Source: Escherichia coli
GTDB taxonomy: Bacteria > Pseudomonadota > Gammaproteobacteria > Enterobacterales > Enterobacteriaceae
Length of the DNA stretch: 64,000 nucleotides
Reading direction: 5' to 3' (one strand)
NCBI RefSeq assembly: GCF_041886205.1
Contig: NZ_CP169029.1
How positions within the stretch are numbered: position 1 is the stretch's first letter; every line of letters begins with the position of its first letter. Both the position numbers and the translations under genes were made by a program. Below, one piece after another: positions 1-64,000 of this stretch. Under the pieces are notes generated by a model. That model saw only the letters and a list, made by a program, of their open reading frames with translations. It did no database searches and was not told the origin of the DNA.

Positions 1-880
1 GTCCTCCGTTCAGATAAATGATAGAAATAGGCAACAGGTTGGCAGGTAACAACAAAACGATTGACGCTAACAGCGCCGCCCAGCATTTTTGCAAACTATG
101 ACGGCGACGCAGGCGTAGCGGGATATGGCAACGCGGGCAGCGACCACGCTGATCAGGATAGCCGGTAAAATGGCACCCAAGACAGACACGGAGTTTCTCG
201 TCCCTACGCGTAGCGGGGCGCTGCGGATAAAATCGCTCCCACAGCTCCTCGACATTAAGATGTGACAACGTCACCGTCGTTAAAATCACCAACGCCACAA
301 AAGAGAACAAGCCCACACCCGCCTGGATATGGGCATAATCCTGTACCTTTATAGAAGCAACGCCAATGCCGACCAGGTAGATATCCAGCATTACCCACTC
401 TTTAAGTCGCTCAAGCATCAGCAGTACCGGGCGTAGATTCATTCCCAGTCGGTTACCAAACCATAAATAAGCTATGGAGGTCACCAGAATGAGGGGGGCA
501 CCGATAACGCAGAAAAAGACCATCGACCCCGTTATCGCATCGCCCTGTTTGGTCATTTGCCAGATGCCTTGCATAACGTTGGCGTCAATACGAATGCCTA
601 ACAGCCAGATATGCAACAGCGGTTCGCCCCAGGCAAACGGCATCAGCAACAGCATGGTGAAAGCCATTGCCGCCAGGCGCGTTAGCGACCAGTCGCGCCC
701 GTCGCGAATTTTTGCCTGACAGCGCGGACAATAGGCACTCTGATGAGAATTTATCTCGGGCAGGCTAAACAGCATGTCACATTGCGGGCAACGTTGGTAA
801 TCACCACGCGGCAGTTCCTCGCCGATTGACATCACTGTTATCTTTTTTGTCGGCGTAATCTGTGGTGTGTTAAGAGCCAT
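1..880 (-). CDS. letA: LetA/YebS PqiA-family inner-membrane protein, N-terminal part only; gene runs off the window start
   Basis: Minus-strand frame open from the window edge up to an ATG near 880 (own translation [16 protein letters not shown]...[14 protein letters not shown]...); absent from ORF track because no stop lies inside the window; divergent from msrC as in K-12. Confidence 0.55.
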
Positions 881-1009
881 GACGTGCCAAATGTAATAAG
901 AATTAACATTAATATTAACCCATGATTGGAATGATCTTGAGCATTAACGCATTTAATGCTTATTTTAATAGGCTGGCAGTTCCAGGTAAGACAACCAAGT
1001 GATTATATA

Positions 1010-1507
1010 ATGAACAAAACAGAATTTTACGCGGATTTAAATCGCGACTTTAACGCGCTGATGGCGGGAGAAACCAGTTTTCTGGCAACGCTTGCGAACA
1101 CCAGTGCGTTGTTATACGAGCGTCTCACTGACGTAAACTGGGCAGGTTTTTATTTGCTTGAGGACGATACACTGGTACTCGGACCATTTCAGGGCAAAAT
1201 TGCCTGTGTCCGGATACCCGTCGGGCGCGGGGTGTGCGGCACTGCGGTTGCCCGCAATCAAGTGCAGCGTATCGAGGATGTTCACGCGTTTGACGGGCAT
1301 ATTGCCTGTGATGCGGCGAGTAATTCTGAAATTGTTCTGCCGCTGGTGGTGAAAAATCAGATTATTGGTGTTCTTGACATCGATAGTACCGTCTTCGGTC
1401 GCTTTACAGACGAGGACGAGCAAGGCTTACGTCAGCTTGTGGCACAGCTTGAAAAAGTGCTTGCAACGACGGATTACAAAAAATTCTTTGCGAGCGTCGC
1501 AGGATAA
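1010..1507 (+). CDS. msrC: free methionine-(R)-sulfoxide reductase, GAF-domain protein
   Basis: ORF track 956..1507; product recognised as MsrC/YebR; start moved to internal ATG (MNKTEFYADL) giving 165 aa. Confidence 0.85.
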   Translation: MNKTEFYADLNRDFNALMAGETSFLATLANTSALLYERLTDVNWAGFYLLEDDTLVLGPFQGKIACVRIPVGRGVCGTAVARNQVQRIEDVHAFDGHIACDAASNSEIVLPLVVKNQIIGVLDIDSTVFGRFTDEDEQGLRQLVAQLEKVLATTDYKKFFASVAG

Positions 1508-1603
1508 TCAACGGATAACGTAGCATTTACTGGTAGCGTCATTATAATGACGCCTGTTCATGCCTGCGCTTGTTGGCTACGTCCGTTGTAATCAGGAAAT
1601 TTC

Positions 1604-2302
1604 ATGGAAAATCAACCTAAGTTGAATAGCAGTAAAGAAGTAATCGCGTTTCTGGCCGAACGTTTTCCCCACTGTTTCAGTGCGGAAGGTGAAGCGCGTC
1701 CGCTGAAAATCGGTATTTTTCAGGATTTGGTCGATCGTGTTGCCGGGGAAATGAACCTGAGCAAAACGCAATTACGATCCGCTTTACGTCTCTACACTTC
1801 GAGCTGGCGTTATCTTTACGGTGTTAAACCCGGCGCAACGCGTGTCGATCTTGACGGCAACCCATGCGGTGAGCTGGACGAGCAACATGTAGAGCATGCT
1901 CGCAAGCAGCTTGAAGAAGCGAAAGCGCGTGTTCAGGCACAGCGTGCTGAACAGCAAGCGAAAAAACGCGAAGCTGCCGCAGCTGCTGGTGAGAAAGAAG
2001 ACGCACCGCGCCGCGAACGCAAGCCACGTCCGACCACGCCACGCCGCAAAGAAGGCGCTGAACGTAAACCTCGTGCGCAAAAGCCGGTAGAGAAAGCGCC
2101 AAAAACAGTAAAAGCACCTCGCGAAGAACAGCACACCCCGGTTTCTGACATTTCAGCTCTGACTGTCGGACAAGCCCTGAAGGTGAAAGCGGGTCAAAAC
2201 GCGATGGATGCCACCGTATTAGAAATCACCAAAGACGGCGTCCGCGTCCAGCTGAATTCGGGTATGTCTTTGATTGTGCGCGCAGAACACCTGGTGTTCT
2301 GA
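1604..2302 (+). CDS. proQ: RNA chaperone ProQ
   Basis: ORF track 232 aa, [25 protein letters not shown]..., Lys/Arg-rich linker, immediately upstream of prc. Confidence 0.9.
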
Positions 2303-2321
2303 AACGGAGGCCGGGCCAGGC

Positions 2322-4370
2322 ATGAACATGTTTTTTAGGCTTACCGCGTTAGCTGGCCTGCTTGCAATAGCAGGCCAGACCTTCGCTGTAGAAGATATCA
2401 CGCGTGCTGATCAAATTCCGGTATTAAAGGAAGAGACGCAGCATGCGACGGTAAGTGAGCGCGTAACGTCGCGCTTCACCCGTTCTCATTATCGCCAGTT
2501 CGACCTCGATCAGGCATTTTCGGCCAAAATCTTTGACCGCTACCTGAATCTGCTCGATTACAGCCACAATGTGCTGCTGGCAAGCGATGTTGAACAGTTC
2601 GCGAAAAAGAAAACCGAGTTAGGCGATGAATTGCGTTCAGGCAAACTCGACGTTTTCTACGATCTCTACAATCTGGCGCAAAAGCGCCGTTTTGAACGTT
2701 ACCAGTACGCTTTGTCGGTACTGGAAAAGCCGATGGATTTCACCGGCAACGACACTTATAACCTTGACCGCAGCAAAGCGCCCTGGCCGAAAAACGAGGC
2801 TGAGTTGAACGCGCTGTGGGACAGTAAAGTCAAATTCGACGAGTTAAGCCTGAAGCTGGCAGGAAAAACGGATAAAGAAATTCGTGAAACCCTGACACGC
2901 CGCTACAAATTTGCCATTCGTCGTCTGGCGCAAACCAACAGCGAAGATGTTTTCTCGCTGGCAATGACGGCGTTTGCGCGTGAAATCGACCCGCATACCA
3001 ACTATCTTTCCCCGCGTAATACCGAACAGTTCAACACTGAAATGAGTTTGTCGCTGGAAGGTATTGGCGCAGTGCTGCAAATGGATGATGACTACACCGT
3101 TATCAATTCGATGGTGGCAGGTGGTCCGGCAGCGAAGAGTAAAGCTATCAGCGTTGGTGACAAAATTGTCGGTGTTGGTCAAACAGGCAAGCCGATGGTT
3201 GACGTGATTGGCTGGCGTCTTGATGATGTGGTTGCCTTAATTAAAGGGCCGAAGGGCAGTAAAGTTCGTCTGGAAATTTTACCTGCTGGTAAAGGGACCA
3301 AGACCCGCACTGTAACATTGACCCGTGAACGTATTCGTCTCGAAGACCGCGCGGTTAAAATGTCGGTGAAGACCGTCGGTAAAGAGAAAGTCGGCGTGCT
3401 GGATATTCCGGGCTTCTATGTGGGTTTGACAGACGATGTCAAAGTTCAACTGCAGAAACTGGAAAAACAGAATGTCAGCAGTGTGATCATCGACCTGCGT
3501 AGCAATGGCGGTGGGGCGTTGACCGAAGCGGTATCGCTCTCCGGTCTGTTTATTCCTGCGGGTCCCATTGTTCAGGTCCGCGATAACAACGGCAAGGTTC
3601 GTGAAGACAGCGATACCGACGGGCAGGTGTTCTTTAAAGGCCCGCTGGTGGTACTGGTTGACCGTTTCAGTGCTTCGGCTTCAGAAATCTTTGCCGCGGC
3701 AATGCAGGATTACGGTCGTGCGCTGGTTGTTGGTGAACCGACGTTTGGTAAAGGCACCGTTCAGCAATACCGTTCATTGAACCGTATTTACGATCAGATG
3801 TTACGTCCTGAATGGCCAGCGCTGGGTTCTGTGCAGTACACGATCCAGAAATTCTATCGCGTTAACGGCGGCAGTACGCAACGTAAAGGCGTAACGCCAG
3901 ACATCATCATGCCGACGGGTAATGAAGAAACGGAAACGGGTGAGAAATTCGAAGATAACGCGCTGCCGTGGGATAGCATTGATGCCGCGACTTATGTGAA
4001 ATCAGGCGATTTAACGGCCTTTGGGCCGGAGCTGCTGAAGGAACATAATGCGCGTATCGCGAAAGATCCTGAGTTCCAGAACATCATGAAGGATATCGCG
4101 CGCTTCAACGCTATGAAGGACAAGCGCAATATCGTTTCTCTGAACTACGCTGTGCGTGAGAAAGAGAATAATGAAGATGATGCGACGCGTCTGGCGCGTT
4201 TGAACGAACGCTTTAAACGCGAAGGTAAACCGGAGTTGAAGAAGCTGGATGATCTACCGAAAGATTACCAGGAGCCGGATCCTTATCTGGATGAGACGGT
4301 GAATATCGCACTCGATCTGGCGAAGCTTGAAAAAGCCAGACCCGCGGAACAACCCGCTCCCGTCAAGTAA
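2322..4370 (+). CDS. prc: tail-specific periplasmic protease Prc (Tsp)
   Basis: ORF track 2274..4370; signal peptide MNMFFRLTALAGLLAIAGQTFA begins at internal ATG about 2322; PDZ and S41 peptidase regions recognised. Confidence 0.9.
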   Translation: MNMFFRLTALAGLLAIAGQTFAVEDITRADQIPVLKEETQHATVSERVTSRFTRSHYRQFDLDQAFSAKIFDRYLNLLDYSHNVLLASDVEQFAKKKTELGDELRSGKLDVFYDLYNLAQKRRFERYQYALSVLEKPMDFTGNDTYNLDRSKAPWPKNEAELNALWDSKVKFDELSLKLAGKTDKEIRETLTRRYKFAIRRLAQTNSEDVFSLAMTAFAREIDPHTNYLSPRNTEQFNTEMSLSLEGIGAVLQMDDDYTVINSMVAGGPAAKSKAISVGDKIVGVGQTGKPMVDVIGWRLDDVVALIKGPKGSKVRLEILPAGKGTKTRTVTLTRERIRLEDRAVKMSVKTVGKEKVGVLDIPGFYVGLTDDVKVQLQKLEKQNVSSVIIDLRSNGGGALTEAVSLSGLFIPAGPIVQVRDNNGKVREDSDTDGQVFFKGPLVVLVDRFSASASEIFAAAMQDYGRALVVGEPTFGKGTVQQYRSLNRIYDQMLRPEWPALGSVQYTIQKFYRVNGGSTQRKGVTPDIIMPTGNEETETGEKFEDNALPWDSIDAATYVKSGDLTAFGPELLKEHNARIAKDPEFQNIMKDIARFNAMKDKRNIVSLNYAVREKENNEDDATRLARLNERFKREGKPELKKLDDLPKDYQEPDPYLDETVNIALDLAKLEKARPAEQPAPVK

Positions 4371-4372
4371 TA

Positions 4373-4406
4373 TCAATCAGGCACAAGAAATTGTGCCTGA
4401 TTTTTT
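4373..4406 (+). terminator. intrinsic terminator after prc
   Basis: GC hairpin (caggcacaa/ttgtgcctg) followed by T-run directly after prc stop. Confidence 0.5.
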
Positions 4407-4475
4407 AACAGCGGCAAGATGCCGTAAATCAGATGCTACAAAATGTAAAGTTGTGTCTTTCTGGTGACTTACGCA

Positions 4476-4515
4476 CTATCCAGACTTGAAAATAGTCGCG
4501 TAACCCATACGATGT
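4476..4515 (+). promoter_or_regulatory. candidate sigma32-type heat-shock promoter of htpX
   Basis: cTTGAAA then about 12-13 nt then CCCATAc, roughly 50-80 nt upstream of htpX ATG; htpX is a known heat-shock gene. Confidence 0.4.
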
Positions 4516-4561
4516 GGGTATCGCATATTGCGTTTTGTTAAACTGAGGTAAAAAGAAAATT

Positions 4562-5443
4562 ATGATGCGAATCGCGCTCTTCCTGCTAACGAACCTGGCC
4601 GTAATGGTCGTTTTCGGGCTGGTACTGAGCCTGACAGGGATACAGTCGAGCAGCGTTCAGGGGCTGATGATCATGGCCTTGCTGTTCGGTTTTGGTGGTT
4701 CCTTCGTTTCGCTTCTGATGTCCAAATGGATGGCATTACGATCTGTTGGCGGGGAAGTGATCGAGCAACCGCGTAACGAAAGGGAACGTTGGCTGGTCAA
4801 TACTGTAGCAACCCAGGCTCGTCAGGCAGGGATCGCTATGCCGCAAGTGGCTATCTACCATGCGCCGGACATCAACGCTTTTGCAACCGGTGCGCGCCGT
4901 GATGCCTCTCTGGTTGCTGTCAGCACCGGTTTGCTGCAGAACATGAGCCCGGATGAAGCCGAGGCGGTAATTGCTCACGAAATCAGCCACATCGCCAATG
5001 GTGATATGGTTACCATGACGCTGATTCAGGGCGTGGTGAACACCTTCGTTATCTTTATTTCCCGTATTCTGGCGCAGCTTGCCGCGGGTTTTATGGGCGG
5101 AAATCGTGATGAAGGTGAAGAGAGCAACGGCAACCCGCTGATCTACTTTGCGGTTGCAACGGTTCTGGAACTGGTGTTTGGTATTCTGGCGAGCATTATC
5201 ACCATGTGGTTCTCGCGTCATCGTGAATTCCATGCTGATGCCGGTTCGGCAAAACTGGTTGGTCGCGAGAAAATGATTGCCGCGCTGCAGCGCCTGAAAA
5301 CCAGCTATGAACCGCAAGAAGCAACCAGCATGATGGCTTTCTGCATTAACGGTAAGTCGAAATCGCTCAGTGAGTTGTTCATGACTCACCCGCCGCTGGA
5401 TAAACGAATTGAAGCTCTGCGTACGGGTGAATACCTGAAGTAA
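4562..5443 (+). CDS. htpX: membrane-bound zinc metalloprotease HtpX
   Basis: ORF track 293 aa; HEISH zinc-binding motif; N-terminal TM segments. Confidence 0.9.
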
Positions 5444-5458
5444 TATGAAGTAAATACT

Positions 5459-5490
5459 AAAAAGCGCGTCCTGATCGACGCGCTTTTTTT
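5459..5490. terminator. bidirectional terminator between convergent htpX and yebQ
   Basis: aaaaagcgcgtc-ctgatc-gacgcgcttttttt: hairpin flanked by A-run and T-run. Confidence 0.55.
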
Positions 5491-6862
5491 ATGCCCTGGA
5501 TCGTGGCTGAGTGATACGTAAACCACTGACACAGGCAGCAATCACTGCCAGAATAGCCGCAGCCATCAGCGAAACGTGCGTACCATTATCACCGAACTGA
5601 TTTAGCATCAGCGCCACCAGTGCCGCGCCGCTACTCTGACCCAGTAGACGAGCCGTTCCTAACATGCCACTGGCTCCACCGCTACGTTCGCGAGGAGCGG
5701 AGGTAATAATGGTGTGGTTATTGGGTGACTGGAACAAGCCAAATCCAGCGCCACATAAGATCATCGGCCAGATAATATTGATATCCGCAGGTGACGCGGG
5801 CAGCAGAACCAGGGAAAAAAGCCCCGCAGCCATGATGAACAACCCTAGAGCACCCAGCAATCCTGCATGTACGCGTTCAATCAAATAGCCTGCCAACGGA
5901 GCCATCACCATCGTTGCTAACGGCCACGGTGTCAGAAGTAAACCTGTTTCGACTTCACTACGCCCGAGCAAGGTTTGCAGGTAAAAGGGCAGGGAAACCA
6001 TTGCCAGCATTTGTGCGCAGAAAGAGCAAACAGATGTGCAAATAGAAAGTGAAAACAGCGGGATACGCAGTAAATCCACCGGTAGCAGCGGTACGGGAAG
6101 AGAAAGCTGGCGGCGAATAAAGAAAATACCAACAACAACCATTACCACCAGTTCCGCAGCAATTAACGTCAGCGATTGCCCCTGAGCGAAACCACTCAAC
6201 GCAGTGATAAGCAGGCCGAAGGTTAACGCGTTCATCACGGCGCTGGGCAGGTCGAAACGGGGTTTACTGGCGCGAGAACCATTGGGTGGCAGAAAACGCA
6301 TCGCCAGAAGCAGGGCGATAATACCTAACGGTACGTTGATTAAAAATAACCATTTCCAGGATGCGATGGAGAGGATTGCTGCAGCAATTGTCGGCCCGGC
6401 AGCAGAAGAGACGGCAACAATAAACGAGTTTATGCCCATCCCTCTCCCCAGAAAACGTTGTGGATAGATCAGGCGGATAAGTGCGGTATTAACGCTCATC
6501 AACGCTGCACCGCCGAAACCTTGTATGACACGCGCAAGGGTGAGCATTTGCAGCGAATCAGAAAGGGCGCAGAACAGTGAAGACAACAGAAAAACGACCA
6601 GACCGCATTTATAAATACGTCGATAGCCAAACATATCGCCCAGAAACGAAAACGAGAGCAGGGAGATGACAATGGCGATTTGATAGGCGTTCACTACCCA
6701 GATGGAACTGGCTGGCGTGGCATGAAGGTCCGTGGCGATTGTTGGCAGGGCGACGTTGGCGATTGCGCCGTCAAGGACAGCCATCGAAATACCAATCACA
6801 ATGGTTAATATCGCACCGTATCGCTGGGGCAATGGCAGGCCGTCGGCCTGAACTTTTGGCAT
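5489..6862 (-). CDS. yebQ: MFS-family efflux transporter YebQ
   Basis: ORF track 5489..6973; start moved to internal ATG (MPKVQADGLPLPQRYGAIL) giving 457 aa; polytopic hydrophobic profile. Confidence 0.85.
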   Translation of the reverse strand: MPKVQADGLPLPQRYGAILTIVIGISMAVLDGAIANVALPTIATDLHATPASSIWVVNAYQIAIVISLLSFSFLGDMFGYRRIYKCGLVVFLLSSLFCALSDSLQMLTLARVIQGFGGAALMSVNTALIRLIYPQRFLGRGMGINSFIVAVSSAAGPTIAAAILSIASWKWLFLINVPLGIIALLLAMRFLPPNGSRASKPRFDLPSAVMNALTFGLLITALSGFAQGQSLTLIAAELVVMVVVGIFFIRRQLSLPVPLLPVDLLRIPLFSLSICTSVCSFCAQMLAMVSLPFYLQTLLGRSEVETGLLLTPWPLATMVMAPLAGYLIERVHAGLLGALGLFIMAAGLFSLVLLPASPADINIIWPMILCGAGFGLFQSPNNHTIITSAPRERSGGASGMLGTARLLGQSSGAALVALMLNQFGDNGTHVSLMAAAILAVIAACVSGLRITQPRSRA

Positions 6863-7038
6863 AGGAATTTTATATCTTTGGTGAATAATCAACAGGGGTA
6901 TGATTCTAGCACTGATATTCACGGTGGATGTCGCAGAATTGTAACTAACCGGCAAAAGATGGATTGCGACCACCCTGGTGCGAAATTATAATAAAAAACA
7001 GTTCTGATTTTTATAAAACACTCGCAATGAGGTGATAA

Positions 7039-7830
7039 ATGGCTAACGCAGATCTGGATAAACAGCCTGATTCTGTATCTTCCGTGCTAAAAGTTTTTGG
7101 CATTTTGCAGGCGCTGGGTGAAGAGCGCGAAATAGGGATAACCGAGCTGTCGCAGCGCGTCATGATGTCAAAAAGCACCGTTTATCGCTTTTTACAGACC
7201 ATGAAAACCTTAGGTTATGTGGCGCAGGAAGGGGAGTCGGAGAAATATTCCCTGACCCTGAAATTGTTTGAACTGGGCGCTCGCGCGTTACAAAACGTCG
7301 ATTTAATTCGTAGCGCAGATATCCAGATGCGTGAGATCTCCCGCCTGACCAAAGAAACTATCCACCTCGGCGCACTGGACGAAGACAGTATTGTTTACAT
7401 TCACAAAATTGACTCTATGTACAATTTGCGCATGTATTCACGGATTGGGCGTCGTAATCCGCTGTACAGCACCGCGATTGGTAAGGTACTGCTGGCATGG
7501 CGCGATCGCGATGAAGTGAAGCAAATTCTTGAGGGCGTGGAGTATAAACGCAGTACCGAGCGGACCATCACCAGTACAGAAGCGTTATTACCCGTTCTGG
7601 ACCAGGTGCGCGAGCAGGGGTATGGCGAAGATAACGAAGAGCAGGAAGAAGGGCTGCGATGCATTGCGGTACCGGTATTTGATCGCTTTGGCGTGGTCAT
7701 TGCCGGTTTGAGCATCTCCTTCCCGACGTTGCGTTTCTCTGAAGAGCGTTTACAGGAATATGTCGCAATGTTGCATACCGCAGCGCGCAAAATTTCTGCC
7801 CAAATGGGTTATCACGACTATCCGTTCTGA
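7039..7830 (+). CDS. kdgR: IclR-family transcriptional repressor KdgR
   Basis: ORF track 263 aa; N-terminal HTH and IclR effector domain recognised. Confidence 0.9.
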   Translation: MANADLDKQPDSVSSVLKVFGILQALGEEREIGITELSQRVMMSKSTVYRFLQTMKTLGYVAQEGESEKYSLTLKLFELGARALQNVDLIRSADIQMREISRLTKETIHLGALDEDSIVYIHKIDSMYNLRMYSRIGRRNPLYSTAIGKVLLAWRDRDEVKQILEGVEYKRSTERTITSTEALLPVLDQVREQGYGEDNEEQEEGLRCIAVPVFDRFGVVIAGLSISFPTLRFSEERLQEYVAMLHTAARKISAQMGYHDYPF

Positions 7831-7837
7831 TGAGAGT

Positions 7838-7876
7838 AAGAACCTGTCGGAATATCAAACAGACAGGTTCTTTATT
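7838..7876. terminator. terminator between kdgR and yobH
   Basis: gaacctgtc...gacaggttc hairpin followed by tttattt. Confidence 0.5.
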
Positions 7877-7972
7877 TAGCATGAGAAAAATAAAGTTGAA
7901 GGTGCGTTATATTAAACGCGCTTGCTATAAGAATATTTTACTCATGAGTGAGAATCTGGTTATTTATTACCC

Positions 7973-8212
7973 TTAACCATTATCGACCACGATATTGCTT
8001 TTACGTAACAGTGGGCAATCTGTTATCCCCAAGAAACCACTTTTAGTGTGCAAGTATTGTACCGTGCTGGTGCCTCTGGCAGTCAGATAGGTACATTGCA
8101 AACCTAATCCTGCGGCATTCTCTTTGCTTCCAATCAAAACGCCATATCCGCTGAGTAATAATCCTATCCATACCAGTGCTATCAGCATAACTGTGCGAAT
8201 GATGAATCGCAT
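7973..8212 (-). CDS. yobH: small secreted/membrane protein YobH
   Basis: ORF track 79 aa with hydrophobic N-terminus; position between kdgR and mgrB as in K-12. Confidence 0.7.
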   Translation of the reverse strand: MRFIIRTVMLIALVWIGLLLSGYGVLIGSKENAAGLGLQCTYLTARGTSTVQYLHTKSGFLGITDCPLLRKSNIVVDNG

Positions 8213-8370
8213 TACAACCTCTTCTCTTTTTATGTTCGCTTAATCGTAGCGGCAATATGCGCTGAAGCAAGCTACTCATTCCGAAAAAGCACGAATATCG
8301 ACATAGTTAGGCGCTGTTTAACTAACGCATGCTAGTTTAATGACATAAGGTAGGTGAAGCGGAGATTGGA

Positions 8371-8514
8371 GTGAAAAAGTTTCGATGGGTCGTTCTGGTT
8401 GTCGTGGTGTTGGCTTGCTTGCTGCTTTGGGCGCAGGTATTCAACATGATGTGCGATCAGGATGTACAATTTTTCAGCGGAATTTGTGCCATTAACCAGT
8501 TTATCCCGTGGTGA
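8371..8514 (+). CDS. mgrB: PhoQ-inhibiting small membrane protein MgrB (47 aa)
   Basis: Hand-translated GTG-start [50 protein letters not shown]; below ORF-track size cutoff; coordinates approximate. Confidence 0.75.
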
Positions 8515-8588
8515 TATCATTTTTTCAGCACTAGATTTTCTTCCTCTCCAGCAGTGGTAGAATAGCGCCTCTACTCAGAGGTGGTGAA

Positions 8589-8876
8589 ATGAACGAAGTT
8601 GTAAATTCAGGCGTGATGAACATTGCGTCTTTGGTTGTATCGGTGGTGGTTCTTCTTATCGGGCTCATCTTGTGGTTTTTTATCAATCGTGCCAGTTCTC
8701 GGACTAACGAACAGATTGAACTGCTTGAGGCGTTGCTGGATCAGCAAAAACGTCAAAATGCACTGTTACGTCGTTTGTGCGAAGCAAACGAACCTGAGAA
8801 AGCAGATAAAAAGACCGTTGAGAGTCAAAAATCGGTTGAAGACGAAGATATTATTCGTCTGGTCGCCGAACGATAA
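8589..8876 (+). CDS. yebO: small membrane protein YebO
   Basis: ORF track 95 aa with single N-terminal TM helix; conserved position. Confidence 0.75.
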   Translation: MNEVVNSGVMNIASLVVSVVVLLIGLILWFFINRASSRTNEQIELLEALLDQQKRQNALLRRLCEANEPEKADKKTVESQKSVEDEDIIRLVAER

Positions 8877-8888
8877 TCCTTCCTCAAT

Positions 8889-8925
8889 CTTGAGTAACCC
8901 CGTCGTTGAAGGGTTACTCAATTCA
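8889..8925 (+). terminator. intrinsic terminator after yebO
   Basis: gagtaaccc-cgtcgttgaa-gggttactc hairpin just after yebO stop. Confidence 0.5.
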
Positions 8926-9544
8926 TCCTGATTATACGCACTGCCATGGTGCAACTGCTTCAAATTAAAACTCTGGTCTGACTTCAAATAATTATCATAT
9001 TATTTATTTGCGTAACGGGATATCAGAAAAAGATATTTTCCTCATTAATTTATTAGGATGTTTACATCGGATTTGTGATTAAGCGTGGTATTATTTATTA
9101 GCGAAACGTTTCTCTCTTGATTTTTTGCTCATTCATCAATTTTTCTTATTTTAAATTTTCAATCCCTTTGGGGATTGACTTCTCTTTAGGGTAATTGATA
9201 GCCGTTAACTGACTGTTTTATGAGAAAAAGTGATATAACTTTTTATTCATTGCATAGCAAAAAATGTGATATTGCACGCACTATGTAATAACTTCTCCCA
9301 CTGGCCTGGAACAACTGAACTTATTGAACTATGTTAGAAACTACGCCAGTTTAAGTATCTGCCTGAACTGGCAAGGTTAAGCACAATGATATATCGGCGC
9401 GTATTCCGTTGCATAAGTGTGCAAAAAAAGTGGAAGACGTATCGAGATTTGTGCGTCTGATCGAGACATGTTTAAAAATGGCTTGCCATAATTAACGTTG
9501 TATGTGATAACAGATTTCGGGTTAAACGAGGTACAGTTCTGTTT

Positions 9545-9688
9545 ATGTGTGGCATTTTCAGTAAAGAAGTCCTGAGTAAACACGTTGACGTTGAATACCG
9601 CTTCTCTGCCGAGCCTTATATTGGTGCCTCATGCAGTAATGTGTCAGTTTTATCTATGTTATGCCTGCGGGCGAAGAAAACAATCTAA
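9545..9688 (+). CDS. yobF: small protein YobF (47 aa), co-transcribed with cspC
   Basis: Hand-translated [47 protein letters not shown]; immediately upstream of cspC; coordinates approximate. Confidence 0.7.
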
Positions 9689-9700
9689 GGAATTTTTCAA

Positions 9701-9910
9701 ATGGCAAAGATTAAAGGTCAGGTTAAGTGGTTCAATGAGTCTAAAGGTTTTGGCTTCATTACTCCGGCTGATGGCAGCAAAGACGTGTTCGTACACTTCT
9801 CCGCTATCCAGGGTAATGGCTTCAAAACTCTGGCTGAAGGTCAGAACGTTGAGTTCGAAATTCAGGACGGCCAGAAAGGTCCGGCAGCTGTTAACGTAAC
9901 AGCTATCTGA
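9701..9910 (+). CDS. cspC: cold-shock-like protein CspC
   Basis: ORF track 69 aa; CSD with RNP motifs KGFGFI and VFVHF. Confidence 0.95.
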
Positions 9911-9955
9911 TCGAATCCACTGATCTGAAGTGTGAATACGCTTCAATCTCGCTAT

Positions 9956-9982
9956 AAAGCCTCGTCGAATGCGAGGCTTTTT
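9956..9982 (+). terminator. intrinsic terminator after cspC
   Basis: aagcctcg-tcgaatg-cgaggcttttt hairpin plus T-run. Confidence 0.55.
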
Positions 9983-10075
9983 ACTATGCTTTATCTTCGC
10001 TCCTGGCGTTCGGATATTTGCCCGCCGCGTGATTCGCGTTACACTTGCGGCCTTTAGTATCCTGCCGGAGTTGTC

Positions 10076-10885
10076 ATGTCTTTTTCCTGTCCACTTTGCC
10101 ATCAGCCTCTTTCGCGTGAAAAAAACAGCTATATCTGTCCCCAGCGACATCAGTTTGATATGGCGAAAGAAGGGTATGTCAATCTGCTGCCCGTTCAGCA
10201 TAAACGGTCTCGTGATCCGGGCGACAGCGCGGAAATGATGCAAGCACGCCGCGCATTCTTAGATGCCGGACATTATCAGCCGCTGCGTGATGCAATTGTC
10301 GCCCAACTGAGGGAACGGCTTGATGATAAGGCCACGGCGGTGCTAGATATTGGCTGTGGTGAAGGGTATTACACACACGCATTTGCCGATGCGTTGCCCG
10401 AAATCACCACGTTTGGTCTGGATGTTTCGAAGGTAGCGATAAAAGCGGCGGCGAAACGCTATCCGCAGGTCACTTTTTGTGTCGCTTCCAGCCACCGTTT
10501 GCCGTTTTCCGATACCAGTATGGACGCCATAATACGTATTTACGCGCCGTGTAAAGCAGAAGAATTAGCACGAGTAGTGAAGCCCGGCGGCTGGGTCATT
10601 ACTGCCACGCCGGGACCGCGACATTTGATGGAGCTGAAGGGGCTGATTTACAATGAAGTACATCTTCATGCACCTCATGCAGAACAACTGGAAGGTTTTA
10701 CATTACAGCAGAGTGCGGAGTTGTGTTATCCGATGCGTCTTCGCGGTGATGAAGCCGTCGCATTATTGCAGATGACGCCGTTTGCCTGGCGTGCGAAGCC
10801 AGAAGTCTGGCAAACACTGGCAGCAAAAGAAGTGTTCGACTGCCAGACGGACTTTAATATTCACCTCTGGCAGCGTTCTTATTAA
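10076..10885 (+). CDS. rlmA: 23S rRNA m1G745 methyltransferase RlmA
   Basis: ORF track 269 aa; N-terminal Cys4 zinc-finger (CPLC...CPQRH) and SAM-binding motif LDIGCGEG. Confidence 0.9.
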
Positions 10886-11448
10886 CCGTGGAAGTGCGTC
10901 CAGAGGATCTGGACGCCGATGCCGATCAGTACCAGCCCGCCGAGAATTTCCGCTTTTTTCCCAATAATTGAGCCGATAAAGCGACCAACCATCATCCCTA
11001 ATGTTGACATAATCAAGGTTGCACAACCAATGGCCAATGCGGTCGCGATAATGTTGACCTGCAGGAAAGCAAGACCAACACCCACAGCCATGGCATCCAG
11101 GCTGGTGGCAATCGCGGTGGTTACCAGTAGCCAGAAACCGTGTCGACGGCGCGGCTCTTCATCTTCATCATCTGCGCCACGAAAACCCTCAATAATCATT
11201 CGCCCGCCGAGGAATATCAGCAGCACAAACGCAATCCAGTGGTTCCATTCAAGGACAAACCGGCTGGCTAACATGCCCATTCCCCAGCCGATCAGCGGCG
11301 TCAGGGTTTCGACGGCACCAAAAATAAGGCCGGTTCGCAATGCTTCAGAAAATTTCGGTTTATGGAGGGTGGCACCTTTACCGATTGATGCAGCAAATGC
11401 ATCCATCGACATACCAAACGCAAGAAGAACAGTAGCAGTGATATTCAT
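10882..11448 (-). CDS. mntP: manganese efflux pump MntP
   Basis: ORF track 10882..11502; start moved to ATG giving 188 aa ([21 protein letters not shown]...); hydrophobic, duplicated DUF204-like halves. Confidence 0.85.
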
Positions 11449-11454
11449 GACAAT

Positions 11455-11685
11455 GTCCTGACCGGGGTATCCATAAAACACATCATCGCCCCCAGCAAAC
11501 ATGCATACATGAACAACAAGCCGCGATGGTTTTCGCGTTCATGCAGGCATAGCGATTGATGTGCATATGGTCTCGCCTGACTGAAAGTATTCAGTCCGTA
11601 CGTGCCACGTTTTGCAACGAGTATGTTGACACGTACATTTCCGGAATCTGGAAATCGGCTACTCCCCAAATGAGGGCGCAACCTT
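11455..11685 (-). promoter_or_regulatory. yybP-ykoY-type Mn(II) riboswitch in the mntP 5' leader
   Basis: Minus-strand leader contains GGGGAGUAGCCGAUUUCC near its 5' end, matching the conserved yybP-ykoY core; long structured leader before mntP ATG; boundaries approximate. Confidence 0.55.
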
Positions 11686-11810
11686 AACATATTTTGAGAA
11701 TATAAAACAACTGTTGGAATATATTATTTCATTGCTTTATTGATAACGATTTTCATTTGGATTTATATATCAATGAAACGTTAAAATAAATAACAAATAA
11801 GGGAAGAGGT

Positions 11811-11870
11811 AATATAGCCTAAGCTATGTCTGATTATTAAAAATACACTAAACATAGCTTTGGCTAAATT
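11811..11870. promoter_or_regulatory. two MntR-box-like palindromic half-site pairs upstream of the mntP promoter
   Basis: aaTATAGCctaaGCTATGTct and AAACATAGCtttgGCTAaat resemble the MntR operator remembered as AAACATAGC-N4-GCTATGTTT; not verified. Confidence 0.3.
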
Positions 11871-11876
11871 CATAAC

Positions 11877-12335
11877 TTATTGAGTTGAAACGAGAAGCTT
11901 ATAAATTTTTTCCAGATCGTCGATATTTCGAACGCGGATTAACAGCCGACGCTGTTCTAATTGCATCACCAACACGCCATCTTCCGACAAGTTCATCGCT
12001 TTGATTCGGCTATATTCAATCCAGACATTGGCGAAGAAAAAACCTTTTTGTTTAAAGATGATCTTCGGAACGCGGATCCAGAATATATAAAAACCCATCA
12101 GAGCCAGTGCGCTTAATAACCATGTCGTTATTAACGCACCATGATTCGTGACGTTGTTATAGATAAGAATGACAATCAATCCGACGAAGATAACGCTATC
12201 GATGCGACCACGCCGGAGCAAAGGAATTGCCAGCAGGGTGGGGCCGTTACGGCGGGGCATGATGAACTGATCGTAGATCGCGAAGGCCAGGAGTGCGGCG
12301 ATGAAAAGAATCAGTATCAGGTCCGTGATTGTCAT
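11877..12335 (-). CDS. yobD: DUF986 inner-membrane protein YobD
   Basis: ORF track 152 aa, hydrophobic; conserved position downstream of manZ. Confidence 0.8.
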
Positions 12336-12345
12336 TAATCCTCCA

Positions 12346-12376
12346 GATAAAAAAACGGGGCCAAAAGGCCCCGGTA
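12346..12376 (-). terminator. intrinsic terminator after manZ
   Basis: Minus strand cggggcc-tttt-ggccccg followed by ttttttt between manZ stop and yobD start. Confidence 0.5.
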
Positions 12377-12389
12377 GTGTACAACAGTC

Positions 12390-13250
12390 TTACAGTCCCA
12401 GCAGGCCGCAAGCGTAACCAGCGATACCGATGACGAAGAAACCAACGATGATCCACAGCGGGTTAACTTTTTTGCGCAGCAGCCACATACAAGCAAAGGT
12501 CAGCAGCAGTGGTACCAGGCCTGGCATTAACTGGTCCAGAATAGTCTGGACAGTGGTAACGTGTTCTTTGCCCGTCTGGTCAGTAATGCGAGAGACAACC
12601 AGCGGGATGTTGACATGCGTCCACTTGTTAACCAATGCCCCCATGACAAACAGGCCGAGGATAGACGCCCCTTCCGTCAGTTTTTGTAGGAAGCCACCAC
12701 CCATATCTTTAACGATATCGATACCTTTGGAGTAACCATACGCTACGCCGTAGTAACGGGTTGCCAGACGCACCAGGTTAAACAGGATGAAGAACAGCAG
12801 CGGACCTAACAGGCTGCCGCTCATCGCGATACCAGCACCCAGCGCTGCAAATACAGGACGTACGGTTCCCCAGAAGATCGGGTCGCCTACACCAGCCAGC
12901 GGCCCCATCAAACCGACTTTGATACCGTTGATAGCACCGTCATCGATCTCTGCGCCATTAGCACGCTGTTCTTCCAGCGCCAGGGTTACGCCGAGAATCG
13001 GTGCAGCCACGAACGGCTGGGTGTTAAAGAACTCCAGGTGACGGCGAATAGCTTGTTTACGAGCTTCGTTGTTCTCAGGGTAGAGGCGACGAATTGCCGG
13101 TACCATAGAGAAGCAGAAACCCAGTGCCTGCATACGTTCGAAGTTCCATGAACCCTGGAAGAGGTTAGAACGCAGGAATACGCCACGAATATCACTTTGA
13201 GTGAGTTTTTTCTCGGTGGTAGTTTGAGTTGTATCAACCATTTCGCTCAC
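12390..13250 (-). CDS. manZ: PTS mannose transporter subunit IID
   Basis: ORF track 286 aa; recognised ManZ sequence. Confidence 0.9.
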   Translation of the reverse strand: MSEMVDTTQTTTEKKLTQSDIRGVFLRSNLFQGSWNFERMQALGFCFSMVPAIRRLYPENNEARKQAIRRHLEFFNTQPFVAAPILGVTLALEEQRANGAEIDDGAINGIKVGLMGPLAGVGDPIFWGTVRPVFAALGAGIAMSGSLLGPLLFFILFNLVRLATRYYGVAYGYSKGIDIVKDMGGGFLQKLTEGASILGLFVMGALVNKWTHVNIPLVVSRITDQTGKEHVTTVQTILDQLMPGLVPLLLTFACMWLLRKKVNPLWIIVGFFVIGIAGYACGLLGL

Positions 13251-13253
13251 CTG

Positions 13254-14054
13254 TTAGTCCAGTTCGTTATCGAGATCGTTGTTACCAGCTGCCTGAGCAG
13301 GCGCACCGGCTACGCGGTTGTATTTCGGGCTAAGTTGGAGGTAGAGCACTGCCATAACAGTACCAATCACACCCAGAGCAACCAGGTTAAAGTTGGTGAA
13401 TGCTGCGGTTACGAAGCCGAGGTAGAAGAACGGCATCAGGTAGCCAGCACGCATCATGTTGATAACCATCGCATAACCAACCACCACGATCATGCCACCG
13501 GCGATATTCAGACCATTGGTCACCACTTCCGGAATCGCATTCAGCATGTTCTGTACTTCGCTGGTACCAACAGACAGCGCAACGATGACGGCCGGAATAG
13601 CCACACGCATTGCTTGCAGGAACAGAGAAGAAACGTGGATCCAGGAAATCGCTGTCAGGTTGCCGTTATCAGCAGCCTTATCCGCAGCGTGCTGGAAAGC
13701 AACGGTAATAGTACGAACGATGATGGTCAGTACCTGGCCCGCAGCGGCCAGAGGGATTGCCAGTGCGATACCTGCACCAATGCTCTGATGACCTGCGATA
13801 ACCAGAATGGTAGAAATGATAGAAGCCAGAGCGGCGTCAGGCGCAACTGCAGCACCGATGTTCATCCAGCCCAGCGCGATCATTTCCAGCGTACCACCGA
13901 TAATAATACCGGTTTTCATATCCCCAAGAACGATACCCACCAGGGTACACGCGATTAGCGGACGGTGAAACTGAAATTCATCGAGGATTGATCCCATACC
14001 TGCGATACAGGCTACGATAAATACCAGCACAATTTGAAGAGTGGTAATCTCCAT
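13254..14054 (-). CDS. manY: PTS mannose transporter subunit IIC
   Basis: ORF track 266 aa; polytopic; 3-nt gap to manZ. Confidence 0.9.
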   Translation of the reverse strand: MEITTLQIVLVFIVACIAGMGSILDEFQFHRPLIACTLVGIVLGDMKTGIIIGGTLEMIALGWMNIGAAVAPDAALASIISTILVIAGHQSIGAGIALAIPLAAAGQVLTIIVRTITVAFQHAADKAADNGNLTAISWIHVSSLFLQAMRVAIPAVIVALSVGTSEVQNMLNAIPEVVTNGLNIAGGMIVVVGYAMVINMMRAGYLMPFFYLGFVTAAFTNFNLVALGVIGTVMAVLYLQLSPKYNRVAGAPAQAAGNNDLDNELD

Positions 14055-14116
14055 TGTACTTCTCCTGTTTACGTAAGACTTAAGTGTGAAAACTGAGTGA
14101 TAATCAACACAATACG

Positions 14117-15088
14117 TTACTTATCGATTTTGCTGATCAGATCCATCATTTTCAGTTTCGGATCGGTGGAAACCTTACGGACTTCCAGCTCAATACCGCG
14201 TGCATTCAGTTTTTTGAACGCCTCGATATCTTTTTCATCAACCGAAACCGCGTTATTCACCTGGGTTTTACCCTGACGGAATGCCATACCACCGACGTTA
14301 ACAGAGGTGATTTTCACGCCGCCTTCAACGAGACGCTCTACATCTGTTGGGTTGGTAAATAACAGCATTACACGTTCGCCAGCATATTTCGGGTTGTTGT
14401 AGACGCGAATCATTTTGGCAACATCAACTACGTGTGCTGTTACGCCTGGAGGTGCAACCTGGGTGAGCAGTGTCTTACGAACGGTATCCGCAGCCACTTC
14501 ATCACTAACAACAATAATACGGGAGACATTGGTTTCTTTGGTCCAGCGGGTGGCGACCTGACCGTGAATCAGACGGTCGTCGATACGCGCAAGGCCAATA
14601 ACCATGTAGTCGTTTGGTCCCATTGGTTTTGCCGGAGTTGGAGCCGCTTTTGGTGCTGCGGCAGCGGGTGCTGGCGCGGCTTTTTCAACCGGTTTGGCTT
14701 TCAGAGCTTTCACGCCTTCACGGCCTGTTTCTACTGCCAGCGCAACCAGTTCATCAAAGCTTGGGTCATCATCACGGGCCATTAACGTTTCCACGAGCAT
14801 TGGAATGTTAACGCCTGCAATGACTTCATAATGCTCTTTGTCGACGACAATGCGGCTGGCAGCATTGAACGGGCTGCCTCCCCATGTATCAACGAGAAAC
14901 AGCACGCCTTTAGTGGTGTCGAGTTTTGCCAACTGAGCGTTGTACTTTTCAATCAGCGTTTCGGCATTTTCACCTGGAACGAAATCGATCCAGCCGACGT
15001 TTTCCTGCTCGCCTAACAGCATTTCTGCCGTTTTAAGCAACTGCTCTGCAGCCCAACCATGTGTGCCTATAACAATAGCAATGGTCAC
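14117..15088 (-). CDS. manX: PTS mannose transporter subunit IIAB
   Basis: ORF track 323 aa; Ala/Pro-rich linker between IIA and IIB domains. Confidence 0.9.
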   Translation of the reverse strand: MTIAIVIGTHGWAAEQLLKTAEMLLGEQENVGWIDFVPGENAETLIEKYNAQLAKLDTTKGVLFLVDTWGGSPFNAASRIVVDKEHYEVIAGVNIPMLVETLMARDDDPSFDELVALAVETGREGVKALKAKPVEKAAPAPAAAAPKAAPTPAKPMGPNDYMVIGLARIDDRLIHGQVATRWTKETNVSRIIVVSDEVAADTVRKTLLTQVAPPGVTAHVVDVAKMIRVYNNPKYAGERVMLLFTNPTDVERLVEGGVKITSVNVGGMAFRQGKTQVNNAVSVDEKDIEAFKKLNARGIELEVRKVSTDPKLKMMDLISKIDK

Positions 15089-15550
15089 TTGCTACCTCCT
15101 TTATTATCGTTAACACCTCAACGTGCCAGATGTATTTTTGAATCGTCGTCCACAATCGAATCGATTCAGATAAGGGCTACAACCAAAAACCCCTGCGTTT
15201 CGCGATTTATTTTAGATATCGAAAAAATTATTTTATGTGATGAAGATCCGTAATTTAACTTTCGATTAGCAGAAATTTCGAAAGGTAAAATATCCTTATC
15301 ACATTCGTTTGCAAAGGAAGGTAAATCTTTGCCAAATCAGAGGCGTCTCTGATATGTTTAACTCCCGTTTAACAACCATGGAGTATAGGGCAGTAGCCCG
15401 CAGTATGGATCGTCACCGACGTCATTTCAGCATCAGGCCTTTTAACGCCTGCCTTTCTGGCATTCTATGCCGCACCTTTCGTTTGCATTTTGTCGTTACG
15501 CCTGCATTATTTTTGGCGTCGAATAGCTATTCCTTAAGCAGGAGCTTGTC

Positions 15551-17107
15551 ATGGAATTCTTAATGGACCCCTCAATTTGGGCGGGGCTACTCACGCTTGT
15601 TGTTCTCGAAATTGTGCTGGGTATCGATAACCTGGTCTTCATCGCCATTCTTGCTGACAAACTGCCGCCAAAACAACGCGATAAAGCGCGTTTGCTGGGA
15701 TTATCACTGGCGCTGATTATGCGTCTGGGGCTGCTGTCGCTGATTTCATGGATGGTCACGCTGACCAAACCGCTATTTACCGTTATGGATTTCTCCTTCT
15801 CCGGACGCGACCTGATTATGTTGTTCGGGGGGATATTCTTGCTGTTCAAAGCAACAACCGAACTGCATGAACGGCTGGAAAACCGCGATCATGATTCCGG
15901 CCACGGTAAAGGCTACGCCAGTTTCTGGGTGGTCGTCACACAGATTGTCATCCTTGACGCCGTCTTCTCATTGGATGCGGTAATTACTGCAGTAGGGATG
16001 GTTAACCATCTGCCGGTGATGATGGCGGCGGTAGTGATTGCGATGGCGGTTATGCTGCTAGCATCGAAACCGCTGACGCGATTCGTTAACCAGCACCCCA
16101 CGGTGGTGGTGCTCTGTCTGAGCTTCCTGTTAATGATTGGTCTGAGTCTGGTGGCAGAAGGTTTCGGTTTCCACATTCCGAAAGGTTACCTGTATGCCGC
16201 GATTGGCTTTTCGATCATCATCGAAGTGTTTAACCAGATTGCGCGTCGCAACTTTATTCGTCATCAGTCGACTTTGCCGCTGCGAGCGCGTACTGCCGAT
16301 GCCATCCTGCGTTTGATGGGCGGGAAACGTCAGGCCAATGTCCAGCACGATGCCGATAACCCGATGCCGATGCCGATCCCGGAAGGTGCATTTGCCGAAG
16401 AAGAACGTTACATGATAAACGGCGTACTGACGCTGGCGTCGCGTTCTCTGCGCGGGATCATGACGCCGCGCGGTGAAATAAGCTGGGTTGACGCTAATCT
16501 CGGGGTCGATGAAATCCGCGAGCAACTGCTCTCTTCACCGCACAGTCTGTTCCCGGTATGTCGCGGTGAACTGGATGAAATCATCGGTATCGTACGTGCT
16601 AAAGAACTGCTGGTGGCGCTGGAGGAGGGCGTTGATGTGGCGGCGATTGCTTCGGCGTCTCCGGCGATTATCGTCCCGGAAACCCTCGATCCGATCAACC
16701 TGCTGGGCGTGCTGCGTCGTGCTCGCGGGAGCTTTGTTATCGTGACCAACGAGTTTGGTGTGGTACAAGGTCTGGTCACACCGCTGGATGTGCTGGAAGC
16801 GATAGCTGGTGAGTTCCCGGATGCTGACGAAACGCCAGAAATCATTACCGACGGTGACGGCTGGCTGGTAAAAGGCGGTACAGATTTGCATGCCTTGCAG
16901 CAGGCGCTTGATGTTGAGCACCTTGCCGATGACGATGATATCGCGACGGTCGCGGGCCTCGTGATCTCGGCAAATGGTCACATTCCCCGTGTGGGCGATG
17001 TGATTGATGTAGGGCCACTGCATATCACCATCATTGAAGCCAATGATTATCGTGTTGATCTGGTTCGCATTGTTAAAGAGCAACCGGCGCACGATGAAGA
17101 TGAGTAA
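15551..17107 (+). CDS. yoaE: TerC-family membrane protein with CBS and CorC domains, YoaE
   Basis: ORF track 518 aa; N-terminal TerC-like membrane domain, C-terminal CBS pair and CorC/HlyC region. Confidence 0.9.
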
Positions 17108-17110
17108 GCG

Positions 17111-18709
17111 TTAACGTAACGGCATAATGGGTGTGATATGTCCATTATGCCGGGCGGGCGGCGGTTGGCTGCCCGCCAGCCATTTAGGAAAATCACGTAG
17201 TGGCATCGGCTGTGCGTACAAATACCCTTGCAAAATATGGACGCCATGACGGCGCAAATATTTCGCCTGTTCTTGCGTTTCCACACCCTCCGCCACCAGT
17301 TCAATATTCAGTCTTTGCCCCAGTGCGATGATGATATCGGTCACCGTCGAGTTAACCGCGTCAGAACCTATAGCTGCGGTAAATGACTTATCAATTTTCA
17401 GCACGTCAGGACGTAATGTTTCAAGCCAGGAAAATGAACTGTTGCCGGTGCCGAAGTCATCAATCGCCAGTTTGACGTTTTTACGATGCAGCTCGCGGGC
17501 AATACGATAATCAACATCCAGTAAGGCATCGCGTTCGGTGATTTCGAGGATCAGTTGCTGAATCGGGTGAGCGCTAAACCAGTACTGATTGAGATCTTTT
17601 ATCAGCACACCACGGCGAAAATGGCTGGGTGCGACGTTAATGCCAACATGAAACTGACTACTCATTGGGAAAACATGGCGCTGACGAATGGTTTCTGCCA
17701 TCACATAGCGGGTCAGTGGCACAATTAAATGATGTTCTTCCGCGATAGGAATAAACACATCCGGTGAAATCCAGCCCTGACGCGGATTGTTCCAGCGCAG
17801 CAAAATCTCTACACCAATACATTGCTGGCTGCGCGCATTAAGCAAAGGCTGACAGAACAATTCGAACTCATGTTGCGCCAGGCCCAGATTGATTTCGCGG
17901 GAAAAGCTCATCCGGTAAGCGGTCGCCAGCCAGGCGATGTAGCCCACCAGTAAACTTAGCAGCACCGCCAGCGGTAATTGTGTTGGAAGATAGTGCCATG
18001 CCAGCGCCGTAGCCCCCGGACCATTAACGTTAATGGTAAAAGGAAAGCGTTGCGAAGAAACCTGATAGTTTTCATTGTCTTCAGGTTGCGGAAGGGAATC
18101 TACCAGCCCATTACCATAGAGCAAATGCCGTTTGTCCACCGTCAGGCTGGCGCTACTGATTTGCGGCAGTTGTGGCTCAAGGAGCATTGCCGTCAGTAAG
18201 TCGATGTTAATCATCTCCATGACCCCAGCATTGCTACTGCCCGCTGCAGGCGTCCATTGAATCAAAACCGGACTGCATTTAATCAGGGCACGGTCGATCG
18301 TCAGGCGTAAAAGTGGTTGCGGTGCAGGAAGTTCAGCCAGAATGTCCACGACGGGCACATTGCGATAACCAAAAATGCTGGAGCAATAAAGTGTGCCGTC
18401 TTGCACCAGGCCAATGGATCGCACAGTTTGGAGTTTTGCCGCCTGTTTACGTAATGGCAAATGGGCGACAGAGCAGGGCAGACCAATCAGCGGAAGCAAG
18501 ACTTCGCTACCTGCCTGTAGGGGAAGCAGTACTTTATCTAATTCCTCTACAGCGTGATTGGCGAATTGTACTACCCGTTGTTGATTTAAGTTACGCTGTG
18601 AAATAAATCGCACGCTCAGGGTCGAAGCGAGCGTAACGAGTGCGCAAATCGTACAAACAATCATTCGATTACGACGATAGGTTTTAATGATCCGTTGTGC
18701 TTTTTGCAT
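17111..18709 (-). CDS. pdeD: c-di-GMP phosphodiesterase PdeD (YoaD), CSS-EAL domain protein
   Basis: ORF track 17111..18739 (TTG); conserved start at MQKAQRIIKTY about 30 nt internal; EAL-family motif region GVEILLRW. Confidence 0.85.
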   Translation of the reverse strand: MQKAQRIIKTYRRNRMIVCTICALVTLASTLSVRFISQRNLNQQRVVQFANHAVEELDKVLLPLQAGSEVLLPLIGLPCSVAHLPLRKQAAKLQTVRSIGLVQDGTLYCSSIFGYRNVPVVDILAELPAPQPLLRLTIDRALIKCSPVLIQWTPAAGSSNAGVMEMINIDLLTAMLLEPQLPQISSASLTVDKRHLLYGNGLVDSLPQPEDNENYQVSSQRFPFTINVNGPGATALAWHYLPTQLPLAVLLSLLVGYIAWLATAYRMSFSREINLGLAQHEFELFCQPLLNARSQQCIGVEILLRWNNPRQGWISPDVFIPIAEEHHLIVPLTRYVMAETIRQRHVFPMSSQFHVGINVAPSHFRRGVLIKDLNQYWFSAHPIQQLILEITERDALLDVDYRIARELHRKNVKLAIDDFGTGNSSFSWLETLRPDVLKIDKSFTAAIGSDAVNSTVTDIIIALGQRLNIELVAEGVETQEQAKYLRRHGVHILQGYLYAQPMPLRDFPKWLAGSQPPPARHNGHITPIMPLR

Positions 18710-18805
18710 GCGGGCCACCCTGTAAGCGTATGGCGACAAACGCCTGACGCAACAGTGGAAGTGTAGTGGGGAATATTACAGCAGACGAGAAAGCGGGTAT
18801 AAATT

Positions 18806-18832
18806 CGCCCATCCGTTGCAGATGGGCGAGTA
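18806..18832 (-). terminator. intrinsic terminator after sdaA
   Basis: ctcgcccatc-tgcaacg-gatgggcga hairpin just downstream of sdaA stop on minus strand. Confidence 0.45.
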
Positions 18833-18839
18833 AGAAGTA

Positions 18840-20204
18840 TTAGTCACACTGGACTTTGATTGCCAGACCACCGCGTGAGGTTTCGCGGTATTTGGCGTTC
18901 ATGTCCTTACCGGTTTCGTACATCGTTTCGATGACCTTATCCAGCGAGACGCGCGGTGCACTGGTGCGGCGCAGAGCCATCCGCGCGGCGTTAATCGCCT
19001 TCACAGAGGCAATGGCATTACGCTCAATGCACGGCACCTGAACCTGCCCTGCAACCGGGTCGCAGGTTAAACCAAGGTTGTGTTCCATGCCAATTTCCGC
19101 CGCCACGCAAACCTGTTCCGGGCTACCGCCCAGCAGTTCTGCAAGACCCGCAGCAGCCATTGAACAGGCAACACCCACTTCGCCCTGGCAACCAACTTCC
19201 GCACCGGAAATAGAGGCGTTCATTTTATACAATGCACCAATCGCGCCCGCTGCCATAAAGTAACGGGTATAGATGTCCGGGCTGACCGATTCAATAAAGT
19301 GGTCATAGTAAGCCAGCACTGCCGGAACGATACCGCAGGCACCGTTGGTTGGCGCAGTTACCACACGACCACCGGCGGCGTTTTCTTCGTTAACTGCCAG
19401 CGCAAACATGTTTACCCAGTCAATGACATTCATCGGATCGTTAGACAGTTTATCGCTGGAAACTAACATCCGGCGCAGGGCAGACGCACGACGTGGCACG
19501 CGCAGCGGGCCTGGCAGTACACCTTCGGTGTTCATCCCGCGATCGATACATGCCTGCATGGTTTGCCAGACATGCGCGAAATACTCGTCGATCTCTTTCT
19601 TGCTGTGCAGCGCCAGTTCGTTCTGCATAGCGAGACCAGACAGCGAATAGCCGGTTTCATTACAGTACGCGAGCAGTTCGGTGGCAGATTTGAACGGATA
19701 CGGCACGCTCACTTCGTTGGCAGCATCCTGACCAAAGTGTTCTTCATCGACGATAAAACCGCCGCCGATGGAATAATAAGTTTTGCTGTAGACGACTTCA
19801 TCGCCGTTATAGGCGTGGATTTGCATACCGTTTTCATGCAGCGGCAGGTTGCCGTTATGAAAACGCATCCCGTTGTCGCGCGGGAAATCCACTTCATGCC
19901 ATCCCTGTGCCAGCAGCAGACGTTCGCGCTCTTCTACGTCGCGAATAAAACCGGGAATACTGTCGATATCCACGGTGGCAGGTTCGTTACCTGCAAGACC
20001 CATAATAATGGCGATATCGGTGTGGTGGCCTTTACCCGTCAGCGACAGTGAACCATAAACGTCCACGGCAACGCGAGTAACGCTATCCAGTAAGCCTTTT
20101 TCGACCAGATCATCGACGAACTGTTTACCCGCCTTCATAGGCCCTACGGTATGGGAAGATGAGGGACCAATCCCCACCTTAAACATGTCGAATAGACTAA
20201 TCAC
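18840..20204 (-). CDS. sdaA: L-serine dehydratase 1
   Basis: ORF track 454 aa; Fe-S L-serine dehydratase alpha/beta fused architecture recognised. Confidence 0.95.
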
Positions 20205-20387
20205 GATAATACTCCTGATAAGGTGACTGGACTTCCAGTAACGAACTAATAACAGCGCATAGTGTAAGAGGGAACGCGGCGACTGGCTTAACTATTCACA
20301 TGAATTAAACTAATCAAAAACCGCGATTTAACTAATATTGCGATGATTGTCTCAAGTAGTGTTTTGTAGATGTAAAGATAAGTATAG

Positions 20388-20966
20388 TCAGGGTTTCACA
20401 CCAATTTGCAGCGCCAGCTCACGAATTATGCCTGCGGTCATTCCCCATACAAAATACTGTTCGTACCAGGACAGCCATACCCGATGTGAATCGCCACGGC
20501 GGTAGATATCTAAAGGGTGATAACGACCCAGATGTAATGCCTGGGCGAGCGGCATTTCAAACACCGCCGAGACTTCATCTTCACTGGCGCGATACGGCAG
20601 ATCGGGCGGGATAATGCCGACCACCGGGGTTACCTGGTAGCCAGTTACGCTATCGACGGGCGGCAGCACGCCGATAACTTCAACGGCGGAAGGCGGTATA
20701 GCGACCTCTTCTTCAGCTTCGCGCAGCGCGGCGGCGATAACTGATGCGTCCGTGTCATCGACTGCACCTCCAGGGAATGCCACTTGTCCAGCGTGTTTAC
20801 GCAGATGAATTGAACGCTGAGTCAGCAACAACCCCGGTTGCGGTCGACGGACGATGGGGATTAACACGGCAGCCTGACGATGATTTAGGGTTTCCCGGTT
20901 AATTTGCGGGCGCAAAAGTTGAAAGCGCGATAAAAAATCATCAAGCGTCAGGCTACGGTATTCCAC
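20388..20966 (-). CDS. nudL: Nudix CoA pyrophosphatase NudL
   Basis: ORF track 192 aa; Nudix box [23 protein letters not shown]. Confidence 0.85.
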
Positions 20967-20969
20967 GTC

Positions 20970-30619: not shown

Positions 30620-30964
30620 TTACACCGCAGCTACAATCTTAATTTCAACTTTATACTTCGGGTTCATCAAACCCGCTTGTACCGTGCAGCGCACTGGCGC
30701 ATGACCCGCGACAACCCAGGCATCCCACGCTTTATTCATCGCCGCGAAGTCGTTTTTATCGGCCAGGAAAATGGTGGCATCCAGAATGCTCGATTTATTG
30801 CTGCCCTGTTTTTCCAGCACAGCGTCAATCTGCGCCAGCGTGTTGGCGGTTTGCTCAAAGGCATCGGCGTCGAGGTTTTCCGGTACACCAGTGTAGTAGA
30901 GCGTGTTGTTGTGGATTACCACATCAGACCAGCGGGCTTCAGCATCGATACGAACGATAGTCAT
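30620..30964 (-). CDS. yoaB: RidA/YjgF-family protein YoaB
   Basis: ORF track 30620..31012; start moved to MTIVRIDAEARW giving 114 aa. Confidence 0.85.
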   Translation of the reverse strand: MTIVRIDAEARWSDVVIHNNTLYYTGVPENLDADAFEQTANTLAQIDAVLEKQGSNKSSILDATIFLADKNDFAAMNKAWDAWVVAGHAPVRCTVQAGLMNPKYKVEIKIVAAV

Positions 30965-31095
30965 CATTTTGTCCTCATTATACTTCCATTTTCGTGCTGC
31001 AAAGACTGCCACAATGTGAGGTCGCCGTCACCACTTCAACTGGCGAAAGCGCCCTCATCCTGACATAATCCCTGTTCGAATCAACAGGGGGTAGT

Positions 31096-33006
31096 GTGAC
31101 GGATGATTTTGCACCAGATGGTCAGCTGGCAAAAGCGATACCAGGCTTTAAGCCGCGAGAACCACAGCGACAGATGGCGGTAGCCGTCACCCAGGCGATA
31201 GAAAAAGGCCAGCCGCTGGTGGTGGAAGCAGGAACCGGTACGGGCAAAACCTACGCTTACCTGGCTCCTGCACTGCGGGCGAAAAAGAAAGTCATTATAT
31301 CGACCGGCTCAAAAGCGTTGCAGGATCAGCTCTACAGCCGCGATTTGCCAACAGTCTCAAAGGCATTGAAATATACGGGCAACGTGGCGCTGCTGAAAGG
31401 GCGCTCAAACTACCTCTGCCTCGAACGTCTCGAACAGCAGGCGCTGGCGGGGGGCGATCTGCCGGTACAAATATTAAGCGATGTGATCCTGCTGCGCTCC
31501 TGGTCTAATCAAACAGTCGATGGTGATATCAGCACCTGCGTCAGCGTGGCGGAAGATTCACAGGCGTGGCCGCTGGTCACCAGCACCAACGACAACTGTC
31601 TTGGCAGCGACTGCCCGATGTATAAAGATTGCTTTGTGGTCAAAGCACGCAAAAAAGCGATGGACGCCGATGTGGTGGTGGTGAACCATCATCTGTTTCT
31701 GGCGGATATGGTGGTGAAAGAGAGCGGTTTTGGCGAACTGATCCCGGAAGCGGAAGTCATGATCTTCGACGAAGCCCACCAGCTGCCCGACATTGCCAGC
31801 CAGTATTTCGGTCAGTCACTCTCCAGTCGACAACTGCTCGACCTGGCAAAAGACATCACCATCGCCTACCGCACCGAATTAAAAGACACCCAGCAGTTAC
31901 AAAAGTGCGCTGATCGTCTTGCCCAGAGTGCGCAGGATTTTCGTCTGCAACTCGGTGAGCCAGGTTATCGCGGTAACCTGCGTGAGCTGTTAGCTAATCC
32001 GCAAATTCAGCGGGCATTTTTACTGCTCGATGACACCCTGGAACTTTGTTATGACGTGGCGAAACTGTCACTGGGGCGTTCCGCCTTGCTGGATGCGGCA
32101 TTTGAGCGCGCTACGTTGTATCGCACACGGCTGAAGCGGCTAAAAGAGATCAATCAGCCGGGCTACAGCTACTGGTACGAATGCACTTCGCGCCATTTTA
32201 CTCTGGCTCTCACGCCGCTCAGCGTGGCGGATAAATTCAAAGAGTTAATGGCGCAAAAACCCGGTAGCTGGATCTTCACCTCAGCAACGCTGTCGGTGAA
32301 CGACGATCTGCATCATTTCACCTCGCGGCTTGGCATCGAACAGGCCGAGTCGTTGCTGTTGCCCAGCCCATTTGATTACAGCCGCCAGGCGTTACTCTGT
32401 GTGCCGCGCAATCTGCCGCAAACCAACCAGCCAGGTTCTGCTCGCCAGTTAGCGGCAATGCTGCGACCGATCATCGAAGCTAACAACGGTCGTTGTTTTA
32501 TGCTTTGTACCTCGCACGCCATGATGCGCGATCTGGCCGAGCAGTTCCGCGCTACCATGACGCTTCCTGTATTGTTGCAGGGGGAAACCAGCAAAGGGCA
32601 ACTGTTGCAGCAATTTGTCAGCGCCGGTAATGCGCTTCTTGTGGCAACCAGCAGTTTCTGGGAAGGGGTGGACGTGCGTGGCGATACATTGTCATTGGTA
32701 ATTATCGACAAATTGCCGTTTACCTCGCCGGATGATCCACTGTTAAAAGCGCGCATGGAAGATTGTCGTTTGCGCGGTGGCGACCCGTTCGATGAAGTGC
32801 AACTACCAGATGCCGTCATTACTCTCAAGCAGGGGGTAGGGCGACTGATTCGCGACGCCGACGATCGTGGCGTGTTAGTGATTTGCGACAATCGGCTGGT
32901 AATGCGCCCTTACGGCGCGACGTTTCTCGCCAGTCTGCCGCCCGCGCCACGCACCCGTGACATTGCCCGTGCGGTTCGTTTCCTTGCGATACCATCCTCC
33001 AGGTAA
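31096..33006 (+). CDS. yoaA: DinG-family ATP-dependent DNA helicase YoaA
   Basis: ORF track 636 aa; Walker A AGTGTGKT, DEAH box (DEAH at IFDEAHQL), Fe-S Cys cluster. Confidence 0.9.
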   Translation: MTDDFAPDGQLAKAIPGFKPREPQRQMAVAVTQAIEKGQPLVVEAGTGTGKTYAYLAPALRAKKKVIISTGSKALQDQLYSRDLPTVSKALKYTGNVALLKGRSNYLCLERLEQQALAGGDLPVQILSDVILLRSWSNQTVDGDISTCVSVAEDSQAWPLVTSTNDNCLGSDCPMYKDCFVVKARKKAMDADVVVVNHHLFLADMVVKESGFGELIPEAEVMIFDEAHQLPDIASQYFGQSLSSRQLLDLAKDITIAYRTELKDTQQLQKCADRLAQSAQDFRLQLGEPGYRGNLRELLANPQIQRAFLLLDDTLELCYDVAKLSLGRSALLDAAFERATLYRTRLKRLKEINQPGYSYWYECTSRHFTLALTPLSVADKFKELMAQKPGSWIFTSATLSVNDDLHHFTSRLGIEQAESLLLPSPFDYSRQALLCVPRNLPQTNQPGSARQLAAMLRPIIEANNGRCFMLCTSHAMMRDLAEQFRATMTLPVLLQGETSKGQLLQQFVSAGNALLVATSSFWEGVDVRGDTLSLVIIDKLPFTSPDDPLLKARMEDCRLRGGDPFDEVQLPDAVITLKQGVGRLIRDADDRGVLVICDNRLVMRPYGATFLASLPPAPRTRDIARAVRFLAIPSSR

Positions 33007-33063
33007 TTTGTTACGGAGTATGGTATGATGCGCGCCTTTTTATTGATCTAAGCACGAAGACCC

Positions 33064-33759
33064 ATGCGAATTCTGGCTATCGATACCGCGACAGAGGCCT
33101 GCTCTGTCGCCCTGTGGAACGACGGTACTGTCAACGCTCATTTTGAGCTTTGCCCTCGTGAACATACTCAACGAATCTTACCGATGGTGCAGAATATCCT
33201 GACCACCAGCGGAACTTCCCTGACTGACATAAACGCTCTGGCTTACGGGCGCGGCCCCGGTAGCTTTACTGGCGTGCGCATTGGTATTGGCATCGCGCAA
33301 GGGCTGGCGCTTGGCGCGGAATTACCGATGATTGGCATCTCCACGCTAATGACGATGGCGCAAGGGGCGTGGCGCAAAAACGGCGCAACACGCGTACTGT
33401 CAGCCATTGACGCGCGAATGGGCGAAGTTTACTGGGCCGAATATCAGCGTGATGAAAACGGTATCTGGCACGGTGAAGAAACCGAAGCCGTACTCAAACC
33501 CGAACTCGTTCATGAACGAATGCAACAGCTTTCCGGCGAATGGGTGACGGTAGGGACGGGCTGGCAAGCCTGGCCGGATCTCGGTAAAGAGAGCGAGCTG
33601 GTTTTGCGCGATGGCGAAGTGTTACTCCCCGCTGCAGAAGATATGCTGCCGATTGCTTGTCAGATGTTTGCCGAGGGTAAAACGGTGGCGGTGGAACATG
33701 CCGAACCGGTTTATTTACGTAACAACGTCGCATGGAAGAAACTTCCGGGCAAAGAATGA
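33064..33759 (+). CDS. tsaB: tRNA t6A37 threonylcarbamoyladenosine biosynthesis protein TsaB (YeaZ)
   Basis: ORF track 231 aa; [18 protein letters not shown]-terminus typical of TsaB. Confidence 0.9.
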
Positions 33760-33798
33760 ATCTTAAGAGTATGCCCTGAGAAAAAAAGGAGTCGCATC

Positions 33799-34380
33799 AT
33801 GGCGGTTCAAGAGAATGTTATCAAAGGCATACTGGCAGGTACGTTTGCGCTAATGCTGAGCGGTTGTGTCACTGTGCCGGACGCCATTAAAGGCAGCAGT
33901 CCCACGCCGCAACAAGATTTAGTTCGGGTGATGAGTGCGCCGCAGCTGTACGTTGGTCAGGAGGCACGCTTTGGTGGCAAAGTGGTTGCGGTACAAAACC
34001 AGCAAGGGAAAACCCGCCTGGAAATTGCTACCGTACCGCTGGACAGCGGAGCCAGACCGACGCTGGGAGAACCTTCTCGCGGTCGCATTTATGCCGATGT
34101 GAACGGTTTTCTGGACCCGGTGGATTTCCGTGGACAACTGGTTACGGTAGTCGGGCCAATCACTGGTGCGGTTGACGGCAAAATCGGCAATACGCCCTAT
34201 AAATTTATGGTGATGCAGGCAACAGGTTACAAACGTTGGCATTTAACCCAGCAGGTGATTATGCCGCCTCAGCCGATTGATCCATGGTTTTATGGCGGTC
34301 GTGGCTGGCCCTATGGCTACGGCGGATGGGGCTGGTATAATCCCGGCCCCGCGAGAGTACAAACAGTTGTAACTGAATAA
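33799..34380 (+). CDS. yeaY: Slp-family outer-membrane lipoprotein YeaY
   Basis: ORF track 193 aa; lipobox LSGC; Gly/Trp-rich C-terminus. Confidence 0.85.
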
Positions 34381-34401
34381 TTGCTTGTTTTTAAAGAAAA
34401 A

Positions 34402-34427
34402 GAAACAGCGGCTGGTCCGCTGTTTCT
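34402..34427 (+). terminator. terminator after yeaY
   Basis: gaaacagcgg-ctggtc-cgctgtttc hairpin. Confidence 0.45.
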
Positions 34428-34584
34428 GCATTCTTACGGTAAAGATAAAAATAAATAGTGACGCGCTTCGCAACCTTTTCGTTGGGTAATTATCAAGCTG
34501 GTATGATGAGTTAATATTATGTTAACGGCATGTATATCATTTGGGGTTGCGATGACGACGAACACGCATTTTAGAGGTGAAGAA

Positions 34585-36270
34585 TTGAAGAAGGTTTGGC
34601 TTAACCGTTATCCCGCGGACGTTCCGACGGAGATCAACCCTGACCGTTATCAATCTCTGGTAGATATGTTTGAGCAGTCGGTCGCGCGCTACGCCGATCA
34701 GCCTGCGTTTGTGAATATGGGGGAGGTGATGACCTTCCGCAAGCTGGAAGAACGCAGTCGCGCGTTTGCCGCTTATTTGCAACAAGGGTTGGGGCTGAAG
34801 AAAGGCGATCGCGTTGCGTTGATGATGCCTAATTTATTGCAATATCCGGTGGCGCTGTTTGGCATTTTGCGTGCCGGGATGATCGTCGTAAACGTTAACC
34901 CGTTGTATACCCCGCGTGAGCTTGAGCATCAGCTTAACGATAGCGGCGCATCGGCGATTGTTATCGTGTCTAACTTTGCTCACACACTGGAAAAAGTGGT
35001 TGATAAAACCGCCGTTCAGCACGTAATTCTGACCCGTATGGGCGATCAGCTATCTACGGCAAAAGGCACGGTAGTCAATTTCGTAGTTAAATACATCAAG
35101 CGTCTGGTGCCGAAATACCATCTGCCAGATGCCATTTCATTTCGTAGCGCCCTGCATAACGGCTACCGGATGCAGTACGTCAAACCCGAACTGGTGCCGG
35201 AAGATTTAGCTTTCCTGCAATACACCGGCGGCACCACTGGTGTGGCGAAAGGCGCGATGCTGACTCACCGCAATATGCTGGCGAACCTGGAACAGGTTAA
35301 CGCGACTTATGGTCCGCTGTTGCATCCGGGCAAAGAGCTGGTGGTGACGGCGCTGCCGCTGTATCACATTTTTGCCCTGACCATTAACTGCCTGCTGTTT
35401 ATCGAACTGGGTGGGCAGAACCTGCTTATCACTAACCCGCGCGATATTCCAGGGTTGGTAAAAGAGTTAGCGAAATATCCGTTTACCGCTATCACTGGCG
35501 TTAACACCTTGTTCAATGCGTTGCTGAACAATAAAGAGTTCCAGCAGCTGGATTTCTCCAGTCTGCATCTTTCCGCAGGCGGTGGGATGCCAGTGCAGCA
35601 AGTGGTGGCAGAGCGTTGGGTGAAACTGACAGGACAGTATCTGCTGGAAGGTTATGGCCTGACCGAGTGTGCGCCGCTGGTTAGCGTTAACCCGTATGAT
35701 ATTGATTATCATAGTGGTAGCATCGGTTTGCCGGTGCCGTCGACGGAAGCCAAACTGGTGGATGACGACGATAATGAAGTACCACCGGGTCAACCGGGTG
35801 AGCTTTGTGTCAAAGGACCGCAGGTGATGCTGGGTTACTGGCAGCGTCCGGATGCTACCGATGAGATCATCAAAAATGGCTGGTTACACACCGGCGACAT
35901 CGCGGTGATGGATGAAGAAGGGTTCCTGCGCATTGTCGATCGTAAAAAAGACATGATTCTGGTTTCCGGTTTTAACGTCTATCCCAACGAGATTGAAGAT
36001 GTCGTCATGCAGCATCCTGGCGTACAGGAAGTCGCGGCTGTTGGCGTACCTTCCGGCTCCAGTGGTGAAGCGGTAAAAATCTTTGTAGTGAAAAAAGATC
36101 CATCGCTTACCGAAGAGTCACTGGTGACTTTTTGCCGCCGTCAGCTCACGGGCTACAAAGTACCGAAGCTGGTGGAGTTTCGTGATGAGTTACCGAAATC
36201 TAACGTCGGAAAAATTTTGCGACGAGAATTACGTGACGAAGCGCGCGGCAAAGTGGACAATAAAGCCTGA
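34585..36270 (+). CDS. fadD: long-chain fatty acid-CoA ligase FadD
   Basis: ORF track 34519..36270; conserved N-terminus (M)[13 protein letters not shown] begins at an in-frame TTG preceded by GAGGTGA SD; AMP-binding motif [12 protein letters not shown]. Confidence 0.9.
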
Positions 36271-36288
36271 GCGTTAAGTCAGTCGTCA

Positions 36289-36315
36289 GACGCCGGTTAA
36301 TCCGGCGTTTTTTTT
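36289..36315 (+). terminator. fadD terminator / hairpin preceding the rnd start
   Basis: gccggttaatccggc hairpin followed by tttttttt, about 25 nt upstream of rnd start codon. Confidence 0.5.
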
Positions 36316-36339
36316 GACGCCCACTAAAGAGAATATAAT

Positions 36340-37467
36340 TTGAATTACCAAATGATTACCACGGACGATGCGCTGGTTTCTTTGTGTGAAGCCGTCCGTG
36401 CCTTTCCGGCGATAGCCCTGGATACTGAATTTGTTCGTACGCGCACTTATTACCCGCAGCTGGGGTTGATTCAACTTTTCGATGGCGAGCATCTGGCGCT
36501 AATCGATCCACTCGGGATCACCGACTGGTCACCGCTGAAAGCGATCCTGCGCGATCCGTCCATCACAAAATTTCTCCATGCAGGCAGTGAAGATCTGGAA
36601 GTGTTCCTCAATGTCTTTGGCGAATTACCACAACCCCTGATTGACACGCAAATCCTTGCTGCCTTCTGCGGACGCCCGATGTCATGGGGTTTCGCTTCCA
36701 TGGTGGAAGAGTATTCCGGCGTTACGCTGGACAAGAGTGAATCGCGCACCGACTGGCTGGCCAGACCGCTGACCGAACGTCAGTGTGAATATGCAGCGGC
36801 GGATGTCTGGTATCTGTTACCGATCACCGCAAAGCTTATGGTAGAAACGGAGGCCTCCGGCTGGCTACCTGCGGCGCTGGATGAATGTCGCCTGATGCAA
36901 ATGCGTCGTCAGGAAGTCGTTGCGCCGGAAGATGCCTGGCGTGATATCATCAATGCCTGGCAATTACGTACACGCCAACTGGCCTGTCTGCAACTGTTAG
37001 CCGACTGGCGACTGCGCAAGGCTCGGGAGCGCGATCTGGCAGTGAACTTTGTCGTGCGTGAAGAGCATTTGTGGTCTGTAGCGCGTTATATGCCGGGAAG
37101 TTTAGGCGAACTGGACAGCCTGGGCTTATCCGGTAGCGAAATTCGCTTCCACGGTAAAACTCTGCTGGCGCTGGTGGAAAAAGCGCAGGCATTGCCGGAA
37201 GAGGCCTTACCGCAGCCGATGCTTAACCTGATGGACATGCCGGGTTATCGTAAAGCGTTTAAAGCGATTAAGTCGCTGATTACTGACGTGAGCGAAACGC
37301 ATAAGATCAGCACCGAATTGCTGGCATCGCGTCGGCAAATCAACCAACTGCTGAACTGGCACTGGAAACTGAAACCGCAGAACAATTTGCCGGAGCTGAT
37401 TTCCGGCTGGCGTGGTGAGCTGATGGCGGAAGCATTACACAATTTATTGCAGGAATATCCGCAGTAA
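36340..37467 (+). CDS. rnd: ribonuclease D
   Basis: ORF track 375 aa; TTG start; DEDDy 3'-5' exonuclease and HRDC domains. Confidence 0.9.
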   Translation: MNYQMITTDDALVSLCEAVRAFPAIALDTEFVRTRTYYPQLGLIQLFDGEHLALIDPLGITDWSPLKAILRDPSITKFLHAGSEDLEVFLNVFGELPQPLIDTQILAAFCGRPMSWGFASMVEEYSGVTLDKSESRTDWLARPLTERQCEYAAADVWYLLPITAKLMVETEASGWLPAALDECRLMQMRRQEVVAPEDAWRDIINAWQLRTRQLACLQLLADWRLRKARERDLAVNFVVREEHLWSVARYMPGSLGELDSLGLSGSEIRFHGKTLLALVEKAQALPEEALPQPMLNLMDMPGYRKAFKAIKSLITDVSETHKISTELLASRRQINQLLNWHWKLKPQNNLPELISGWRGELMAEALHNLLQEYPQ

Positions 37468-37474
37468 AATCTTC

Positions 37475-37517
37475 CGAAGCCGGACTGGGCGCGCTCAGCG
37501 CCACATCCGGCTTCGGC
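37475..37517. terminator. bidirectional terminator between convergent rnd and yeaX
   Basis: ccgaagccgga...tccggcttcgg extended inverted repeat. Confidence 0.45.
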
Positions 37518-37520
37518 AAA

Positions 37521-38486
37521 CTACAAATCCAACACCAGGCGTTTACCCTTCGCACGCGAACAACAGATCAACATACTTTGCTGGCTGGCACGCTCTTCAT
37601 CGCTAAAATATTGATCCCGATGGTCAGCTTCACCTTCCAGTATTGCTGTTTCGCAGGTTCCGCATACCCCTTCACGACATAAACATTCCACTTTCGCGGC
37701 TTTATTATTTTCAATAACCTGCAAAATAGTCATCTCTTCCGGCACCACAAACTCTTTTCCGGAACGGGCAAGCACCAGGGTAAATGCATCGCCGGTTTTG
37801 TCTTCGATAGCAAATTGCTCAAAGTGCAGCGTATCGGCGGCGATGTCCAGACGCGCAGCTTCACTTCTTACCGCTTCAATTAGCGCCTCGGGGCCACAGG
37901 TATAAACGTGTGTGCCAGGTTCGATATCCGCCAATAATCGCGCTAATTCCAGTCGTGTTCCGGTTGATGAATGATGCAAATGGACTTTCTCAGCCTGCGG
38001 ATGCTGGACTAGCTCATCACGAAATGCGCAACTTTCTGGATTTCGCGAGCAGTAATGTAGCTGCCAGTCGACGTCGCTGTGTTGCAGCTCTGCCATGTGC
38101 GACAGGAAAGGGGTGATACCAATACCGCCCGCGATAAACAGATGCTTTCTGGCTGAGGGAATTAGCGCAAACAGGTTATTAGGCGTTGAAATCGTTAACC
38201 GATCGCCCACTTTTACCTGCTGATGCAAAAAGCGGGAACCGCCGCGCGAGTTTTCCTCCAGCCGAACGGCAATCTGATAACAAGAGGTGTCATGCGGCGA
38301 ACTCAGTAGTGAATACGCATTGCTGTACTGGTTATCACCATCGCTCATCTGCACAATGATGTGACTTCCTCCGGTGAACGCAGGCAGCGGTTTGCCATCG
38401 GTTGCCACCAGCGTGAAGCGTTTCACCTGTTCGGTAAGCGGTTCCACCTGACTCACCTGTACTTCAAACATTTGATAGTCTGACAT
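37521..38486 (-). CDS. yeaX: carnitine monooxygenase reductase subunit (ferredoxin-NAD(P) reductase with 2Fe-2S)
   Basis: ORF track 321 aa; FMN/NAD-binding reductase with C-terminal plant-type ferredoxin Cys motif (CREGVCGTCE). Confidence 0.85.
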   Translation of the reverse strand: MSDYQMFEVQVSQVEPLTEQVKRFTLVATDGKPLPAFTGGSHIIVQMSDGDNQYSNAYSLLSSPHDTSCYQIAVRLEENSRGGSRFLHQQVKVGDRLTISTPNNLFALIPSARKHLFIAGGIGITPFLSHMAELQHSDVDWQLHYCSRNPESCAFRDELVQHPQAEKVHLHHSSTGTRLELARLLADIEPGTHVYTCGPEALIEAVRSEAARLDIAADTLHFEQFAIEDKTGDAFTLVLARSGKEFVVPEEMTILQVIENNKAAKVECLCREGVCGTCETAILEGEADHRDQYFSDEERASQQSMLICCSRAKGKRLVLDL

Positions 38487-38541
38487 TGCTGTACTCCATC
38501 AAAAATCAGCCCAGCGGCGGAAAATACCGCCGCCGATGTCA

Positions 38542-39666
38542 TTAGTCCTTAAACACCTGCGCCAGCAGATTATGGAAATGGGCGATACCATGTTCGGAAA
38601 TGACACTACCGCTACTGTCGGCCATGATGCGCCCCTGACCACGATAGCCACGCGATTTCAGCCCTTTCTGTACGCTTTCAACCAGACGTAAATCTTCCGG
38701 ACGGAACACATCGCGATACCACTCAATCAGCGATTTTTGCTCGTCGGTTAACTCTTCATTGGTGAAGTAAATATCGTAGTTTTGCAGGGTAGTTTCAGAA
38801 TCCACCGGGAATTCATAAATGACCGTCATCATCCCTTTGATCGGGGTGACGTTCAGCATCGTGCACGGCCACAGCCAGAAACCGTGGAATGCCGCATCCG
38901 TACCCTCTTCAAATTTAAACGACTGTTCGGACGGTTTGGCGAAACCGTATTGCAGCGTCCAGTTACCGTGCATGGTGTGCCAGTAACGATCAACCTGTAC
39001 GGAGTCGGAGAAACCTGGATGCGCCGGACCACAGTGATAGCACTCGAGATAGTTATCGACAATGTTCTTCCAGTTGGCAGGCGTGCGGGTGGTAAAGCGG
39101 GCCGCCAGTTTCAGATCGTGGACTTCCGGGCAGGCTTCCAGCACTTTCGCGCCCAGACCGGGTAACTGATCTTCTACGCTGGTGGCGTTGGGGTCCATGT
39201 TGATGAAGACGAATCCGGCATATTCTTCCAGACGCACCGGAACCAGTTGCGCTTTGTCGCTATCGAAATTGGCGACGTTTTCGCAGTTACGTGCATGGGC
39301 CAGGTTGCCATCGAGTTTGAATGCCCATGCGTGATACGGGCAGGTAATCACATTTTTTGCTTTTCCTTCACCGCTCAACAACTGATGACCACGGTGCGGA
39401 CACACGTTATAGAACGCGCGCAAAACCTTATCACGACCGCGTACCAGCACGATGCTTTCGCCAATGATCTCACGCGTCACATAATCATTGGCATTCGCCA
39501 GTTCGCTGCTGTGAGCGACGCAAATCCAGCTTTTGGCGAAGACGTTCTCTTTTTCGTGTTCAAACGTGTTCTGATCGGTATAAAAACGGGCAGGAATGGT
39601 CCACGCCTCTTGCGGGTTAGCGCAAAAATTTTCGGGTAGTACAAAGTCAGGGCTCAGATTGCTCAT
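38542..39666 (-). CDS. yeaW: carnitine monooxygenase oxygenase subunit, Rieske non-heme iron protein
   Basis: ORF track 38542..39786; start moved to MSNLSPDFVLPENF giving 374 aa; Rieske motif CVAH...CPYHAW region (CPHRGHQL / CPYHAWAF). Confidence 0.85.
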   Translation of the reverse strand: MSNLSPDFVLPENFCANPQEAWTIPARFYTDQNTFEHEKENVFAKSWICVAHSSELANANDYVTREIIGESIVLVRGRDKVLRAFYNVCPHRGHQLLSGEGKAKNVITCPYHAWAFKLDGNLAHARNCENVANFDSDKAQLVPVRLEEYAGFVFINMDPNATSVEDQLPGLGAKVLEACPEVHDLKLAARFTTRTPANWKNIVDNYLECYHCGPAHPGFSDSVQVDRYWHTMHGNWTLQYGFAKPSEQSFKFEEGTDAAFHGFWLWPCTMLNVTPIKGMMTVIYEFPVDSETTLQNYDIYFTNEELTDEQKSLIEWYRDVFRPEDLRLVESVQKGLKSRGYRGQGRIMADSSGSVISEHGIAHFHNLLAQVFKD

Positions 39667-39697
39667 AGGGATACCTTTATCGTTAGGATGATGGCGC

Positions 39698-41143
39698 TCA
39701 GTTGTCGCCTTTGAATACGGTTCCCGCAGGGAGCACTGGCGTTTTTTCCAGGGCTTCAACCGGTGTCTGCGGGAGATAATGTTCAACTTGATGAGCCGGA
39801 ATGTCGGCGTAATCCTGTTTCAGCCAGCGAATAAATCCGCCGACTTTCACCAGTAAAATGACGAGGAAGGGAAGGGCTGTGAGCACGACGGTGGTTTTCA
39901 TCGTTTCCAGCGAAGCACCGGTAAACAAGATGGAAAGCGGGATCAGAGTGATCACCACGCACCAGAAAAGACGCAGCCCACGGTCAGGATCGTCACCTTC
40001 CTGGAGATTACGCGTACTGGTCGCAGCCATGGTGTAGGCCACCGCATCCATATGCGAGGCAAGGAAAATAATCATCACGCCCAGGTATGCGGCGAAGAAC
40101 AATTTACCGGCTGGCAACGACATCAGAACTTGCTGCACAGCTGTTTCGCCGCCCAGTGTTTCCAGCACCTGTGGGACGTTGATTACGCCATTGATAAACT
40201 GATGAATGGCATAGCTTTCCATTACGCCAAAGAAGAACCAGCAACCGACGGTGCTGCCGAGGATCAGTCCCCAGATAACTTCTTTAATCTTACGACCGCG
40301 GGAAACGCGGGTGACAAACATTGCTACGCCAGGGGTGTATGAGATCCACCACAGCCAGTAGAAAACGGTCCAGTTGCGGGTAAATGAACCATCGCCAAGC
40401 GGATCGGTGAATAAGCTCATTTGCAGGAAGTTTTGCGTGGTCAGGCCGATGGCATTGATGATGCTGTTGGTAATAAATTCGGTTGGGCCGACAATCAGCA
40501 CCAGTAATGGCAGCAGGAACGCGCCCCAGCCAACCATTTTGCTCAGACGTTGCAAACCGTTGTTGATACCAATCCACGAGCTTAGGCAAAAAATGCCGCC
40601 GGAAAGCAGGATCACAAATGCCTGCACGGTGAAGTTATCGGGTAAACCGGTCAGCGCGGAAAGTCCACGAGTAAAGGTTGCTGCGGTAACAACAAGGGAA
40701 ATGGTCAGTGCGCCGACAGTGGCGATCAGGAACATCAAATCGACCAGTTTTCCCCATGGGCCTTGCGGGCGAACGCCGGTAATAGCAGCAATAATGCCGG
40801 AAAGGCTCAGACCTTTGTTTTTCCGCACATGAAAGTGATAAGCCATGATTAATGAGGCCAGCGTATAAGTTGCCCAGGCGCTGATGCCCCAGTGGAAGAA
40901 AGAGTAGGGAACGCTAAATTCGAGTGCCTGTTGTGAACGCGGTGCGATATTTAATCCAGGCGTTTGATAATAATAGGCCCATTCAGCAACCCCCCAATAA
41001 AGCGTAGAAGAACCTAAACCGGCACAAATAAACATAAACAGCCAGGAGAGCGTGCTGTATTCCGGTTTTCCTTCGCCAAGACGAATATTGCCGTATTTAC
41101 TGGTGGCTAAATAAATCACCAGTCCCATTGCCAGCAAAACCAA
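39698..41143 (-). CDS. yeaV: BCCT-family transporter YeaV
   Basis: ORF track 481 aa, TTG start; polytopic, Trp-rich BCCT signature region. Confidence 0.85.
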
Positions 41144-41283
41144 TACCTGTACGGCGGAACCTAACGTACGCGTAACAAAATTTGCATGTTACATAAATTA
41201 AACAATTAAGAATACGGAAAGCCATAAAACACGAAACGGAAACAATAAAAGGTGAAATGACGCAGGTTATTTACTGCAAAGAA

Positions 41284-41312
41284 CGAATAAAAAAACCGCG
41301 TCAGTGACGCGG
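41284..41312 (-). terminator. intrinsic terminator after dmlA
   Basis: Minus strand aaccgcgtcactgacgcggttttttt. Confidence 0.5.
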
Positions 41313-41333
41313 TTCAAATAAACTGGTTTGACC

Positions 41334-42419
41334 TTAACGCAAAATAATTTTGCAAATCGCGTCGGCAACCTGTGGCGTGGTGGCATTGCCTTTCATATCA
41401 GGTGTTTTCGGCCCGTGAGCAATCACTTCTTCAATTGCTGCCAGAATACCGTTATGCGCTTGCTGGAAACGCTCATCGCCATTGCCGAGAAAATCGAGCA
41501 TCATTGCCCCGGCCCAAATCGTGGCGATAGGGTTAGCAATATTTTTCCCGTAGATATCCGGCGCGGAACCGTGGACAGGCTCGAAGAGCGACGGGAAAGT
41601 GCGTTCCGGATTCAGGTTGGCGGATGGGGCAATGCCAATGGTGCCGGTGCAGGCCGGGCCAAGATCGGAAAGGATATCGCCAAACAAATTGGACGCCACC
41701 ACCACATCGAAGCGTTCCGGCTGCATCACAAAACGCGCGCAGAGAATATCAATATGCTGCTTGTCCCAGCGGATCTCCGGGTAATTCTCGGCCATTGCTT
41801 CCACTCGCTCATCCCAGTACGGCATGCTGATGGCTAAACCGTTCGATTTAGTGGCAGAAGTTAGCGTCTTACGTGGGCGGCTTTGCGCAAGTTCGAAGGC
41901 ATAACGCAAAATGCGATCGACACCACGACGCGTAAATACCGATTCCTGAATGACGACTTCATGCTCTGTACCTTCATTCACTCTACCGCCGAGCGAGGAA
42001 TATTCGCCTTCGGTGTTTTCCCTGACCACGTAAAAATCGATGTCGCCAGGCTGTTTTCCCGCCAGCGGGCAGGGAACGCCAGGAAAGAGACGAACCGGGC
42101 GCAGGTTGACGTACTGGTCGAATTCACGACGAAATTTCAGCAGCGAACCCCACAACGAAATATGGTCCGGAACGGTATCCGGCCAGCCGACGGCACCAAA
42201 ATAGATGGCGTCGAAACGGCTAAGTTGCTCATGCCAGTCGTCCGGCATCATTTTACCGTGATGGCTGTAATACTCGCAGCTCGCCCACTCCATTTGCTCA
42301 AAACTCAAGGCGAAGCCCCAGCGCTCAGCGGCAGCCTGTAACACGCGAATCCCTTCAGGAAGGACTTCTTTGCCAATCCCGTCTCCCGGGATCGCAGCAA
42401 TACGCATCGTTTTCATCAT
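41334..42419 (-). CDS. dmlA: D-malate / 3-isopropylmalate dehydrogenase (decarboxylating)
   Basis: ORF track 361 aa; isocitrate/isopropylmalate dehydrogenase family. Confidence 0.9.
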   Translation of the reverse strand: MMKTMRIAAIPGDGIGKEVLPEGIRVLQAAAERWGFALSFEQMEWASCEYYSHHGKMMPDDWHEQLSRFDAIYFGAVGWPDTVPDHISLWGSLLKFRREFDQYVNLRPVRLFPGVPCPLAGKQPGDIDFYVVRENTEGEYSSLGGRVNEGTEHEVVIQESVFTRRGVDRILRYAFELAQSRPRKTLTSATKSNGLAISMPYWDERVEAMAENYPEIRWDKQHIDILCARFVMQPERFDVVVASNLFGDILSDLGPACTGTIGIAPSANLNPERTFPSLFEPVHGSAPDIYGKNIANPIATIWAGAMMLDFLGNGDERFQQAHNGILAAIEEVIAHGPKTPDMKGNATTPQVADAICKIILR

Positions 42420-42521
42420 TGGGTTCTCACTTCCTGACCATCAAAATTGACAACATCACCATCCTATAATTGACTGAAAAGGAATTAATCCCCGTAACTG
42501 GTGAAACATAAAACACGAATC

Positions 42522-43445
42522 ATGAATAATTTACCGCTGCTGAATGATTTGCGCGTCTTTATGCTGGTGGCTCGCCGGGCTGGTTTTGCCGCCGTGGCGG
42601 AAGAACTGGGCGTTTCACCGGCGTTCGTCAGCAAGCGCATCGCCTTGCTGGAGCAAACGCTAAACGTGGTGTTGTTACACCGCACCACCCGCCGCGTCAC
42701 CATTACCGAAGAAGGAGAGCGGATTTATGAATGGGCGCAGCGGATTTTGCAGGATGTCGGTCAGATGATGGACGAACTTTCTGACGTGCGTCAGGTGCCG
42801 CAGGGGATGCTGCGTATTATCAGCAGCTTTGGTTTTGGACGACAGGTGGTGGCTCCGGCGTTATCAGCGCTGGCGAAGGCGTATCCGCAACTGGAATTAC
42901 GTTTTGATGTGGAAGACCGACTGGTCGATTTGGTCAATGAAGGTGTCGATCTCGATATTCGCATTGGCGATGACATCGCCCCTAATTTAATCGCCCGCAA
43001 ACTGGCGACCAATTACCGTATTCTCTGCGCGTCGCCGGAATTTATTGCGCAACATGGCGCGCCGAAACATTTAACCGATCTTTCTGCATTGCCGTGCCTG
43101 GTCATTAAAGAGCGCGATCATCCTTTTGGTGTCTGGCAATTACGCAATAAAGAAGGCCCCCATGCGATTAAAGTCACCGGCCCACTGTCGTCTAATCATG
43201 GAGAAATTGTCCATCAGTGGTGTCTCGATGGGCAGGGGATTGCTCTGCGTTCCTGGTGGGATGTTAGCGAAAACATTGCCAGTGGTCATTTAGTGCAAGT
43301 GCTACCGGAATATTACCAGCCAGCGAACGTCTGGGCCGTTTATGTTTCAAGGCTGGCGACGTCAGCGAAAGTGCGGATAACGGTAGAATTTTTACGCCAG
43401 TATTTTGCCGAGCACTACCCGAATTTTTCACTGGAGCATGCCTGA
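42522..43445 (+). CDS. dmlR: LysR-family regulator DmlR
   Basis: ORF track 42501..43445; start moved to MNNLPLLNDLRVF; LysR HTH; divergent from dmlA. Confidence 0.85.
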   Translation: MNNLPLLNDLRVFMLVARRAGFAAVAEELGVSPAFVSKRIALLEQTLNVVLLHRTTRRVTITEEGERIYEWAQRILQDVGQMMDELSDVRQVPQGMLRIISSFGFGRQVVAPALSALAKAYPQLELRFDVEDRLVDLVNEGVDLDIRIGDDIAPNLIARKLATNYRILCASPEFIAQHGAPKHLTDLSALPCLVIKERDHPFGVWQLRNKEGPHAIKVTGPLSSNHGEIVHQWCLDGQGIALRSWWDVSENIASGHLVQVLPEYYQPANVWAVYVSRLATSAKVRITVEFLRQYFAEHYPNFSLEHA

Positions 43446-43502
43446 TTAATGATTCAATTATCGGGTTGATATCAGGTTAAAACCTGATTTTCTCCTTTCT
43501 AA

Positions 43503-44210
<708 letters not shown>

Positions 44211-44382
44211 TGCTTTCAGCCCGCGTTGTCGCGGGCTTCCCATCTATAATCCTCCCTGATTCTTCTCTGATATGGTGCTAAAAAGTAACCAATAAATGGT
44301 ATTTAAAATGCAAATTATCAGGCGTACCCTGAAACGGCTGGAATAAACCGTTTTCAGCGCATTCACCGAAGGAGGGAAAAGG

Positions 44383-44742
44383 ATGCTGCAAATCCCACAG
44401 AATTATATTCATACGCGCTCAACGCCTTTCTGGAATAAACAAACTGCGACTGCCGGCATATTCGAACGTCATCTTGATAAAGGAACGCGCCCGGGGGTTT
44501 ACCCACGCCTTTCCGTTATGCATGGGGCGGTCAAATATCTCGGCTACGCTGATGAACACAGTGCAGAGCCTGATCAGGTGATCCTTATCGAAGCGGGGCA
44601 GTTTGCGGTGTTCCCTCCAGAAAAGTGGCACAACATTGAAGCCATGACTGACGATACTTATTTCAACATTGACTTCTTCGTGGCTCCTGAAGTCCTGATG
44701 GAAGGTGCGCAACAACGGAAAGTCATTCATAACGGGAAATGA
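44383..44742 (+). CDS. yeaR: DUF1971 protein YeaR
   Basis: ORF track 119 aa; first gene of yeaR-yoaG pair. Confidence 0.85.
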   Translation: MLQIPQNYIHTRSTPFWNKQTATAGIFERHLDKGTRPGVYPRLSVMHGAVKYLGYADEHSAEPDQVILIEAGQFAVFPPEKWHNIEAMTDDTYFNIDFFVAPEVLMEGAQQRKVIHNGK

Positions 44743-44745
44743 ATC

Positions 44746-44928
44746 ATGGGCAAAGCAACGTATACCGTGACCGTCACCAATAACAGTAATGGCGTTTCTG
44801 TCGATTATGAAACAGAGACGCCGATGACTTTGCTGGTGCCAGAAGTGGCGGCTGAAGTGATAAAAGATCTGGTGAATACCGTGCGTTCTTATGACACGGA
44901 AAACGAACATGATGTTTGTGGTTGGTAA
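44746..44928 (+). CDS. yoaG: DUF1869 small protein YoaG
   Basis: ORF track 60 aa; 3 nt after yeaR stop. Confidence 0.75.
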   Translation: MGKATYTVTVTNNSNGVSVDYETETPMTLLVPEVAAEVIKDLVNTVRSYDTENEHDVCGW

Positions 44929-45075
44929 TTATCACTGATCGTTGATGGCGCAATTTCTGCGCCATCGCAAAAAAATCCTCCGTGATGCTCGTCACAAATC
45001 TTGCCCTCCCGATGTTGTGCTATGCTTTTTATCAGCGACTAACCCGCTAATGCAAAACAGATAAGTGAGGAAACA

Positions 45076-45324
45076 ATGGGCATTCTGTCATGGATTATTT
45101 TTGGGCTTATTGCCGGTATTCTGGCGAAGTGGATCATGCCAGGTAAAGATGGTGGTGGATTCTTTATGACTATCCTGCTGGGGATAGTCGGTGCTGTAGT
45201 CGGCGGATGGATCAGCACGCTGTTTGGCTTTGGTAAAGTCGATGGCTTCAATTTTGGCAGCTTCGTGGTTGCCGTTATTGGTGCGATTGTCGTGCTATTT
45301 ATCTACAGGAAGATTAAAAGTTAA
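45076..45324 (+). CDS. yeaQ: GlsB/YeaQ/YmgE-family small membrane protein
   Basis: ORF track 82 aa; two TM, Gly-rich. Confidence 0.85.
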   Translation: MGILSWIIFGLIAGILAKWIMPGKDGGGFFMTILLGIVGAVVGGWISTLFGFGKVDGFNFGSFVVAVIGAIVVLFIYRKIKS

Positions 45325-45339
45325 CGCGTAAATTGCACA

Positions 45340-45370
45340 AAGGCTGCACACAGGCAGCCTTTGCTATTTT
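45340..45370 (+). terminator. intrinsic terminator after yeaQ
   Basis: caaaggctgc-acacag-gcagcctttg hairpin followed by ctatttttt. Confidence 0.5.
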
Positions 45371-45382
45371 TTAGAGGTGACG

Positions 45383-45457
45383 TTACCACCATCCCAGCTC
45401 AGTGCCGAGTACGACAATAATCGCCACACCCATCATAATAATCGTTGTTTTTTTCAT
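45383..45457 (-). CDS. yoaJ: small membrane protein YoaJ (24 aa)
   Basis: Hand-translated MKKTTIIMMGVAIIVVLGTELGWW; below ORF-track cutoff; coordinates approximate. Confidence 0.55.
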   Translation of the reverse strand: MKKTTIIMMGVAIIVVLGTELGWW

Positions 45458-45459
45458 CT

Positions 45460-45558
45460 TTATGCTCCCGGGGCAGCATAGCCGCCAATAAAAAACCATG
45501 CTAAAAATACGACCGCTGTAATGAAGATTACAACCGGAAAAATAATACCGATTCGCAT
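45460..45558 (-). CDS. yoaK: small membrane protein YoaK (32 aa)
   Basis: Hand-translated MRIGIIFPVVIFITAVVFLAWFFIGGYAAPGA; adjacent to yoaJ; coordinates approximate. Confidence 0.55.
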   Translation of the reverse strand: MRIGIIFPVVIFITAVVFLAWFFIGGYAAPGA

Positions 45559-45590
45559 GTTATCACCAATCAAAAGGATGTGAATACGCC

Positions 45591-46616
45591 TCAGGAATGT
45601 AGCGCTGGATGCGCGACAAAAGGTGTTTTCTGTTTGTGTTTTTTCTCCTGATACATCGCAATATCGACAGCATGCAGGGCACTGTCTGCATCGGTTGTTT
45701 CAGGATCGACTTCTACTATGCCAAGACTGGCACCGGGATAATACAAATCAACATCACCTAAGTGATATTCTCCACGTATTTGCTGTTGAATACGTTCTCG
45801 CAGCGACGAAATATCCGCATTCTCGTTGTTTAGTGAAACAACCAAAAACTCATCACCACCGAGACGACCAATAACTTCGCCATTTTGCTGGAGCGTATTA
45901 AGGCGCTCGCCAACCTGAATGAGAAACAGATCGCCACTATTATGACCAAAACGATCATTGATTAATTTGAAGTTATCCAGATCGATAAACGCGATCATTA
46001 TCTTATGGTTAAGATGCCGGGCGAGGGAAAACAGCGTCGTCAGATTTTCAAAAATCGCCCGCCGATTCGGTAGCCCGGTTAACGAGTCGGTATACGATTG
46101 CGCAATCAGCGCAGCATTGGCTTCGCGCAGCTGTTCAACCAGTGCCTCTTTTTGAATATATTGTGCAATCAGTCCGGCGAATAACTGTAAAACCTGTTCC
46201 GCGCGTTCACTCCACTGGCGCTTCTCACTGCTGGCGGCGCAAAGCGTGCCATAGAATGATCCATCCGGTAAGTGAATTGGCGTGCTCAGAAATGTGGTGA
46301 TGCCAAGATTGCGTGCCGCAATACAGTCGCCCCAACGGTCAGGGACTTCATCGCTGAAAAAGCAGTTTTCATCAATGGCGCGTTTGCATAACGAGTAATC
46401 CCACGAGACGGTAAAATTCTCCGGGATGTGCATTTTCTGGCTGTTACGGGCAAACATAATATGCTGCAGGCGCGCTTCGACATCCACTTTGGTCAGGTAG
46501 GTTGATTCCATATCAGTGACCATTTCCAGCATCTCCAGAAGCTGTCGGACCAGACTTTCCAGTGACTGTTCTTTGGCAAGGGATTGCGAGACGCGGGCGA
46601 TAATCTGATCTGACAC
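45591..46616 (-). CDS. dgcP: diguanylate cyclase DgcP (YeaP), GAF-GGDEF
   Basis: ORF track 45591..46745; GTG start at (M)SDQIIARV giving 341 aa; GGDEF motif RLGGDEFLVV. Confidence 0.85.
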   Translation of the reverse strand: MSDQIIARVSQSLAKEQSLESLVRQLLEMLEMVTDMESTYLTKVDVEARLQHIMFARNSQKMHIPENFTVSWDYSLCKRAIDENCFFSDEVPDRWGDCIAARNLGITTFLSTPIHLPDGSFYGTLCAASSEKRQWSERAEQVLQLFAGLIAQYIQKEALVEQLREANAALIAQSYTDSLTGLPNRRAIFENLTTLFSLARHLNHKIMIAFIDLDNFKLINDRFGHNSGDLFLIQVGERLNTLQQNGEVIGRLGGDEFLVVSLNNENADISSLRERIQQQIRGEYHLGDVDLYYPGASLGIVEVDPETTDADSALHAVDIAMYQEKKHKQKTPFVAHPALHS

Positions 46617-46798
46617 GGAACAACTCCAGGATACGGCGGGTAAGTGCTGATTATTTAATCTTTGCAGGCATGATAAAACATCATCAACAAAGATGAAACA
46701 AGACGTAATATGTTTTGAGTGAATGTAATAAAAATAGTGCTGCAAAACAAAACGATACCGCGATACTCTAAGCTTGGATAAATATGTGAGATCAATAA

Positions 46799-47053
46799 AT
46801 GAAAATTATCAGTTTTGTTCTGCCTTGCTTGCTGGTCCTGGCTGGTTGTTCAACCCCTTCTCAGCCAGAAGCACCTAAACCGCCGCAGATTGGTATGGCA
46901 AATCCGGCGTCGGTCTATTGCCAGCAGAAGGGCGGGACGCTCATTCCAGTGTCGACAGCGCAAGGGGTCAGCAACAATTGCAAATTACCGGGCGGTGAAA
47001 CGATTGATGAATGGGCATTGTGGCGACGGGACCATCCGGCTGGTGAAAAATAA
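46799..47053 (+). CDS. yoaF: DUF333 lipoprotein YoaF
   Basis: ORF track 84 aa; lipobox LAGC. Confidence 0.8.
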   Translation: MKIISFVLPCLLVLAGCSTPSQPEAPKPPQIGMANPASVYCQQKGGTLIPVSTAQGVSNNCKLPGGETIDEWALWRRDHPAGEK

Positions 47054-47074
47054 CCGCCGGATGCTGTACTAAAA

Positions 47075-47422
47075 TCACAAGCTACGTAGCCAGTCGGCCA
47101 GCACCAGCGCATGGTTCTGCGTGGTGTTTTTTGCTGCGTAGAGCAGGGTCAGCGGCTGTTTTTTGGCGATGTCCGCCAGCCGCTTTCCTTCTTGCTCGTG
47201 TTGCGCCAGTTCTGCAAGATATTGCTCGCGAAAGGTTGCAAAATCGACGACTTCGCCGTGAAAGGCTTTGCGCAGTTCCGTTGACGGCGTGATTTCTTTA
47301 TCCCACTCATCAAGGGCTAAATCGGTTTTTTTGATACCGCGCGGCCAGAGGCGGTCGACCAGTACGCGATAACCATCGCTCTGTTCAGCCGGATCATAAA
47401 CGCGTTTGCACTGAATATTCAT
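47075..47422 (-). CDS. yeaO: DUF488 protein YeaO
   Basis: ORF track 47075..47443; start moved to MNIQCKRVYDPA giving 115 aa. Confidence 0.8.
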   Translation of the reverse strand: MNIQCKRVYDPAEQSDGYRVLVDRLWPRGIKKTDLALDEWDKEITPSTELRKAFHGEVVDFATFREQYLAELAQHEQEGKRLADIAKKQPLTLLYAAKNTTQNHALVLADWLRSL

Positions 47423-47476
47423 CGTGTTTGTTCTCCCTTTCACGCATGATTTGTCACGTCACTATAGCACCGGATA

Positions 47477-48658
47477 TTAGCGAATTTCTTTGTCTCTCCC
47501 GGCGCAAAGTCCGAAAATCGCCATCAGTAGTGAAAGTATTGCAACACCCATCAGTGGTACGGACCAGTTACCGTTAGCATCGTGTATTTTACCCATTAGC
47601 GGCGGCCCACAGGCTGCCAGCAAATACCCGACGGATTGTGCCATCCCCGAGAGTGCCGCCGCCTGATGCGCAGAACTTGCCCGAAGACCAATGAACGTCA
47701 ACCCCAGTATCATTGTTGCGCCGGAACCAAAACCGAAAAGCAGAGTCCAGGTGATCGCGTGCGCTGGCATAAAGCAGAGCCCAACAGCGCCCACTGCGCA
47801 CATCAAGGCAACGAACGCTGCAATACCACGCTGATCTTTCACATGATGTAAGAAAAGTGGGATCAGCAAACCGGGTGCTGCTGTGGCTAGTTGCAGCAAA
47901 CCATGCAGTGAACCCGCCTGTGCTTCGCTATAGCCGTGACTGATGAGGATCGCCGGAAGCCAGCCAATAATCACGTAATAGACCAGTGAGTTGATCCCAA
48001 GAAACAATGTGACCTGCCAGGCAAGCGGCGAACGCCAGATACCCCGAGTATGTAAGGCGCGCGAGGTACTCAAATTTGCATGTTGTTGACTTCGCCACTG
48101 TGGCAGCCATAAAAAAAGAGCCAGCAGAGGAAAACACATCAGCATGAGCAACGCGCCTTGCCAGCCAAAACCGTTCAAAGCCAGCGGCACGACCATAGCC
48201 GATCCCAGTGCCGCTGCAGCTCCCATTGTCAGGGAATATGCGCCGGTAAGTCTGGCGACGGAATGAGGGAAATCGCGTTTAATTAATCCTGGCAGTAAGA
48301 CATTGCCTAATGCAATCCCACCGCCAATGACCGCTGTACCGCCAAATAATAAGTAAGGCGAAGGGAGAGAGCGAATTGCGATACCTGCACAGATCAAAAG
48401 TAACGCGGCAAACAGGCTACGTTCCATACCAAAACGTCGCGCCACCGGGGCAGCCAAAGGTGAGATTAGCGCAAAGGCCAATAATGGCAGGGTGGTCAAT
48501 AAGCCGGTTTGCGCTGTCGTCAGCGAGTAAGCGGAACGAATCGTATCCAGTAACGGCGCTGCGCCGGTAAAGGTGACGCGTAATGTTGTGGCAATCATCA
48601 GAATGCCAGCGATAAGGACAATCCTGTTTTTGCCGCTTAATGAAGTTGAACAGGTCAT
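47477..48658 (-). CDS. yeaN: MFS transporter YeaN (cyanate-transporter-like)
   Basis: ORF track 393 aa; 12-TM MFS profile. Confidence 0.85.
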   Translation of the reverse strand: MTCSTSLSGKNRIVLIAGILMIATTLRVTFTGAAPLLDTIRSAYSLTTAQTGLLTTLPLLAFALISPLAAPVARRFGMERSLFAALLLICAGIAIRSLPSPYLLFGGTAVIGGGIALGNVLLPGLIKRDFPHSVARLTGAYSLTMGAAAALGSAMVVPLALNGFGWQGALLMLMCFPLLALFLWLPQWRSQQHANLSTSRALHTRGIWRSPLAWQVTLFLGINSLVYYVIIGWLPAILISHGYSEAQAGSLHGLLQLATAAPGLLIPLFLHHVKDQRGIAAFVALMCAVGAVGLCFMPAHAITWTLLFGFGSGATMILGLTFIGLRASSAHQAAALSGMAQSVGYLLAACGPPLMGKIHDANGNWSVPLMGVAILSLLMAIFGLCAGRDKEIR

Positions 48659-48754
48659 ATGCTTCTCATTGTTACAAACGAGGCTGTACCTTACCGTTTT
48701 TATAGTTATGTTGAATCAAGCTAAAATGACAAATTATCGCTAAATTCGGACAAA

Positions 48755-49576
48755 ATGATGCACAGGTTGAATCTCAATGGCTATGAACCCGACCGACACC
48801 ATGAAGCCGCGGTCGCATTTTGTATTCACGCCGGAACGGATGAGTTAACCAGTCCTGTAGATCAGCACCGCAAAGGACAGCTGATACTGGCATTACATGG
48901 TGCAATTACCTGTACGGTGGAAAATGCTTTGTGGATGGTGCCGCCACAATATGCGGTTTGGATACCGGGCGGGGTGGAACATAGCAATCAAGTGACAGCT
49001 AACGCTGAACTCTGTTTTCTGTTTATCGAACCCAGCGCAGTGACAATGCCGACAACCTGTTGCACATTGAAAATATCGCCCTTATGCCGGGAATTAATTT
49101 TAACTCTGGCAAACAGGACGACGACTCAGCGTGCTGAGCCGATGACCCGCAGATTAATTCATGTCCTGTTTGATGAACTCCCTCAGCAGCCACAACAACA
49201 GCTGCACCTACCCGTTTCTTCTCATCCTAAAATCCGCGCGATGGTGGAGATGATGGCGAAAGAGCCCGTCGAGTGGGGGTCATTGGGGCAATGGGCTGGC
49301 TTTTTTGCGATGAGTGAACGCAATCTTGCCCGACTGATAGTAAAAGAGACGGGGTTGAGTTTTCGCCAGTGGCGACAGCAGTTACAGCTGATTATGGCGC
49401 TTCAGGGATTAGTGAAAGGCGATACTGTACAGAAAGTTGCTCATACGCTGGGGTATGATTCAACAACGGCCTTTATTACTATGTTTAAGAAAGGCCTGGG
49501 GCAAACGCCAGGCCGATATATTGCGGGATTAACTACTGTTTCCCCACAATCAGCGAAACCAGACCCGCGGCAATAA
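48755..49576 (+). CDS. yeaM: AraC-family transcriptional regulator YeaM
   Basis: ORF track 273 aa; cupin-like N-domain and C-terminal AraC HTH. Confidence 0.85.
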
Positions 49577-49979
49577 GCGGGCCAACCGGTACGCCGCGAA
49601 ACAGCGCTACGCCTAAAACAGTGCCCACCAGCAGCCCAGCAACCAGTTGCGGCTGGCTGCCCATTAACGTCACGCCGCGCCCACCCAGCCAGGAGACAAT
49701 AACGCCTACTGCAATTGCCACCAGCGATTTCCAGTTCAGAAACGAGTGAATCAAGGTTGAGGGCGGTAGCGTCCCGCTGGCGATGGGGGCCATAACGCCA
49801 ATCGTCAGAATGATTATCCCGATACTTAGCCCCTGTTTTTCAATCCACGGGAAAAAGGTGCTTAACGGTGTGACGCGGACAATGATCAACACCAGAATTG
49901 AAACGGCGACAGTGGTGTTATGACTGATAAAGCCCAGCGCAGCTAACCCGAGCAGGATCAGCAAAGTGACATCAAACAT
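49533..49979 (-). CDS. yeaL: UPF0756 membrane protein YeaL
   Basis: ORF track 148 aa; hydrophobic; 3' end overlaps yeaM 3' end by about 44 nt (convergent). Confidence 0.8.
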
Positions 49980-50148
49980 CGTGGTTTCCTTGCCAAAAAA
50001 TAATAAGCCTGCTTACTTTACGCTTGCTGCAGGAAGGAAGTAGAAAATCTTTACGTTTTTTGCATAAAAAATCAGGCGAACTGTCATCAAACTGCCATTT
50101 GTGCACGCTAACAATAACGTGAAAACAGCTATCTCCCGGGGGCATGCT

Positions 50149-50253
50149 ATGAACGATCAAATGTTCGTCGAGACACTGATTATCACGTCATCGTTTTTTG
50201 CCATTGCTGTTGTGCTGGTTTTGTCCGTTCTGCTTATTGAACGGACAGGCTAG
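50149..50253 (+). CDS. yoaI: small membrane protein YoaI (34 aa)
   Basis: Hand-translated [34 protein letters not shown]; below ORF-track cutoff; coordinates approximate. Confidence 0.55.
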
Positions 50254-50757
50254 TTACGCAGTGCGGCGGAAATTGACCAGTTCTGGTTGCGCAATGCGCA
50301 AATAATCCGCGGTTTTCAAAATAACGGATTTATCCAGCATACCTGCATTGAAGGCGATTTCATCAAATCGTTCGAAGAGTAGAGGGTCGGCAACCAGTTT
50401 GAGTTTTGGATGGAAGCTGAAAGGGGGGATCGCGCCGAAGACACAGCCTGTGAGTTCATCGACTTCCGCCGGGCTGGCCAACGAAGCGCGTAATCCGCCT
50501 ATATGGCTGGCGAGTTGGCTCAGATCGGCCTGTTGATCGGCTGCGAGGATCGCCAGAACATGTTGATTTACGCCATTGCCTTTGACTTTACATACCAGTG
50601 CCTTAGCTCCCTGGCCTAAAGCGGTGCCACGAATTTCTGACACCGCTTCACATTTACCTACCGCTTCATGGGTAACGACGCGGAAGTTAGCACCTTCTTG
50701 TGATAATAAAGCGATTAACCGCTGATGCGTCACGCTTCCTTTAGCCATTTCAGTCAT
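50254..50757 (-). CDS. yeaK: YbaK/ProX-family aminoacyl-tRNA deacylase YeaK
   Basis: ORF track 167 aa. Confidence 0.85.
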   Translation of the reverse strand: MTEMAKGSVTHQRLIALLSQEGANFRVVTHEAVGKCEAVSEIRGTALGQGAKALVCKVKGNGVNQHVLAILAADQQADLSQLASHIGGLRASLASPAEVDELTGCVFGAIPPFSFHPKLKLVADPLLFERFDEIAFNAGMLDKSVILKTADYLRIAQPELVNFRRTA

Positions 50758-50799
50758 TTCACGCTCCTGAGATTACAAGCAAACAACCACAGAAGGTTA

Positions 50800-52290
50800 T
50801 CATGAACGGCTGTTTTTGTTCTGCTTATTGACATATAAACGCTCATCGGAAGCTTTATACGCATCATGTAACGTATCGTTTTCTTTCATCGCGTAAATAC
50901 CGGAAGAGAAGCCAATCTCTTTCTGCGGCGCGATATGTTGCAGACGTTTTTCGATACGTTCAGGCAGTTGTGCTGCAATTTGCGGCGTCGAATCGACAAG
51001 AATGATGCAGAATTCATCGCCACCGAGTCGGATGGCATAATCACTTTTACGAATCGATTGTTTAATCGCCTGAGCTAATAACGTAATCGCTAAATCCCCC
51101 TCCTGATGACCGAGGGTGTCATTTATTTGCTTTAACTTGTCCATGTCAATTGCAATAAACATCACCGAAGAACCGGCTTGCACCAGTTTCTGCAACCGCT
51201 GCTCCAGTTCAGGGGTTAAAATTTTGCGATTATACAGTCCAGTCATCGCATCACTAATATTTTCTCGCGACACATTTTGGTATAAACGGAAGTGCATCCG
51301 CACCATATTCAGCAAAATTAACGCCGTCAAAATCCAGAACAGAACGCTTTTCCACGAAGACGTGATAAAGTAAAGAATATCAATGGATAACGAGACACGA
51401 ATGCCGCCCGGTAAGTCATGGACGTAACTGACATACTGGAACAGATTATCTTCGCTCTGGTTGATGATAATGTCGCGCCCCGAATCGGTATCGGTTAGCG
51501 TGACATTGAGAAAACGCCAGAGGAGAGGGCGGTCATGAGTGTAAAAGATATTCCGCAAATTGTTTTTGTTAATATCCAGCAGCACAATCCCTTTTAGCTG
51601 CCCTGCGACATATACCGGCGTCAGCAAACTCATCACGTTCTGTTTAGTACGCTGATCCTGGTAAATGCTCGACAATACGGTACGCCCGGTAAATACCTTT
51701 TCAATATCTTTGCGATCGATGCCAATACTTCCTGACTGCAGGAAGGACCAGTTATTCATCGCAAAGTATTCAACATTAACCGGCTCATAAAAATAGACAT
51801 AGCGGTCATTGAGATCGAGATAATAGTGAAATTTCTCTTCGGCCATCCCAAGACCTGAACCGTAATCATCCTGGTGGCGGTTGCCTTCCACTGCCTGATC
51901 AAAAGCGGGTAATAGTGCTGCAGCTTCCACAATTGTGTCGCAGTCAGTGGATGCGGTTTGTAGTGTGCCGCGTAAGCCCGGGTATTTATGGGCAGTCAGG
52001 TTTAAGCCATGGGTATTATTGGCAGACTCAAAAGCCTCGCAGATGGCGCGCCGCTGTTCTGGCGACACTTCCGACTGCTCAGCAGCGAGAGCGCGCATCA
52101 CATGCGCGGCAATACTCTGATTCTGATACTTATCATAAAGAAAGGAGGAGTCTGCTTTCTGCACGATATAGCGCAGATAGGCACTCATTGCTCTGTCGCT
52201 GGCGACAAGTTCAAAAATAAGGAAGGAAGATGTCAGCACAATGACACTTGCGGCGATAAAATGCCGGAGCATTCTATGGTGCAATTTCAT
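50800..52290 (-). CDS. dgcJ: diguanylate cyclase DgcJ (YeaJ), membrane sensor-GGDEF
   Basis: ORF track 50800..52470; start moved to MKLHHRMLRHF giving 496 aa; GGDEF motif RLGGDEFCII. Confidence 0.85.
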   Translation of the reverse strand: MKLHHRMLRHFIAASVIVLTSSFLIFELVASDRAMSAYLRYIVQKADSSFLYDKYQNQSIAAHVMRALAAEQSEVSPEQRRAICEAFESANNTHGLNLTAHKYPGLRGTLQTASTDCDTIVEAAALLPAFDQAVEGNRHQDDYGSGLGMAEEKFHYYLDLNDRYVYFYEPVNVEYFAMNNWSFLQSGSIGIDRKDIEKVFTGRTVLSSIYQDQRTKQNVMSLLTPVYVAGQLKGIVLLDINKNNLRNIFYTHDRPLLWRFLNVTLTDTDSGRDIIINQSEDNLFQYVSYVHDLPGGIRVSLSIDILYFITSSWKSVLFWILTALILLNMVRMHFRLYQNVSRENISDAMTGLYNRKILTPELEQRLQKLVQAGSSVMFIAIDMDKLKQINDTLGHQEGDLAITLLAQAIKQSIRKSDYAIRLGGDEFCIILVDSTPQIAAQLPERIEKRLQHIAPQKEIGFSSGIYAMKENDTLHDAYKASDERLYVNKQNKNSRS

Positions 52291-52470
52291 GATAAATGGC
52301 ACTCCTTCGGTTAGTGAAACGAGAAAACCAGATAAAGTTCGATTGCGGCCTGGCACAGGGGCGCTAATTATACTCATCTCTGCGCCGCTGGGGAGGGGAA
52401 ATTTAGGGGTAATAGTAATAAATTGTATGCAAAAGCCACGCAAAAAGCATGGCTCTGAATATTTTTGCAC

Positions 52471-53946
52471 TTAAATATGATGAATAATCACTTTGTTGCC
52501 CCCCTCGCTTTTCGCTTCGCGTAAGGCTTTATCTGCTTCCGTCATGACAAGCGAGATATTACGCGTGTCACCCGTTGAAAAAACCGTGCCAATACTGATG
52601 GTCATTTGTTCAGGAACATCATATCTGTTACTAAAGCCGGTCAGGAGTTCGACATTTTTACGCATACGTTCCGCAATGATTTTTGCCTGGGCACTATTGA
52701 GTTCGGTAAATAGCAAGCCAAACACCTCACCCTCCAGTCGCGCTAAAATATCATCGGGGCGGATGCTTTGCTGGATAATATCGACAATTGAAACCAGCAC
52801 TTTATCACCCACACGATGTCCCCATTGGGCATTGATGCGTTTGAACTGATTAATATCAACCAGCATGACACAGAAGTCCTTAACAACAGGTCGCGACAAT
52901 AATGACTCTACGCTGTTGAAAAAGTAGCGCCGATTATAAATATTGGTCAGCACATCATGAACTGCCAGTTTGCTGGAGAGTTGCAGTTCCTGAAAAATGT
53001 TATAAATCAGAAAAGACACAACAAACAGTTTACTGGAGACTTCAATCCCGCGACTGATGTACCAGATGGTGTAATTATACTCATCCAGAGTCAGTAGAAG
53101 TAAGTTGCAGCATAGCGATGCCAGACATAATAATGCTATTAATGGCCATAGTTCGCTGGCTAATCGTGTACGCATGATAATAAAGAACAGTAAAAATGCC
53201 CACAGACAAACCAATATTTTTGTATAGTTGATTCCCCAGGTCGCAGTATGGTTGTCAGGACAGTAGTCGACGACATACAAAGAATAGTCAGCGTTATAAC
53301 TGCTCAGATTGTGTGCCAGAAGGGGAAAAACTAAAAAAGGAATCAGCGCCAGCAACAGGATTCCCGTTTTTTTCTTATTGTTGTCAAGGATGTTGTCTTT
53401 TCCATAACAAAAGAGTGCCAGCGAGGTTAAACAAATAAAACTGAGTTGGCGGAAAATATAGAAAATAGAAACATCATTCGACTTTGTCTGGATCAGTGTA
53501 CTGCCGTTAATTGGTTTATGGATAATTACAATGGTTTCAACTAAATAGATAAGGCCACTTAAAAATGCAAGGCTTAAAATGAGTGTTGGTAAAATTTGTT
53601 TGTTAGTGAAATATTTCATTAACATGAAAAGAAAAATGACGGCGTTAAGGAAAAACAAAGCCACAACAACTATCAGGTAATTCATCTGTGGGATGAGTTT
53701 TACATTTGTGTTTTCGTTATATAAGGTAGTAATGCAAAATAAAATTAACGTCAGCAATAAACTGAAAATAAAAAAGCTTTGAGCTTTTAATTTTTGTGTA
53801 CCCATAGAAACCATAAAAAGGAGAGCAATGTGAGTGCTGGATTTTATTGATGGCAGAGATATATAGTTTTGACCAAGATCAATTTTCGTTAACGATAAAA
53901 AATATTTAAAGAATAACCCCATGGAAATACGTGTTGACTGAATCAT
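52471..53946 (-). CDS. cdgI: CdgI (YeaI), membrane protein with degenerate GGDEF domain
   Basis: ORF track 491 aa; multi-TM N-domain; GGDEF position reads RLEGEVFGLL (degenerate); strongly AT-rich gene. Confidence 0.85.
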   Translation of the reverse strand: MIQSTRISMGLFFKYFLSLTKIDLGQNYISLPSIKSSTHIALLFMVSMGTQKLKAQSFFIFSLLLTLILFCITTLYNENTNVKLIPQMNYLIVVVALFFLNAVIFLFMLMKYFTNKQILPTLILSLAFLSGLIYLVETIVIIHKPINGSTLIQTKSNDVSIFYIFRQLSFICLTSLALFCYGKDNILDNNKKKTGILLLALIPFLVFPLLAHNLSSYNADYSLYVVDYCPDNHTATWGINYTKILVCLWAFLLFFIIMRTRLASELWPLIALLCLASLCCNLLLLTLDEYNYTIWYISRGIEVSSKLFVVSFLIYNIFQELQLSSKLAVHDVLTNIYNRRYFFNSVESLLSRPVVKDFCVMLVDINQFKRINAQWGHRVGDKVLVSIVDIIQQSIRPDDILARLEGEVFGLLFTELNSAQAKIIAERMRKNVELLTGFSNRYDVPEQMTISIGTVFSTGDTRNISLVMTEADKALREAKSEGGNKVIIHHI

Positions 53947-54059
53947 TTTTCCGAATGATTGTTTTCTGGAACTAAATTATGTAAAGGTTATGCTGTCATA
54001 TTTAAAGCGATTGTAAGCTAATGTATGTAATAAATGAGATAATTTACAGTAAGCTAAAA

Positions 54060-54088
54060 ATCAGCCAGGCGATAATGACCTGGCTGAT
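54060..54088 (-). terminator. intrinsic terminator after yeaH
   Basis: atcagccagg-tcattatcg-cctggctgat hairpin followed by T-run on minus strand. Confidence 0.45.
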
Positions 54089-54092
54089 AGTT

Positions 54093-55388
<1,296 letters not shown>

Positions 55389-55440
55389 CTACATTTGCCA
55401 ACTGTATGCTACGCCTGTGTTGCCGCTTCTCAGGCCCACG

Positions 55441-55475
55441 GTTCGCTGTCGTTGTAGGCCCGGTAACATGTGTAC
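55441..55475 (-). terminator. hairpin (possible attenuator) between yeaG and yeaH
   Basis: ggcccggtacacatgttaccgggcc palindrome in the 112 bp yeaG-yeaH spacer. Confidence 0.45.
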
Positions 55476-55488
55476 CGGGCCAGGGTTG

Positions 55489-57423
55489 TTAAGACGATTT
55501 ACGTACGCGCAAATACCATTCGCACAGTAAACGCACCTGTTTACGGGTGTAGCCTTTTTCCATCATACGGTCGACAAAGTCGTCGTGTTTCTTCTGCTCG
55601 TCGGTTGACGTTTTGGCGTTAAACGAGATAACCGGCAACAGCTCCTCGGTATTGGAGAACATTTTCTTCTCGATGACCGTGCGCAGTTTTTCATAGCTGG
55701 TCCAGTTCGGATTGCGTCCGCTGTTATTCGCTCTGGCGCGCAGTACGAAGTTAACAATCTCGTTGCGGAAATCTTTTGGATTACTGATCCCCGCCGGTTT
55801 CTCGATTTTCTCCAGCTCGGCGTTAAGAGACTCGCGGTCAAACAGCTGCCCGGTATCCGGATCGCGATACTCCTGATCCTGAATCCAGAAATCCGCGTAG
55901 GTAACATAACGGTCGAAAATGTTTTGCCCATATTCGGAATAGGATTCAAGGTAGGCCGTCTGGATCTCTTTGCCGATAAACTCGGCATATTTCGGGATCA
56001 GATAACCTTTCAGGAACTCCAGATAGCGTTCTGCCTGCTCTTGTGGGAACTGCTCGCGCTCAATCTGCTGTTCCAGGACGTAGAACAGATGGACCGGGTT
56101 TGCTGCCACTTCTACATGATCGAAGTTGAACACGCGGGAGAGGATCTTAAACGCAAAACGCGTCGACAGACCGTTCATCCCTTCATCGACACCGGCGTAG
56201 TCACGATATTCCTGATACGACTTGGCTTTGGGATCGGTGTCTTTCAGACTTTCGCCATCATAAACCCGCATCTTTGAATAAATGCTGGAGTTTTCTGGCT
56301 CTTTCAGGCGCGAAAGAATGGAAAAACGTGACAGTGTTTCGAGCGTGCCAGGGGCGCATGGGGCGTGAGTCAATTCACTGTGATTAAGCAATTTCTCGTA
56401 GATTTTGATCTCTTCGGAAATGCGCAAGCAATACGGCACCTTCACGATGTAAACACGATCGAGGAAGGCTTCGTTGTTTTTGTTATTACGGAAAGTGACC
56501 CATTCGGACTCGTTCGAGTGTGCGAGAATAATCCCGTTGAACGGCAGGGCGGAGATACCTTCCGTCCCGTTGTAGTTACCTTCCTGAGTGGCGGTTAACA
56601 AGGGATGCAGCACTTTAATCGGTGCTTTAAACATCTCAACGAATTCCATGATCCCCTGATTGGCGCGGCACAGCGCACCGGAATAGCCGTAGGCGTCCGG
56701 GTCATTCTGCGCGTAGTGTTCGAGTTTACGAATATCGACTTTCCCAACCAGCGCGGAGATGTCCTGGTTGTTCTCATCGCCGGGTTCCGTTTTGGCGATA
56801 GCAATTTGTTGCAGAATTGACGGCCAGACCTTCACTACCCGGAACTTAGTGATATCGCCACCAAATTCATGCAGGCGTTTTGCCGCCCACGGCGACATGA
56901 TGGTGCCGAGATAACGGCGAGGAATGCCATACTCTTTTTCCAGAATCTGCGCATCTTCCTGCGGATTGAAAAGACAGAACGGATGATCGTTGACCGGGCT
57001 ACGCTCACCGTTCGCGCTCAATACATAAATCGGTACGAGCTGCATTAATGATTTCAGTCGCTCAGCAAGCGATGATTTACCCCCACCCACAGGCCCCAGC
57101 AGATACAGGATTTGTTTCTTCTCTTCCAGCCCCTGAGCCGCGTGTTTCAGATAAGAGACAATCTGTTCAATCGCGTCTTCCATGCCGTAAAACTCTTCAA
57201 ACGCCGGATAACGTGCAATGACCCGGTTAGAAAAGAGTCGAGAAAGTCTGGGTTCCTGGGCTGTATCGACCATGACAGGCTCACCGATAGCCATCAATAG
57301 CCGCTCAGCCGCGTTGGCATAAGCACTGCGATCTTGCCGACAAGTGGTAAGAAACTCCTGCAGTGTGAACTCTTCGTCCTTGGCAGCTTCATATCGCTGG
57401 CGATAGTGATCGAATATATTCAT
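55489..57423 (-). CDS. yeaG: PrkA-family serine protein kinase YeaG
   Basis: ORF track 644 aa; P-loop LLGPVGGGKSSLAERL; PrkA architecture. Confidence 0.9.
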   Translation of the reverse strand: MNIFDHYRQRYEAAKDEEFTLQEFLTTCRQDRSAYANAAERLLMAIGEPVMVDTAQEPRLSRLFSNRVIARYPAFEEFYGMEDAIEQIVSYLKHAAQGLEEKKQILYLLGPVGGGKSSLAERLKSLMQLVPIYVLSANGERSPVNDHPFCLFNPQEDAQILEKEYGIPRRYLGTIMSPWAAKRLHEFGGDITKFRVVKVWPSILQQIAIAKTEPGDENNQDISALVGKVDIRKLEHYAQNDPDAYGYSGALCRANQGIMEFVEMFKAPIKVLHPLLTATQEGNYNGTEGISALPFNGIILAHSNESEWVTFRNNKNNEAFLDRVYIVKVPYCLRISEEIKIYEKLLNHSELTHAPCAPGTLETLSRFSILSRLKEPENSSIYSKMRVYDGESLKDTDPKAKSYQEYRDYAGVDEGMNGLSTRFAFKILSRVFNFDHVEVAANPVHLFYVLEQQIEREQFPQEQAERYLEFLKGYLIPKYAEFIGKEIQTAYLESYSEYGQNIFDRYVTYADFWIQDQEYRDPDTGQLFDRESLNAELEKIEKPAGISNPKDFRNEIVNFVLRARANNSGRNPNWTSYEKLRTVIEKKMFSNTEELLPVISFNAKTSTDEQKKHDDFVDRMMEKGYTRKQVRLLCEWYLRVRKSS

Positions 57424-57858
57424 GGTATGCCGTCCTTTCGTTTTTTAGCACAGGTTAAGAGCCGTTCATATGAATAGTAGAGGCTCCCGGAAGAGGTAAA
57501 CTGAACGACGTCTCTTGCTAAAACACAGCAACTCTCATGCCATTTTATCGACGATGAGAACAACGTGCCCGGTGATACACCTTCAAAATTAAGCGTAGAT
57601 GGCAAATGGAAAACTTGCCTGCACGGCTTTCTTAATTTCAATGGCATATCAACAACTCATCCATAAATTTTGCATAATTAATGTAAAGACCAGGCTCGCC
57701 AGTAACGCTAAATTCATTTGGCTGTAAGCGCGGTGTCATCCGCGTCAGGAAAATTAAACAGTTACTTTAAAAAATGAAAACGTAAAAAGGTTGGGTTTCG
57801 ATGTATTGACGGGTAAACTTTGTCGCCCGCTAAACATTTGTTTAAGGAATGATTAATT

Positions 57859-58605
57859 GTGACCAAACTCAAACTTCTGGCACTTGGAGTGCTTATCGCA
57901 ACGTCTGCAGGCGTAGCGCACGCTGAAGGTAAATTTTCCCTGGGCGCAGGCGTAGGTGTCGTTGAACACCCATATAAAGATTACGATACCGATGTTTACC
58001 CAGTACCGGTAATCAACTATGAAGGCGATAACTTCTGGTTCCGTGGCTTAGGTGGTGGTTACTACCTGTGGAATGACGCAACGGATAAACTTTCAATTAC
58101 CGCTTACTGGTCGCCGCTTTACTTTAAAGCGAAAGACAGTGGCGATCACCAAATGCGTCACCTGGATGACCGTAAGAGCACCATGATGGCTGGTCTGTCT
58201 TATGCTCACTTTACCCAGTACGGTTACCTGCGTACCACCCTGGCTGGCGATACCCTGGATAACAGCAACGGCATCGTCTGGGATATGGCCTGGTTGTATC
58301 GTTACACCAACGGTGGCCTGACCGTGACTCCGGGTATTGGTGTGCAGTGGAACAGCGAAAACCAGAACGAATACTATTATGGCGTATCGCGCAAAGAGTC
58401 CGCTCGCAGCGGTCTGCGTGGCTATAACCCGAACGACAGCTGGAGCCCTTACCTGGAGCTGAGCGCCAGCTACAACTTCCTCGGCGACTGGAGTGTTTAC
58501 GGTACCGCACGCTACACCCGTCTGTCTGATGAAGTTACTGACAGCCCGATGGTGGATAAATCCTGGACTGGCCTGATTTCTACCGGGATCACCTACAAAT
58601 TCTGA
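57859..58605 (+). CDS. mipA: MltA-interacting outer-membrane protein MipA
   Basis: ORF track 248 aa; signal peptide; beta-barrel-like C-terminal ...GITYKF. Confidence 0.9.
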   Translation: MTKLKLLALGVLIATSAGVAHAEGKFSLGAGVGVVEHPYKDYDTDVYPVPVINYEGDNFWFRGLGGGYYLWNDATDKLSITAYWSPLYFKAKDSGDHQMRHLDDRKSTMMAGLSYAHFTQYGYLRTTLAGDTLDNSNGIVWDMAWLYRYTNGGLTVTPGIGVQWNSENQNEYYYGVSRKESARSGLRGYNPNDSWSPYLELSASYNFLGDWSVYGTARYTRLSDEVTDSPMVDKSWTGLISTGITYKF

Positions 58606-58638
58606 TAATGCATCTTTCCAGGGCATTTTGTGCATAAA

Positions 58639-58662
58639 AACAGGGCGTCACGCCCTGTTTTG
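58639..58662 (+). terminator. intrinsic terminator after mipA
   Basis: aaaacagggcgtcacgccctgtttt. Confidence 0.5.
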
Positions 58663-58694
58663 CATTACGGTGGTGCAATACCTGGGAGGAAACA

Positions 58695-59549
58695 ATGCAA
58701 CAAAAAATGATTCAATTTAGTGGCGATGTCTCACTGCCAGCCGTAGGGCAGGGAACATGGTATATGGGCGAAGATGCCAGTCAGCGCAAAACAGAAGTTG
58801 CTGCACTACGCGCGGGCATTGAACTCGGTTTAACCCTCATTGATACCGCCGAAATGTATGCCGATGGCGGTGCCGAAAAGGTGGTTGGGGAAGCATTAAC
58901 CGGTCTGCGAGAGAAGGTCTTTCTCGTCTCTAAAGTCTATCCGTGGAATGCTGGCGGGCAAAAAGCGATAAATGCATGCGAAGCCAGTTTACGCCGTCTC
59001 AATACTGATTATCTCGATCTTTACTTATTACACTGGTCTGGCAGTTTCGCTTTTGAAGAGACTGTCGCAGCGATGGAAAAATTGATCGCCCAGGGAAAAA
59101 TCCGCCGCTGGGGCGTTTCTAACCTTGATTATGCTGATATGCAGGAACTCTGGCAGCTGCCGGGGGGAAATCAGTGTGCCACTAATCAGGTGCTTTACCA
59201 TCTCGGTTCACGAGGAATTGAGTACGATCTACTCCCCTGGTGCCAGCAACAGCAGATGCCGGTGATGGCTTACAGTCCGTTAGCCCAGGCCGGGCGGTTG
59301 CGCAATGGACTGTTAAAAAACGCGGTAGTCAACGAAATTGCACATGCTCACAATATCAGCGCGGCACAAGTATTGTTGGCGTGGGTGATCAGTCATCAGG
59401 GTGTGATGGCGATTCCAAAAGCGGCCACGATTGCCCATGTCCAACAAAATGCGGCTGTGCTTGAGGTCGAACTTTCTTCAGCGGAATTAGCTATGCTGGA
59501 TAAGGCATATCCGGCACCAAAAGGAAAAACTGCGCTGGATATGGTGTGA
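58695..59549 (+). CDS. yeaE: aldo-keto reductase YeaE
   Basis: ORF track 284 aa; AKR family. Confidence 0.9.
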   Translation: MQQKMIQFSGDVSLPAVGQGTWYMGEDASQRKTEVAALRAGIELGLTLIDTAEMYADGGAEKVVGEALTGLREKVFLVSKVYPWNAGGQKAINACEASLRRLNTDYLDLYLLHWSGSFAFEETVAAMEKLIAQGKIRRWGVSNLDYADMQELWQLPGGNQCATNQVLYHLGSRGIEYDLLPWCQQQQMPVMAYSPLAQAGRLRNGLLKNAVVNEIAHAHNISAAQVLLAWVISHQGVMAIPKAATIAHVQQNAAVLEVELSSAELAMLDKAYPAPKGKTALDMV

Positions 59550-59552
59550 TGT

Positions 59553-59587
59553 TGTGTGCCGGATGCATCGCACCCGGCACACAACAT
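59553..59587. terminator. stem-loop between convergent yeaE and yeaD (REP-like)
   Basis: gttgtgtgccgg-atgcatcgcac-ccggcacacaac, perfect 12 bp inverted repeat. Confidence 0.45.
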
Positions 59588-59596
59588 TAACGTAAA

Positions 59597-60481
59597 TTAA
59601 CGTTTCGCAACGCGAATGGATTGCGCCAGATGTGCAGGTTTCTCTTTGGTCACTTTTTGCGTTTCTGAAGCGTAAGCCGTTTCTACACAAACAAATGTTT
59701 TGTAGCCATCATCCGGCATATCGCCCATGCTAATTGAAAGCGCCGGTCCCGGGTTCCAGCCGACAACGTTCAGATGATGCTGGTGGCCTACGGCGATAAT
59801 ACGATTCAGCGCTTCATCATTAATCACGCTGCAATCTTGTGGATTCAGATACACGCGATCGGTACGGTCAGGGAAGGTCTGAATACCATCGGTCAGTACA
59901 TCTTCTTTCGCGTCATTCACTTTATCAATGAAGCGATCGCCCAGCCCACTGACGCTTACCTTAGCGATATCACCCACGTTAAAGTAGGTATGCAGGGCAG
60001 AGGTGGTTTCAAATTCGCCATGTGATTCAAGATCGATTTCACAAGTTTTACCCACGCGGAAATGCGCTAACAGCGTAAAGTCGTGCGGCCAGAATTTTTT
60101 CGTCTCTTCGCTTTGCGTCAATTCAAAAGTCAGCGCTACGCCATCAGCATCTTCATGATGTGATTTCAGCGTCCACGGCAGGTTGCGGGCAAAACCGTGC
60201 GCAGGCAGACCTTGTTGTGCCGCCGGACCAAACCACGGCCAGCAAACCGGTACGCCACCGCGAATAGCGACGCCATTTTTGAACGGTGTGTTGTTGCTCA
60301 ACCACAGAACTTCTTCTTCACCCGCAGGTTTCCACGAGAGAAGGTGTGCGCCCTGTAATGCAAAAGAGGCTTTTACCTGGGGATGATCGACCACAATGAG
60401 GTCCAGTTCATCCAGTTTACGACGGGAGAGGACAGGGGAGATTTGTTCGATGACCGGAAGGGCAAAAATTTTCTTAATCAT
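59597..60481 (-). CDS. yeaD: glucose-6-phosphate 1-epimerase YeaD
   Basis: ORF track 59597..60502; start moved to MIKKIFALPVIEQ giving 294 aa; aldose-1-epimerase-like. Confidence 0.85.
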   Translation of the reverse strand: MIKKIFALPVIEQISPVLSRRKLDELDLIVVDHPQVKASFALQGAHLLSWKPAGEEEVLWLSNNTPFKNGVAIRGGVPVCWPWFGPAAQQGLPAHGFARNLPWTLKSHHEDADGVALTFELTQSEETKKFWPHDFTLLAHFRVGKTCEIDLESHGEFETTSALHTYFNVGDIAKVSVSGLGDRFIDKVNDAKEDVLTDGIQTFPDRTDRVYLNPQDCSVINDEALNRIIAVGHQHHLNVVGWNPGPALSISMGDMPDDGYKTFVCVETAYASETQKVTKEKPAHLAQSIRVAKR

Positions 60482-60525
60482 GACGCAGTCCTTTAACTTC
60501 ATTTTATCAGGTAAAAAAAAGAGCG

Positions 60526-60552
60526 ACCGAAGTCGCTCTTTTTAGATCACAG
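60526..60552 (-). terminator. intrinsic terminator after gapA
   Basis: aaaaagagcgac-cgaa-gtcgctcttttt hairpin flanked by A/T runs. Confidence 0.5.
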
Positions 60553-60564
60553 TGTCATCTCAAC

Positions 60565-61572
<1,008 letters not shown>

Positions 61573-61901
61573 CTATTTGTTAGTGAATAAAAGGTTGCCT
61601 GTAAAATTACAAAAACCTTACGCAGCGTCAAGCGGAATCGTGTCAATCATTGCGACAAATCAATCCTGTGCCTAAGCATTACGCGACTGACTCGCCTCAC
61701 TCTTCCTTTGGGCTTGAGACCACATGGGGTCGGCGCCCCGAATTTTAAAGGGCAATTACGATAAAAATGTGATTTTCATCACGATTTAGGTGCAGCCATT
61801 TCGTCGAGATCAAGTTTAGGACAAAATTTTGCCAGTTGGTGTTAATGTTTTGTTAGAATCAGTCACGTAATGTGAGCACGATTAAAGTGAGATGTGAGCA
61901 A

Positions 61902-62315
61902 ATGGCTAATAAACCTTCGGCAGAAGAACTGAAAAAAAATTTGTCCGAGATGCAGTTTTACGTGACGCAGAATCATGGGACAGAGCCGCCATTTACGGGT
62001 CGTTTACTGCATAACAAGCGTGACGGCGTATATCACTGTTTGATCTGCGATGCCCCGCTGTTTCATTCCCAAACCAAGTATGATTCCGGCTGTGGCTGGC
62101 CCAGTTTCTACGAACCGGTGAGTGAAGAATCCATTCGTTATATCAAAGACTTGTCACATGGAATGCAGCGCATAGAAATTCGTTGCGGTAACTGTGATGC
62201 CCATCTGGGGCATGTCTTCCCCGACGGGCCGCAGCCAACGGGTGAACGTTATTGTGTTAACTCTGCTTCTTTACGCTTCACTGATGGCGAAAACGGCGAA
62301 GAAATCAACGGTTGA
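61902..62315 (+). CDS. msrB: peptide methionine-(R)-sulfoxide reductase MsrB
   Basis: ORF track 61872..62315; start moved to [12 protein letters not shown] giving 137 aa; CxxC zinc motifs and catalytic RYCVNSA. Confidence 0.9.
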
Positions 62316-62356
62316 AAAAACGATTCAGCAACTTATTCCACAGGAGCGGAAAAATT

Positions 62357-62629
62357 ATGAATCTTGATGACATTATCAACAGCATGACGCCTGAGGTATA
62401 CCAGCGTTTGTCGACCGCCGTTGAACTGGGGAAATGGCCTGATGGCGTTGCGTTGACCGAGGAACAAAAAGAGAACTGCCTGCAACTGGTGATGCTGTGG
62501 CAAGCCCGCCATAATACCGAAGCACAGCATATGACAATTGACACAAATGGTCAGATGGTCATGAAGAGCAAACAGCAGTTAAAAGAAGATTTTGGTATCT
62601 CAGCAAAGCCTATTGCCATGTTTAAGTGA
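62357..62629 (+). CDS. yeaC: DUF1315 protein YeaC
   Basis: ORF track 62312..62629; start moved to MNLDDIINSMTPEV giving 90 aa. Confidence 0.8.
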   Translation: MNLDDIINSMTPEVYQRLSTAVELGKWPDGVALTEEQKENCLQLVMLWQARHNTEAQHMTIDTNGQMVMKSKQQLKEDFGISAKPIAMFK

Positions 62630-62735
62630 ATGAGTTATCTAGTATTTAAGCCTGTTATTAAGGGAGGGCAAATATACTTGTTCGGACGTCGTGTTTTAGC
62701 TGCAAGTAGGTTAAATGCAACACTGACAAGTATTA

Positions 62736-62772
62736 TCTGGCCTACAATGTCATTGAGGAAATGTAGGCCAGA
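62736..62772. repeat. 11 bp perfect inverted repeat with 15 nt loop between yeaC and pncA (REP-like, GGCCTAC)
   Basis: tctggcctaca-atgtcattgaggaa-tgtaggccaga. Confidence 0.4.
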
Positions 62773-62789
62773 GATGAATTCAACTAAAA

Positions 62790-63431
62790 TTACCCCTGCG
62801 TCTCTTCCCAGTCTGCCAGCGTATATAGCGTTGCCCCAGCTGCTGACATCTCCATAAACGCGTGCGCACTGTCCTGGGGCTGGATATTCACGCCACGACA
62901 ACCATCGGTAATCACGTTTACCTTATAACCTAACTGTAACGCGTCCAGCACGGTAAACTTCACGCAATAGTCAGTAGCCAGGCCCATAACGATCAATTCA
63001 TCGATTTCATGATCGCGTAACCAGTCATCGAGAGAGGTTTTCTGCCGACGGCCGTTATCAAAAAAGGCACTGTAACTGTCAACTAAAGGATTTTCGCCTT
63101 TATGGAACACCGCTGCGATCGCTTTTTGGTTCAGTAACGGATGTAATTGTGCGCCTTCACTGTTCTGCACACAGTGATCTGGCCAGAAGGTTTGTGGCAA
63201 ACCGTCGAGTTGGCCTGGCGTATAAGGCTCTACACCGTGCTGACTGGCAAAACTGCCGTGATTCGCCGGATGCCAGTCCTGGCTGGCGATAACCGCTTCT
63301 CCGCGCGACTGGCACCAGTCAATAAGGCGGTTAGCGACATCCACCGTACTGTCACCTTCCGGCACGGCGAGCGCGCCACCAGCACAGAAATCATTTTGTA
63401 AATCGACCAGTAACAGGGCGCGAGGGGGCAT
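62790..63431 (-). CDS. pncA: nicotinamidase/pyrazinamidase PncA
   Basis: ORF track 62790..63449; start moved to MPPRALLLVDLQNDF giving 213 aa; isochorismatase-like fold. Confidence 0.9.
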   Translation of the reverse strand: MPPRALLLVDLQNDFCAGGALAVPEGDSTVDVANRLIDWCQSRGEAVIASQDWHPANHGSFASQHGVEPYTPGQLDGLPQTFWPDHCVQNSEGAQLHPLLNQKAIAAVFHKGENPLVDSYSAFFDNGRRQKTSLDDWLRDHEIDELIVMGLATDYCVKFTVLDALQLGYKVNVITDGCRGVNIQPQDSAHAFMEMSAAGATLYTLADWEETQG

Positions 63432-63441
63432 TGCAGTCTCC

Positions 63442-64000
63442 TTAATCATCCGGCGTCAGTTCGCCGCGCAGGTTTTGGCTCATGGCCTTGCGAATGTTTT
63501 CAGTATCCAGTTCCTGGCTAAGCAGGTAATGCAGTTTGGTTAACGTGGCTTCTACAGTCATATCTGCACCGCCAATAACGCCAGCATGGGCGAGGGCGTT
63601 ACCGGTGGCATAACCACCCATGTTCACTTTACCGGACATACATTGTGTCAGGTTAACCACCACAATACCGCGATCGCTGGCTTCTTGTAATTCCTGCAGG
63701 AAGGCTTTGTTTTGTGGCGCATTACCCACGCCATATGAGCGCAGAATCAATGCTTTCACCGGTTGGCGCAGAAAATTGCGCACGACGTCAGCAGAAATCC
63801 CTGGATAAATCGTCACTACGCCAATTGGTTGTGGCGTGATTGGATGAACGATTAATTCCCCTTCACCGTGCGGGGCGGGTGGCGTATTCAAACGACGAAT
63901 ATGGATACCAGCTTCCAGTAACGGAGGAAGGTTTGGAGAGGCAAACGCATCAAAACCATCGGCATGGGCTTTGGTAGTGCGGTTGCCGCGATACAATCGG
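63442..64000 (-). CDS. ansA: cytoplasmic L-asparaginase 1, C-terminal part only; gene continues beyond window end
   Basis: Minus-strand frame open to window edge; ORF track shows fragment from an internal TTG; ...VVNLTQCMSGKVNMGGYATGNALAHAGVIGGADMT... recognised. Confidence 0.9.
   Translation of the reverse strand, partial: RLYRGNRTTKAHADGFDAFASPNLPPLLEAGIHIRRLNTPPAPHGEGELIVHPITPQPIGVVTIYPGISADVVRNFLRQPVKALILRSYGVGNAPQNKAFLQELQEASDRGIVVVNLTQCMSGKVNMGGYATGNALAHAGVIGGADMTVEATLTKLHYLLSQELDTENIRKAMSQNLRGELTPDD

Follow-up and report, generated by a model that had tools for sequence, protein, structure and literature searches.

The htpX promoter of Escherichia coli: a core that looks like a sigma32/sigma70 composite, downstream of a conserved CpxR-like box

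Described systems and the htpX locus

The htpX gene of Escherichia coli is reportedly a member of both the sigma32 and the Cpx regulons, an assignment said to come from Kornitzer et al. 1991, Shimohata et al. 2002 and Nonaka et al. 2006; its rpoH dependence was reportedly described in Kornitzer 1991. The lon promoter resembles that of htpX in that its sigma32 octamer CCCCATAT (arranged as GTTGAAT-N13-CCCCATAT) overlaps a sigma70-type TATACT and in that it is seen in unstressed cells. The two differ in spacing, as lon has a 13-bp spacer and a 7/7 octamer, whereas 11 bp separate the -35 element of htpX from its best octamer match. CpxR boxes such as those of cpxP, ppiA, yccA and psd (GTAAA-N5-GTAAA) share with the proximal box upstream of htpX a direct-repeat design, a 5-bp gap and GTAAA as the first half; they also share a location <100 bp upstream of the start and strong Cpx-dependent activation. 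Unlike these boxes, the htpX box has GTCTT as its second half, of which only GT is kept, has a conserved GTT in the gap and scores 7.9 bits against a median of 13.5. OmpR sites (ompC and ompF, and csgD, where control is shared by CpxR and OmpR) are likewise comparable in their TTTAC-type half-sites, which recur every 10-11 bp on one face, and htpX shares with OmpR systems a ChIP-exo peak and a sequence that agrees with the OmpR repeat consensus at 14/17 positions. It departs from ompC and ompF in its weak occupancy (signal-to-noise, S/N, 1.89), in a reported repression that is maybe indirect, and in an OmpR-like half that is unconserved beyond close relatives. The published E. coli htpX promoter is this same locus, with the K-12 sequence bar base 4414 and the same regulators, and nothing essential differs.

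The DNA analysed here (the window) is a stretch of 64,000 nucleotides from E. coli with the gene order prc–htpX–yebQ, in which the transporter gene yebQ is convergent with htpX. HtpX matches the NCBIfam equivalog NF003965 ('protease HtpX') at 481.6 bits, the cut-off being 245, and Prc is likewise far over the cut-off of its NCBIfam model. The prc/htpX intergenic region is 191 bp long and differs from that of K-12 MG1655 at a single base, G4414 of the window being A in K-12. The stretch 4300-4700 is present at ≥99% identity in 5424 of 5426 complete E. coli genomes, where it is annotated prc/htpX. The features discussed below are collected in Table 1.

Table 1. Features of the prc–htpX region in window coordinates
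Feature	Position	Strand	Basis
prc	2322-4370	+	Open reading frame list and NCBIfam model match
prc terminator, hairpin AATCAGGCACAA/TTGTGCCTGATT then a T run	4375-4408	+	12 pairs; Enterobacteriaceae alignment
OmpR ChIP-exo footprint, peak P12 'htpX'	4408-4460		Seo et al. 2017, converted coordinates
Distal CpxR-like box, GCAAG-ATGCC-GTAAA	4414-4428	+	CpxR matrix, 10.55 bits
OmpR-like 17-mer, TTTACATTTTGTAGCAT	4433-4449	-	14/17 to GTTACATTTTGTTACAT
Proximal CpxR-like box, T-GTAAA-GTTGT-GTCTT, GTAAA at -75	4444-4459	+	CpxR matrix, 7.9 bits, and conservation
-35 element, cTTGAAA (-35 to -29)	4485-4491	+	sigma32 matrix, 12.2 bits
sigma32-type -10 match, aCCCATAc	4503-4510	+	5/7 to CCCCATNT, 7.1 bits
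sigma70-type -10, TACGAT (-12 to -7)	4508-4513	+	Consensus scan and conservation
Transcription start, A	4520	+	Published primary 5'-end map, Kim et al. 2012
5' untranslated leader, GAGG at 4545-4548	4520-4561	+	From mapped start
htpX coding sequence, 293 aa, zinc metalloprotease	4562-5443	+	Open reading frame, NCBIfam NF003965, RefSeq annotation

The hairpin of the prc terminator is kept throughout the Enterobacteriaceae in the alignment. Since prc is followed by a strong hairpin and a T run, htpX has its own promoter; the terminator insulates htpX from prc, and the sole htpX start lies downstream of it. The htpX promoter is a single, monocistronic stress promoter, and its identity was already known. 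At the other end of the window (approximately 55,000-64,000), collinearity with K-12 MG1655 at the prc-htpX offset is lost. As gapA lies ~6 kb farther from htpX than K-12 coordinates predict, the strain probably carries an insertion between htpX and gapA.

Two overlapping -10 readings in the core promoter

A single primary 5' end is listed for htpX by Kim et al. 2012 (PMC3415461), at position 1910642 on the minus strand and with 73 reads; the corresponding 5'UTR is 42 nt long, and its listed sequence ends ...GATGTGGGTA / ...CCCATACGATGTGGGTA. In the window this end is A4520. The cells used for that map were grown in M9 glucose medium without heat shock, and a heat-induced htpX start 1-2 nt upstream of A4520 would escape it. 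The accessible part of the Cappable-seq supplement (PMC4782308) has no entry near the htpX start.

For the sigma32 reading, a two-block matrix (CTTGAAA and CCCCATNT blocks) was derived from 16 MG1655 heat-shock promoters, those of dnaK P1, clpP, lon, htpG, clpB, grpE, ibpA, hslV, fxsA, groS, ybeD, ycjX, rlmE, prlC, cnoX and hspQ. The htpX site scores 19.3 bits in total, which is within the training range of 17.8-25.3 and is the highest value in the 64 kb. The initial annotation had proposed a sigma32 promoter from a cTTGAAA ... CCCATAc arrangement; both motifs are present, CCCATAc being at 4504-4510 and CCCAT separated from TTGAAA by 12 nt. The full octamer at 4503-4510 is ACCCATAC, whose ACCCATA core is also found in the clpP promoter. 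The -35 element matches sigma32 CTTGAAA at 7/7 positions and, as TTGAAA, sigma70 TTGACA at 5/6; judged by these matches, it could serve both sigma factors. The second-best sigma32 match of the window (17.6 bits) lies upstream of gapA, which is likewise a sigma32 ChIP-chip target (PMC2996942), and this runner-up validates the matrix. A simpler search for TTGAAA-N10-15-CCCAT gave 1 occurrence in the 64 kb (both strands) where ~0.31 is expected per window, a count that taken alone is weak evidence. The gapA-upstream match itself, CTTTAAA-N14-CCCCATGT at 61722-61750 on the minus strand, is ~150 nt upstream of gapA (60565-61569, minus strand; the gene was identified from its protein) and is probably the known gapA heat-shock promoter.

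The spacing at htpX differs from that of the reference sigma32 promoters. The consensus is quoted as CNCTTGAAA-N13-14-CCCCATNT (PMC3247240), and the spacer of the 16 reference promoters is 13 bp in 10 and 14 bp in 6, whereas CTTGAAA and the octamer are 11 bp apart at htpX. The octamer found there at 13-bp spacing is CCATACGA, a 3/7 match that brings the total to 8.1 bits, versus 19.3 at N11. Considering that the sigma32 octamer occupies -15 to -8 in the numbering of dnaK P1 (PMC10216364), a start would be expected ~8 nt after the octamer end, at 4518 for CCCATAC. The mapped A4520 is only 2 nt past this prediction, in a map made without heat shock, and the lon start in the same dataset (PMC3415461) lies 11 nt past its octamer; the mapped start is not incompatible with the -10/-35 pair of the initial annotation. 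One natural variant of the octamer is seen in E. coli SCPM-O-B-8794 (L003:1201 region), which has GCCATAC for CCCATAC (C4504G); its sigma32-type match drops to 15.8 bits from 19.3, and TACGAT is intact.

The same segment can be read as a sigma70 promoter. TACGAT lies 16 bp after TTGAAA, overlaps CCCATAc and has CC ahead of it at -15/-14. With 9/12 matches, TTGAAA-16-TACGAT was the sole sigma70-like promoter returned by a consensus scan of 4300-4700, and A4520 is exactly 7 nt after its end (T4513), as befits a sigma70 promoter.

Conservation was assessed with one genome per species, which yielded 80 htpX loci, 54 of them from Enterobacterales; the presence of TTGAA was required in choosing anchored loci. 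All of the Enterobacterales loci except that of an insect symbiont (53/54) have the -10 at a fixed distance and an upstream element, TGTAAAGTTnTGT, with the G of GTAAA 41 bp upstream of TTGAA. In E. coli this element occupies -76 to -64, and the sequence between the conserved blocks varies freely. Within the -10 region, the bases kept most often among the 53 loci are C4505 (48), C4506 (52), T4508 (51), A4509 (51), A4512 (45) and T4513 (47), whereas the A of CCCAT (A4507) is retained in only 33, the other 20 having C or T instead. The conserved pattern, CC-TA--AT, is that of a sigma70-type TAnnAT after CC, and CC is read by sigma32 as an extended -10 (PMC10216364). The best-scoring sigma32 register is N11 in 33/53 loci. 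Morganellaceae and Xenorhabdus have good sigma32 octamers (CCTTATTT, CCCCATTT) at N13/N14, in the frame of CC-TA--AT, and some Pasteurellaceae and Tolumonas have 13-bp-spaced sigma32 matches upstream of htpX. Within the species, 5409 of 5423 complete E. coli genomes share an unchanged core promoter (4484-4522), and the other 14 differ somewhere in it. An overlapping sigma70-type -10 is a refinement of the sigma32 reading that explains the mapped start and this conservation better.

Published occupancy data bear on both readings. Waldminghaus and Skarstad 2010 (PMC2996942) list htpX as a sigma32 ChIP-chip target (signal 1.6), with a probe midpoint that corresponds to window ~4485, and in Cho et al. 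2014 (PMC3923258) regions of RNA polymerase, sigma70 (SigD_786), sigma32 (SigH_194) and sigma38 (SigS) cover the htpX promoter. The Kim dataset (PMC3415461) lists both htpX and lon, the latter with its overlapping sigma70-type TATACT, and has no entry at the sigma32 promoter positions of dnaK P1, htpG, ybeD and ycjX. This distribution suggests, rather than proves, that the unstressed htpX transcript is made by sigma70. In sum, the htpX promoter looks like a sigma32/sigma70 composite.

An inverted repeat, CCCATA-cga-TGTGGG (4504-4518), extends over the -10 region as far as the start site. Citrobacter has a perfect version (CCCATACGATATGGG); the repeat is kept in Enterobacteriaceae but not in Yersinia or Serratia, and could be a binding site for a dimeric protein, or incidental. 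In the leader (4520-4561) no Rfam match was obtained at E≤1, and its folding was no better than that of shuffles (z = +0.81), so an RNA element or thermometer in the htpX leader was rejected. A weak hairpin (CGCA-uau-UGCG at 4522-4532, -2.7 kcal/mol) can form right where the transcript begins. Pairing-preserving variants (GCGC/GCGC, ACGC/GCGU, UCGC/GCGA) occur in Erwiniaceae, Hafniaceae and Edwardsiella, and the hairpin is missing from Yersinia, Serratia and Morganellaceae. As a functional element it was discarded as too weak and too patchily conserved.

Upstream pentamers, CpxR-like boxes and OmpR

Zhao et al. 2022 (PMC9600279) report a 25-fold increase of htpX in cpxA24 and a 38-fold increase with NlpE over-production (pnlpE), with a value of 0.6 once cpxR was also deleted; these measurements were made in K-12 BW25113. 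In a published paper htpX is termed a canonical E. coli CpxR target. The 41 accepted CpxR sites compiled in PMC9600279 do not include one at htpX, and none of the papers covered by a full-text literature search reports direct CpxR binding there. Given the sigma32 ChIP signal at the promoter, the published start and the strong Cpx induction, the interpretation of the initial annotation, a sigma32-type promoter in keeping with known htpX regulation and Cpx control, is supported in substance.

That annotation had also noted two GTAAA pentamers upstream of the promoter. Both exist, at 4424-4428 and 4445-4449, which is upstream of the range 4476-4561 stated in that annotation; the only GTAAA within that range (4548-4552) is in the ribosome-binding region. 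Its remark that their spacing is wider than the CpxR consensus proved correct, as they are 21 bp apart from start to start, with a gap of 16 bp rather than 5 bp. As a single CpxR box, which requires a gap of 5 (to 6) bp, the pair was rejected. A matrix made from the 41 accepted CpxR sites (PMC9600279 Table S1; median 13.5 bits, lower quartile 10.0) instead puts each GTAAA in a separate 15-mer, GCAAGATGCCGTAAA (4414-4428) versus GTAAAGTTGTGTCTT (4445-4459).

The distal box is the best CpxR-matrix match of the intergenic region and ranks 16 among 127,972 positions. All 41 accepted CpxR sites begin with G, whereas position 1 of this box, base 4414, is A in K-12, so that the distal box is poor in the K-12 sequence parental to BW25113. 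Conservation of the distal pentamer is seen, as GT[A/C]A[A/G] at -21/-22 from the proximal one, within Enterobacteriaceae only; beyond this family a second upstream site is missing or at a variable distance, and upstream CpxR-matrix matches of at least 8 bits occur in 11/53 loci, compared with 8.6% of shuffles, at no fixed position. Among E. coli genomes, the distal stretch 4398-4432 is identical in 4561 of 5422 (16% vary).

The proximal box (15-mer at -75 to -61 from the start) scores below the lower quartile of the accepted sites. In an alignment of 52 loci, its T, GTAAA, GTT and TGT reach the maximum of information content or come close to it; in the second half-site only GT is kept, and the gap bases GTT are conserved as well, a feature not foreseen by the CpxR consensus. 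Of 5423 E. coli genomes, 5278 carry the proximal stretch 4440-4474 unchanged (2.7% vary), and the element is missing in Vibrio, Aeromonas, Pasteurellaceae and Gilliamella loci. GTAAA-N5-GT shows no enrichment in the window (9 occurrences versus 7.1 expected from shuffles). The case for the pentamers rests on conservation; it is very strong for the proximal pentamer, and for the distal one it is confined to a single family. Considering that Cpx induction is strong in K-12 despite A4414, and that the distal region is the more variable one among E. coli genomes, we infer that the proximal box would be the main activator site and the distal box auxiliary at most.

Half-sites can be placed at 4414, 4424, 4435, 4445 and 4455, that is, at intervals of 10-11 bp on one helical face. 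Regulators of the OmpR/PhoB family typically have such a tandem arrangement of sites, and it accounts for the two GTAAA pentamers being ~two helical turns apart, not one. Between the proximal box and the -35 element lies a further semi-conserved block (4460-4473), T-rich and then ACTTA (tTtt.gt.actTa), which reads GTAAGTCACCAGAAA on the other strand in E. coli (4.3 bits with the CpxR matrix); it could represent another weak half-site or a contact for the alpha subunit. Elsewhere in the window, GTAATATGAAGTAAA at 5440-5454 on the plus strand overlaps the stop codon of htpX and lies between that gene and the convergent yebQ. At 12.8 bits it is among the eight best CpxR-matrix matches of the 64 kb, and may be due to chance.

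OmpR has also been located here. Seo et al. 2017 (PMC5438342, Suppl. Table 1) list a ChIP-exo peak at NC_000913.2 1910702-1910754 (centre -86, S/N 1.89, 'Rep'), which is weak; converted through the htpX ATG (1910600, window 4562), the footprint is 4408-4460 and spans both GTAAA pentamers. In an ompR deletion htpX is up 3.8-fold (PMC5438342). The Cpx genes spy and yebE are also up in this strain (PMC5438342), raising the possibility that the effect of OmpR on htpX is indirect, via Cpx activation. Within the footprint, TTTACATTTTGTAGCAT matches the published OmpR repeat GTTACATTTTGTTACAT with ≤3 mismatches, as no other sequence of the 64 kb does (0.20 expected); the site has both a repeat match and published OmpR occupancy. 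The TTTAC of this 17-mer is the opposite strand of the proximal GTAAA, and its GTAGC half is not conserved past a few genera.

Readings of the promoter and their meaning

We put the probability at roughly 80% that a sigma32/sigma70 composite core with its start at A4520, together with a CpxR-activated upstream array, explains the htpX promoter. On this composite reading, a single core promoter would use one -35 element, cTTGAAA, with two overlapping -10 sequences, to which we infer that different sigma factors are assigned. Sigma70 holoenzyme, aided by the upstream activator, would produce the transcript made without heat shock and under envelope stress, and sigma32 holoenzyme would engage the same -35 element in heat shock. 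For the latter we slightly favour, over the 11-bp register, one that shares A4509 as -11, which would restore a 13-bp spacing and use CC as the 'extended -10'. Upstream, half-sites of the OmpR/PhoB family would form a tandem array in which phosphorylated CpxR binds TGTAAAGTTnTGT and activates transcription; this element is most likely the CpxR~P activation site. The distal GTAAA would be a second, Escherichia-specific site, probably auxiliary. Several points count against this reading: the CpxR score of the proximal box is below the lower quartile of accepted sites, htpX is missing from the 41-site list, the start was mapped without heat shock and the OmpR peak is weak. As for the shared register, the score at N13 is 8.1 rather than 19.3 bits and CCCAT is kept in 33/53 loci, so that the N11 register may be the one under selection, and the short-spacer sigma32 reading may be used in E. 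coli and its closer relatives.

It is rather unlikely, in our judgement, that htpX has a plain sigma32 promoter in which CTTGAAA and (a)CCCATAc are read across the 11-bp spacer, with A4507 as -11 and TACGAT incidental. None of the 16 reference promoters has a spacer <13 bp, and C or T replaces A4507 in 20/53 loci where T4508, A4509 and T4513 are near-invariant. Such a promoter would nevertheless account for the top matrix score of the window, which is inside the range of true promoters, for the occupancy of the site by sigma32 in vivo, and for a CCCAT and a best register at N11 that are each found in 33/53 loci; the mapped start is only 2 nt off the prediction, and that of lon is even farther from its octamer. 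It leaves aside the strong Cpx induction of htpX without heat, the detection of htpX in M9 glucose medium when the dnaK P1, htpG, ybeD and ycjX positions have no entry, and the sigma70 region reported at the promoter. A related proposal, which we hold only tentatively and consider doubtful, is that the promoter is a conserved hybrid rather than a canonical sigma32 promoter, with a sigma32-type -35 and a 'CC' extended -10 fused to a sigma70-type TAnnAT core. CCCAT would then be 2 bp out of register and unread by sigma32, and GTAAA plus GTTnTGT would form a site where CpxR and OmpR compete on one helical face.

Both remaining alternatives concern the upstream region. The element might mainly serve OmpR, or another regulator of the OmpR family, with Cpx control being indirect or exerted elsewhere. 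The ChIP-exo peak over 4408-4460, the 3.8-fold rise of htpX in the ompR deletion and the sole OmpR-consensus match of the 64 kb at 4433-4449 are in line with this, as is the mediocre CpxR score of the proximal box. We regard it as improbable: it is GTAAA...GT that is conserved and not the GTAGC half, the peak is the weakest listed, spy and yebE are up in the same deletion, which may thus act through Cpx, and the Cpx induction of htpX is large and cpxR-dependent. Alternatively, both GTAAA pentamers could have arisen by chance, the spacer being AT-rich, and play no part in regulation, which we think very improbable. The fixed position of the proximal pentamer, 41 bp from the -35 element in 53/54 Enterobacterales loci with freely varying flanks, rules out a chance origin of 4445-4449. 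The points in favour of chance are that GTAAA-N5-GT is no commoner than in shuffles, that the pentamers are off the CpxR spacing, that 16% of E. coli genomes vary in the distal region and that upstream matches of ≥8 bits (11/53 loci, against 8.6% of shuffles) have no fixed position; outside Enterobacteriaceae, the distal pentamer may be due to chance.

Returning to the composite reading, what it adds to the known picture of htpX is the sigma70-type -10, the 11-bp versus 13-14-bp spacing and a phylogenetically defined upstream box. For annotation it carries a caution, namely that a high-scoring sigma32 match may have a spacing unused by any reference sigma32 promoter. Since htpX is long established in the sigma32 and Cpx regulons, the finding itself matters little. 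Its value is modest and lies in describing, at the level of sequence, how two stress pathways can come together on a single core promoter, through a shared -35 element, overlapping -10 readings and an upstream box held at a fixed 41 bp across the Enterobacterales.

Follow-up and report, generated by a model that had tools for sequence, protein, structure and literature searches.

MgrB inhibits PhoQ and thereby exerts negative feedback. The promoters of mgtA and phoPQ (P1) are said in citing papers to carry the canonical PhoP boxes. The promoter closest to the one analyzed here is that of yobG, the Salmonella counterpart of mgrB, for which Zwir et al. (2012; PMC3335776) report mapping data. For yobG, the box ACAGTTACTCCTGGTTTAA is DNase footprinted in the direct orientation and lies 12 nt 5' of the -10 hexamer TAATTT, while the transcription start was mapped with S1 nuclease (5 nt from the -10 hexamer to +1; 26-nt leader). 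A second box, GTTTTTAGGAATGATTCAC, in the reverse orientation near -62, is also footprinted there. The same source reports that activation of mgtA is independent of the alpha-CTD and argues for class II activation at promoters of architectures I and II (PMC3335776). In E. coli, phosphorylated PhoP (PhoP-P) binds an mgrB promoter fragment in vitro, and the fragment has served as a positive control in electrophoretic mobility shift assays (EMSA; PMC8355897). A full-text literature search for the sequence of the E. coli box returned nothing relevant, and Harari 2010 makes no mention of mgrB or yobG. Our expectation for the E. coli box is TAGTTAGGCGCTGTTTA, with a start site about 26 to 27 nt 5' of the GTG codon. 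The feature described below is the already known PhoP box of mgrB, a member of architecture I/II, and the outcome of the analysis is a corrected assignment of its half-sites and of the -10 hexamer, with no new biology.

The sequence analyzed (64,000 nt; hereafter, the window) is a stretch of an E. coli chromosome with the gene order yebQ-kdgR-yobH-mgrB-yebO-yobF-csp-rlmA. Its mgrB open reading frame (ORF) is annotated as "PhoP/PhoQ regulator MgrB" in RefSeq E. coli genomes, and the encoded protein belongs to a Pfam family (PF13998) with named homologs in Citrobacter, Salmonella, Klebsiella, Cronobacter, and other genera. Of the 5,426 complete E. coli genomes, 5,424 contain a match to a 1-kb query around the mgrB promoter (95 to 100% identity). 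The two divergent genes, yobH and mgrB, have a 158-bp intergenic region in common, and the elements assigned within and around it are listed in Table 1. No RNA family was detected at the coordinates of the mgrB promoter in an Rfam scan of positions 7000 to 11000. The scan located a cspA thermoregulator (RF01766; 132.9 bits) at 9525 to 9985 on the plus strand, spanning the leader and the coding region of the csp gene (9701 to 9910). This csp gene is labeled cspE in the RefSeq record used for comparison; we take the K-12 gene adjoining yobF to be cspC.

Table 1. Elements of the yobH-mgrB intergenic region and neighboring genes in the E. coli window, with the basis of each assignment
Feature	Position	Strand	Basis or remark
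kdgR	7039-7830	+	ORF list
yobH	7973-8212	-	ORF and RefSeq comparison; divergent neighbor of mgrB
Degenerate counterpart of Salmonella reverse PhoP box (CTTTTTCGGAATGAGTAGC)	8271-8289	-	Alignment to GTTTTTAGGAATGATTCAC, at about -62 in Salmonella
Promoter-distal PhoP half-site TAGTTA	8304-8309	+	Variant first repeat ("S2" type of Zwir et al.); conservation
Promoter-proximal PhoP half-site TGTTTA	8315-8320	+	Perfect consensus hexamer; conservation
CTAA, IS5 insertion site between box and -10	8322-8325		E. coli FXCREC035, CTAA duplicated
TG of putative extended -10 (TGn)	8330-8331	+	Conserved in 79/81 species; invariant in MAFFT alignment
-10 hexamer TAGTTT	8333-8338	+	12 nt 3' of box, as for Salmonella yobG TAATTT
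Predicted transcription start, C8344 or A8345	8344-8345	+	Homology to Salmonella yobG; leader of 26-27 nt
Shine-Dalgarno GGAG	8361-8364	+	6 nt 5' of GTG; cGGAG in nearly all orthologs
mgrB coding sequence	8371-8514	+	GTG start, 47 aa; ORF, RefSeq, Pfam PF13998

We consider it very likely that mgrB is transcribed from a PhoP-activated sigma-70 promoter composed of a PhoP box at 8304 to 8320 and an extended -10 element at 8330 to 8338, with a start at around 8344/8345. The basis for this assignment is the sequence itself, its spacing, its family-wide conservation, and the way it aligns, element by element, with the Salmonella promoter for which a footprint and an S1-mapped start are available. 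The stretch TAGTTA-GGCGC-TGTTTA (8304 to 8320) is the sole match to the pattern KGTTTA-N5-KGTTTA (up to two mismatches) in the yobH-mgrB intergenic region. Its two hexamers are directly repeated with a period of 11 bp and are separated by 5 nt, and both mismatches are in the distal repeat. The distance from TGTTTA to TAGTTT is exactly 12 nt (8321 to 8332), the box is in the direct orientation, and the spacing is the same in an ungapped alignment of 81 species (see below). When the intergenic regions of E. coli and Salmonella are globally aligned, the core is free of gaps; the alignment places the yobG box on 8303 to 8321 (CAGTTA of yobG on TAGTTA at 8304 to 8309), the yobG -10 hexamer on 8333 to 8338, the yobG start on C8344, and the Salmonella reverse box on 8271 to 8289 of the minus strand.

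The Salmonella yobG promoter is of architecture II. The two orthologous promoters share a box in the direct orientation with a variant first repeat, (C/T)AGTTA, followed by a consensus second repeat, (G/T)GTTTA. In both, 12 nt separate the box from a weak TAnTTT -10 hexamer that has a TG two bases upstream, the start is about 5 to 6 nt past the -10 hexamer (the E. coli start being taken from the alignment), and the leader is 26 to 27 nt long. They differ in the reverse box, which scores -1.8 bits in E. coli versus 8.2 bits in Salmonella with the PhoP weight matrix described below (TTTTTA is changed to TTTTTC and GATTCA to GAGTAG). Since the E. coli reverse box is degenerate, the E. coli mgrB promoter may act as a single-box promoter, i.e., one of architecture I. 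They also differ in the -10 hexamer, which is TAATTT in Salmonella and TAGTTT in E. coli. As in the architecture I promoters of mgtA and phoPQ (P1), a (T/G)GTTTA-N5-(T/G)GTTTA repeat takes the place of the -35 hexamer at a distance of 12 nt from the -10 hexamer. Class II activation is predicted for mgrB as for these two promoters. Unlike the boxes of mgtA and phoP, which consist of two near-perfect repeats (15 to 18 bits in leave-one-out scoring), the mgrB box is weak in its distal repeat and reaches 8 bits. Its weakness seems to be offset by the TG of the putative extended -10 element, which is conserved family-wide.

For a quantitative comparison, a PhoP position weight matrix (PWM) was derived from 24 footprinted activating boxes (Table 1 of Zwir et al. 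2012), with yobG left out against circularity. Positions 8303 to 8321 scored 8.0 bits, a weak score for a true site (leave-one-out range of the training sites, 7.1 to 22.1 bits). Among the approximately 128,000 positions of the window, this score ranks only 65th, and the yobG box, which is footprinted in Salmonella, scores only 3.0 bits; therefore, the matrix alone would not single out the mgrB box. The orthologous boxes have a median score of 5.8 bits and a median rank of 6th among the approximately 6,200 positions of their own 3-kb loci. The PWM is the weakest among the lines of evidence for the box at 8304 to 8320. As sole evidence, the PWM scan was dropped, a site at 8226 to 8244 outranking the true box within the intergenic region. 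The pattern search was likewise dropped as evidence on its own, since it is too permissive at two mismatches (32 matches found in the window versus 16 expected). Because the PWM alone ranks the true box 65th, the assignment of the half-sites relies on conservation and on the Salmonella footprint.

Several other positions of the window gave high PWM scores. The site at 8226 to 8244 (CTTTTTATGTTCGCTTAAT; plus strand; 9.55 bits, above the real mgrB box) adjoins the yobH start codon at about -109 from the mgrB start and shows low conservation. The probable source of this match is the yobH ribosome-binding region, whose complement is T-rich. The best PhoP PWM match of the whole window (15.2 bits) is ATGTTTAGTGTATTTTTAA at 11837 to 11855 on the minus strand, between a yobD-like ORF (11877 to 12335; minus strand) and an mntP-like ORF (10882 to 11502; minus strand); it is upstream of, and on the same strand as, the latter. 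At 15354 to 15372 (plus strand), ATGTTTAACTCCCGTTTAA contains two GTTTA pentamers with the exact 11-bp period and deviates from the canonical box at one position (11.9 bits). The site is intergenic, with a manX-like ORF (14117 to 15088; minus strand) on one side and an ORF of 518 aa (15551 to 17107; plus strand) on the other, approximately 180 nt 5' of the latter. On the basis of its letters, ATGTTTAACTCCCGTTTAA is a candidate PhoP site and a better match to the canonical box than that of mgrB.

The conservation of the promoter was assessed in the mgrB loci of E. coli and 80 further Enterobacteriaceae species (81 in total; one genome per species). The genera covered include Citrobacter, Salmonella, Klebsiella, Raoultella, Enterobacter, Lelliottia, and Kluyvera as well as Kosakonia, Phytobacter, Buttiauxella, Cedecea, Pluralibacter, Superficieibacter, and Trabulsiella. 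The gene yobH is divergent to mgrB in 79 of the 81 loci, and the intergenic length is 156 to 168 bp in 78 of them. All 81 promoters carry GTTTA in the stretch 30 to 85 nt 5' of the start codon (exactly one copy in 79), where the chance expectation is roughly 0.05 per sequence. We anchored an ungapped alignment of the 81 sequences on this proximal GTTTA. At 10 to 7 nt upstream of the anchor, the distal G, T, T, and A are conserved in 78, 81, 75, and 81 of the 81 sequences, respectively, so that the distal repeat precedes the proximal one by exactly 11 bp. Downstream of the anchor, TG occurs at +14/+15 in 79 species; the T, A, and T of TAnnnT occur at +17, +18, and +22 in 73, 81, and 80 species, with variable inner positions; and A occurs at +29 in 68 species. 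Flanking columns mostly contain about 0.1 to 0.6 bits. A gapped MAFFT alignment of 24 genera, which is independent of the anchoring on GTTTA, has invariant columns at 8306, 8307, 8309, 8316 to 8320, 8330, 8331, 8334, and 8338 and nearly invariant columns at 8308 and 8333. The phylogenetic footprint is therefore one in which the half-sites and their spacing are kept and the flanks diverge.

The hexamer at the -10 position is spelled in many ways among the 81 species (TAACCT in 34, TAATTT in 9, TATCCT in 9, TAAATT in 5, TACGCT in 4, and other spellings in the rest), TAGTTT being found in two. The E. coli form of the sequence over the -10 hexamer is TAGTTTAA; the Enterobacter-type form, in which TAnnnT is kept, is TAACCTGG. 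These spellings bear on an earlier note on this DNA, made from the letters without database searches, which had described a PhoP-box-like direct repeat of two GTTTA-type hexamers in the mgrB promoter. The string quoted there, ctGTTTAactaacgcatgctaGTTTAAtga, is indeed present at 8314 to 8343, i.e., within the interval 8305 to 8370 given for the repeat and 28 nt 5' of the mgrB GTG (8371). At the level of the gene, the note was right: the promoter is that of mgrB, is PhoP activated according to the literature, and contains a PhoP box. Its first hexamer, TGTTTA at 8315 to 8320, is the proximal half-site. The two GTTTA pentamers were, however, wrongly paired, the real partner being TAGTTA 11 bp upstream, which lies at the very edge of that interval and was overlooked. 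The second GTTTA (8335 to 8339) is inside the -10 hexamer TAGTTT and the base that follows it. GTTTA occurs at this position in two of the 81 species (E. coli and one Escherichia sp.) and is absent from the other 79. It is best read not as a PhoP half-site but as the way in which the -10 hexamer plus two bases is spelled in Escherichia (TAGTTTaa), and it is the change from the Salmonella TAATTT to TAGTTT that creates it. Of the checks proposed in the note, the PWM scan gave a modest match at 8303 to 8321, and the comparison with a mapped promoter (Salmonella yobG) led to the same hexamers, TAGTTA and TGTTTA, a different pair from the one described.

The doubt about spacing that accompanied the note was well placed, and the spacing is a difficulty for a PhoP box composed of the GTTTA at 8316 and that at 8335. 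These pentamers are 19 bp apart from start to start, leaving a 14-nt gap that would be an unusually long spacer, and a period of 19 bp rather than the 11 bp of a PhoP box puts the two sites on different faces of the helix. Each of the two hexamers fits (T/G)GTTTA(A) well and is located upstream of a PhoP-activated gene, but the frames that cover them score -4.7 bits (8314 to 8332), -7.8 bits (8322 to 8340), and -16.5 bits (8333 to 8351). In addition, the second pentamer is confined to 2 of 81 promoters and overlaps the conserved TAnnnT of the -10 hexamer, and the footprint listed for Salmonella covers the upstream pair (TAGTTA and TGTTTA in E. coli). GTTTA occurs 151 times on both strands of the window. 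Six pairs of copies on one strand lie within 25 nt of each other, which is not above chance (3.2 ± 1.7 expected from composition-preserving block shuffles). The "direct repeat" of GTTTA is therefore no significant or meaningful unit, and we regard a PhoP box made of these two pentamers as extremely unlikely. A milder version would keep the box at 8304 to 8320 as the activating site and would treat the Escherichia GTTTAA over the -10 hexamer as an added low-affinity PhoP half-site that damps or tunes mgrB at high levels of PhoP-P. The hexamer AGTTTA would make a good half-site, all E. coli genomes sampled carry it, and PhoP boxes over the -10 hexamer with a presumed repressive role are described in the promoter data of Zwir et al. 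(2012; PMC3335776), e.g., the second box of ugtL. Fixation within E. coli is, however, explained by the role of these letters as the -10 hexamer, and the half-site has no partner 11 bp away (TAACGC at 8323 to 8328 matches at one of six positions, and the frame scores -7.8 bits). Since it is also not conserved outside Escherichia and is read from its letters only, we consider such tuning very improbable.

Finally, the hexamers could be chance products of an A/T-rich promoter that contains no functional PhoP site, with mgrB being regulated indirectly. The abundance of two-mismatch box matches in the window and the low PWM rank of the mgrB box are compatible with this possibility. The half-sites are, however, invariant at fixed registers (11 bp between repeats and 12 nt to the -10 hexamer) across 81 species, the Salmonella ortholog is among the footprinted promoters (PMC3335776), and binding of PhoP to the E. 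coli promoter is reported among the EMSA data of another study (PMC8355897). The absence of any functional site is thus next to impossible in our judgment, and the box at 8304 to 8320 is the reading on which the following is built.

The extended -10 element assigned here is TGcTAGTTT (8330 to 8338). Given that the TG is conserved in 79 of 81 species and is located one base 5' of the -10 hexamer, we infer that the mgrB promoter is of the extended -10 type and that the TG is functional. This interpretation fits with the absence of a -35 hexamer and the weakness of the -10 hexamer. Like extended -10 (TGn) sigma-70 promoters, the mgrB promoter has TG one base 5' of TAnnnT and no recognizable -35 hexamer; unlike them, it is still activator dependent according to the literature. 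The tables of Zwir et al. (2012; PMC3335776) do not point out the TG. A simple sigma-70 scan of 8150 to 8620 detected no promoter upstream of mgrB, a null result that is uninformative because an activator-dependent promoter without a -35 hexamer is concerned.

These elements suggest the following course of events. A phosphorylated PhoP dimer would bind head to tail on TAGTTA-N5-TGTTTA (8304 to 8320). The repeat would occupy the place of the -35 hexamer and end 12 nt 5' of the -10 hexamer, an arrangement indicative of class II-type activation. The sigma-70 holoenzyme would read TGcTAGTTT and initiate at approximately 8344/8345, which would give a leader of 26 to 27 nt up to the GTG at 8371, and GGAG (8361 to 8364) would serve this GTG in translation. 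The MgrB thus produced would inhibit PhoQ and close the negative feedback loop. For E. coli itself, we infer where PhoP makes contact, where exactly transcription starts, and that the mechanism is of class II.

The region upstream of the mgrB box also contains a conserved block. The core TTTAGGAAT of 8271 to 8289 is kept across the family, although the PhoP-like half-sites are degraded in E. coli. On the yobH strand (8271 to 8289 and 8225 to 8270), the arrangement TTTAGGAAT-N6-CTTGTTT(-35)-N16-TAnnnT(-10) is conserved family-wide. The pair CTTGTTT-16 nt-TAnnnT looks like the yobH promoter, with the TTTAGGAAT block directly upstream of it. The block at 8271 to 8289, whose Salmonella counterpart is footprinted by PhoP and assigned to mgrB as its second, reverse box, might be a family-wide shared element of the yobH promoter (placed where a class I activator or an UP element would be expected), a suggestion that we regard as unlikely; if true, PhoP or another factor could couple yobH to mgrB. 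A self-limiting PhoP half-site formed by the Escherichia-specific GTTTAA at the mgrB -10 hexamer is less likely still. PhoP regulation of yobH via the reverse box was considered and set aside; yobH is reported to be seemingly not PhoP regulated in Salmonella (Banda et al. 2019). Near kdgR, a possible KdgR operator at the conserved CTTGTTTCA was considered and dropped, no second half-site being apparent by eye at a plausible spacing from it.

Within E. coli, identity to the window over a 111-bp promoter segment is 99% or higher in 1,895 of 5,422 genomes and 95 to 99% in the rest. In the four promoter variants sampled, the differences are confined to 8273, 8282, and 8359, none of which belongs to the box, the TG, or the -10 hexamer. 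In colistin-resistant isolates from dogs, g98t, c89t, and a12g have been reported as mgrB "promoter mutations" (PMC11111722). Counted from the GTG (-98, -89, and -12), these correspond to 8273, 8282, and 8359, where the window has T, C, and G, respectively. The variants at -98, -89, and -12 fall in neither the box nor the -10 hexamer and look like common polymorphisms rather than resistance mutations. A split BLAST match was examined as a possible insertion sequence in the promoter and was rejected, as the element proved to be an IS1 that interrupts yobH at its 3' end. An IS1 is inserted there in at least one E. coli genome and probably in two (2015C-3121 and JNEC-KY203); in 2015C-3121, it lengthens the annotated YobH ORF, and the mgrB promoter is intact.

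An insertion within the promoter was found in the clinical E. coli genome FXCREC035 (locus L083; approximately 2558 to 3770), in which IS5 is located at CTAA (8322 to 8325) with duplication of the target. This position is that of the laboratory-evolved -46::IS5 allele (Table 1 of PMC8483737), a loss-of-function mgrB allele that arose under trimethoprim selection (Patel and Matange, eLife 2021; PMC8483737). The insertion parts the box from the -10 hexamer, while the second GTTTA and the -10 hexamer stay attached to mgrB. The IS5 allele fits with activation through the upstream pair, although the insertion could lower mgrB expression in other ways. The CTAA at 8322 to 8325 appears to be a recurrent IS5 hotspot at which mgrB is uncoupled from PhoP.

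The gene mgrB acts as a feedback brake on PhoQ/PhoP, and its loss leads to colistin resistance and trimethoprim tolerance. In the corrected map, with the PhoP box at 8304 to 8320, the putative extended -10 element at 8330 to 8338, and the predicted start at approximately 8344, the space between the box and the -10 hexamer is exactly where the apparent IS5 hotspot CTAA is located.

Follow-up and report, generated by a model that had tools for sequence, protein, structure and literature searches.

The long AT-rich spacer between yebO and yobF-cspC in Escherichia coli: probably a two-promoter control region with adjoining non-conserved DNA

CspC is a global RNA chaperone that has been reported to affect RpoS, the activation of PhoP in Salmonella and the use of succinate, and adaptive IS insertions have repeatedly hit the yobF-cspC locus. 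The spacer upstream of this operon is mostly documented already, with two promoters, a CRP site, H-NS binding and RpoD peaks on record. Kim et al. 2012 (PLoS Genet) list two yobF transcription start sites (TSSs) within it in their Table S1, and Shimada et al. 2014 describe a multi-promoter '670 bp spacer' that holds several RpoD-holoenzyme peaks and is marked as H-NS-bound. A later paper, citing databases, gives the promoters of the operon as yobFp1, yobFp2 and cspCp8. A close parallel is the mngB-cydA spacer (847 bp), which is likewise co-directional, longer than 600 bp, AT-rich, provided with several RNA polymerase peaks and of the H-NS-bound type; it has been cited alongside the yebO-yobF spacer, and the two differ in that cydAB has five mapped starts, whereas the yebO-yobF spacer has two. 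Class I CRP-dependent promoters, the ribose operator rbsO and the cspA thermoregulator are the other described systems with which parts of the locus can be compared.

The window analysed here is a stretch of 64,000 nucleotides from E. coli (contig NZ_CP169029.1), in which the neighbourhood of interest contains kdgR (7039-7830, plus strand), yobH (7973-8212, minus strand), mgrB (8371-8514, plus strand), yebO (8589-8876, plus strand) and then, all on the plus strand, yobF (9545-9688), cspC (9701-9910) and rlmA (10076-10885). A preliminary description had identified yebO, yobF and cspC, correctly, and had drawn attention to 8926-9544 as an unusually long AT-rich non-coding stretch. The spacer is real: the last base of yebO is 8876 and the first of yobF is 9545, leaving 668 non-coding bases (8877-9544) with a GC content of 35% (31% for 8926-9300), compared to 50% for the window. 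On a crude map built from ORFs of at least 100 aa, this gap is among the three largest in the 64 kb, for which the median gap is 81 bp. The statement that the interval has no ORF of at least 60 aa holds for ORFs lying fully within 8926-9544; two minus-strand ORFs cross its edges, at 8766-8987 (73 aa) and 9377-9583 (68 aa), and ORFs of 20-28 aa are numerous in the spacer. The start chosen for the interval, 8926, falls just 3' of the yebO terminator hairpin (8890-8921, plus strand; TTGAGTAACCC / GGGTTACTCAA), an 11 bp stem with a folding energy of -15.5 kcal/mol and z = -3.19, which none of 200 shuffles equalled.

The window is E. coli DNA that over this stretch differs from MG1655 by 7 SNPs and one 1-bp indel (99% identity), and the spacer sequence is found in 5,421 of 5,426 complete E. 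coli genomes at 95-100% identity. The MG1655 RefSeq record has zero features annotated between yebO and yobF, and no annotated feature lies under the spacer in 14 E. coli records sampled across the identity ranking. An origin of the spacer from IS1 was considered and rejected; where the top-ranking BLAST hits carry IS1, it lies at the 3' end of yobF rather than in the spacer.

The explanation that we favor, with a probability of roughly 0.8, is that the spacer consists of the transcriptional control region of yobF-cspC plus upstream non-conserved AT-rich DNA. About 450 bp (9097-9544) forms a conserved region with CRP, sigma-S and H-NS inputs, within which two promoters of the sigma-70/sigma-S type point towards yobF: the proximal promoter P1 gives rise to a 26-nt leader whose Shine-Dalgarno sequence (SD) is reportedly targeted by OxyS, and the distal promoter P2 to a 202-nt leader. 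Binding to the spacer, in vitro or in vivo, has been recorded for the RpoD, RpoS and RpoN holoenzymes and for H-NS. The remaining 170-220 bp, adjoining yebO, would be without sequence-specific function, a variable junction that is probably coated by H-NS.

How does the spacer look in related bacteria? Eighty Enterobacteriaceae loci were gathered via YebO, and yebO, yobF and cspC were located in each; 69 of the spacers were aligned with MAFFT, and identity was computed against the 65 non-Escherichia loci. A long non-coding region (441-744 bp) precedes yobF in all loci. The alignment of the 69 loci contains five conserved blocks, B1 to B5, all within 9097-9544, and published TSS maps place starts at 9343 and 9519. 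The promoter blocks, together with B1, B2 and B4, stand at near-fixed distances from yobF across the Enterobacteriaceae. The part nearest yebO is of a different kind, with no conservation of 8877-9056 outside Escherichia (identity 0.08-0.29, gap-rich), and 8926-9096 is lineage-specific AT-rich filler with an identity to other genera of 0.08-0.39, many gaps and a GC content of 29-33%. A short TTTGTGAT motif at 9072-9079 is one that E. coli has in common with Salmonella and Citrobacter.

Block B2, at about 9245-9283, has an identity of 0.48-0.56 and consists of an inverted repeat of the form tGCATaa..atGCA on the left and the CRP site on the right. Block B4 (9409-9424) reads TTGCATAAGTGTGCAA, with the consensus cGCATAAnTGTGCAg in the alignment, and is centered at -102.5 from P1, within the P2 leader. 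The left part of B2 and B4 have in common an inverted repeat of the GCATAAnTnTGCA type, and one further regulator probably binds both, to judge from the shared motif. The cross-genus footprint map, blocks B1, B2 and B4 and the rbsO-like site described below are the additions of the present analysis.

The proximal promoter P1 and its short leader make up block B5 (9447-9544, plus strand), which is near-invariant across loci and contains ATTTGTGCG..GATCGAGACA as well as the A/T-rich TTTAAAAATGG. The -35 element TTGCCA is at 9483-9488 and the extended -10 element TGtGATAAC at 9503-9511, with the upstream TG at 9503-9504 and GATAAC at 9506-9511. Transcription starts at G9519, 7 nt past GATAAC, and the resulting leader of 26 nt carries the yobF SD, GAGG (9528-9531), ahead of the ATG at 9545. 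The MG1655 coordinates were mapped onto the window, and the map was checked. Kim et al. 2012 give this start as 1905641 (old coordinates), with 249 reads and a 26-nt 5'UTR, and tagRNA-seq starts at MG1655 1907615-8 fall on window positions 9518-9521 and support it. A sigma-S ChIP-seq study has a peak over P1 and an identical TSS, and Shimada 2014 gave TTGCCA-17-GATAAC for the yebO-yobF spacer. For the small RNAs OxyS and CyaR, a target in the yobF leader close to the SD has been reported.

The distal promoter P2 (9307-9343, plus strand), which rests on a mapped TSS and on conservation, coincides with block B3 (about 9305-9340), in which CTGGA and TTGAGCTATGGTAAAAAA are almost invariant. Its -35 element TGGAAC (9307-9312) is separated by a 17-nt spacer from the -10 element TATGTT (9330-9335), which ends 7 nt before the TSS at A9343, and the leader of 202 nt (9343-9544) runs across P1. 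In the data of Kim et al. 2012 this start is 1905817 (old coordinates), with 107 reads, a 202-nt 5'UTR and an upstream 51-mer that matches. The operon in Salmonella 4/74 has its published TSS at 1893683, and Tn5 insertions lying 172-181 nt further downstream were still assigned to the 5'UTR, which only a long leader of the P2 type fits.

Both promoters have sigma-70-type hexamers, 16-18 bp apart and about 7 nt before a mapped 5' end. Their elements are conserved in the orthologous loci, B5 with an identity of 0.86-0.99 and the P2 -10 element at a near-fixed position. In nearly all of the 69 loci the P2 -10 block lies at -212 to -224 from the ATG, and from this near-constant distance we conclude that the two-promoter layout is ancestral. 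The names yobFp1 and yobFp2 and the '670 bp spacer' (Shimada et al. 2014) all refer to this locus, with TSSs at 9519 and 9343, and for the promoters themselves there is no difference from these descriptions. The only starts in the spacer in Table S1 of Kim et al. 2012 are those of P1 and P2. A generic promoter and terminator scan was uninformative, finding 3 sites as against 3.4 expected in shuffles and missing the real P2.

The CRP site lies upstream of P2, at 9265-9280, with the halves TGTGA (9265-9269) and ACGCA (9276-9280) on the plus strand around the six bases TATTGC. Its center, 9272.5, is at -70.5 from the P2 TSS. Compared to TGTGA-N6-TCACA it matches at 8 of 10 half-site positions, and its protection comes from published Footprint-seq: Table 1 of the Footprint-seq preprint (2026) lists the CRP site agTGCGTgcaataTCACAttt, centered at 1907867, with an estimated Kd of 8.7 nM and yobF as the gene. 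That preprint, which reports in vitro work, describes the yobF site as a high-affinity CRP site that had previously been undescribed, and a CRP genomic SELEX study has yobF among its predicted targets. Class I CRP-dependent promoters have CRP near -61.5 or -71.5, and the site at P2 is likewise placed, at -70.5; unlike in such promoters, the downstream half-site, on the P2 side, is weak and varies across genera, being poorly conserved in the alignment outside Escherichia. P2 is probably a CRP-activated class I promoter.

RNA polymerase and nucleoid proteins also meet on this DNA. A SELEX peak of the RpoS holoenzyme maps to about 9392, and one of RpoN maps to about 9508, onto P1, where its authors read the binding as repressive. 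The preliminary description had suggested nucleoid-protein binding sites, and in the literature this expectation finds support, with H-NS binding, several RpoD-holoenzyme peaks, a footprinted CRP site, and sigma-S and RpoN peaks from SELEX or ChIP. In an in-vitro run-off array the opposite strand of the spacer was also transcribed (probe IG1905616_1906284-f). This opposite-strand signal is not accounted for by the control-region model.

Farther upstream lies the most distal block, B1 (9097-9160), with an identity of 0.76 for 9097-9116 and 0.52-0.56 for 9117-9156. It begins with the sequence AGCGAAACGTTTCTCT at 9100-9115 (MG1655 1,908,022-1,908,037), which matches the rbsO core AGCGAAACGTTTCGCT at 15 of 16 positions, with 1 mismatch. 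The ribose operator GTCAGCGAAACGTTTCGCTGA was confirmed upstream of rbsD in MG1655, and a crystallography preprint uses this sequence as rbsO. The spacer site has the palindromic form AGCGAAAC|GTTTCGCT, and on that footing it is a putative RbsR operator. By simple counting, about 0.05-0.1 such 15/16 matches are expected per E. coli genome. The site is kept in 62 of the 69 loci with 1-4 mismatches, at -384 to -468 from the yobF ATG; its left half-site and central CG are invariant in those 62 loci, and the right half has 2-4 mismatches in many genera. It is absent in Klebsiella, Raoultella, Intestinirhabdus and the locus L021 (labelled Enterobacter pulveris). Among the papers that could be searched there is no report of RbsR binding in the yebO-yobF spacer, and the rbsO-like site in B1 appears to be unreported in them.

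Outside Escherichia, the rbsO-like site is followed in B1 by a 17-bp palindrome of the TGCCTCA-N3-TGAGGCA type and by a direct repeat, (C)TGTCAT-N4-(C)TTTCAT, and then by TATTTTGGTGCA; in Escherichia this right half of the block has partly decayed. The right half partly resembles a Pho box (CTGTCAT-N4-CTGTCAT), a CreB site (TTCAC-N6-TTCAC), an NtrC site (TGCACCA-N3-TGGTGCA) and a KdgR half-site, resemblances that we treat as leads only. Downstream of the NtrC-like palindromes, the orthologous loci contain no conserved GG-N10-GC element of the kind that would mark a sigma-54 promoter of the form TGGCAC-N5-TTGCA. A comparison of B1 with the rbsD promoter by eye revealed no homology beyond the operator.

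We infer that B1 may be a distal regulatory module about 235 bp upstream of P2, headed by an RbsR-type operator. If the site were a genuine RbsR operator, how could it act? At the ribose operon, rbsO sits between the rbsD promoter and its SD, whereas from the spacer site it is some 235 bp downstream to the closest start that has been mapped; Kim et al. 2012 have no mapped TSS within 200 bp of it, and the distance of B1 from P1 and P2 is too great for direct action by a simple dimeric LacI-type repressor. Perhaps the block is a conserved composite operator with a genuine RbsR site, which would couple ribose or nucleoside status to CspC expression, a proposal that we put forward tentatively and hold to be rather doubtful. 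One route would be a third promoter, cryptic and induced by ribose, with its start near 9101; another would be an altered occupancy of H-NS and RNA polymerase upstream of P2. For the former route, an extended -10-like element, TGgTATTAT (9086-9094, plus strand), lies 5 nt upstream of the rbsO-like site and is conceivable as a hypothetical repressed promoter P3; orthologues mostly have an AT-rich TATTwww at this position, and the -35 is not conserved. A Salmonella screen for faster growth on succinate recovered both rbsR and cspC, and its authors ascribed the effect of RbsR to RpoS only. If true, the RbsR reading of B1 would directly tie these two hits together.

Other explanations would place an element of a different kind within the spacer. 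Could the leader itself be a long structured cis-regulatory element for yobF-cspC, resembling a thermosensor or riboswitch? YobF is reportedly induced by heat at the post-transcriptional level. The long leader that the preliminary description had supposed does exist, as the mapped 202-nt P2 leader and in Salmonella too, but its supposed structure is not supported: the fold of the P2 leader is ordinary (z = -1.17, single-sequence fold against shuffles), and in 66 orthologues the 5'-terminal 60 nt of the leader adopt unrelated structures, at a mean z of -0.6. The sequence between the promoter blocks is variable, and such conservation as the leader has falls on P1 elements. The yobF-cspC mRNA does match the Rfam model of the cspA thermoregulator (RF01766) from 9525 on, with 132.9 bits against a gathering score of 78. 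That match, however, lies almost wholly outside the interval, taking in only its last 20 nt; the score comes mainly from the coding part of cspC, and the 5' part of the model, which overlaps the yobF ORF, aligns poorly. We therefore consider a structured leader of this kind unlikely. Another such element would be a small RNA of about 80-90 nt, repressed by RbsR, that would start near 9101, inside the rbsO-like site, from the cryptic promoter at 9086-9094 and end at a hairpin with a U-rich tail at 9159-9178. The -10-like element and the operator are indeed arranged as in repressor-controlled promoters, a terminator-like site was found by the terminator scan at 9159-9178 (plus strand; an 8-bp hairpin TCAATCCC-TTTG-GGGATTGA followed by CTTCTCTTT), 9100-9192 folds better than shuffles (z = -2.76), and the published TSS maps would have missed a repressed promoter, since the cells were presumably grown without ribose. 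Against this, Kim et al. 2012 report no TSS near 9101, the cryptic promoter has no conserved -35, and the good fold of 9100-9192 is partly self-pairing of the operator palindrome. The hairpin has a z of -1.5; non-compensatory changes disrupt its stem in two E. coli alleles, RIVM_C036569 and Esc21, and E. albertii, the Escherichia lineage L002 and all other genera lack it. As a conserved intrinsic terminator or small RNA 3' end it was thus rejected, the stem and U-rich tail being present in this strain and lost elsewhere. The run quoted in the preliminary description, at about 9141-9179, contains this hairpin. An Rfam 15 scan (7500-12500, E up to 10) placed no family at its gathering score in 8926-9520, the only match there being CRISPR-DR25 with 22.1 bits, compared to a gathering score of 36, at the hairpin (9156-9182). 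The unannotated small RNA that had been suggested is therefore not supported, with no Rfam hit, no TSS beyond P1 and P2, and a hairpin that is not conserved, and the version repressed by RbsR seems to us very improbable. The suggested small ORF fared no better. The many ORFs of 20-28 aa, in a neighborhood rich in small proteins (MgrB, YobH, YebO, YobF), might be taken to hide a small protein-coding gene, but clustering of ORFs of at least 12 aa from the 69 spacers yielded none that is conserved in start, frame and length. The ORF clusters simply track the conserved DNA blocks, with starts, frames and lengths that shift between loci, and the minus-strand ORFs at the position of 9377-9583 range from 14 to 82 aa across genera, so that this ORF has no conserved counterpart. 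Since the current MG1655 RefSeq record also annotates nothing there, a hidden gene has hardly any probability left.

A last alternative concerns the filler rather than the control region: 8926-9096 might be what decay or deletion has left of a gene that the Escherichia lineage once had. The loci fall into two classes. In one, yebO is followed directly by a spacer of 441-744 bp, as in Escherichia, Salmonella, Citrobacter, Klebsiella, Raoultella and part of the E. cloacae complex; in the other, which includes Lelliottia, Kosakonia, Buttiauxella, Leclercia, Cedecea, Phytobacter and others, yebO is followed by a gene for a 331-aa MBL-fold hydrolase (Pfam Lactamase_B_2) and then by a spacer of 444-552 bp. 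In all, more than 30 loci, drawn from many genera, have the hydrolase gene at the junction of yebO with the control region of yobF. In E. cloacae and E. hormaechei the gene is absent, but its last ~64 bp and the downstream DNA are kept at the junction (blastn identity of 72-78% over about 150 bp, E down to 2e-29), and from this remnant it follows that deletion at the yebO junction has occurred. No comparable remnant was found in E. coli by blastn or tblastn, in contrast to the E. cloacae complex: blastn with queries from E. coli, Salmonella and C. koseri did not hit the hydrolase loci, with K. pneumoniae it found only short matches (21-33 bp), and in none of these four did tblastn reveal any similarity to the hydrolase. 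On balance a lost gene is a possible origin of the filler, though one that we think more doubtful than not. Such a loss is compatible with the control-region explanation, and the difference in gene content may reflect either loss or gain.

The main value of the control-region explanation is negative: an AT-rich, ORF-free gap is explained, and no candidate new element emerges from it. Given that the gap is accounted for by two promoters, CRP, H-NS and filler, it should not be carried as a new element. The conservation map, for its part, leads to a testable hypothesis, namely that an RbsR-type operator and two further footprints lie upstream of cspC. In view of the global role of CspC, knowledge of how the expression of yobF-cspC is wired is useful.

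The junction downstream of yebO, ahead of the yobF control region, varies in gene content among the comparison loci. A gene for an MBL-fold hydrolase of 331-341 aa occupies this same junction in many Enterobacteriaceae, for example at positions 3308-4303 of locus L008 (Pfam Lactamase_B_2, E = 8e-42); the loci that carry it are L008, L011, L014, L016-L018, L022, L028 and L030, plus others. It is absent from the junction in Escherichia, Salmonella, Citrobacter and Klebsiella. In Enterobacter cloacae and E. hormaechei (L058 and L069), only the final ~64 bp of the gene is left, and this remnant is a deletion scar. One of the loci, L010 (CACSKA010000003.1), is labelled Chryseobacterium sp. 18061, with a yebO-yobF-cspC arrangement typical of Enterobacteriaceae and a CspC that is 100% identical; this assembly probably bears the wrong name or contains contaminating DNA.

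The Rfam model of the cspA thermoregulator (RF01766) matches the plus strand of the window at 9525-9985 with 132.9 bits (gathering score 78). The match spans both yobF and cspC, and the yobF reading frame therefore falls in the mRNA segment that corresponds, by a weak alignment, to the long 5'UTR of cspA. The 202-nt leader from the distal yobF promoter P2 contains, ~45-55 nt from its start (9388-9397), the short motif GA(A/T)ATATA(T/A)C, which recurs at this distance in Escherichia, Salmonella, Citrobacter and Intestinirhabdus. In the ribose operon, a second operator-like sequence, GTAAAACGTTTCGAGG, lies upstream of rbsD at L082:445-460, ~75 bp upstream of the canonical RbsR operator rbsO (L082:524-537).

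Transcription of the strand opposite yobF-cspC has been reported from an in-vitro run-off array, where it was better supported by sigma-70 than by sigma-S holoenzyme (ratio 2.4). The signal covers the spacer between yebO and yobF (MG1655 probe IG1905616_1906284-f, minus strand) as well as cspC antisense (c2230). The in-vivo TSS list of Kim et al. 2012 (Table S1) includes no antisense start here.

A manganese riboswitch (yybP-ykoY) match upstream of mntP, on the minus strand at 11579-11675, scores 41.6 bits, slightly below the gathering score of 45, and presumably corresponds to the mntP riboswitch already known, in a form whose variable region is shortened. Upstream of the mntP leader, within a stretch of 25% GC, both strands give weak and near-identical matches to a model of a microRNA hairpin (11800-11881), which point to a long inverted repeat.

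IS1 copies occur at the yebO-yobF-cspC locus of some E. coli strains. In E. coli O121 (L087:1501-2390, NZ_CP119441.1), IS1 breaks the spacer at ~9062 in window numbering, and the spacer is followed by yoaB in place of yobF-cspC; this layout indicates an IS1-mediated rearrangement or deletion. In at least 15 natural isolates of E. coli, an IS1 lies inside the 3' end of yobF, directly 5' of cspC, the insertion point having been read in one of them (L083:1046-1978, NZ_CP147109.1) and the rest being BLAST hits H2-H15. The cspC gene downstream of IS1 in L083 carries the label cspE. Ageing laboratory colonies have a published adaptive hotspot for insertions of this same kind.

Follow-up and report, generated by a model that had tools for sequence, protein, structure and literature searches.

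Manganese control of mntP in Escherichia coli: a yybP-ykoY riboswitch leader preceded by two predicted MntR boxes

The closest described system is the mntP (yebN) leader of Escherichia coli K-12, from which the leader studied here shows no substantive difference: the locus, the L1 and L3 motifs, the four-way junction, the 225-nt numbering and the downstream gene are all the same. The yybP-ykoY aptamer of E. coli mntP has been solved by crystallography (PDB 4Y1M), and Mn-dependent translation has been observed with reporter fusions (PMC12153347). Binding of Mn by the mntP riboswitch was also followed by ITC together with reporter assays, and the riboswitch was described as translational (PMC9603457). 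The same organism contains a second member of the family, the Mn2+/alkaline-pH riboswitch of alx (ygjT), which is likewise translational and likewise controls a Mn exporter (PMC12153347). The alx riboswitch has a three-way junction, whereas that of mntP has a four-way junction. In alx, moreover, L3 is divergent, the expression platform includes an intrinsic terminator stem, and alkaline pH elicits a response (PMC12153347).

At the DNA level, Mn-MntR activates the efflux genes mneP and mneS of Bacillus subtilis through several upstream operators, as it does mntP (PMC8632737). The B. subtilis system, compared here by review text, differs in organism and operator sequence, and mneP has no riboswitch. 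In E. coli, the boxes of the MntR "miniregulon" at the mntH and mntS promoters, which we take to be MntR operators, have the same 9-4-9 palindrome as the sites upstream of mntP, A(A/T)A(C/T)ATAGC-N4-GCTAT(G/A)T(T/A)T, and mntS also has two boxes. The mntH and mntS boxes adjoin the gene start and MntR represses there, whereas the mntP boxes lie 137-198 bp upstream of +1 and MntR activates. Activation of mntP at its promoter by Mn-MntR has been described several times (PMC11647493, PMC8632737, PMC9603457), and reportedly works by countering H-NS (PMC8632737).

The window analysed here is a stretch of 64,000 nucleotides of E. coli DNA, of which the part under study comprises the mntP leader and the intergenic region between yobD and mntP, with the genes on the minus strand. 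Positions 11300-12000 (701 bases) are 99.9-100% identical to the yobD-mntP region of E. coli K-12, and the same segment is present at ≥95% identity in 5418 of 5426 complete E. coli genomes. The region is bounded by two genes.

10882 to 11448, minus strand: mntP coding sequence, a Mn2+ exporter of 188 amino acids with its ATG at 11448-11446, identified as an open reading frame and annotated as mntP in RefSeq
11877 to 12335, minus strand: yobD, the neighbouring gene upstream of mntP

A longer mntP reading frame of 206 amino acids, starting at 11502, was rejected, as the RefSeq start is annotated elsewhere. The part under study is almost certainly the native mntP regulatory region, in which manganese is sensed twice, once on the DNA and once in the RNA. 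The mntP control region of E. coli is already known and well studied, and the original prediction was correct about what is an ordinary finding. The sequence elements, their significance and conservation, and the covariation of the aptamer and of the alternative helix were computed in this analysis, and Mn2+ binding, the action of MntR, Fur and H-NS, translational control and Rho are taken from the literature.

A probing study published in 2025 numbers the L1 adenosine as A11 and the first L3 nucleotide as A48, and places the end of the aptamer near nt 110 (PMC12153347). Positions 11663 (A11) and 11626 (A48) both land on A residues only if +1 is at 11673. With this start, position 11564, where P1.1 ends, corresponds to nt 110, the length of the leader is 225 nt, and in the consensus fold A48 follows the U-C-A pairs of P3.1 as the first base that is unpaired. 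The transcription start would thus be at about 11673, a placement derived from the published numbering rather than from transcription start site data. The elements of the leader and its aptamer are then as follows.

11449 to 11673, minus strand: mntP 5' untranslated leader, 225 nt with +1 placed at 11673
11564 to 11672, minus strand: yybP-ykoY Mn2+ aptamer spanning nt 2-110, in which P1.1, P1.2, P2, P3 (P3.1/P3.2) and P4 form a four-way junction
11659 to 11667, minus strand: 5' strand of L1, GGGGAGUAG, with A11 at 11663; exact, unique in the window and matching the RF00080 consensus
11621 to 11630, minus strand: GUCAACAUAC, the P3.1/L3 metal-binding loop, with A48 at 11626; matching the RF00080 consensus
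11569 to 11577, minus strand: GGCGAGACC, the 3' strand of P1.2/L1; GG[CU]NAGAC[CU] is kept in 119 homologues

The original prediction had assigned a yybP-ykoY Mn riboswitch core to the mntP leader on the basis of GGGGAGTAGCCGATTTCC, which reads from 11667 to 11650 on the minus strand. Within it, GGGGAGTAGCC (11657-11667, minus strand) occurs only once in the 64 kb. The L1, L3 and 3' L1 motifs are all exact matches, including the conserved L3 region (G)UCAACAUAC and GGCGAGACC. The minimum free energy fold of the 121-nt aptamer sequence contains P1.2 (GCC/GGC) closing three hairpins, namely P2, P3 with UCAACAUAC as its internal loop, and P4, and it has a z-score of -2.96 relative to shuffled sequences. 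The mntP start lies 225 nt after +1, so that the aptamer occupies the 5' leader of a metal-exporter gene.

Homologues were collected from one-genome-per-species contigs with the pattern GGGGAGTAGCC-N15-40-GTCAACATAC, which gave 120 loci, mostly from Proteobacteria; a MntP homologue is encoded directly downstream in 33 of 122 pattern-matched loci. For covariation, 118 pattern loci were aligned with the window sequence (119 homologues). The L1 GGGGAGUAG and L3 GUCAACAUAC motifs are fixed by the search pattern, and their invariance among the 119 homologues is not independent evidence, but the conservation of the 3' L1 strand GGCGAGACC goes beyond the fixed parts of the pattern. RNAalifold recovered P1.1, P1.2, P2 and P3 from this alignment, and 17 of the 26 pairs showed compensatory changes. 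When an explicit structure with P1.1 extended to 8 pairs was scored, standard pairs made up 86.8% of the total, compared with 31-46% when the partners were slid, and 700 cells were changed on both sides, compared with 134-262 in the slide controls. Changes on both sides were found in 22 of its 31 pairs, and none of 500 shuffles reached the observed covariation. P4 is present in the single-sequence fold and is too variable in length for scoring in the alignment. This leader is the E. coli mntP yybP-ykoY Mn2+ riboswitch that has already been characterised by experiment, and its fold is backed by covariation; the exact motifs, the covariation, the published structure and the RF00080 match described below (E = 8.9e-10) all bear out the predicted core.

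An Rfam covariance scan had been proposed as the check on this assignment, with the absence of an RF00080 hit above threshold counting against it. A local scan with RF00080 does match 11579-11675 on the minus strand, with a score of 41.6 bits, which is 3.4 bits under the gathering score of 45. RF00080 was not listed in a scan of the whole 64-kb window at the gathering threshold. Read literally, the threshold rule goes against the call even though the match is there. The release-15 model has 177 positions, of which the E. coli leader fits positions 1-95 well; about 75 positions of the terminal part are deleted in the alignment, which ends before the 3' strand AGGCGAGACCAUAUG. Leaders of the Burkholderia type are well fitted by this model, at 105 bits. 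Across 20 related loci, scores were 77-106 bits for the Burkholderia group and 35-52 bits for enterobacterial mntP leaders (Citrobacter 52.4, Pseudocitrobacter 48.8, an Enterobacter MAG 40.1 and E. albertii 35.5). As this RNA is itself a member of the family with an experimentally solved structure, we read the sub-threshold score as a limitation of the model, an artefact of an Rfam 15 model tuned to leaders of another architecture. RefSeq records of E. coli are without a riboswitch feature at the mntP leader because the leader falls below the Rfam 15 threshold. Threshold-based scans will therefore miss the mntP riboswitch in E. coli, E. albertii and some Enterobacter, and a rule of "no hit above threshold" would wrongly reject a correct call of a crystallised riboswitch.

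Upstream of the leader, the geometry relative to +1 points to one candidate for the core promoter.

11681 to 11710, minus strand: putative core promoter, with -35 TTGTTT (11705-11710), an 18-nt spacer, an extended -10 TGn (11688-11689) and -10 TAAGGT (11681-11686)

The promoter block TTGTTTTATATTCTCAAAATATGTTAAGGTTGCG hardly varies among 17 Enterobacteriaceae. A generic sigma-70 promoter scan returned only background-level matches here and missed the TGn-TAAGGT promoter. The mntP gene is probably transcribed from a weak promoter of the extended -10 type.

The expression platform, which follows the aptamer, contains a strand complementary to the 3' side of P1.1.

11558 to 11570, minus strand: CCAUAUGCACAUC, the 3' strand of P1.1 (the "switch helix", 11564-11570) with a 3' extension; pairs with CAUUUGG (11666-11672) in the aptamer
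11471 to 11484, minus strand: anti-P1.1 strand GAUGUGUUUUAUGG, nt 190-203, which forms the best duplex with the P1.1 3' strand (-14.2 kcal/mol)
11462 to 11495, minus strand: platform stem formed by CUGGGG (11490-11495) and CCCCGG (11462-11467), enclosing the anti-P1.1 strand and ending 2 nt before the Shine-Dalgarno sequence
11456 to 11459, minus strand: Shine-Dalgarno sequence AGGA, 7 nt before the ATG; (A/U)GGA or GAGG in relatives

In the unconstrained minimum free energy fold of the full leader, CCAUAUGCACAUC pairs with GAUGUGUUUUAUGG, so that nt 104-112 are joined to nt 194-203. This position agrees with the "riboswitching point" of the probing study, at which, in the absence of Mn, P1.1 is invaded once the transcript is ~205 nt long (PMC12153347). 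In 18 Enterobacterales, with leaders of 174-229 nt, the sequence that pairs best with the P1.1 3' strand is always situated 35-39 nt before the AUG, and compensatory differences are seen in this OFF-state helix, for example CCAUAGACACACU with GGUGUGUCGUAUGG. In an alignment of 16 Enterobacterales sequences, 91.7% of the cells are paired for the anti-P1.1 helix and 85.2% for the CUGGGG/CCCCGG stem, each with 3 pairs changed on both sides, compared with 37-50% paired in the slide controls for both helices. The platform stem takes the form GGUUGG/CCAACC in Providencia and GUUGGA/UCCAAC in Arsenophonus. Covariation thus gives moderate support to both platform helices, from few and related sequences and for a structure derived from one of them.

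The 3' arm of the platform stem abuts the Shine-Dalgarno sequence and its loop is the anti-P1.1 strand; a role for the stem is inferred, and so is the exact way in which the Shine-Dalgarno sequence would be masked and unmasked. A thermodynamic model with P1.1 enforced did not open the Shine-Dalgarno sequence (probability unpaired 0.06 versus 0.22), and the ON state was not reproduced. Likewise, probing in vitro has revealed no clear Mn-dependent change at the ribosome-binding site (PMC12153347). The OFF-state helix and the platform stem cross in a pseudoknot-like manner without sharing bases, and this crossing could explain the difficulty of seeing masking of the ribosome-binding site by probing.

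A small upstream reading frame at 11445-11486 (minus strand), with its TGA overlapping the mntP ATG, was considered as a leader peptide and rejected, as the frame is not conserved: its AUG is 36 nt from the mntP AUG and in frame in Enterobacter and Lelliottia, and out of frame in E. coli and Citrobacter. These AUGs are conserved because they are part of the UAUGG of the anti-P1.1 strand.

The same absence of a clear Mn-dependent change in accessibility at the Shine-Dalgarno region, in the modelling here and in the published probing (PMC12153347), would suit a different account of the leader, in which the output is chiefly Rho-dependent attenuation, with Mn2+ hiding rut sites or blocking Rho, and control of translation is secondary. 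Bicyclomycin raises mntP mRNA 20-30 fold, and Rho terminates transcription in the leader and early open reading frame in vitro, where Mn suppresses termination in a purified system free of ribosomes (PMC11647493). However, translational fusions respond to Mn, and two groups call the riboswitch translational (PMC12153347, PMC9603457). In addition, antitermination is attributed in a review to restored coupling of transcription and translation (PMC12360218), and about two thirds of the transcripts are still terminated when Mn is present (PMC11647493). Rho attenuation and a translational output are not mutually exclusive, and we regard it as unlikely that the former is the main one. The preferred reading of the leader remains that of a translational riboswitch.

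Two palindromic sites are found further upstream, next to yobD.

11810 to 11831, no strand assigned: proximal MntR box (predicted) TAATATAGCCTAAGCTATGTCT, centred at about -147.5; 23.1 bits, the best in the window
11850 to 11871, no strand assigned: distal MntR box (predicted) AAACATAGCTTTGGCTAAATTC, centred at about -187.5; 19.4 bits, the second best in the window

Both had been proposed as sequences resembling MntR operators, in the form of aaTATAGCctaaGCTATGTct (11810-11831, plus strand) and AAACATAGCtttgGCTAaat (11850-11869). They are 40 bp apart from centre to centre and about 137-198 bp upstream of +1, and the distal box starts 6 bp past the yobD stop codon. A search for the consensus AACATAGC-N4-GCTATGTT with up to 3 mismatches gave two matches in the window, at 11811-11830 and 11851-11870, with 2 mismatches each; 0.25 matches are expected, and 1 of 100 shuffles reached 2. 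A 9-4-9 palindromic matrix was then built from six half-sites of K-12 mntH (AAACATAGCAAAGGCTATGTTT) and mntS (two adjacent boxes, chosen for their likeness to the mntH box), with mntP excluded. With this matrix, the two sites upstream of mntP rank first and second among ~64,000 positions. The training sites themselves score 17.9-23.9 bits, the third-best site in the window 14.1 bits, and the maximum over 200 random 64-kb windows generated by a first-order Markov model was 19.1 bits.

To survey the boxes in other genomes, the 400 bp upstream of each pattern-matched riboswitch were scored with the mntH and mntS matrix. The other Enterobacteriaceae comprised 16 loci, from an Escherichia clade strain, E. 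albertii, three Citrobacter, Pseudocitrobacter, Pseudescherichia, Pluralibacter, Lelliottia, six Enterobacter and one MAG. Of these, 15 have two boxes, located -160 to -165 and -203 to -207 relative to GGGGAG. Both boxes score 15.5-24 bits in 14 of the 16 loci, and a box at the distal position scores 15.5 to 23.5 bits in the same number. In E. albertii the distal box, with a 1-bp insertion in its spacer, scores 9.3 bits, and Enterobacter sp. Bisph1 has the proximal box only. None of 17 Enterobacteriaceae departs from ATAGC-N4-GCTAT in the proximal box, whereas the spacers and the DNA separating the two boxes have drifted. In ~100 non-enteric riboswitch loci and in Providencia and Arsenophonus, the matrix scan of the 400 bp upstream found no comparable boxes, and the candidates in Mixta are weak. 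These results support the identification of the two palindromes as probable MntR boxes, for which the base contacts are predicted from sequence logic together with secondary statements. In published text, the box sequence turned up only in a primer.

The two boxes could also be viewed as the arms of a single inverted repeat (11811-11829 and 11852-11870; 19-nt arms, 22-nt loop) that begins 6 nt past the yobD stop, is 89% complementary and is matched weakly on both strands by miRNA-hairpin models of Rfam. Such a repeat would belong to the yobD RNA as a hairpin or terminator rather than act as a pair of operators. Yet both boxes are palindromes built from one half-site, which automatically makes them complementary to each other. 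The ATAGC-N4-GCTAT core is fixed in each box across genera while flanks and spacers drift and the spacing of the boxes varies from 40 to 45 bp, and the box scores are in the range of those of the mntH and mntS operators. Moreover, the stem is A+T-rich and not followed by a U-run, and a terminator scan found no terminator at the boxes. The miRNA-family matches (11795-11882) are taken as artefacts of the palindromic boxes, and we consider the hairpin explanation very improbable.

With the sites read as operators, the check that had been set for them, a scan with an MntR matrix, places both above all 200 random windows and at the top of the 64 kb, and the proposal of two MntR-operator-like sites, each with 2 mismatches to the consensus and kept in Enterobacteriaceae, holds. 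The further claim that transcriptional and translational control by Mn act together agrees with the literature on activation by MntR and on the translational riboswitch. As a picture of the whole control region, the two layers of MntR and riboswitch stand, but the boxes are not at the core promoter, and a Fur site and Rho termination had gone unmentioned.

A candidate for the Fur site is placed between the MntR boxes and the promoter.

11741 to 11755, minus strand: Fur-box-like 7-1-7 site TGAAAATCGTTATCA, centred at about -75, with two mismatches to TGATAATNATTATCA

The site agrees with TGATAATNATTATCA at 12 of 14 specified positions, where 0.2 such matches are expected per window and an equally good match occurs inside the fadD coding sequence, which makes the pattern weak by itself; this second match (35697-35711) is taken as chance. 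The site upstream of mntP is within the best-conserved upstream block of the Enterobacteriaceae alignment, AAATGAAAATCGTTATCAAT (11739-11758). A further conserved island in this alignment is the palindrome TTAACGTT at 11777-11784. The segment from 11700 to 11850 has a G+C content of 19-24%, versus 46-57% in the flanks, and such a low G+C composition is preferred by H-NS. According to a review that cites Dambach 2015, H-NS represses mntP, and Mn-MntR and Mn-mismetallated Fur bind at the mntP promoter and relieve this repression (PMC8632737). The literature and the far-upstream position of the boxes together suggest an anti-H-NS mechanism rather than classical activation by direct contact with polymerase. 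A plasmid-borne PmntP-egfp biosensor showed no response to Mn.

Although A+T-rich palindromes are common in a region of this composition and the generic promoter scan gave only background-level matches, the reading of all these elements as chance resemblance without a regulatory role is effectively refuted by box scores that exceed all 200 composition-matched random windows, by elements at fixed positions across genera with diverged surroundings, and by strong RNA covariation together with extensive published experiments.

Taken together with the published work, the elements suggest the following model. The two 9-4-9 palindromes would bind dimers of MntR loaded with Mn2+, and their occupancy, together with that of Mn-mismetallated Fur, would relieve silencing by H-NS and allow more initiation from the weak extended -10 promoter. 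The first 110 nt of the leader would fold as the four-way-junction aptamer, in which Mn2+ bound between L1 and L3 locks P1.1. Without Mn2+, CCAUAUGCACAUC would be captured by the complementary strand ~36 nt before the start codon, giving a translationally inactive leader. With Mn2+, the complementary strand would stay free and the ribosome-binding region usable, so that mntP is translated. Translation of mntP would in turn shield the transcript from Rho-dependent termination in the leader and early coding region, where Rho would otherwise stop most mntP transcripts.

Providencia, Arsenophonus, Mixta and all the non-enteric mntP riboswitch loci are without clear boxes. For this reason we propose, tentatively and as a reading that may well not hold in full, that the pair of MntR boxes and the Fur-like site form a younger layer, restricted to Enterobacteriaceae, on a much older unit of riboswitch and mntP, and, as a separate point, that the expression platform has a conserved, covarying stem that crosses the OFF helix. 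The points on the younger layer and on the platform stem are possibly unpublished. The by-products of the analysis are the Rfam 15 false negative, the footprint of the MntR boxes and Fur-like site in Enterobacteriaceae, and the conserved platform stem. For the biology of the organism, E. coli exports manganese mainly by way of mntP, and the control of this gene by MntR and a riboswitch, joined by Fur, H-NS and Rho, is a textbook example of metal homeostasis in layers.

The mntP riboswitch at window positions 11579-11675 (minus strand) is a validated element. With the Rfam 15 covariance model RF00080 it scored 41.6 bits, which is below the model's gathering score of 45. Scores for enterobacterial mntP leaders range from 35 to 52 bits, and Burkholderia-type leaders reach up to about 105 bits. 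No riboswitch feature is annotated at the mntP leader in the RefSeq K-12 records NC_000913.3 and NZ_CP032667.1. In Paraburkholderia sediminicola, two manganese riboswitches, one on each strand, lie back to back in a stretch of about 250 bp (locus coordinates 1576-1697, minus, and 1815-1924, plus); the pair is divergent, and an MntP homologue follows one of them. Two other RNA elements were detected on the plus strand of the window. The cspA thermoregulator model (RF01766) matched at 9525-9985 with 132.9 bits, running through a cold-shock-protein coding sequence in what K-12 annotation gives as the yobF-cspC region (the gene is named cspE in one RefSeq record), and the small RNA sroD (RF00370) gave a full-length match of 115.2 bits at 36229-36314.

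Upstream of mntP, the highest conservation among 17 Enterobacteriaceae was found in the block AAATGAAAATCGTTATCAAT (11739-11758, minus strand). A Fur 7-1-7 motif is matched at 12 of 14 positions inside this block, centered about -75 from the inferred transcription start. A short palindrome is also almost unchanged across Enterobacteriaceae:

11777-11784: palindrome TTAACGTT, located some 108 bp ahead of +1, with the proximal MntR box on one side and the Fur-like site on the other.

Elsewhere in the window, the Fur 7-1-7 motif occurs with one mismatch at 35697-35711 (plus strand), within a FadD-like coding sequence, and this match is probably due to chance.

The mntP leader is about 30-50 nt longer in Escherichia and two Citrobacter (C. 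werkmanii and Citrobacter sp. FP75) than in Enterobacter, with lengths of 225 nt versus 174-195 nt.

11501-11549, minus strand: extra leader nucleotides, which fold as a long hairpin that includes the hairpin 11522-11537.

The tip of this hairpin consists of CGCGAAAACCAUCGCG followed by GCUUGUUGUU, and it was flagged as terminator-like (one found versus 0.4 expected).

Closer to the gene, a covarying stem CUGGGG/CCCCGG (11462-11495, minus strand) surrounds the anti-P1.1 strand, and its 3' end is situated 2 nt ahead of the Shine-Dalgarno sequence. The stem and the OFF-state helix, in which anti-P1.1 pairs with the 3' strand of the P1.1 switch helix, cross in a pseudoknot-like manner with no bases in common.

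A short ORF at 11445-11486 (minus strand) has its own TGA overlapping the mntP ATG (ATGA). The reading of this ORF as a conserved leader peptide was rejected. Because the corresponding AUGs are instead read in the mntP frame in Enterobacter and Lelliottia, the comparison suggests that they are kept for RNA pairing (UAUGG) and not for coding.

Follow-up and report, generated by a model that had tools for sequence, protein, structure and literature searches.

Five genes in the window, a 64-kb stretch of DNA of E. coli chromosomal origin, are in our estimate with about 75% probability the Escherichia version of one widely conserved L-carnitine catabolic cluster that is decaying in three stages. 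In intact relatives, carnitine would be imported by the BCCT transporter YeaV and converted by YeaW and YeaX (CntA/CntB), with O2 and NADH, to trimethylamine (TMA) and malic semialdehyde. A cluster-encoded aldehyde dehydrogenase, MSA-DH, would turn malic semialdehyde into D-malate, and DmlA (Mdh) would decarboxylate the D-malate to pyruvate, with expression governed by the divergent LysR regulator DmlR (CarR). The proposed stages of decay are the disappearance of msadh in an Escherichia ancestor, which would have left a 55-nt yeaW-yeaX spacer with a conserved hairpin; a 225-bp deletion in yeaV that includes the transcription start, in the lineage that the window shares with K-12 and BL21(DE3); and the substitution G355V at an invariant glycine of YeaW in this genome.

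The locus is the well-known yeaX-yeaW-yeaV-dmlA-dmlR locus of E. coli, here as a decayed allele of modest interest. The gene identities and coordinates assigned in the initial annotation are confirmed for all five genes (Table 1), and their domain content agrees. The nearest genome is that of E. coli strain 6EVA, to which the segment is 99.9% identical, and a 7-kb query including the rnd and leuE flanks was matched in some part in 5425 of 5426 complete E. coli genomes. The K-12 reference locus (dmlR-dmlA-yeaV-yeaW-yeaX, b1799-b1803) is 99.6% identical in DNA over 6.1 kb; the only protein differences are A34T and G355V in YeaW, V43I in YeaX, L350F in YeaV and L115S in DmlR, and DmlA is identical.

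Table 1. Features of the carnitine/D-malate locus, in window coordinates
Feature	Position	Strand	Description
rnd-yeaX hairpin	37474-37516		long compound hairpin in the 53-nt gap between convergent rnd and yeaX, common to both
yeaX	37521-38486	-	CntB-type reductase of carnitine monooxygenase, intact
yeaW-yeaX spacer hairpin	38511-38536	-	GC-rich, conserved; within the 55-nt spacer, inside the operon
yeaW	38542-39666	-	CntA-type Rieske oxygenase subunit; 374 aa counted from ATG
yeaW codon 355	38602-38604	-	GTC (Val); G355V in the S-G-x-S-E-H-G motif
yeaV ORF	39698-41143	-	BCCT transporter gene, 5' end truncated
yeaV homology	39698-41179	-	longest ORF from TTG 41143, 481 aa; in-frame TAA 41191-41189
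yeaV promoter remnant	41177-41205	-	-35 TTGTTT 41205-41200, 17-nt spacer, former -10 at 41182-41177
225-bp deletion junction	41180-41181	-	relative to the intact allele (O157:H7, E. albertii, Citrobacter)
box A (CGTGTTTTATG), yeaV copy	41223-41233	-	27 nt upstream of the yeaV -35
dmlA intrinsic terminator	41293-41315	-	10-bp stem, then seven T; z = -3.9; conserved in Citrobacter
dmlA	41334-42419	-	decarboxylating D-malate (tartrate/3-isopropylmalate) dehydrogenase, intact
box A, second copy	42507-42517	-	dmlR-dmlA intergenic region, just upstream of the dmlR ATG
dmlR	42522-43445	+	LysR-type regulator, divergent from dmlA, intact
hairpin after dmlR	43471-43488	+	terminator-like, with T run; weak, z = -2.2

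The two components of the carnitine monooxygenase are well preserved. YeaW contains Rieske and Ring_hydroxyl_A domains, matches the solved CntA (6y8j) at E = 1.7e-195 and is 73% identical to the A. calcoaceticus CntA orthologue. Its Rieske ligands (C89/H91/C109/H112), bridging E208, iron ligands (H211/H216/D325) and substrate residues (Y206/Y228/F260/Y297/F321) are all present. A 414-aa version in the ORF list, extended to a TTG, is spurious; the true start is the ATG. YeaX joins a flavin/NADH-binding part (FAD_binding_6, NAD_binding_1) to a plant-type 2Fe-2S domain (Fer2) with cysteines in the pattern C270-x4-C275-x2-C278...C308 (ligand assignment from PMC9508527), and is 51-52% identical to Acinetobacter CntB. 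The homology to CntA and CntB that the initial annotation had proposed as a check is borne out, and the Rieske and iron ligands whose loss it had named as damaging are in place. Position 355 of YeaW is glycine in 81 of 81 orthologues, 6EVA included, within an invariant S-G-x-S-E-H-G motif. The valine is private to the window's YeaW, the 71-bp segment with its codon having no exact match in 4,370 E. coli genomes; it could stem from a sequencing error.

The genes for carnitine and for D-malate form a single conserved carnitine-breakdown cluster. The order DmlR< DmlA> YeaV> [Hyd>] YeaW> [MSADH>] YeaX> recurs in about 60 of 80 genomes (Escherichia, Citrobacter, Yersinia, Xenorhabdus, Serratia, Pseudomonas, Acinetobacter, Psychrobacter, Neisseriaceae and Vitreoscilla), and in both Gamma- and Betaproteobacteria dmlR-dmlA accompany the carnitine genes in an unchanged order. 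The Acinetobacter baumannii carnitine operon (carR, mdh, bcct/Aci01347, hyd, cntA, msadh, cntB) has the gene order and orientation of this locus, and the five genes are orthologous, with identities to the A. calcoaceticus locus of 45% for DmlR (CarR), 72% for DmlA (Mdh), 54% for YeaV, 73% for YeaW and 51% for YeaX. DmlR consists of HTH_1 and LysR_substrate domains, and DmlA (Iso_dh) scores 565 bits with TIGR02089, for which the cut-off is 470; dmlA and a divergent LysR gene, dmlR, are both there and intact, as originally described. The chemistry of the Acinetobacter operon, in which carnitine yields TMA and malic semialdehyde and D-malate yields pyruvate, would be expected for this locus too. 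The route from L-carnitine through malic semialdehyde and D-malate to pyruvate, and with it the link between carnitine and D-malate, has already been published (PMC11353897, Piskol 2024).

The initial annotation had instead placed two adjacent modules here. That the window holds two independent, intact accessory modules side by side, one for carnitine transport and oxygenation and the other comprising D-malate dehydrogenase and its regulator, is very improbable. In Enterobacterales, dmlA has its own strong terminator and yeaV its own promoter-like region, so that dmlA and yeaVWX are separate transcription units, whereas the gap between them is only 50 nt in A. calcoaceticus. Furthermore, E. 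coli work cited in PMC11353897 treats DmlA and DmlR as a stand-alone D-malate system and DmlA as a generalist enzyme. However, this reading is already contradicted by the synteny across Gamma- and Betaproteobacteria. D-malate, the substrate of DmlA, is moreover the stereospecific product of carnitine breakdown (PMC11353897), and nearly the whole five-gene cluster has been lost jointly in about 1,060 E. coli genomes (~20%), of which only yeaX, dmlA and dmlR fragments are left. Two further points against it, the state of yeaV and a rare motif shared at the same spacing by both promoters, are described below.

Unlike the Acinetobacter operon, the cluster here lacks hyd and msadh and has a truncated transporter gene; the absence of hyd and msadh from E. 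coli has been reported (PMC11353897). In relatives, msadh (malic-semialdehyde dehydrogenase) lies between yeaW and yeaX. The Citrobacter cluster occupies the same site adjoining rnd, with protein identities of 88-94% for DmlR, DmlA, YeaV and YeaW and 73-79% for YeaX, and many Citrobacter species keep msadh at this position. The Escherichia yeaW-yeaX spacer aligns with the msadh-yeaX spacer of Citrobacter, and on this alignment the 55-nt spacer and its hairpin appear to be the remnant of the latter after msadh loss. The hairpin folds with its flanks at -26.2 kcal/mol (z = -5.1), and the stem persists in Escherichia and Citrobacter, 2 of its 7 pairs differing on both sides. The loss of msadh with retention of the other genes has occurred repeatedly: in Escherichia, Yersinia, Serratia, part of Xenorhabdus and part of Citrobacter, where C. 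portucalensis and C. youngae ATCC 29220 underwent a separate, independent deletion that left the last ~12 nt. This recurrence fits a reading in which Escherichia and the other msadh-less lineages no longer use the cluster for carbon catabolism but for another role, such as trimming intracellular pools of carnitine as a compatible solute, beside a free-standing use of D-malate or tartrate; on this view the loss in yeaV would be one more neutral change. Piskol et al. proposed such a role for clusters without msadh and/or mdh (PMC11353897). We consider this reading unlikely: dmlA has kept its close linkage to the carnitine genes in every msadh-less lineage, as one would predict for a cluster that still yields D-malate, with a housekeeping GabD-type enzyme standing in.

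The window's yeaV is not an intact transporter gene. Alignment with yeaV of O157:H7, whose intact allele is seen in strain F7386, leaves a clean gap of 225 bp absent from the window, and the window's gene matches the 536-position BCCT model NF007412 (NCBIfam) only at positions 56-536. The deletion starts in a conserved -10 hexamer, whose 3' half it removes, and takes out the leader, ribosome-binding site and ATG as well as 43 codons that encode, among others, TM1 (residues 12-30); the remaining ORF begins within TM2 (residues 49-67), and its 481-aa product still has all ten helices that make up the BCCT core. The deletion is derived, since yeaV is full length in all outgroups, every Citrobacter examined among them. 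The same gap is found in K-12 MG1655, BL21(DE3), HMS174, JM83 and Nico21(DE3). It is present in roughly a third of the E. coli genomes that have the cluster: among 5,426 genomes the 225-bp segment is found in 2,931, as against 4,365 with the cluster, and evenly spaced samples of the hit lists show the deletion in 10 of 32 and 13 of 39 rows. PGAP calls the 6EVA allele a pseudogene with 'missing N-terminus', whereas the K-12 RefSeq record presents the same allele as an intact 481-aa 'putative transporter'. The transport-plus-oxygenase set of the initial annotation stands for the oxygenase and its reductase and falls for the transporter, which has lost its 5' end and half of its probable promoter; this also speaks against two intact modules.

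The -35/17-nt/-10 layout lies upstream of yeaV in 27 of 27 Enterobacterales loci, as TTGTTT with AATAAT or TATATT in 23 and as close variants in the others, at a distance of 92-234 nt between -10 and ATG. In the window the breakpoint falls within the -10 hexamer and has changed AATAAT to AATTTT; the residual TTGTTT-17-AATTTT still has A2 and T6 of the -10 and might yet drive transcription. Farther upstream is an 11-nt motif, box A, of which the 64-kb window contains only two copies (0.03 expected). Its 9-mer core is conserved at the yeaV position in all 27 loci, 27-28 nt from the -35 in 26 of them and 37 nt in one, and Citrobacter shares the box A/-35/-10 layout. The second copy is oriented towards dmlA and stands 27-28 nt upstream of a -35-like hexamer, followed after 16-17 nt by TAGGAT. 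Box A is a candidate activator operator, with DmlR as the most likely activator, and its presence at both dmlA and yeaV suggests common control; we infer from this arrangement that DmlR would couple the two promoters. CRP has likewise been predicted to bind near yeaV, by genomic SELEX (PMC3105977).

From these lesions YeaV-mediated uptake and native expression of yeaVWX are predicted to be crippled in the window's strain; DmlR/DmlA-dependent use of D-malate would then be kept, and carnitine catabolism would not. The cluster could instead still work there, with the 481-aa YeaV or another transporter importing carnitine, yeaWX expressed from the residual promoter or by read-through from dmlA, TMA being made and GabD oxidising malic semialdehyde. 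The YeaW and YeaX frames are uninterrupted and all their ligands are there, the K-12 proteins show activity in vitro (PMC9508527), overexpression of K-12 yeaV has been reported with a slight drop in extracellular carnitine (PMC10971958), GabD is 62-65% identical to cluster-encoded MSA-DH, and the yeaV -35 and half of the -10 survive. We nevertheless regard a working cluster as improbable, if somewhat less so than the osmolyte-trimming role. Along with TM1 and half of TM2, yeaV has lost its ribosome-binding site and ATG, no good Shine-Dalgarno was found ahead of TTG 41143, the dmlA terminator is strong, and YeaW has lost an invariant glycine. Additionally, BL21 extracts lack CntA activity, no substantial cntA transcription was found by the authors in public expression data, and the laboratory strains BL21, B and K12 fail to grow on carnitine (PMC11353897). 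In Sakai, an O157 strain other than F7386, entry into stationary phase raises yeaV and yeaW expression about 2-fold (PMC2241611). The failure to grow on carnitine could be due to the lack of msadh alone, which is missing from all E. coli, and carnitine could enter through CaiT, ProP or another transporter. Among the solved relatives of YeaV, CaiT is the second closest (E = 4e-70). The pathway to which it belongs, caiTABCDE/fix, is encoded elsewhere in the E. coli genome and also acts on carnitine with a BCCT transporter; it is anaerobic and converts carnitine to gamma-butyrobetaine via CoA esters, without an oxygenase, TMA or D-malate.

The clean intrinsic terminators noted earlier for this stretch hold in part. 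That of dmlA, which separates dmlA from the yeaVWX transcription unit, is canonical, and the one after dmlR is weaker. The yeaW-yeaX hairpin is intra-operon and was rejected as a canonical terminator because 5 nt separate the stem from the T run. The hairpin between the convergent yeaX and rnd (-36.6 kcal/mol, z = -7.0), after which the minus strand reads AAGAUUUU, is the probable transcript end for yeaX.

The carnitine and D-malate genes at window positions 37521-43445, described in the initial annotation as two adjacent intact modules, are instead one conserved carnitine-to-pyruvate cluster, present here as the decayed allele of K-12 type, as indicated by synteny and by a truncated yeaV. This correction is sound, but both the pathway and the orthology have already been published. 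The genes and their coordinates were borne out. Among complete E. coli genomes, 5425/5426 of which match a 7-kb rnd-leuE query somewhere, the best match is strain 6EVA (99.9% identical), in which rnd, yeaX, yeaW, yeaV, dmlA, dmlR, and leuE are annotated at the coordinates first proposed; the product names are 'carnitine monooxygenase reductase subunit' for yeaX, 'oxygenase subunit' for yeaW, and 'BCCT family transporter' for yeaV, and the folds agree by Pfam and NCBIfam. The true start of yeaW yields 374 aa, and the ORF list gives it a spurious TTG extension to 414 aa. DmlA matches TIGR02089 (D-malate/tartrate dehydrogenase, decarboxylating) over residues 2-358 at 565 bits, against an equivalog cut-off of 470.4. 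DmlR, whose gene diverges from the first catabolic one, has HTH_1 at its N terminus together with a LysR substrate-binding domain and is 45-76% identical to the same-position regulators of other genera. Certain differences from K-12 were rejected as signs of decay: YeaX V43I and DmlR L115S are both the common orthologue state, and YeaV L350F lies in a column that varies among orthologues. The G+C content of the cluster is 47-54%, ordinary for E. coli, which argues against a recently acquired island, and the cluster adjoins rnd also in E. albertii and Citrobacter; the locus is therefore ancestral backbone.

We fetched 80 genomic loci encoding YeaW relatives and placed the neighbouring genes by tblastn. 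The order of a divergent dmlR followed by dmlA, yeaV, in some cases hyd (acylcarnitine hydrolase, in the bcct-cntA interval), yeaW, in some cases msadh (malic semialdehyde dehydrogenase, MSA-DH), and yeaX recurs in Escherichia, Citrobacter, Yersinia, Xenorhabdus, and Serratia as well as in Pseudomonas, Acinetobacter, Psychrobacter, Neisseriaceae, and Vitreoscilla; Paraburkholderia has a rearranged version. Carnitine and D-malate genes are kept together because D-malate is a published breakdown product of carnitine. CntAB (CntA being the YeaW oxygenase and CntB the YeaX reductase) converts L-carnitine to trimethylamine (TMA) and malic semialdehyde (Piskol et al. 2024, PMC11353897), MSA-DH converts the latter stereospecifically to D-malate, and the Mdh/DmlA-type enzyme converts D-malate to pyruvate by decarboxylation (PMC11353897).

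Compared with the complete A. baumannii-type cluster, the window locus is without msadh and without hyd. The latter is absent from all Enterobacterales loci (yeaV-yeaW gap, 31 nt). Several Citrobacter species, in which the cluster occupies the same chromosomal site, have between yeaW and yeaX an msadh whose product is 62-64% identical to the Acinetobacter enzyme; Pseudomonas and Acinetobacter also have the gene in this interval, whereas in all Escherichia the yeaW-yeaX gap is 55 nt and holds no msadh. This gap can be aligned to the spacer between msadh and yeaX in Citrobacter, and the two have in common a GC-rich hairpin, a T run, and the Shine-Dalgarno sequence of yeaX. The gene is absent also from Yersinia, Serratia, and some Xenorhabdus, and the Citrobacter portucalensis group (loci L013-L015 and L075) bears a separate msadh deletion that left its last ~12 nt (…GGCTGTAA) in a spacer of 70-71 nt, versus 55 nt in Escherichia. 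E. coli GabD is 62-65% identical to the cluster-encoded MSA-DH (see also PMC11353897) and, judged by this likeness, would be its obvious stand-in.

The stem of the yeaW-yeaX hairpin is conserved between Escherichia and Citrobacter, both sides having changed at 2/7 pairs, and is far more stable than shuffled controls (z = -5.1). It lies just upstream of yeaX, and its T run, 5 nt from the stem, is not that of a canonical terminator. It is a conserved intra-operon element. Thus the description of the locus as having clean intrinsic terminators holds for dmlA, applies less well to dmlR, and fails for this hairpin. No Rfam family reached its gathering score within the locus.

Features of the yeaX-dmlR locus and its surroundings (window coordinates)
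Feature	Position	Strand	Remark
RF01766 match	9525-9985	+	132.9 bits
sroD (RF00370)	36229-36314	+	115 bits
rnd/yeaX common convergent hairpin	37474-37516		-36.6 kcal/mol, z = -7.0
yeaW codon 355	38602-38604		GTC (Val)
yeaW start	39666		ATG
Start of longest remaining yeaV ORF	41143		TTG
yeaV -10 after deletion	41182-41177		AATTTT
yeaV deletion junction	41181/41180
In-frame stop upstream of yeaV ORF	41191-41189		TAA
Box A, copy 1	41233-41223	-	upstream of yeaV
dmlA terminator	41315-41293	-	canonical, strong
Box A, copy 2	42517-42507	-	dmlR-dmlA intergenic region
dmlR hairpin and T run	43471-43488	+	weaker

YeaW matches the A. baumannii CntA structure 6y8j over residues 4-371 (E = 1.7e-195) and shares 73% identity with its A. 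calcoaceticus orthologue. It keeps the CntA residues given in PMC7948474: the Rieske 2Fe-2S ligands, Cys-x-His...Cys-x2-His (CntA C86, H88, C106, H109; YeaW C89, H91, C109, H112), the His-His-Asp triad of the mononuclear iron (H208, H213, D323; H211, H216, D325), the bridging glutamate that replaces aspartate (E205; E208), the quaternary-amine residues (Y203, which makes the pi-cation contact, Y225, F258, Y295, F319; Y206, Y228, F260, Y297, F321), and a cysteine pair (Cys206/Cys209; C209, C212). YeaX comprises the Pfam domains FAD_binding_6, NAD_binding_1, and Fer2, that is, a flavin/NADH part and a C-terminal plant-type 2Fe-2S domain whose ligands C270, C275, C278, and C308 are present (assignment per PMC9508527). 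Judged by the similarity to CntA, the YeaW residues, and the YeaX domains and ligands, the assignment of YeaW/YeaX as carnitine monooxygenase stands; similarity is strong, no ligand is lost, and the enzymology had been read correctly. The K-12/KO11FL enzyme, whose YeaW differs from that of the window by A34T and G355V, forms TMA from carnitine in vitro (PMC9508527).

The transporter gene yeaV had been taken as intact, and it is not. Its product matches NCBIfam NF007412 (YeaV-type BCCT) at 967.5 bits (cut-off 647) across positions 56-536 of 536, PGAP marks the 6EVA copy as a pseudogene ('incomplete, missing N-terminus'), and alignment with O157:H7 F7386 (yeaV of 536 aa) reveals a single clean gap of 225 bp. 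The deleted segment consists of 96 bp upstream of the yeaV ATG and the first 43 codons, which hold the first hydrophobic helix (TM1, residues 12-30); because solved BCCT structures align to full-length YeaV from residue 16, TM1 belongs to the fold. The longest remaining ORF begins inside the second helix (residues 49-67), and the in-frame stop codon upstream of it precludes any longer YeaV product. The window's yeaV therefore falls short of a full-length, 12-helix transporter gene that has a start codon and ribosome-binding site of its own. A full N-terminus is encoded in E. albertii, Escherichia sp. E1V33, E. coli E69, Citrobacter, and more distant genera, and, because the outgroups are all full-length, comparison places the deletion as the derived state. 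A repeat-mediated deletion was rejected, the junction having at most 1 nt of microhomology and the flanking 20-mers matching at 11/20 positions; we claim no such mechanism. In strain BS-04 the length difference at the deletion site is 212 bp, not 225 bp. The K-12 MG1655 RefSeq record (NC_000913.3 1883188-1884633; 4189-5634 of the fetched locus L084) lists the truncated gene as an intact 481-aa 'putative transporter' with a TTG start, an annotation problem in that, elsewhere, PGAP calls this allele a pseudogene.

The deletion also reaches into a promoter region that is conserved across genera. An 11-mer, CGTGTTTTATG, which we call box A, occurs exactly twice in the 64-kb window, where 0.03 copies are expected. 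Upstream of yeaV, all 27 Enterobacterales loci compared hold a 9-mer core of this box, a -35-like hexamer, exactly 17 nt, and a -10-like hexamer; in 26 loci the box stands 27-28 nt from the -35, and a single Xenorhabdus locus has 37 nt there. In 23 of the 27 loci TTGTTT is paired with AATAAT or TATATT, and variants include a -10 of GATACT in Yersinia and TTGTGG with CACACT in Serratia. The distance from -10 to ATG varies from 92 to 234 nt, and this combination of fixed element spacing and variable leader looks like a real activator-dependent promoter. Upstream of dmlA the box is followed by 27-28 nt, a -35-like hexamer (TTAATT, TTGAAT, or TTGATT), 16-17 nt, and TAGGAT or TAAGAT. We infer from the common box that one activator serves both promoters, most naturally DmlR. 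For CarR, the DmlR orthologue of Acinetobacter, carnitine-dependent binding to the corresponding intergenic region has been reported (Breisch 2022, as cited in PMC11353897). Neither the window nor the intact O157 allele gave a promoter ahead of yeaV in a consensus sigma-70 scan; that scan requires 4-of-6 matches, and TTGTTT-17-AATAAT, which falls below this threshold, is recovered solely by cross-genus comparison. Despite a hint from CRP SELEX, we rejected box A and the -35/-10 spacer as CRP sites, since half-sites and spacing misfit TGTGA-N6-TCACA. Membership of gabD or sad, as sources of a trans-acting MSA-DH, in a box A regulon was likewise rejected, neither of the two 8-kb K-12 regions containing GTGTTTTAT or a relaxed match. 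In the intact allele (O157:H7, locus L002 4810-4905), the yeaV leader of 93 nt has two small hairpins, CTGGCAAAAGCCAG and GGGCTTTTATGCCC, immediately ahead of the Shine-Dalgarno sequence; the second recurs in Citrobacter with a different sequence (GGGCGACGACGCCC). A conserved TTGTTAA block surrounds the site where transcription is predicted to start.

In the window the deletion starts inside the yeaV -10, changing AATAAT to AATTTT, and only 33 nt separate this hexamer from the remaining TTG. The yeaVWX unit lacks half of the -10 along with the predicted transcription start, the leader, the YeaV translation start, and the first helix. Given this loss and the strong dmlA terminator upstream, little native yeaWX expression, and no proper YeaV, would be expected in the window strain. 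The weak AATTTT could still work, and some carnitine depletion has been reported upon overexpression of K-12 yeaV (PMC10971958). Use of D-malate should be normal, since the dmlA/dmlR unit is intact and DmlA is identical to the K-12 protein.

At one family-invariant position the window's YeaW departs from CntA/YeaW proteins. Residue 355, Val here and Gly in K-12, is Gly in 81/81 other YeaW orthologues and lies inside an invariant S-G-x-S-E-H-G motif. The 71-bp segment around this codon has an exact match in 0/4,370 E. coli genomes, the best having one mismatch, and the literature searched contained no mutagenesis of, or structural comment on, YeaW G355. The change may be a sequencing error. Alternatively, it may be a genuine mutation private to the strain, which would be in keeping with relaxed selection on an operon that was already crippled. 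The A34T difference from K-12 lies in a variable column and is common to the window and 6EVA.

At least 80% of the 7-kb segment is present in 4,365/5,426 complete E. coli genomes, and the 225-bp piece in 2,931; by subtraction, about 1,430 genomes, one third of the carriers, have the deletion allele, a share in line with that among rows taken at even intervals from the hit lists (10/32 and 13/39). The cluster is almost entirely gone from about 1,060 complete genomes. The overall shares are thus about 54% intact cluster (without msadh), about 26% deletion, and about 20% cluster nearly lost. Two matches to the 7-kb segment fall on records labelled as plasmids. The deletion was confirmed in K-12 MG1655, HMS174, JM83, BL21(DE3), and Nico21(DE3), and is found also in isolates from humans, pigs, chickens, and seawater. 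Cluster-less genomes retain 24 bp of yeaX, 37 bp of the dmlA 3' end and terminator, 173 bp of mid-dmlA, and 168 bp of the dmlR 3' end; thus all five genes decayed together. In one such strain, EcPF7 (locus L003 3469-3884), the remnant is a four-fragment patchwork from three separate deletions, with 86-92% identity to the window in the dmlA fragments and 95-98% in the yeaX-side and dmlR-side pieces, which suggests old, stepwise decay.

These alleles bear on the view that E. coli neither expresses nor uses the pathway, a view that rests on strains including confirmed deletion carriers (K-12 and BL21(DE3)). No growth on carnitine was obtained with BL21, B, or K12, and a BL21 extract was without carnitine monooxygenase activity (PMC11353897); the authors of that paper, in which the name yeaV is not used, add that public expression data contain no substantial cntA transcription. 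These observations fit the expectation of little yeaWX expression from the deletion allele. The lack of msadh, common to all E. coli, may by itself explain the failure to grow. Tentatively, at a probability of about 0.3, we propose that the silence of E. coli cntA is partly a laboratory-strain artefact: strains with the intact allele would run a DmlR/box A regulon that takes carnitine to TMA and D-malate and then to pyruvate, with GabD replacing MSA-DH, and K-12/B types would fail through the 225-bp deletion. Entry into stationary phase raises yeaV and yeaW about 2-fold in O157:H7 Sakai (PMC2241611), and we confirmed the intact allele in O157:H7 F7386, a different strain. A '+' that would make K12 DSM 10517 a TMA producer (PMC6200775) was set aside, as it traces to Rath 2017, where the strain was a qPCR DNA standard only.

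If the artefact proposal is true, the regulon would answer D-malate or carnitine, box A coupling the dmlA and yeaVWX promoters, and the K-12- and B-type strains, the sole ones whose growth on carnitine has been tested, would fail because their -10, leader, and yeaV 5' end are destroyed. E. coli is the source of nearly all cntA sequences in human gut samples (PMC5433236), and cntA abundance is used to stand in for TMA formed from carnitine; TMA is associated with cardiovascular risk. [quoted passage not shown] In the papers searched we found no report of the 225-bp deletion with its -10 breakpoint, its frequency, the box common to both promoters, repeated independent msadh losses, or G355V. Genes, enzymes, and pathway were already established, and no new mechanism emerges; the unreported items are useful to the TMA field and unsurprising in kind.

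Two RNA families were recognised elsewhere in the window. The small RNA sroD covers the fadD 3' end and the fadD-rnd spacer just upstream of the locus, and the RF01766 match, to a cspA-type thermoregulator 5' UTR, probably belongs to a cold-shock-protein paralogue in that part of the chromosome.

Follow-up and report, generated by a model that had tools for sequence, protein, structure and literature searches.

The yeaR-yoaG promoter of Escherichia coli K-12 has reportedly been studied by transcription start mapping and mutational analysis, in work by Lin, Bledsoe & Stewart in 2007 and by Squire et al. in 2009. It contains a single NarL site of the 7-2-7 type, TAACCAATAAATGGTA, which is centred at −43.5 just 5′ of an intrinsically weak −35 element, and a NarL dimer bound at this site is part of a transcription activation complex determined by cryo-EM at 3.2 Å (PMC10853779). 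NarL activates transcription there by recruiting RNA polymerase via the alpha C-terminal domain (PMC10853779), and one NarL dimer is enough for full activation (PMC10853779, PMC7419079). In addition, yeaR is known to be regulated by NsrR and is induced 160-fold by anaerobic growth with nitrate (PMC5320621), and its predicted NsrR site has been given as AAATGGTATTTAAAATGCAAATT (Mehta et al. 2015, PMC5320621, Table 4).

Related architectures have been described for each of the two regulators. At the FNR-independent ogt promoter, as at that of yeaR, a 7-2-7 site lies directly against the −35 element and induction needs no activator besides NarL, whereas two NarL sites in tandem are needed at ogt and one at yeaR (PMC7419079). 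Similarly, NsrR, a regulator of the Rrf2 family, has 11-1-11 operators, for example at ytfE (AAGATGCATTTAAAATGCATCTT), hmp and hcp, with which the yeaR operator shares its geometry, and its position weight matrix (PWM) score lies in the range of the ChIP-positive sites. The yeaR operator differs from these in the degenerate sequence of its left half-site, AAATGGTATTT, which is degenerate because it doubles as the right heptamer of the NarL site, and in the absence of a peak in the NsrR ChIP-seq data from strain CFT073.

The window, by which we mean the whole stretch of 64,000 nucleotides that was analysed, contains this locus in the gene order leuE-yeaR-yoaG. The leuE-yeaR intergenic region spans 172 bp (44211-44382), the end of the leuE/LysE gene at 44210 being agreed upon by the open reading frame (ORF) listing and Pfam, and yeaR and yoaG can be taken as one operon because yoaG starts 3 nt past the yeaR stop codon. 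Of 5426 complete E. coli genomes, 5419 contain a match to the 701 bases around the site, and the RefSeq annotation beneath the match reads leuE, yeaR and yoaG. The locus, the NarL 7-2-7 sequence and the gene order are those of the E. coli K-12 yeaR-yoaG promoter, and the −43.5 geometry fits canonical hexamers; no difference from the K-12 promoter has been found, and the strain of the window departs from other E. coli outside the regulatory core.

The region is the well-studied yeaR-yoaG promoter of E. coli, activated by NarL and repressed by NsrR, and as such it is already known. It has been dissected genetically, solved by cryo-EM with NarL and put to wide use as a part of nitrate and nitric oxide biosensors, so that little is left for discovery. 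The useful outcome is a corrected map, in which the true NarL site is placed and a supposed NarL heptamer is reassigned to the −10 box. With high confidence, we read 44286-44337 as the core of the yeaR-yoaG promoter, composed of a weak putative sigma-70 promoter and two overlapping regulator sites that integrate two signals (Table 1).

Table 1. Features of the yeaR-yoaG promoter region, with mean identity to the window over 21 non-Escherichia loci
Feature	Position in window	Position relative to +1	Strand	Basis	Mean identity
40 bp upstream of conserved block					0.28
NarL 7-2-7 activator site, TAACCAA-TA-AATGGTA	44286-44301	−51 to −36, centre −43.5	+	Exact match to the cryo-EM site	0.89
NsrR operator, 11-1-11 inverted repeat, AAATGGTATTT-A-AAATGCAAATT	44294-44316, centre 44305	−43 to −21, centre −32	+	Published site, PWM	0.82
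Putative −35 hexamer, TTTAAA, weak (4/6), inside NsrR operator	44302-44307	−35 to −30	+	Inferred from the −43.5 geometry	0.86
Putative −10 hexamer, TACCCT	44325-44330	−12 to −7	+	Inferred from the −43.5 geometry	0.89
Putative transcription start, G	44337	+1	+	Computed from the −43.5 centre	
Leader					0.35
5′-terminal leader hairpin, GCUGGAA-(8 nt)-UUUCAGC	44337-44358	Starts at inferred +1	+	Minimum-free-energy fold	
Shine-Dalgarno, AGGAGG, 7 nt ahead of yeaR ATG	44370-44375		+	Read from sequence	
yeaR CDS, Pfam DUF1971	44383-44742		+	ORF list, RefSeq annotation, Pfam	
yoaG CDS, Pfam DUF1869	44746-44928		+	ORF list, RefSeq annotation, Pfam	

The NarL site and the promoter geometry

The sequence at 44286-44301 is identical to TAACCAATAAATGGTA. 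It starts 4 bp 5′ of the interval 44290-44382, which the first-pass annotation had put forward as the NsrR/NarL control region of yeaR-yoaG; that proposal has proved sound. Compared with the consensus TACYYMT-NN-AKRRGTA, the NarL site is a poor match, with agreement at 10 of 14 positions and 4 mismatches, and it is equalled or bettered at 231 positions of the window, so a consensus scan alone would miss the true site. By consensus the site is indistinguishable from background; its identity rests on published experiment. The method lesson is that the consensus scan for NarL puts the true site at background, while the NsrR PWM, like the phylogenetic footprint, picks out the control region cleanly.

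The promoter geometry was computed by setting the NarL centre of −43.5 between 44293 and 44294. From this anchor would follow the exact positions of the −35 hexamer, the −10 hexamer and the transcription start, with a spacer of 17 bp between the hexamers, both of which occupy canonical and conserved positions. The scaffold used for cryo-EM carried the native sequence up to +1 and gave an RNA that begins with G (PMC10853779), in keeping with a start at 44337.

No promoter or terminator was found in a consensus scan for sigma-70 promoters and terminators over 44000-45100. The promoter was missed because the putative −35 and −10 hexamers match TTGACA and TATAAT at just 7 of 12 positions, as is expected for an activator-dependent promoter. 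The two hexamers are thus assigned, provisionally, from the −43.5 geometry and from their conservation rather than from independent consensus support.

Conservation of the core and the identity of the putative −10 box

Species-representative genomes were scanned for the locus, which yielded 26 full orthologous loci from Escherichia, Citrobacter, Salmonella enterica subsp. arizonae and diarizonae, and Silvania. Their alignment sets the limits of a conserved block at 44286 and 44330, on both sides of which the flanks have diverged. In the −10 hexamer, the orthologues carry TACCCT, TAACCT or TACTCT, with the variation at positions 3 and 4, and T1, A2 and T6 are retained in 25 of the 26, Silvania being the exception. 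The C at position 3 of TACCCT is replaced by A in 9 of the 26 loci (Salmonella and part of Citrobacter).

This pattern bears on an earlier reading of the same bases. The first-pass annotation had singled out the heptamer TACCCTG (44325-44331) as a NarL site, and nitrate control could accordingly be imagined to act through it. The heptamer agrees with TACYYMT at 5 of 7 positions, and NarL is able to bind single or irregularly arranged heptamers at other promoters. However, its 2 mismatches place it at background, as TACCCTG occurs 10 times in the window, counting both strands, and heptamers with one mismatch or none to TACYYMT number about 11 per kb. The published NarL site lies elsewhere, and a single dimer there suffices. 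Further, TACCCTG would occupy −12 to −6, where an activator could not work, and the C that NarL requires at position 3 is the very base that has changed in the nine loci, while the T, A and T of a −10 box are kept in all but Silvania. We consider it extremely improbable that TACCCTG mediates the nitrate response; the heptamer is better read as the putative −10 hexamer TACCCT followed by a G.

Alternatively, TAAAAT at 44304-44309 could serve as the −10 box, with a start at about 44316, in which case the TAACCAA...GGTA block would be a core-promoter or repressor site. TAAAAT matches TATAAT at 5 of 6 positions, much better than TACCCT does. Its use as a −10 box conflicts, however, with the published location of the NarL site at −43.5, just 5′ of the −35 element (PMC10853779). 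Most Citrobacter orthologues carry TTTTAAAT at the position of TAAAAT and have lost the critical A2, and the extension of the conserved block to 44330 is left unexplained by a start at about 44316. The probability of this arrangement is, in our estimate, close to negligible, and TACCCT is retained as the putative −10 hexamer.

Within the block, the NarL site itself varies in three Citrobacter loci. In C. sedlakii, a Citrobacter metagenome-assembled genome and C. amalonaticus (L006, L015 and L024), TAACCAATAAATGGTA is replaced by TGCCCCTTTTGGTGTA, about 100 bp 5′ of yeaR. The replacement has 3 mismatches to the NarL 7-2-7 consensus as against 4 for TAACCAATAAATGGTA, and the NsrR site that overlaps it still scores about 21 bits. 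A sequence nearer to the NarL consensus with the NsrR score kept is the pattern predicted by dual constraint from both proteins, and the allele looks like a possible case of binding-site turnover under dual NarL/NsrR constraint.

The NsrR operator and its overlap with promoter elements

The AT-rich palindrome quoted in the first-pass annotation, aatggtatttaaaatgcaaatt, is present at 44295-44316, and with one further base (44294-44316) it equals, letter for letter, the yeaR NsrR site predicted by Mehta et al. (PMC5320621, Table 4). For the scan of the window, a symmetrised PWM was built from the 16 ChIP-seq-positive sites of the same table, with yeaR left out. The operator scored 20.9 bits and ranked first among 63,978 positions, the runner-up reaching 10.9 bits, and its score falls inside the span of the training sites (14-31 bits). 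Among 100 first-order Markov random windows, 1 attained 20.9 bits, and 0.01 matches are expected per random 64 kb. The palindrome has thus held up as the NsrR site under the PWM scan that had been suggested as a check, its score standing well above background. The earlier judgement that the matches to consensus were weak was too pessimistic for NsrR. In their 2007 abstract, Lin et al. reportedly place the centre of the NsrR site at −32, which agrees with 44305 here.

The dyad symmetry of the palindrome was considered as evidence for an operator and was dropped. In the 11-1-11 geometry, 8 of 11 pairs are complementary, and 106 positions of the window are equal or better, so that symmetry of this degree is common by chance.

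The palindrome might, on another reading, be mere AT-rich promoter DNA, either a −35 region or a target of Fis, with no working NsrR operator and an indirect response of yeaR to nitric oxide. Such a reading draws on the commonness of the 8/11 dyad, on the CFT073 ChIP-seq experiment, in which NsrR gave no peak at yeaR (PMC5320621), and on a Fis-like 15-mer of the form G-N13-C close by at 44275-44289, a candidate Fis site; Squire et al. 2009 (reference 31 in PMC10853779) name repression by Fis at the yeaR promoter in their title, and this repression is reported to compete with NarL. The authors of the ChIP-seq study, however, count the missing peak as a false negative, because yeaR was already known to be NsrR-regulated, and yeaR is treated as such in the literature (PMC5320621). 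The PWM score exceeds anything else in the 64 kb by 10 bits. In addition, the top PWM match falls at the same offset in all 26 of the orthologous 3.3-kb loci, with scores of 11.4-24.2 bits, and this includes Silvania, where the flanks are unrelated, yet the NsrR site AAGTCGCATTT-T-AAATGCATTTT scores 23 bits. We therefore regard plain AT-rich DNA as a very unlikely account of the palindrome and retain it as an NsrR operator.

The NarL site overlaps the left half-site of the NsrR operator by 8 bp. With positions taken from the published −43.5 centre, the operator takes in the putative −35 hexamer as well as the NarL heptamer nearest to it. An operator that lies over core promoter elements is what is expected for a repressor such as NsrR, and its position appears compatible with repression. 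Because the operator covers both elements, NsrR would block RNA polymerase and NarL alike, and occlusion is therefore the mode of repression that the overlap of the sites suggests.

The two signals act as follows. When nitrate or nitrite is present, NarL is phosphorylated by the sensor kinases NarX and NarQ, and a NarL dimer on its site at −43.5 recruits RNA polymerase by way of the alpha C-terminal domain, with FNR not being needed. As long as nitric oxide is absent, NsrR, an iron-sulfur repressor, would sit on its operator centred at −32; nitric oxide nitrosylates the NsrR cluster, and NsrR is released.

The leader and the flanking sequences

The predicted transcript begins with a hairpin that starts at the inferred +1. 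The orthologues, too, have a hairpin at a distance of 0-4 nt from the +1 position, but its stem differs in sequence (CAGCGA/UCGCUG in Citrobacter and CAGCGAUG/UAUCGUUG in Salmonella), and it has been kept while the rest of the leader has diverged. The z-scores from single-sequence folds are weak, at −0.1 to −2.6, and the fold of the leader, with a z of about −1.4 to −2.1, is not significant alone. An Rfam scan of 44150-45100 returned nothing but a chance 9-bit tmRNA fragment. It seems doubtful to us that the hairpin is a functional element, for example in mRNA stabilization or 5′-end protection or in translation gating, or that the Citrobacter allele of the NarL site represents real site turnover. 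Further downstream, the alignment of the upstream regions indicates that the purine-rich Shine-Dalgarno block has been kept in the orthologues.

Directly past the leuE stop codon, a GC-rich hairpin, AGCCCGCG-TTGT-CGCGGGCT, occupies 44218-44237 and has been kept in the orthologues with altered stem bases. It is probably the terminator of leuE; it has no T-run, and for this reason it gave no call in the terminator scan. Another hairpin, GATGGCGCA-(6 nt)-TGCGCCATC, lies 3′ of yoaG at 44943-44966. What follows it on the + strand is a run of A and not of T, which makes its orientation odd for a terminator of yeaR-yoaG.

Within E. coli, 5416 of 5426 genomes carry the 60-mer that spans the promoter core (44281-44340), 4546 of them in identical form, and the adjacent 60-mer (44221-44280) was detectable in just 2447 of the 5426. 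Strain GF3-3, the sole variant that was aligned, has two differences in the core 60-mer, at 44285 and 44338, both outside all elements of the core. The spacer at 44241-44280, which separates the terminator-like hairpin of leuE from the promoter of yeaR, is hypervariable among E. coli genomes, and strain E69 (L001) carries an unrelated-looking sequence there. Outside the enterobacterial loci, the assembly of Alkalicoccobacillus porphyridii, of the Bacillus group, includes a 234-bp contig of very low coverage (0.8) whose encoded fragment shares 95% identity with E. coli YeaR, and this contig is most likely contamination.

Follow-up and report, generated by a model that had tools for sequence, protein, structure and literature searches.

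Three genes for GGDEF-domain proteins, dgcP, dgcJ and cdgI, lie within 8.4 kb of each other in the E. coli DNA analyzed here (a stretch of 64 kb, hereafter the window), and a gene for an EAL-domain protein, pdeD, lies further off, which raises the question of whether their density marks a point of shared c-di-GMP control or has some other origin. The initial annotation favored the former, describing the region as a local hub of second-messenger control.

Layout of the locus

The RefSeq annotation of an identical stretch confirmed the identities and coordinates first given for the four genes and places all of them on the minus strand, with the trio spanning 45591–53946, from the stop codon of dgcP at the low end to the annotated start of cdgI at the high end. 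Between dgcJ and dgcP there are yoaI, nimR and yoaF, all three on the opposite strand, together with several unrelated genes. A terminator-like hairpin directly after yeaH (54060–54088, minus strand; 11 pairs followed by a T run) sets the yeaGH operon apart from cdgI. The fourth gene, pdeD, does have a separate location as initially described; however, the distance of 30 kb then given does not hold, the gap from dgcP being 26.9 kb in the window and 19.7 kb in K-12. The longer gap is due to a 7.47-kb insert at 23084–30554, a Yfc-like fimbrial operon of ~7.5 kb sited between the GGDEF trio and pdeD, and the segment bearing it is common to only 7 of 5426 complete genomes. The window is from an E. 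coli strain other than K-12 (DNA identity ~99.2%), and the initial description of these as known K-12 genes is thus correct for the orthologs but not for the window itself; each of the four proteins has at least 99% identity to its K-12 counterpart. Six-frame HMM and phmmer searches over the full 64 kb identified no further GGDEF or EAL sequence, and an Rfam search of the window matched the cspA thermoregulator and sroD but no c-di-GMP riboswitch.

Domains and motifs of the four proteins

The dgcP gene (yeaP; 45591–46616, minus strand) encodes a cytoplasmic GAF-GGDEF diguanylate cyclase of 341 residues with a GTG start, which had Pfam matches to GAF_2 (1.8e-10) and GGDEF (2.3e-40; 138 bits for PF00990, against a gathering cutoff of 23.8) and no hydrophobic segment. 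Residues 244–257 (QNGEVIGRLGGDEF; 45846–45887, minus strand) hold an intact A-site, the Arg-preceded GG(D/E)EF motif occurring as GRLGGDEF (residues 251–257), and lack an RxxD I-site at the canonical -5 position, QNGE standing in its place five residues before the A-site. The conserved D-x-D...K..ND...GH..GD substrate/metal-binding residues are present in both DgcP (IDLDNFKLINDRFGHNSGD) and DgcJ (IDMDKLKQINDTLGHQEGD), and for both proteins the residues agree with the KNDHDR-GGDEF inventory in Table 1 of PMC3484386. A longer dgcP ORF of 384 residues with a TTG start at 46745 was rejected in favor of the annotated start at 46616, as the GAF match begins inside the annotated protein. K-12 DgcP (YeaP, b1794) is the same at 339 of 341 residues and likewise joins GAF to GGDEF, has RLGGDEF and lacks an I-site; the substitutions in the window are Y63H and A317V, the latter adjoining a conserved Asp near the C-terminal phosphate-binding helix. 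A slow rise of c-di-GMP is reported for Shigella DgcP (PMC11327459). With activity and regulation taken from the literature, DgcP would be a soluble GAF-GGDEF cyclase that has no feedback I-site and is made during growth.

The dgcJ gene (yeaJ; 50800–52290, minus strand) encodes a membrane diguanylate cyclase of 496 residues, with matches to the GAPES1 sensor domain (7.8e-151) and GGDEF (5.9e-40; 137 bits for PF00990, cutoff 23.8) and with two hydrophobic segments flanking the periplasmic domain. Both sites are intact in residues 414–427 (RKSDYAIRLGGDEF; 51010–51051, minus strand), where an RKSD I-site is followed by an IRLGGDEF A-site. The K-12 protein (YeaJ, b1786) differs at a single residue (S372A; 495/496 the same) and shares the GAPES1-TM-GGDEF architecture, the RKSD I-site, the RLGGDEF A-site and the place of its gene between cdgI and yeaK. 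DgcJ was reported to bind and specifically activate NfrB, acting locally, and c-di-GMP-dependent NfrB activity requires DgcJ (PMC8669469); NfrB itself is encoded outside the window. Based on these published findings for its activity and partner, DgcJ would be an inner-membrane cyclase with a periplasmic GAPES1 sensor, supplying local c-di-GMP to the glycosyltransferase NfrB, whose exopolysaccharide would, according to the literature, be the phage N4 receptor.

The cdgI gene (yeaI; 52471–53946, minus strand) encodes a MASE4 membrane protein annotated at 491 residues, with matches to MASE4 (1.6e-48) and GGDEF (9.1e-45) of which the latter scored 153 bits for PF00990 (cutoff 23.8). The GGDEF domain is degenerate: residues 396–409 (RPDDILARLEGEVF; 52720–52761, minus strand) have an intact RPDD I-site followed by RLEGEVF, an A-site (EGEVF) altered from G to E and from E to V. 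E. albertii (EGDVF) and E. fergusonii (EGEVF) share this degeneracy. The closest CdgI paralog tested, the MASE4 protein DgcT (38% identity over 85% of the length; encoded ~0.78 Mb away in K-12), retains GGEEF. The alignment of CdgI with DgcT showed further changes, namely INA for IND, ALREAK for ALYEAK and GGN for GRN. CdgI does not have an intact GG(D/E)EF A-site together with the substrate/phosphate-binding residues, and due to the degeneracy of both we did not file it as an active cyclase; it would be a membrane protein of the MASE4 type whose GGDEF domain has lost its catalytic activity. In published work CdgI was found to bind c-di-GMP and to have a non-catalytic role (PMC5635695). K-12 CdgI (YeaI, b1785) is the same at 489 of 491 residues, with MASE4, EGEVF and RPDD likewise, the substitutions being P24L and M92I. 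E. albertii and E. fergusonii do not conserve the region of the annotated start codon; Met45 (53814) or Met48 (53805) is the probable conserved start, and P24L would lie in an N-terminal part of the annotated protein that is likely to be untranslated.

The product of pdeD (yoaD; 17111–18709, minus strand) is a CSS-domain EAL c-di-GMP phosphodiesterase of 532 residues, with matches to the CSS-motif (1.6e-41) and EAL (2.8e-58) domains. Its EAL catalytic core (17216–17815, minus strand) comprises EIL-R at residues 301–305 (E301), N358, ExxE at 389–392, DDFGTG at 417–422, K438, EGVE at 474–477 and QG at 494–495; all the catalytic motifs checked were retained (in the forms EIL, LEITER, DDFGTG, KIDKS, EGVE and QG), in agreement with the listing of yoaD as EILR / QRDD / TE / ENEEDKEQ in Table 1 of PMC3484386, and the protein aligned across the whole EAL core of its structural relative PA3825-EAL (E = 7e-56). 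Two hydrophobic segments (residues ~15–38 and ~241–266) enclose a periplasmic loop with C79 and C109 (YCSS), an order of TM1, CSS loop, TM2 and complete EAL domain that PdeD shares with CSS-domain phosphodiesterases such as the model protein PdeC. The two conserved redox-switch cysteines are present in these phosphodiesterases, PdeD included, and redox/DsbA-dependent control was shown for PdeC and PdeB but only inferred for PdeD (PMC5897775). By analogy to PdeC, a disulfide switch in the periplasm presumably controls the activity of PdeD, and according to the literature its expression is under RpoS. K-12 PdeD (YoaD, b1815) is the same at 531 of 532 residues; the one difference, G145C, gives the window protein a third periplasmic cysteine, an allele present on 171 public contigs.

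The domain annotation and residue comparisons therefore uphold the initial description of the four proteins, namely GAF_2, GAPES1 or MASE4 joined to GGDEF in the trio, an intact RLGGDEF in DgcP and DgcJ, a degenerate GGDEF in CdgI, and a CSS-EAL phosphodiesterase in PdeD, all of which agrees with published tables (Spurbeck 2012, PMC3484386, Table 1). The genes, their motifs and names, and much of their biology have already been published, and their exact alleles are common in databases (each on 171 to at least 1000 public contigs). The PDB holds structures of homologous domains and none of DgcP, DgcJ, CdgI or PdeD themselves. Sequence, domains, motifs, orthology and phyletic pattern are results of the present analysis; enzymatic activities, partners and regulation are taken from the literature.

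Clustering and its origin

Using literature counts for K-12 (29 GGDEF/EAL genes and 19 GGDEF genes), we estimated the chance of finding any three within 7.1 kb as P = 0.024 for GGDEF/EAL genes under uniform placement and P = 0.007 for GGDEF genes, rising to P = 0.09 for the 29 genes under a conservative model that confines them to half the chromosome; for any four of the 29 within the observed span, P was 0.017–0.033. The clustering is real, yet in this post hoc test it exceeds chance by only a small margin. Such a cluster could come from local tandem duplication, with the copies of a single ancestral GGDEF gene later diverging and the density being a remnant of this, and three GGDEF genes on one strand within 8.4 kb are what it would leave. 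However, the GGDEF domains of DgcP, DgcJ and CdgI are just 28–31% identical in pairwise comparisons, and each aligns with PDB entries for GGDEF domains from unrelated bacteria about equally well. The N-terminal sensor domains are unrelated, belonging to different Pfam families (MASE4, GAPES1 and GAF), the three genes appear at different phylogenetic depths, and CdgI is closer to the distantly encoded DgcT than to its neighbor DgcJ (~29% identity, in the GGDEF domain alone). Based on the pairwise GGDEF comparison and the closer CdgI-DgcT match we rejected this origin, which we regard as very unlikely.

A shared control of the whole group also finds little in the layout of the locus or in the expression of its genes. 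The opposite-strand genes between dgcJ and dgcP rule out a single operon for the trio, and the cluster as a whole is not arranged for co-transcription, with opposite-strand and unrelated genes inside it, pdeD 27 kb off and a terminator after yeaH. Its members fall into different expression classes, DgcP being vegetative, PdeD RpoS-controlled, and CdgI undetectable and CsrA-repressed (PMC5635695). [quoted passage not shown]

The phyletic distribution of the trio, which we followed in six genomes (E. coli, E. albertii, E. fergusonii, Citrobacter, Salmonella and K. oxytoca), is uneven. All three genes are present in the three Escherichia species; Citrobacter has dgcJ and dgcP without cdgI; and Salmonella and K. 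oxytoca have dgcJ alone of the trio, in the same yeaH...yoaF position. Thus dgcJ occurs in 6/6 genomes, dgcP in Escherichia and Citrobacter, and cdgI in Escherichia only, and across these genomes the trio is not inherited as a unit. In Shigella flexneri cdgI is absent and dgcJ truncated, with dgcP intact (PMC11327459). This distribution suggests that dgcJ is old at this position, that gain or loss of dgcP took place at the Escherichia/Citrobacter level, and that cdgI is confined to Escherichia. We consider it highly probable that these are four separate, characterized c-di-GMP genes whose proximity is a by-product of genes being added and lost, step by step, within a variable segment downstream of yeaGH; they would be near each other because of stepwise gene gain rather than as a control hub, and their proximity would have no functional meaning. 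The claim of a local hub is therefore not sustained, given the unrelated sensors, the opposite-strand genes, the different expression classes, the independent gain and loss (in Shigella as well as across genera) and the local action of DgcJ on NfrB, a protein encoded elsewhere. As these are four well-studied genes that probably became neighbors through stepwise gain, the finding is an ordinary one, with the useful negative that a signaling hub should not be deduced from GGDEF/EAL proximity here.

The cdgI-dgcJ pair

The one point of biology left at this locus is a possible action of CdgI on its neighbor DgcJ. The trio, or at least cdgI-dgcJ, might be a local module in which CdgI senses c-di-GMP through its I-site and tunes or restrains the neighboring cyclase by GGDEF-GGDEF heterodimerization; if so, genomic proximity would reflect functional coupling after all. 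Several observations are consistent with this. The cdgI gene is directly upstream of dgcJ on the same strand, and as the spacer between them has no strong terminator-like site, co-transcription of the pair is possible; their adjacency is kept in E. coli, E. albertii and E. fergusonii with a spacing of 180–183 nt. The degenerate A-site and intact I-site of CdgI are maintained in these same species, which implies selection for a non-catalytic role, and, besides binding c-di-GMP, CdgI is described as making strong heteromeric contacts through its GGDEF domain with several other GGDEF domains, the partners, which may include DgcJ or DgcP, being unnamed in the text of that report (PMC5635695). The clustering itself (P = 0.007–0.024) points in the same direction. 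Against this, DgcJ functions in Salmonella, Citrobacter and Klebsiella, which have no CdgI; in K-12, CdgI cannot be detected under conditions that show DgcJ-dependent N4 infection; and dgcJ has its own start and Shine-Dalgarno sequence (AAGGAG, 8 nt ahead of the ATG at 52290). Moreover, the literature we found on these genes does not mention DgcJ as a partner of CdgI, and opposite-strand and unrelated genes part both dgcP and pdeD from the pair. On balance we consider such a module unlikely, and stepwise gain and loss remains our preferred explanation of the locus. The more specific proposal that CdgI is a cis-encoded, c-di-GMP-sensing modulator of DgcJ, the pair forming a feedback module specific to Escherichia that arose by insertion upstream of an ancestral cyclase, we hold to be quite improbable; if true, cdgI would be linked to the control of the NfrB/phage N4 receptor pathway.

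The spacer between the two genes (180 nt; 52291–52470, minus strand) is open in the dgcJ frame and in frame with cdgI, and its translation is the same in K-12. The resulting 556-residue ORF, which is in frame with cdgI and directly adjoins its stop codon, might suggest a longer DgcJ or a CdgI-DgcJ read-through product; we judged it to be due to chance, as we estimate p ~0.06 for ~60 stop-free codons and the annotated ATG has a good Shine-Dalgarno sequence ahead of it.

Gene content and active sites

RefSeq annotation, for the GGDEF genes that of an identical stretch, places dgcP (yeaP) at 45591-46616, dgcJ (yeaJ) at 50800-52290, cdgI (yeaI) at 52471-53946 and pdeD (yoaD) at 17111-18709, all on the minus strand. 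Pfam identified GAF and GGDEF domains in DgcP, GAPES1 and GGDEF in DgcJ, MASE4 and GGDEF in CdgI, and CSS-motif and EAL in PdeD, so both the coordinates and the domains claimed for a GGDEF/EAL cluster plus a distant pdeD were borne out. A six-frame sweep of the whole 64 kb revealed no GGDEF or EAL sequence beyond these four genes, and an Rfam search of the window found no c-di-GMP riboswitch. DgcP, DgcJ, CdgI and PdeD differ from MG1655 by 2, 1, 2 and 1 residues, and their exact alleles were counted on 936, at least 1000, at least 1000 and 171 contigs in public databases, respectively.

DgcP carries IDLDNFKLINDRFGHNSGD and GRLGGDEF, with QNGE at the position of the RxxD I-site, and DgcJ carries IDMDKLKQINDTLGHQEGD and RKSD-x5-GGDEF. 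CdgI has RPDD-x5-EGEVF and, relative to its paralog DgcT, INA for IND and ALREAK..GGN for ALYEAK..GRN. The alignment of PdeD with PA3825-EAL, for which a structure is solved, spans the entire EAL core (E = 7e-56), and PdeD retains EIL-R, N, ExxE, DDFGTG, K, EGVE and QG. The inventory published for yeaP, yeaJ, yeaI and yoaD (PMC3484386 Table 1) is exactly that seen in the window proteins, and because of this match the initial annotation was correct in describing RLGGDEF as intact in DgcP and DgcJ and CdgI as degenerate. PdeD is one of five CSS-domain phosphodiesterases; in their model member, PdeC, a disulfide switch in the periplasm exerts control (PMC5897775). Relative to K-12, PdeD has a G145C change (codon 18275-18277), the allele of the 171 contigs, which puts a third cysteine beside C79 and C109 in its periplasmic CSS redox-sensor loop.

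Origin of the GGDEF genes and degeneracy of CdgI

The GGDEF domains of the three clustered proteins share only 28-31% pairwise identity (50-60 bits), and each matches PDB GGDEF domains of unrelated bacteria about equally well; comparison of their N-terminal parts detected no similarity. CdgI is closer to the MASE4 cyclase DgcT (38% identity over 85% of its length), encoded ~0.78 Mb away in K-12, than to its neighbor DgcJ (~29%, confined to the GGDEF domain). Local duplication as their source is therefore excluded. Synteny along the conserved yeaG-yeaH...yeaK-yeaL...yeaO-yoaF backbone shows that the locus was assembled stepwise: cdgI, dgcJ and dgcP occur together in E. coli, E. albertii and E. 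fergusonii, one Citrobacter contig has dgcJ and dgcP without cdgI, and Salmonella and Klebsiella oxytoca have dgcJ only. In Shigella flexneri dgcP is intact, dgcJ truncated and cdgI absent (PMC11327459).

In the E. fergusonii locus (10001-16009, versus window 45591-52290), DgcJ (67% identity to E. coli), YeaK (87%), YeaO (75%) and DgcP (72%) diverge as far as the Citrobacter/Salmonella proteins, against 97-100% for the flanking YeaG, YeaH and YeaL and 90-97% for the corresponding E. albertii proteins, a pattern that points to replacement by recombination or to rapid evolution here. In E. albertii (9098-9196, versus window 47477-49576) no nimR-nimT pair separates yeaL from yeaO, and the three GGDEF genes consequently span only ~6.2 kb; in E. 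fergusonii nimT is present and nimR was not called.

The degenerate A-site recurs in CdgI orthologs, as EGDVF in E. albertii and EGEVF in E. fergusonii, with RPDD intact in both, so CdgI lost catalysis long ago and has been kept since. This agrees with the report that CdgI binds c-di-GMP (PMC5635695). In K-12 the protein is below detection, CsrA-repressed and toxic on overproduction, and it makes contact with several GGDEF domains, left unnamed in the text of that paper. E. albertii and E. fergusonii do not conserve the annotated cdgI start (ATG at 53946, giving 491 aa), and frame-breaking indels between species fall within its first 44 codons; Met45 (53814), Met48 (53805) and all downstream sequence are conserved across the Escherichia species compared, and the orthologs are called at 444-448 aa. 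The protein actually made in E. coli probably has 444-447 aa.

Gene order, regulation and the hub proposal

A strong terminator-like hairpin (54088-54060) lies directly 3' of yeaH, the cdgI-dgcJ interval contains no comparable site, and an AAGGAG Shine-Dalgarno precedes the dgcJ ATG. Seven genes, yeaK, yoaI (+), yeaL, nimR (+), nimT, yeaO and yoaF (+), separate dgcJ from dgcP, and the three GGDEF genes cannot form one operon. Over 52291-52473, the dgcJ frame is open across the entire 180-nt spacer and in frame with cdgI, the two ORFs being parted by a single stop codon, as in K-12; this and the rare fused or extended database forms (P0100, MASE4+GAPES1+GGDEF, 532 aa; P0065, 560 aa) are probably chance or deletion artefacts.

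DgcP expression is vegetative, and the stationary-phase induction of PdeD is under RpoS (PMC5635695). Infection by phage N4 requires a single cyclase, DgcJ, which binds NfrB, a glycosyltransferase dependent on c-di-GMP (PMC8669469). [quoted passage not shown] With those hubs elsewhere, no single operon, and genes gained stepwise and separately regulated, the local hub proposed from gene density was not supported, and the locus has accreted genes that evolve and are regulated independently of one another. All four are already characterized; the sole reading with some novelty, functional coupling of CdgI with the adjoining DgcJ, seems very improbable.

The published K-12 tally is 29 GGDEF/EAL genes and 19 GGDEF domains (PMC5635695). 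In a post hoc Monte Carlo test that treated the chromosome as a 4.64-Mb circle, any 3 of the 29 fell within 7.1 kb with P = 0.024, 3 of the 19 GGDEF genes with P = 0.007, and four genes in the observed span with P = 0.017-0.033. With the genes effectively restricted to half of the chromosome, P was 0.09-0.11. The clustering is real, yet marginal.

Strain background of the segment

The window is an E. coli chromosomal segment reversed relative to MG1655 1.86-1.92 Mb. Among 5426 complete E. coli genomes, 5424 contain its stretch 45000-54500, several at 100% identity. BLAST against MG1655 gave two collinear blocks (~99.2% identity) broken at 23084-30554; the description as known K-12 genes thus holds for the gene calls and fails for the window itself, which is not K-12. 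At 23084-30554, a 7.47-kb insert takes the place of 272 bp of the yoaB-yoaC spacer of K-12. It carries a seven-gene chaperone-usher fimbrial operon, including a StfH/YfcO-family adhesin, that looks like a second, Yfc-like operon. At least 80% of 24000-36000 is covered in only 7 of the 5426 genomes; ~13 genomes carry a copy of the insert at ≥90% identity, and most others match it only at 60-90%, matches we take to be the yfc locus. Because the insert falls between the GGDEF genes and pdeD, the dgcP-pdeD gap is 26.9 kb, versus 19.7 kb in K-12. Rfam matches above the gathering score, listed for 9525-9985 and 36229-36314, were to a cspA-type thermoregulator 5' UTR (+ strand, 132.9 bits), in the region of a cspC/cspE-like cold-shock gene, and to the sRNA SroD (115.2 bits).
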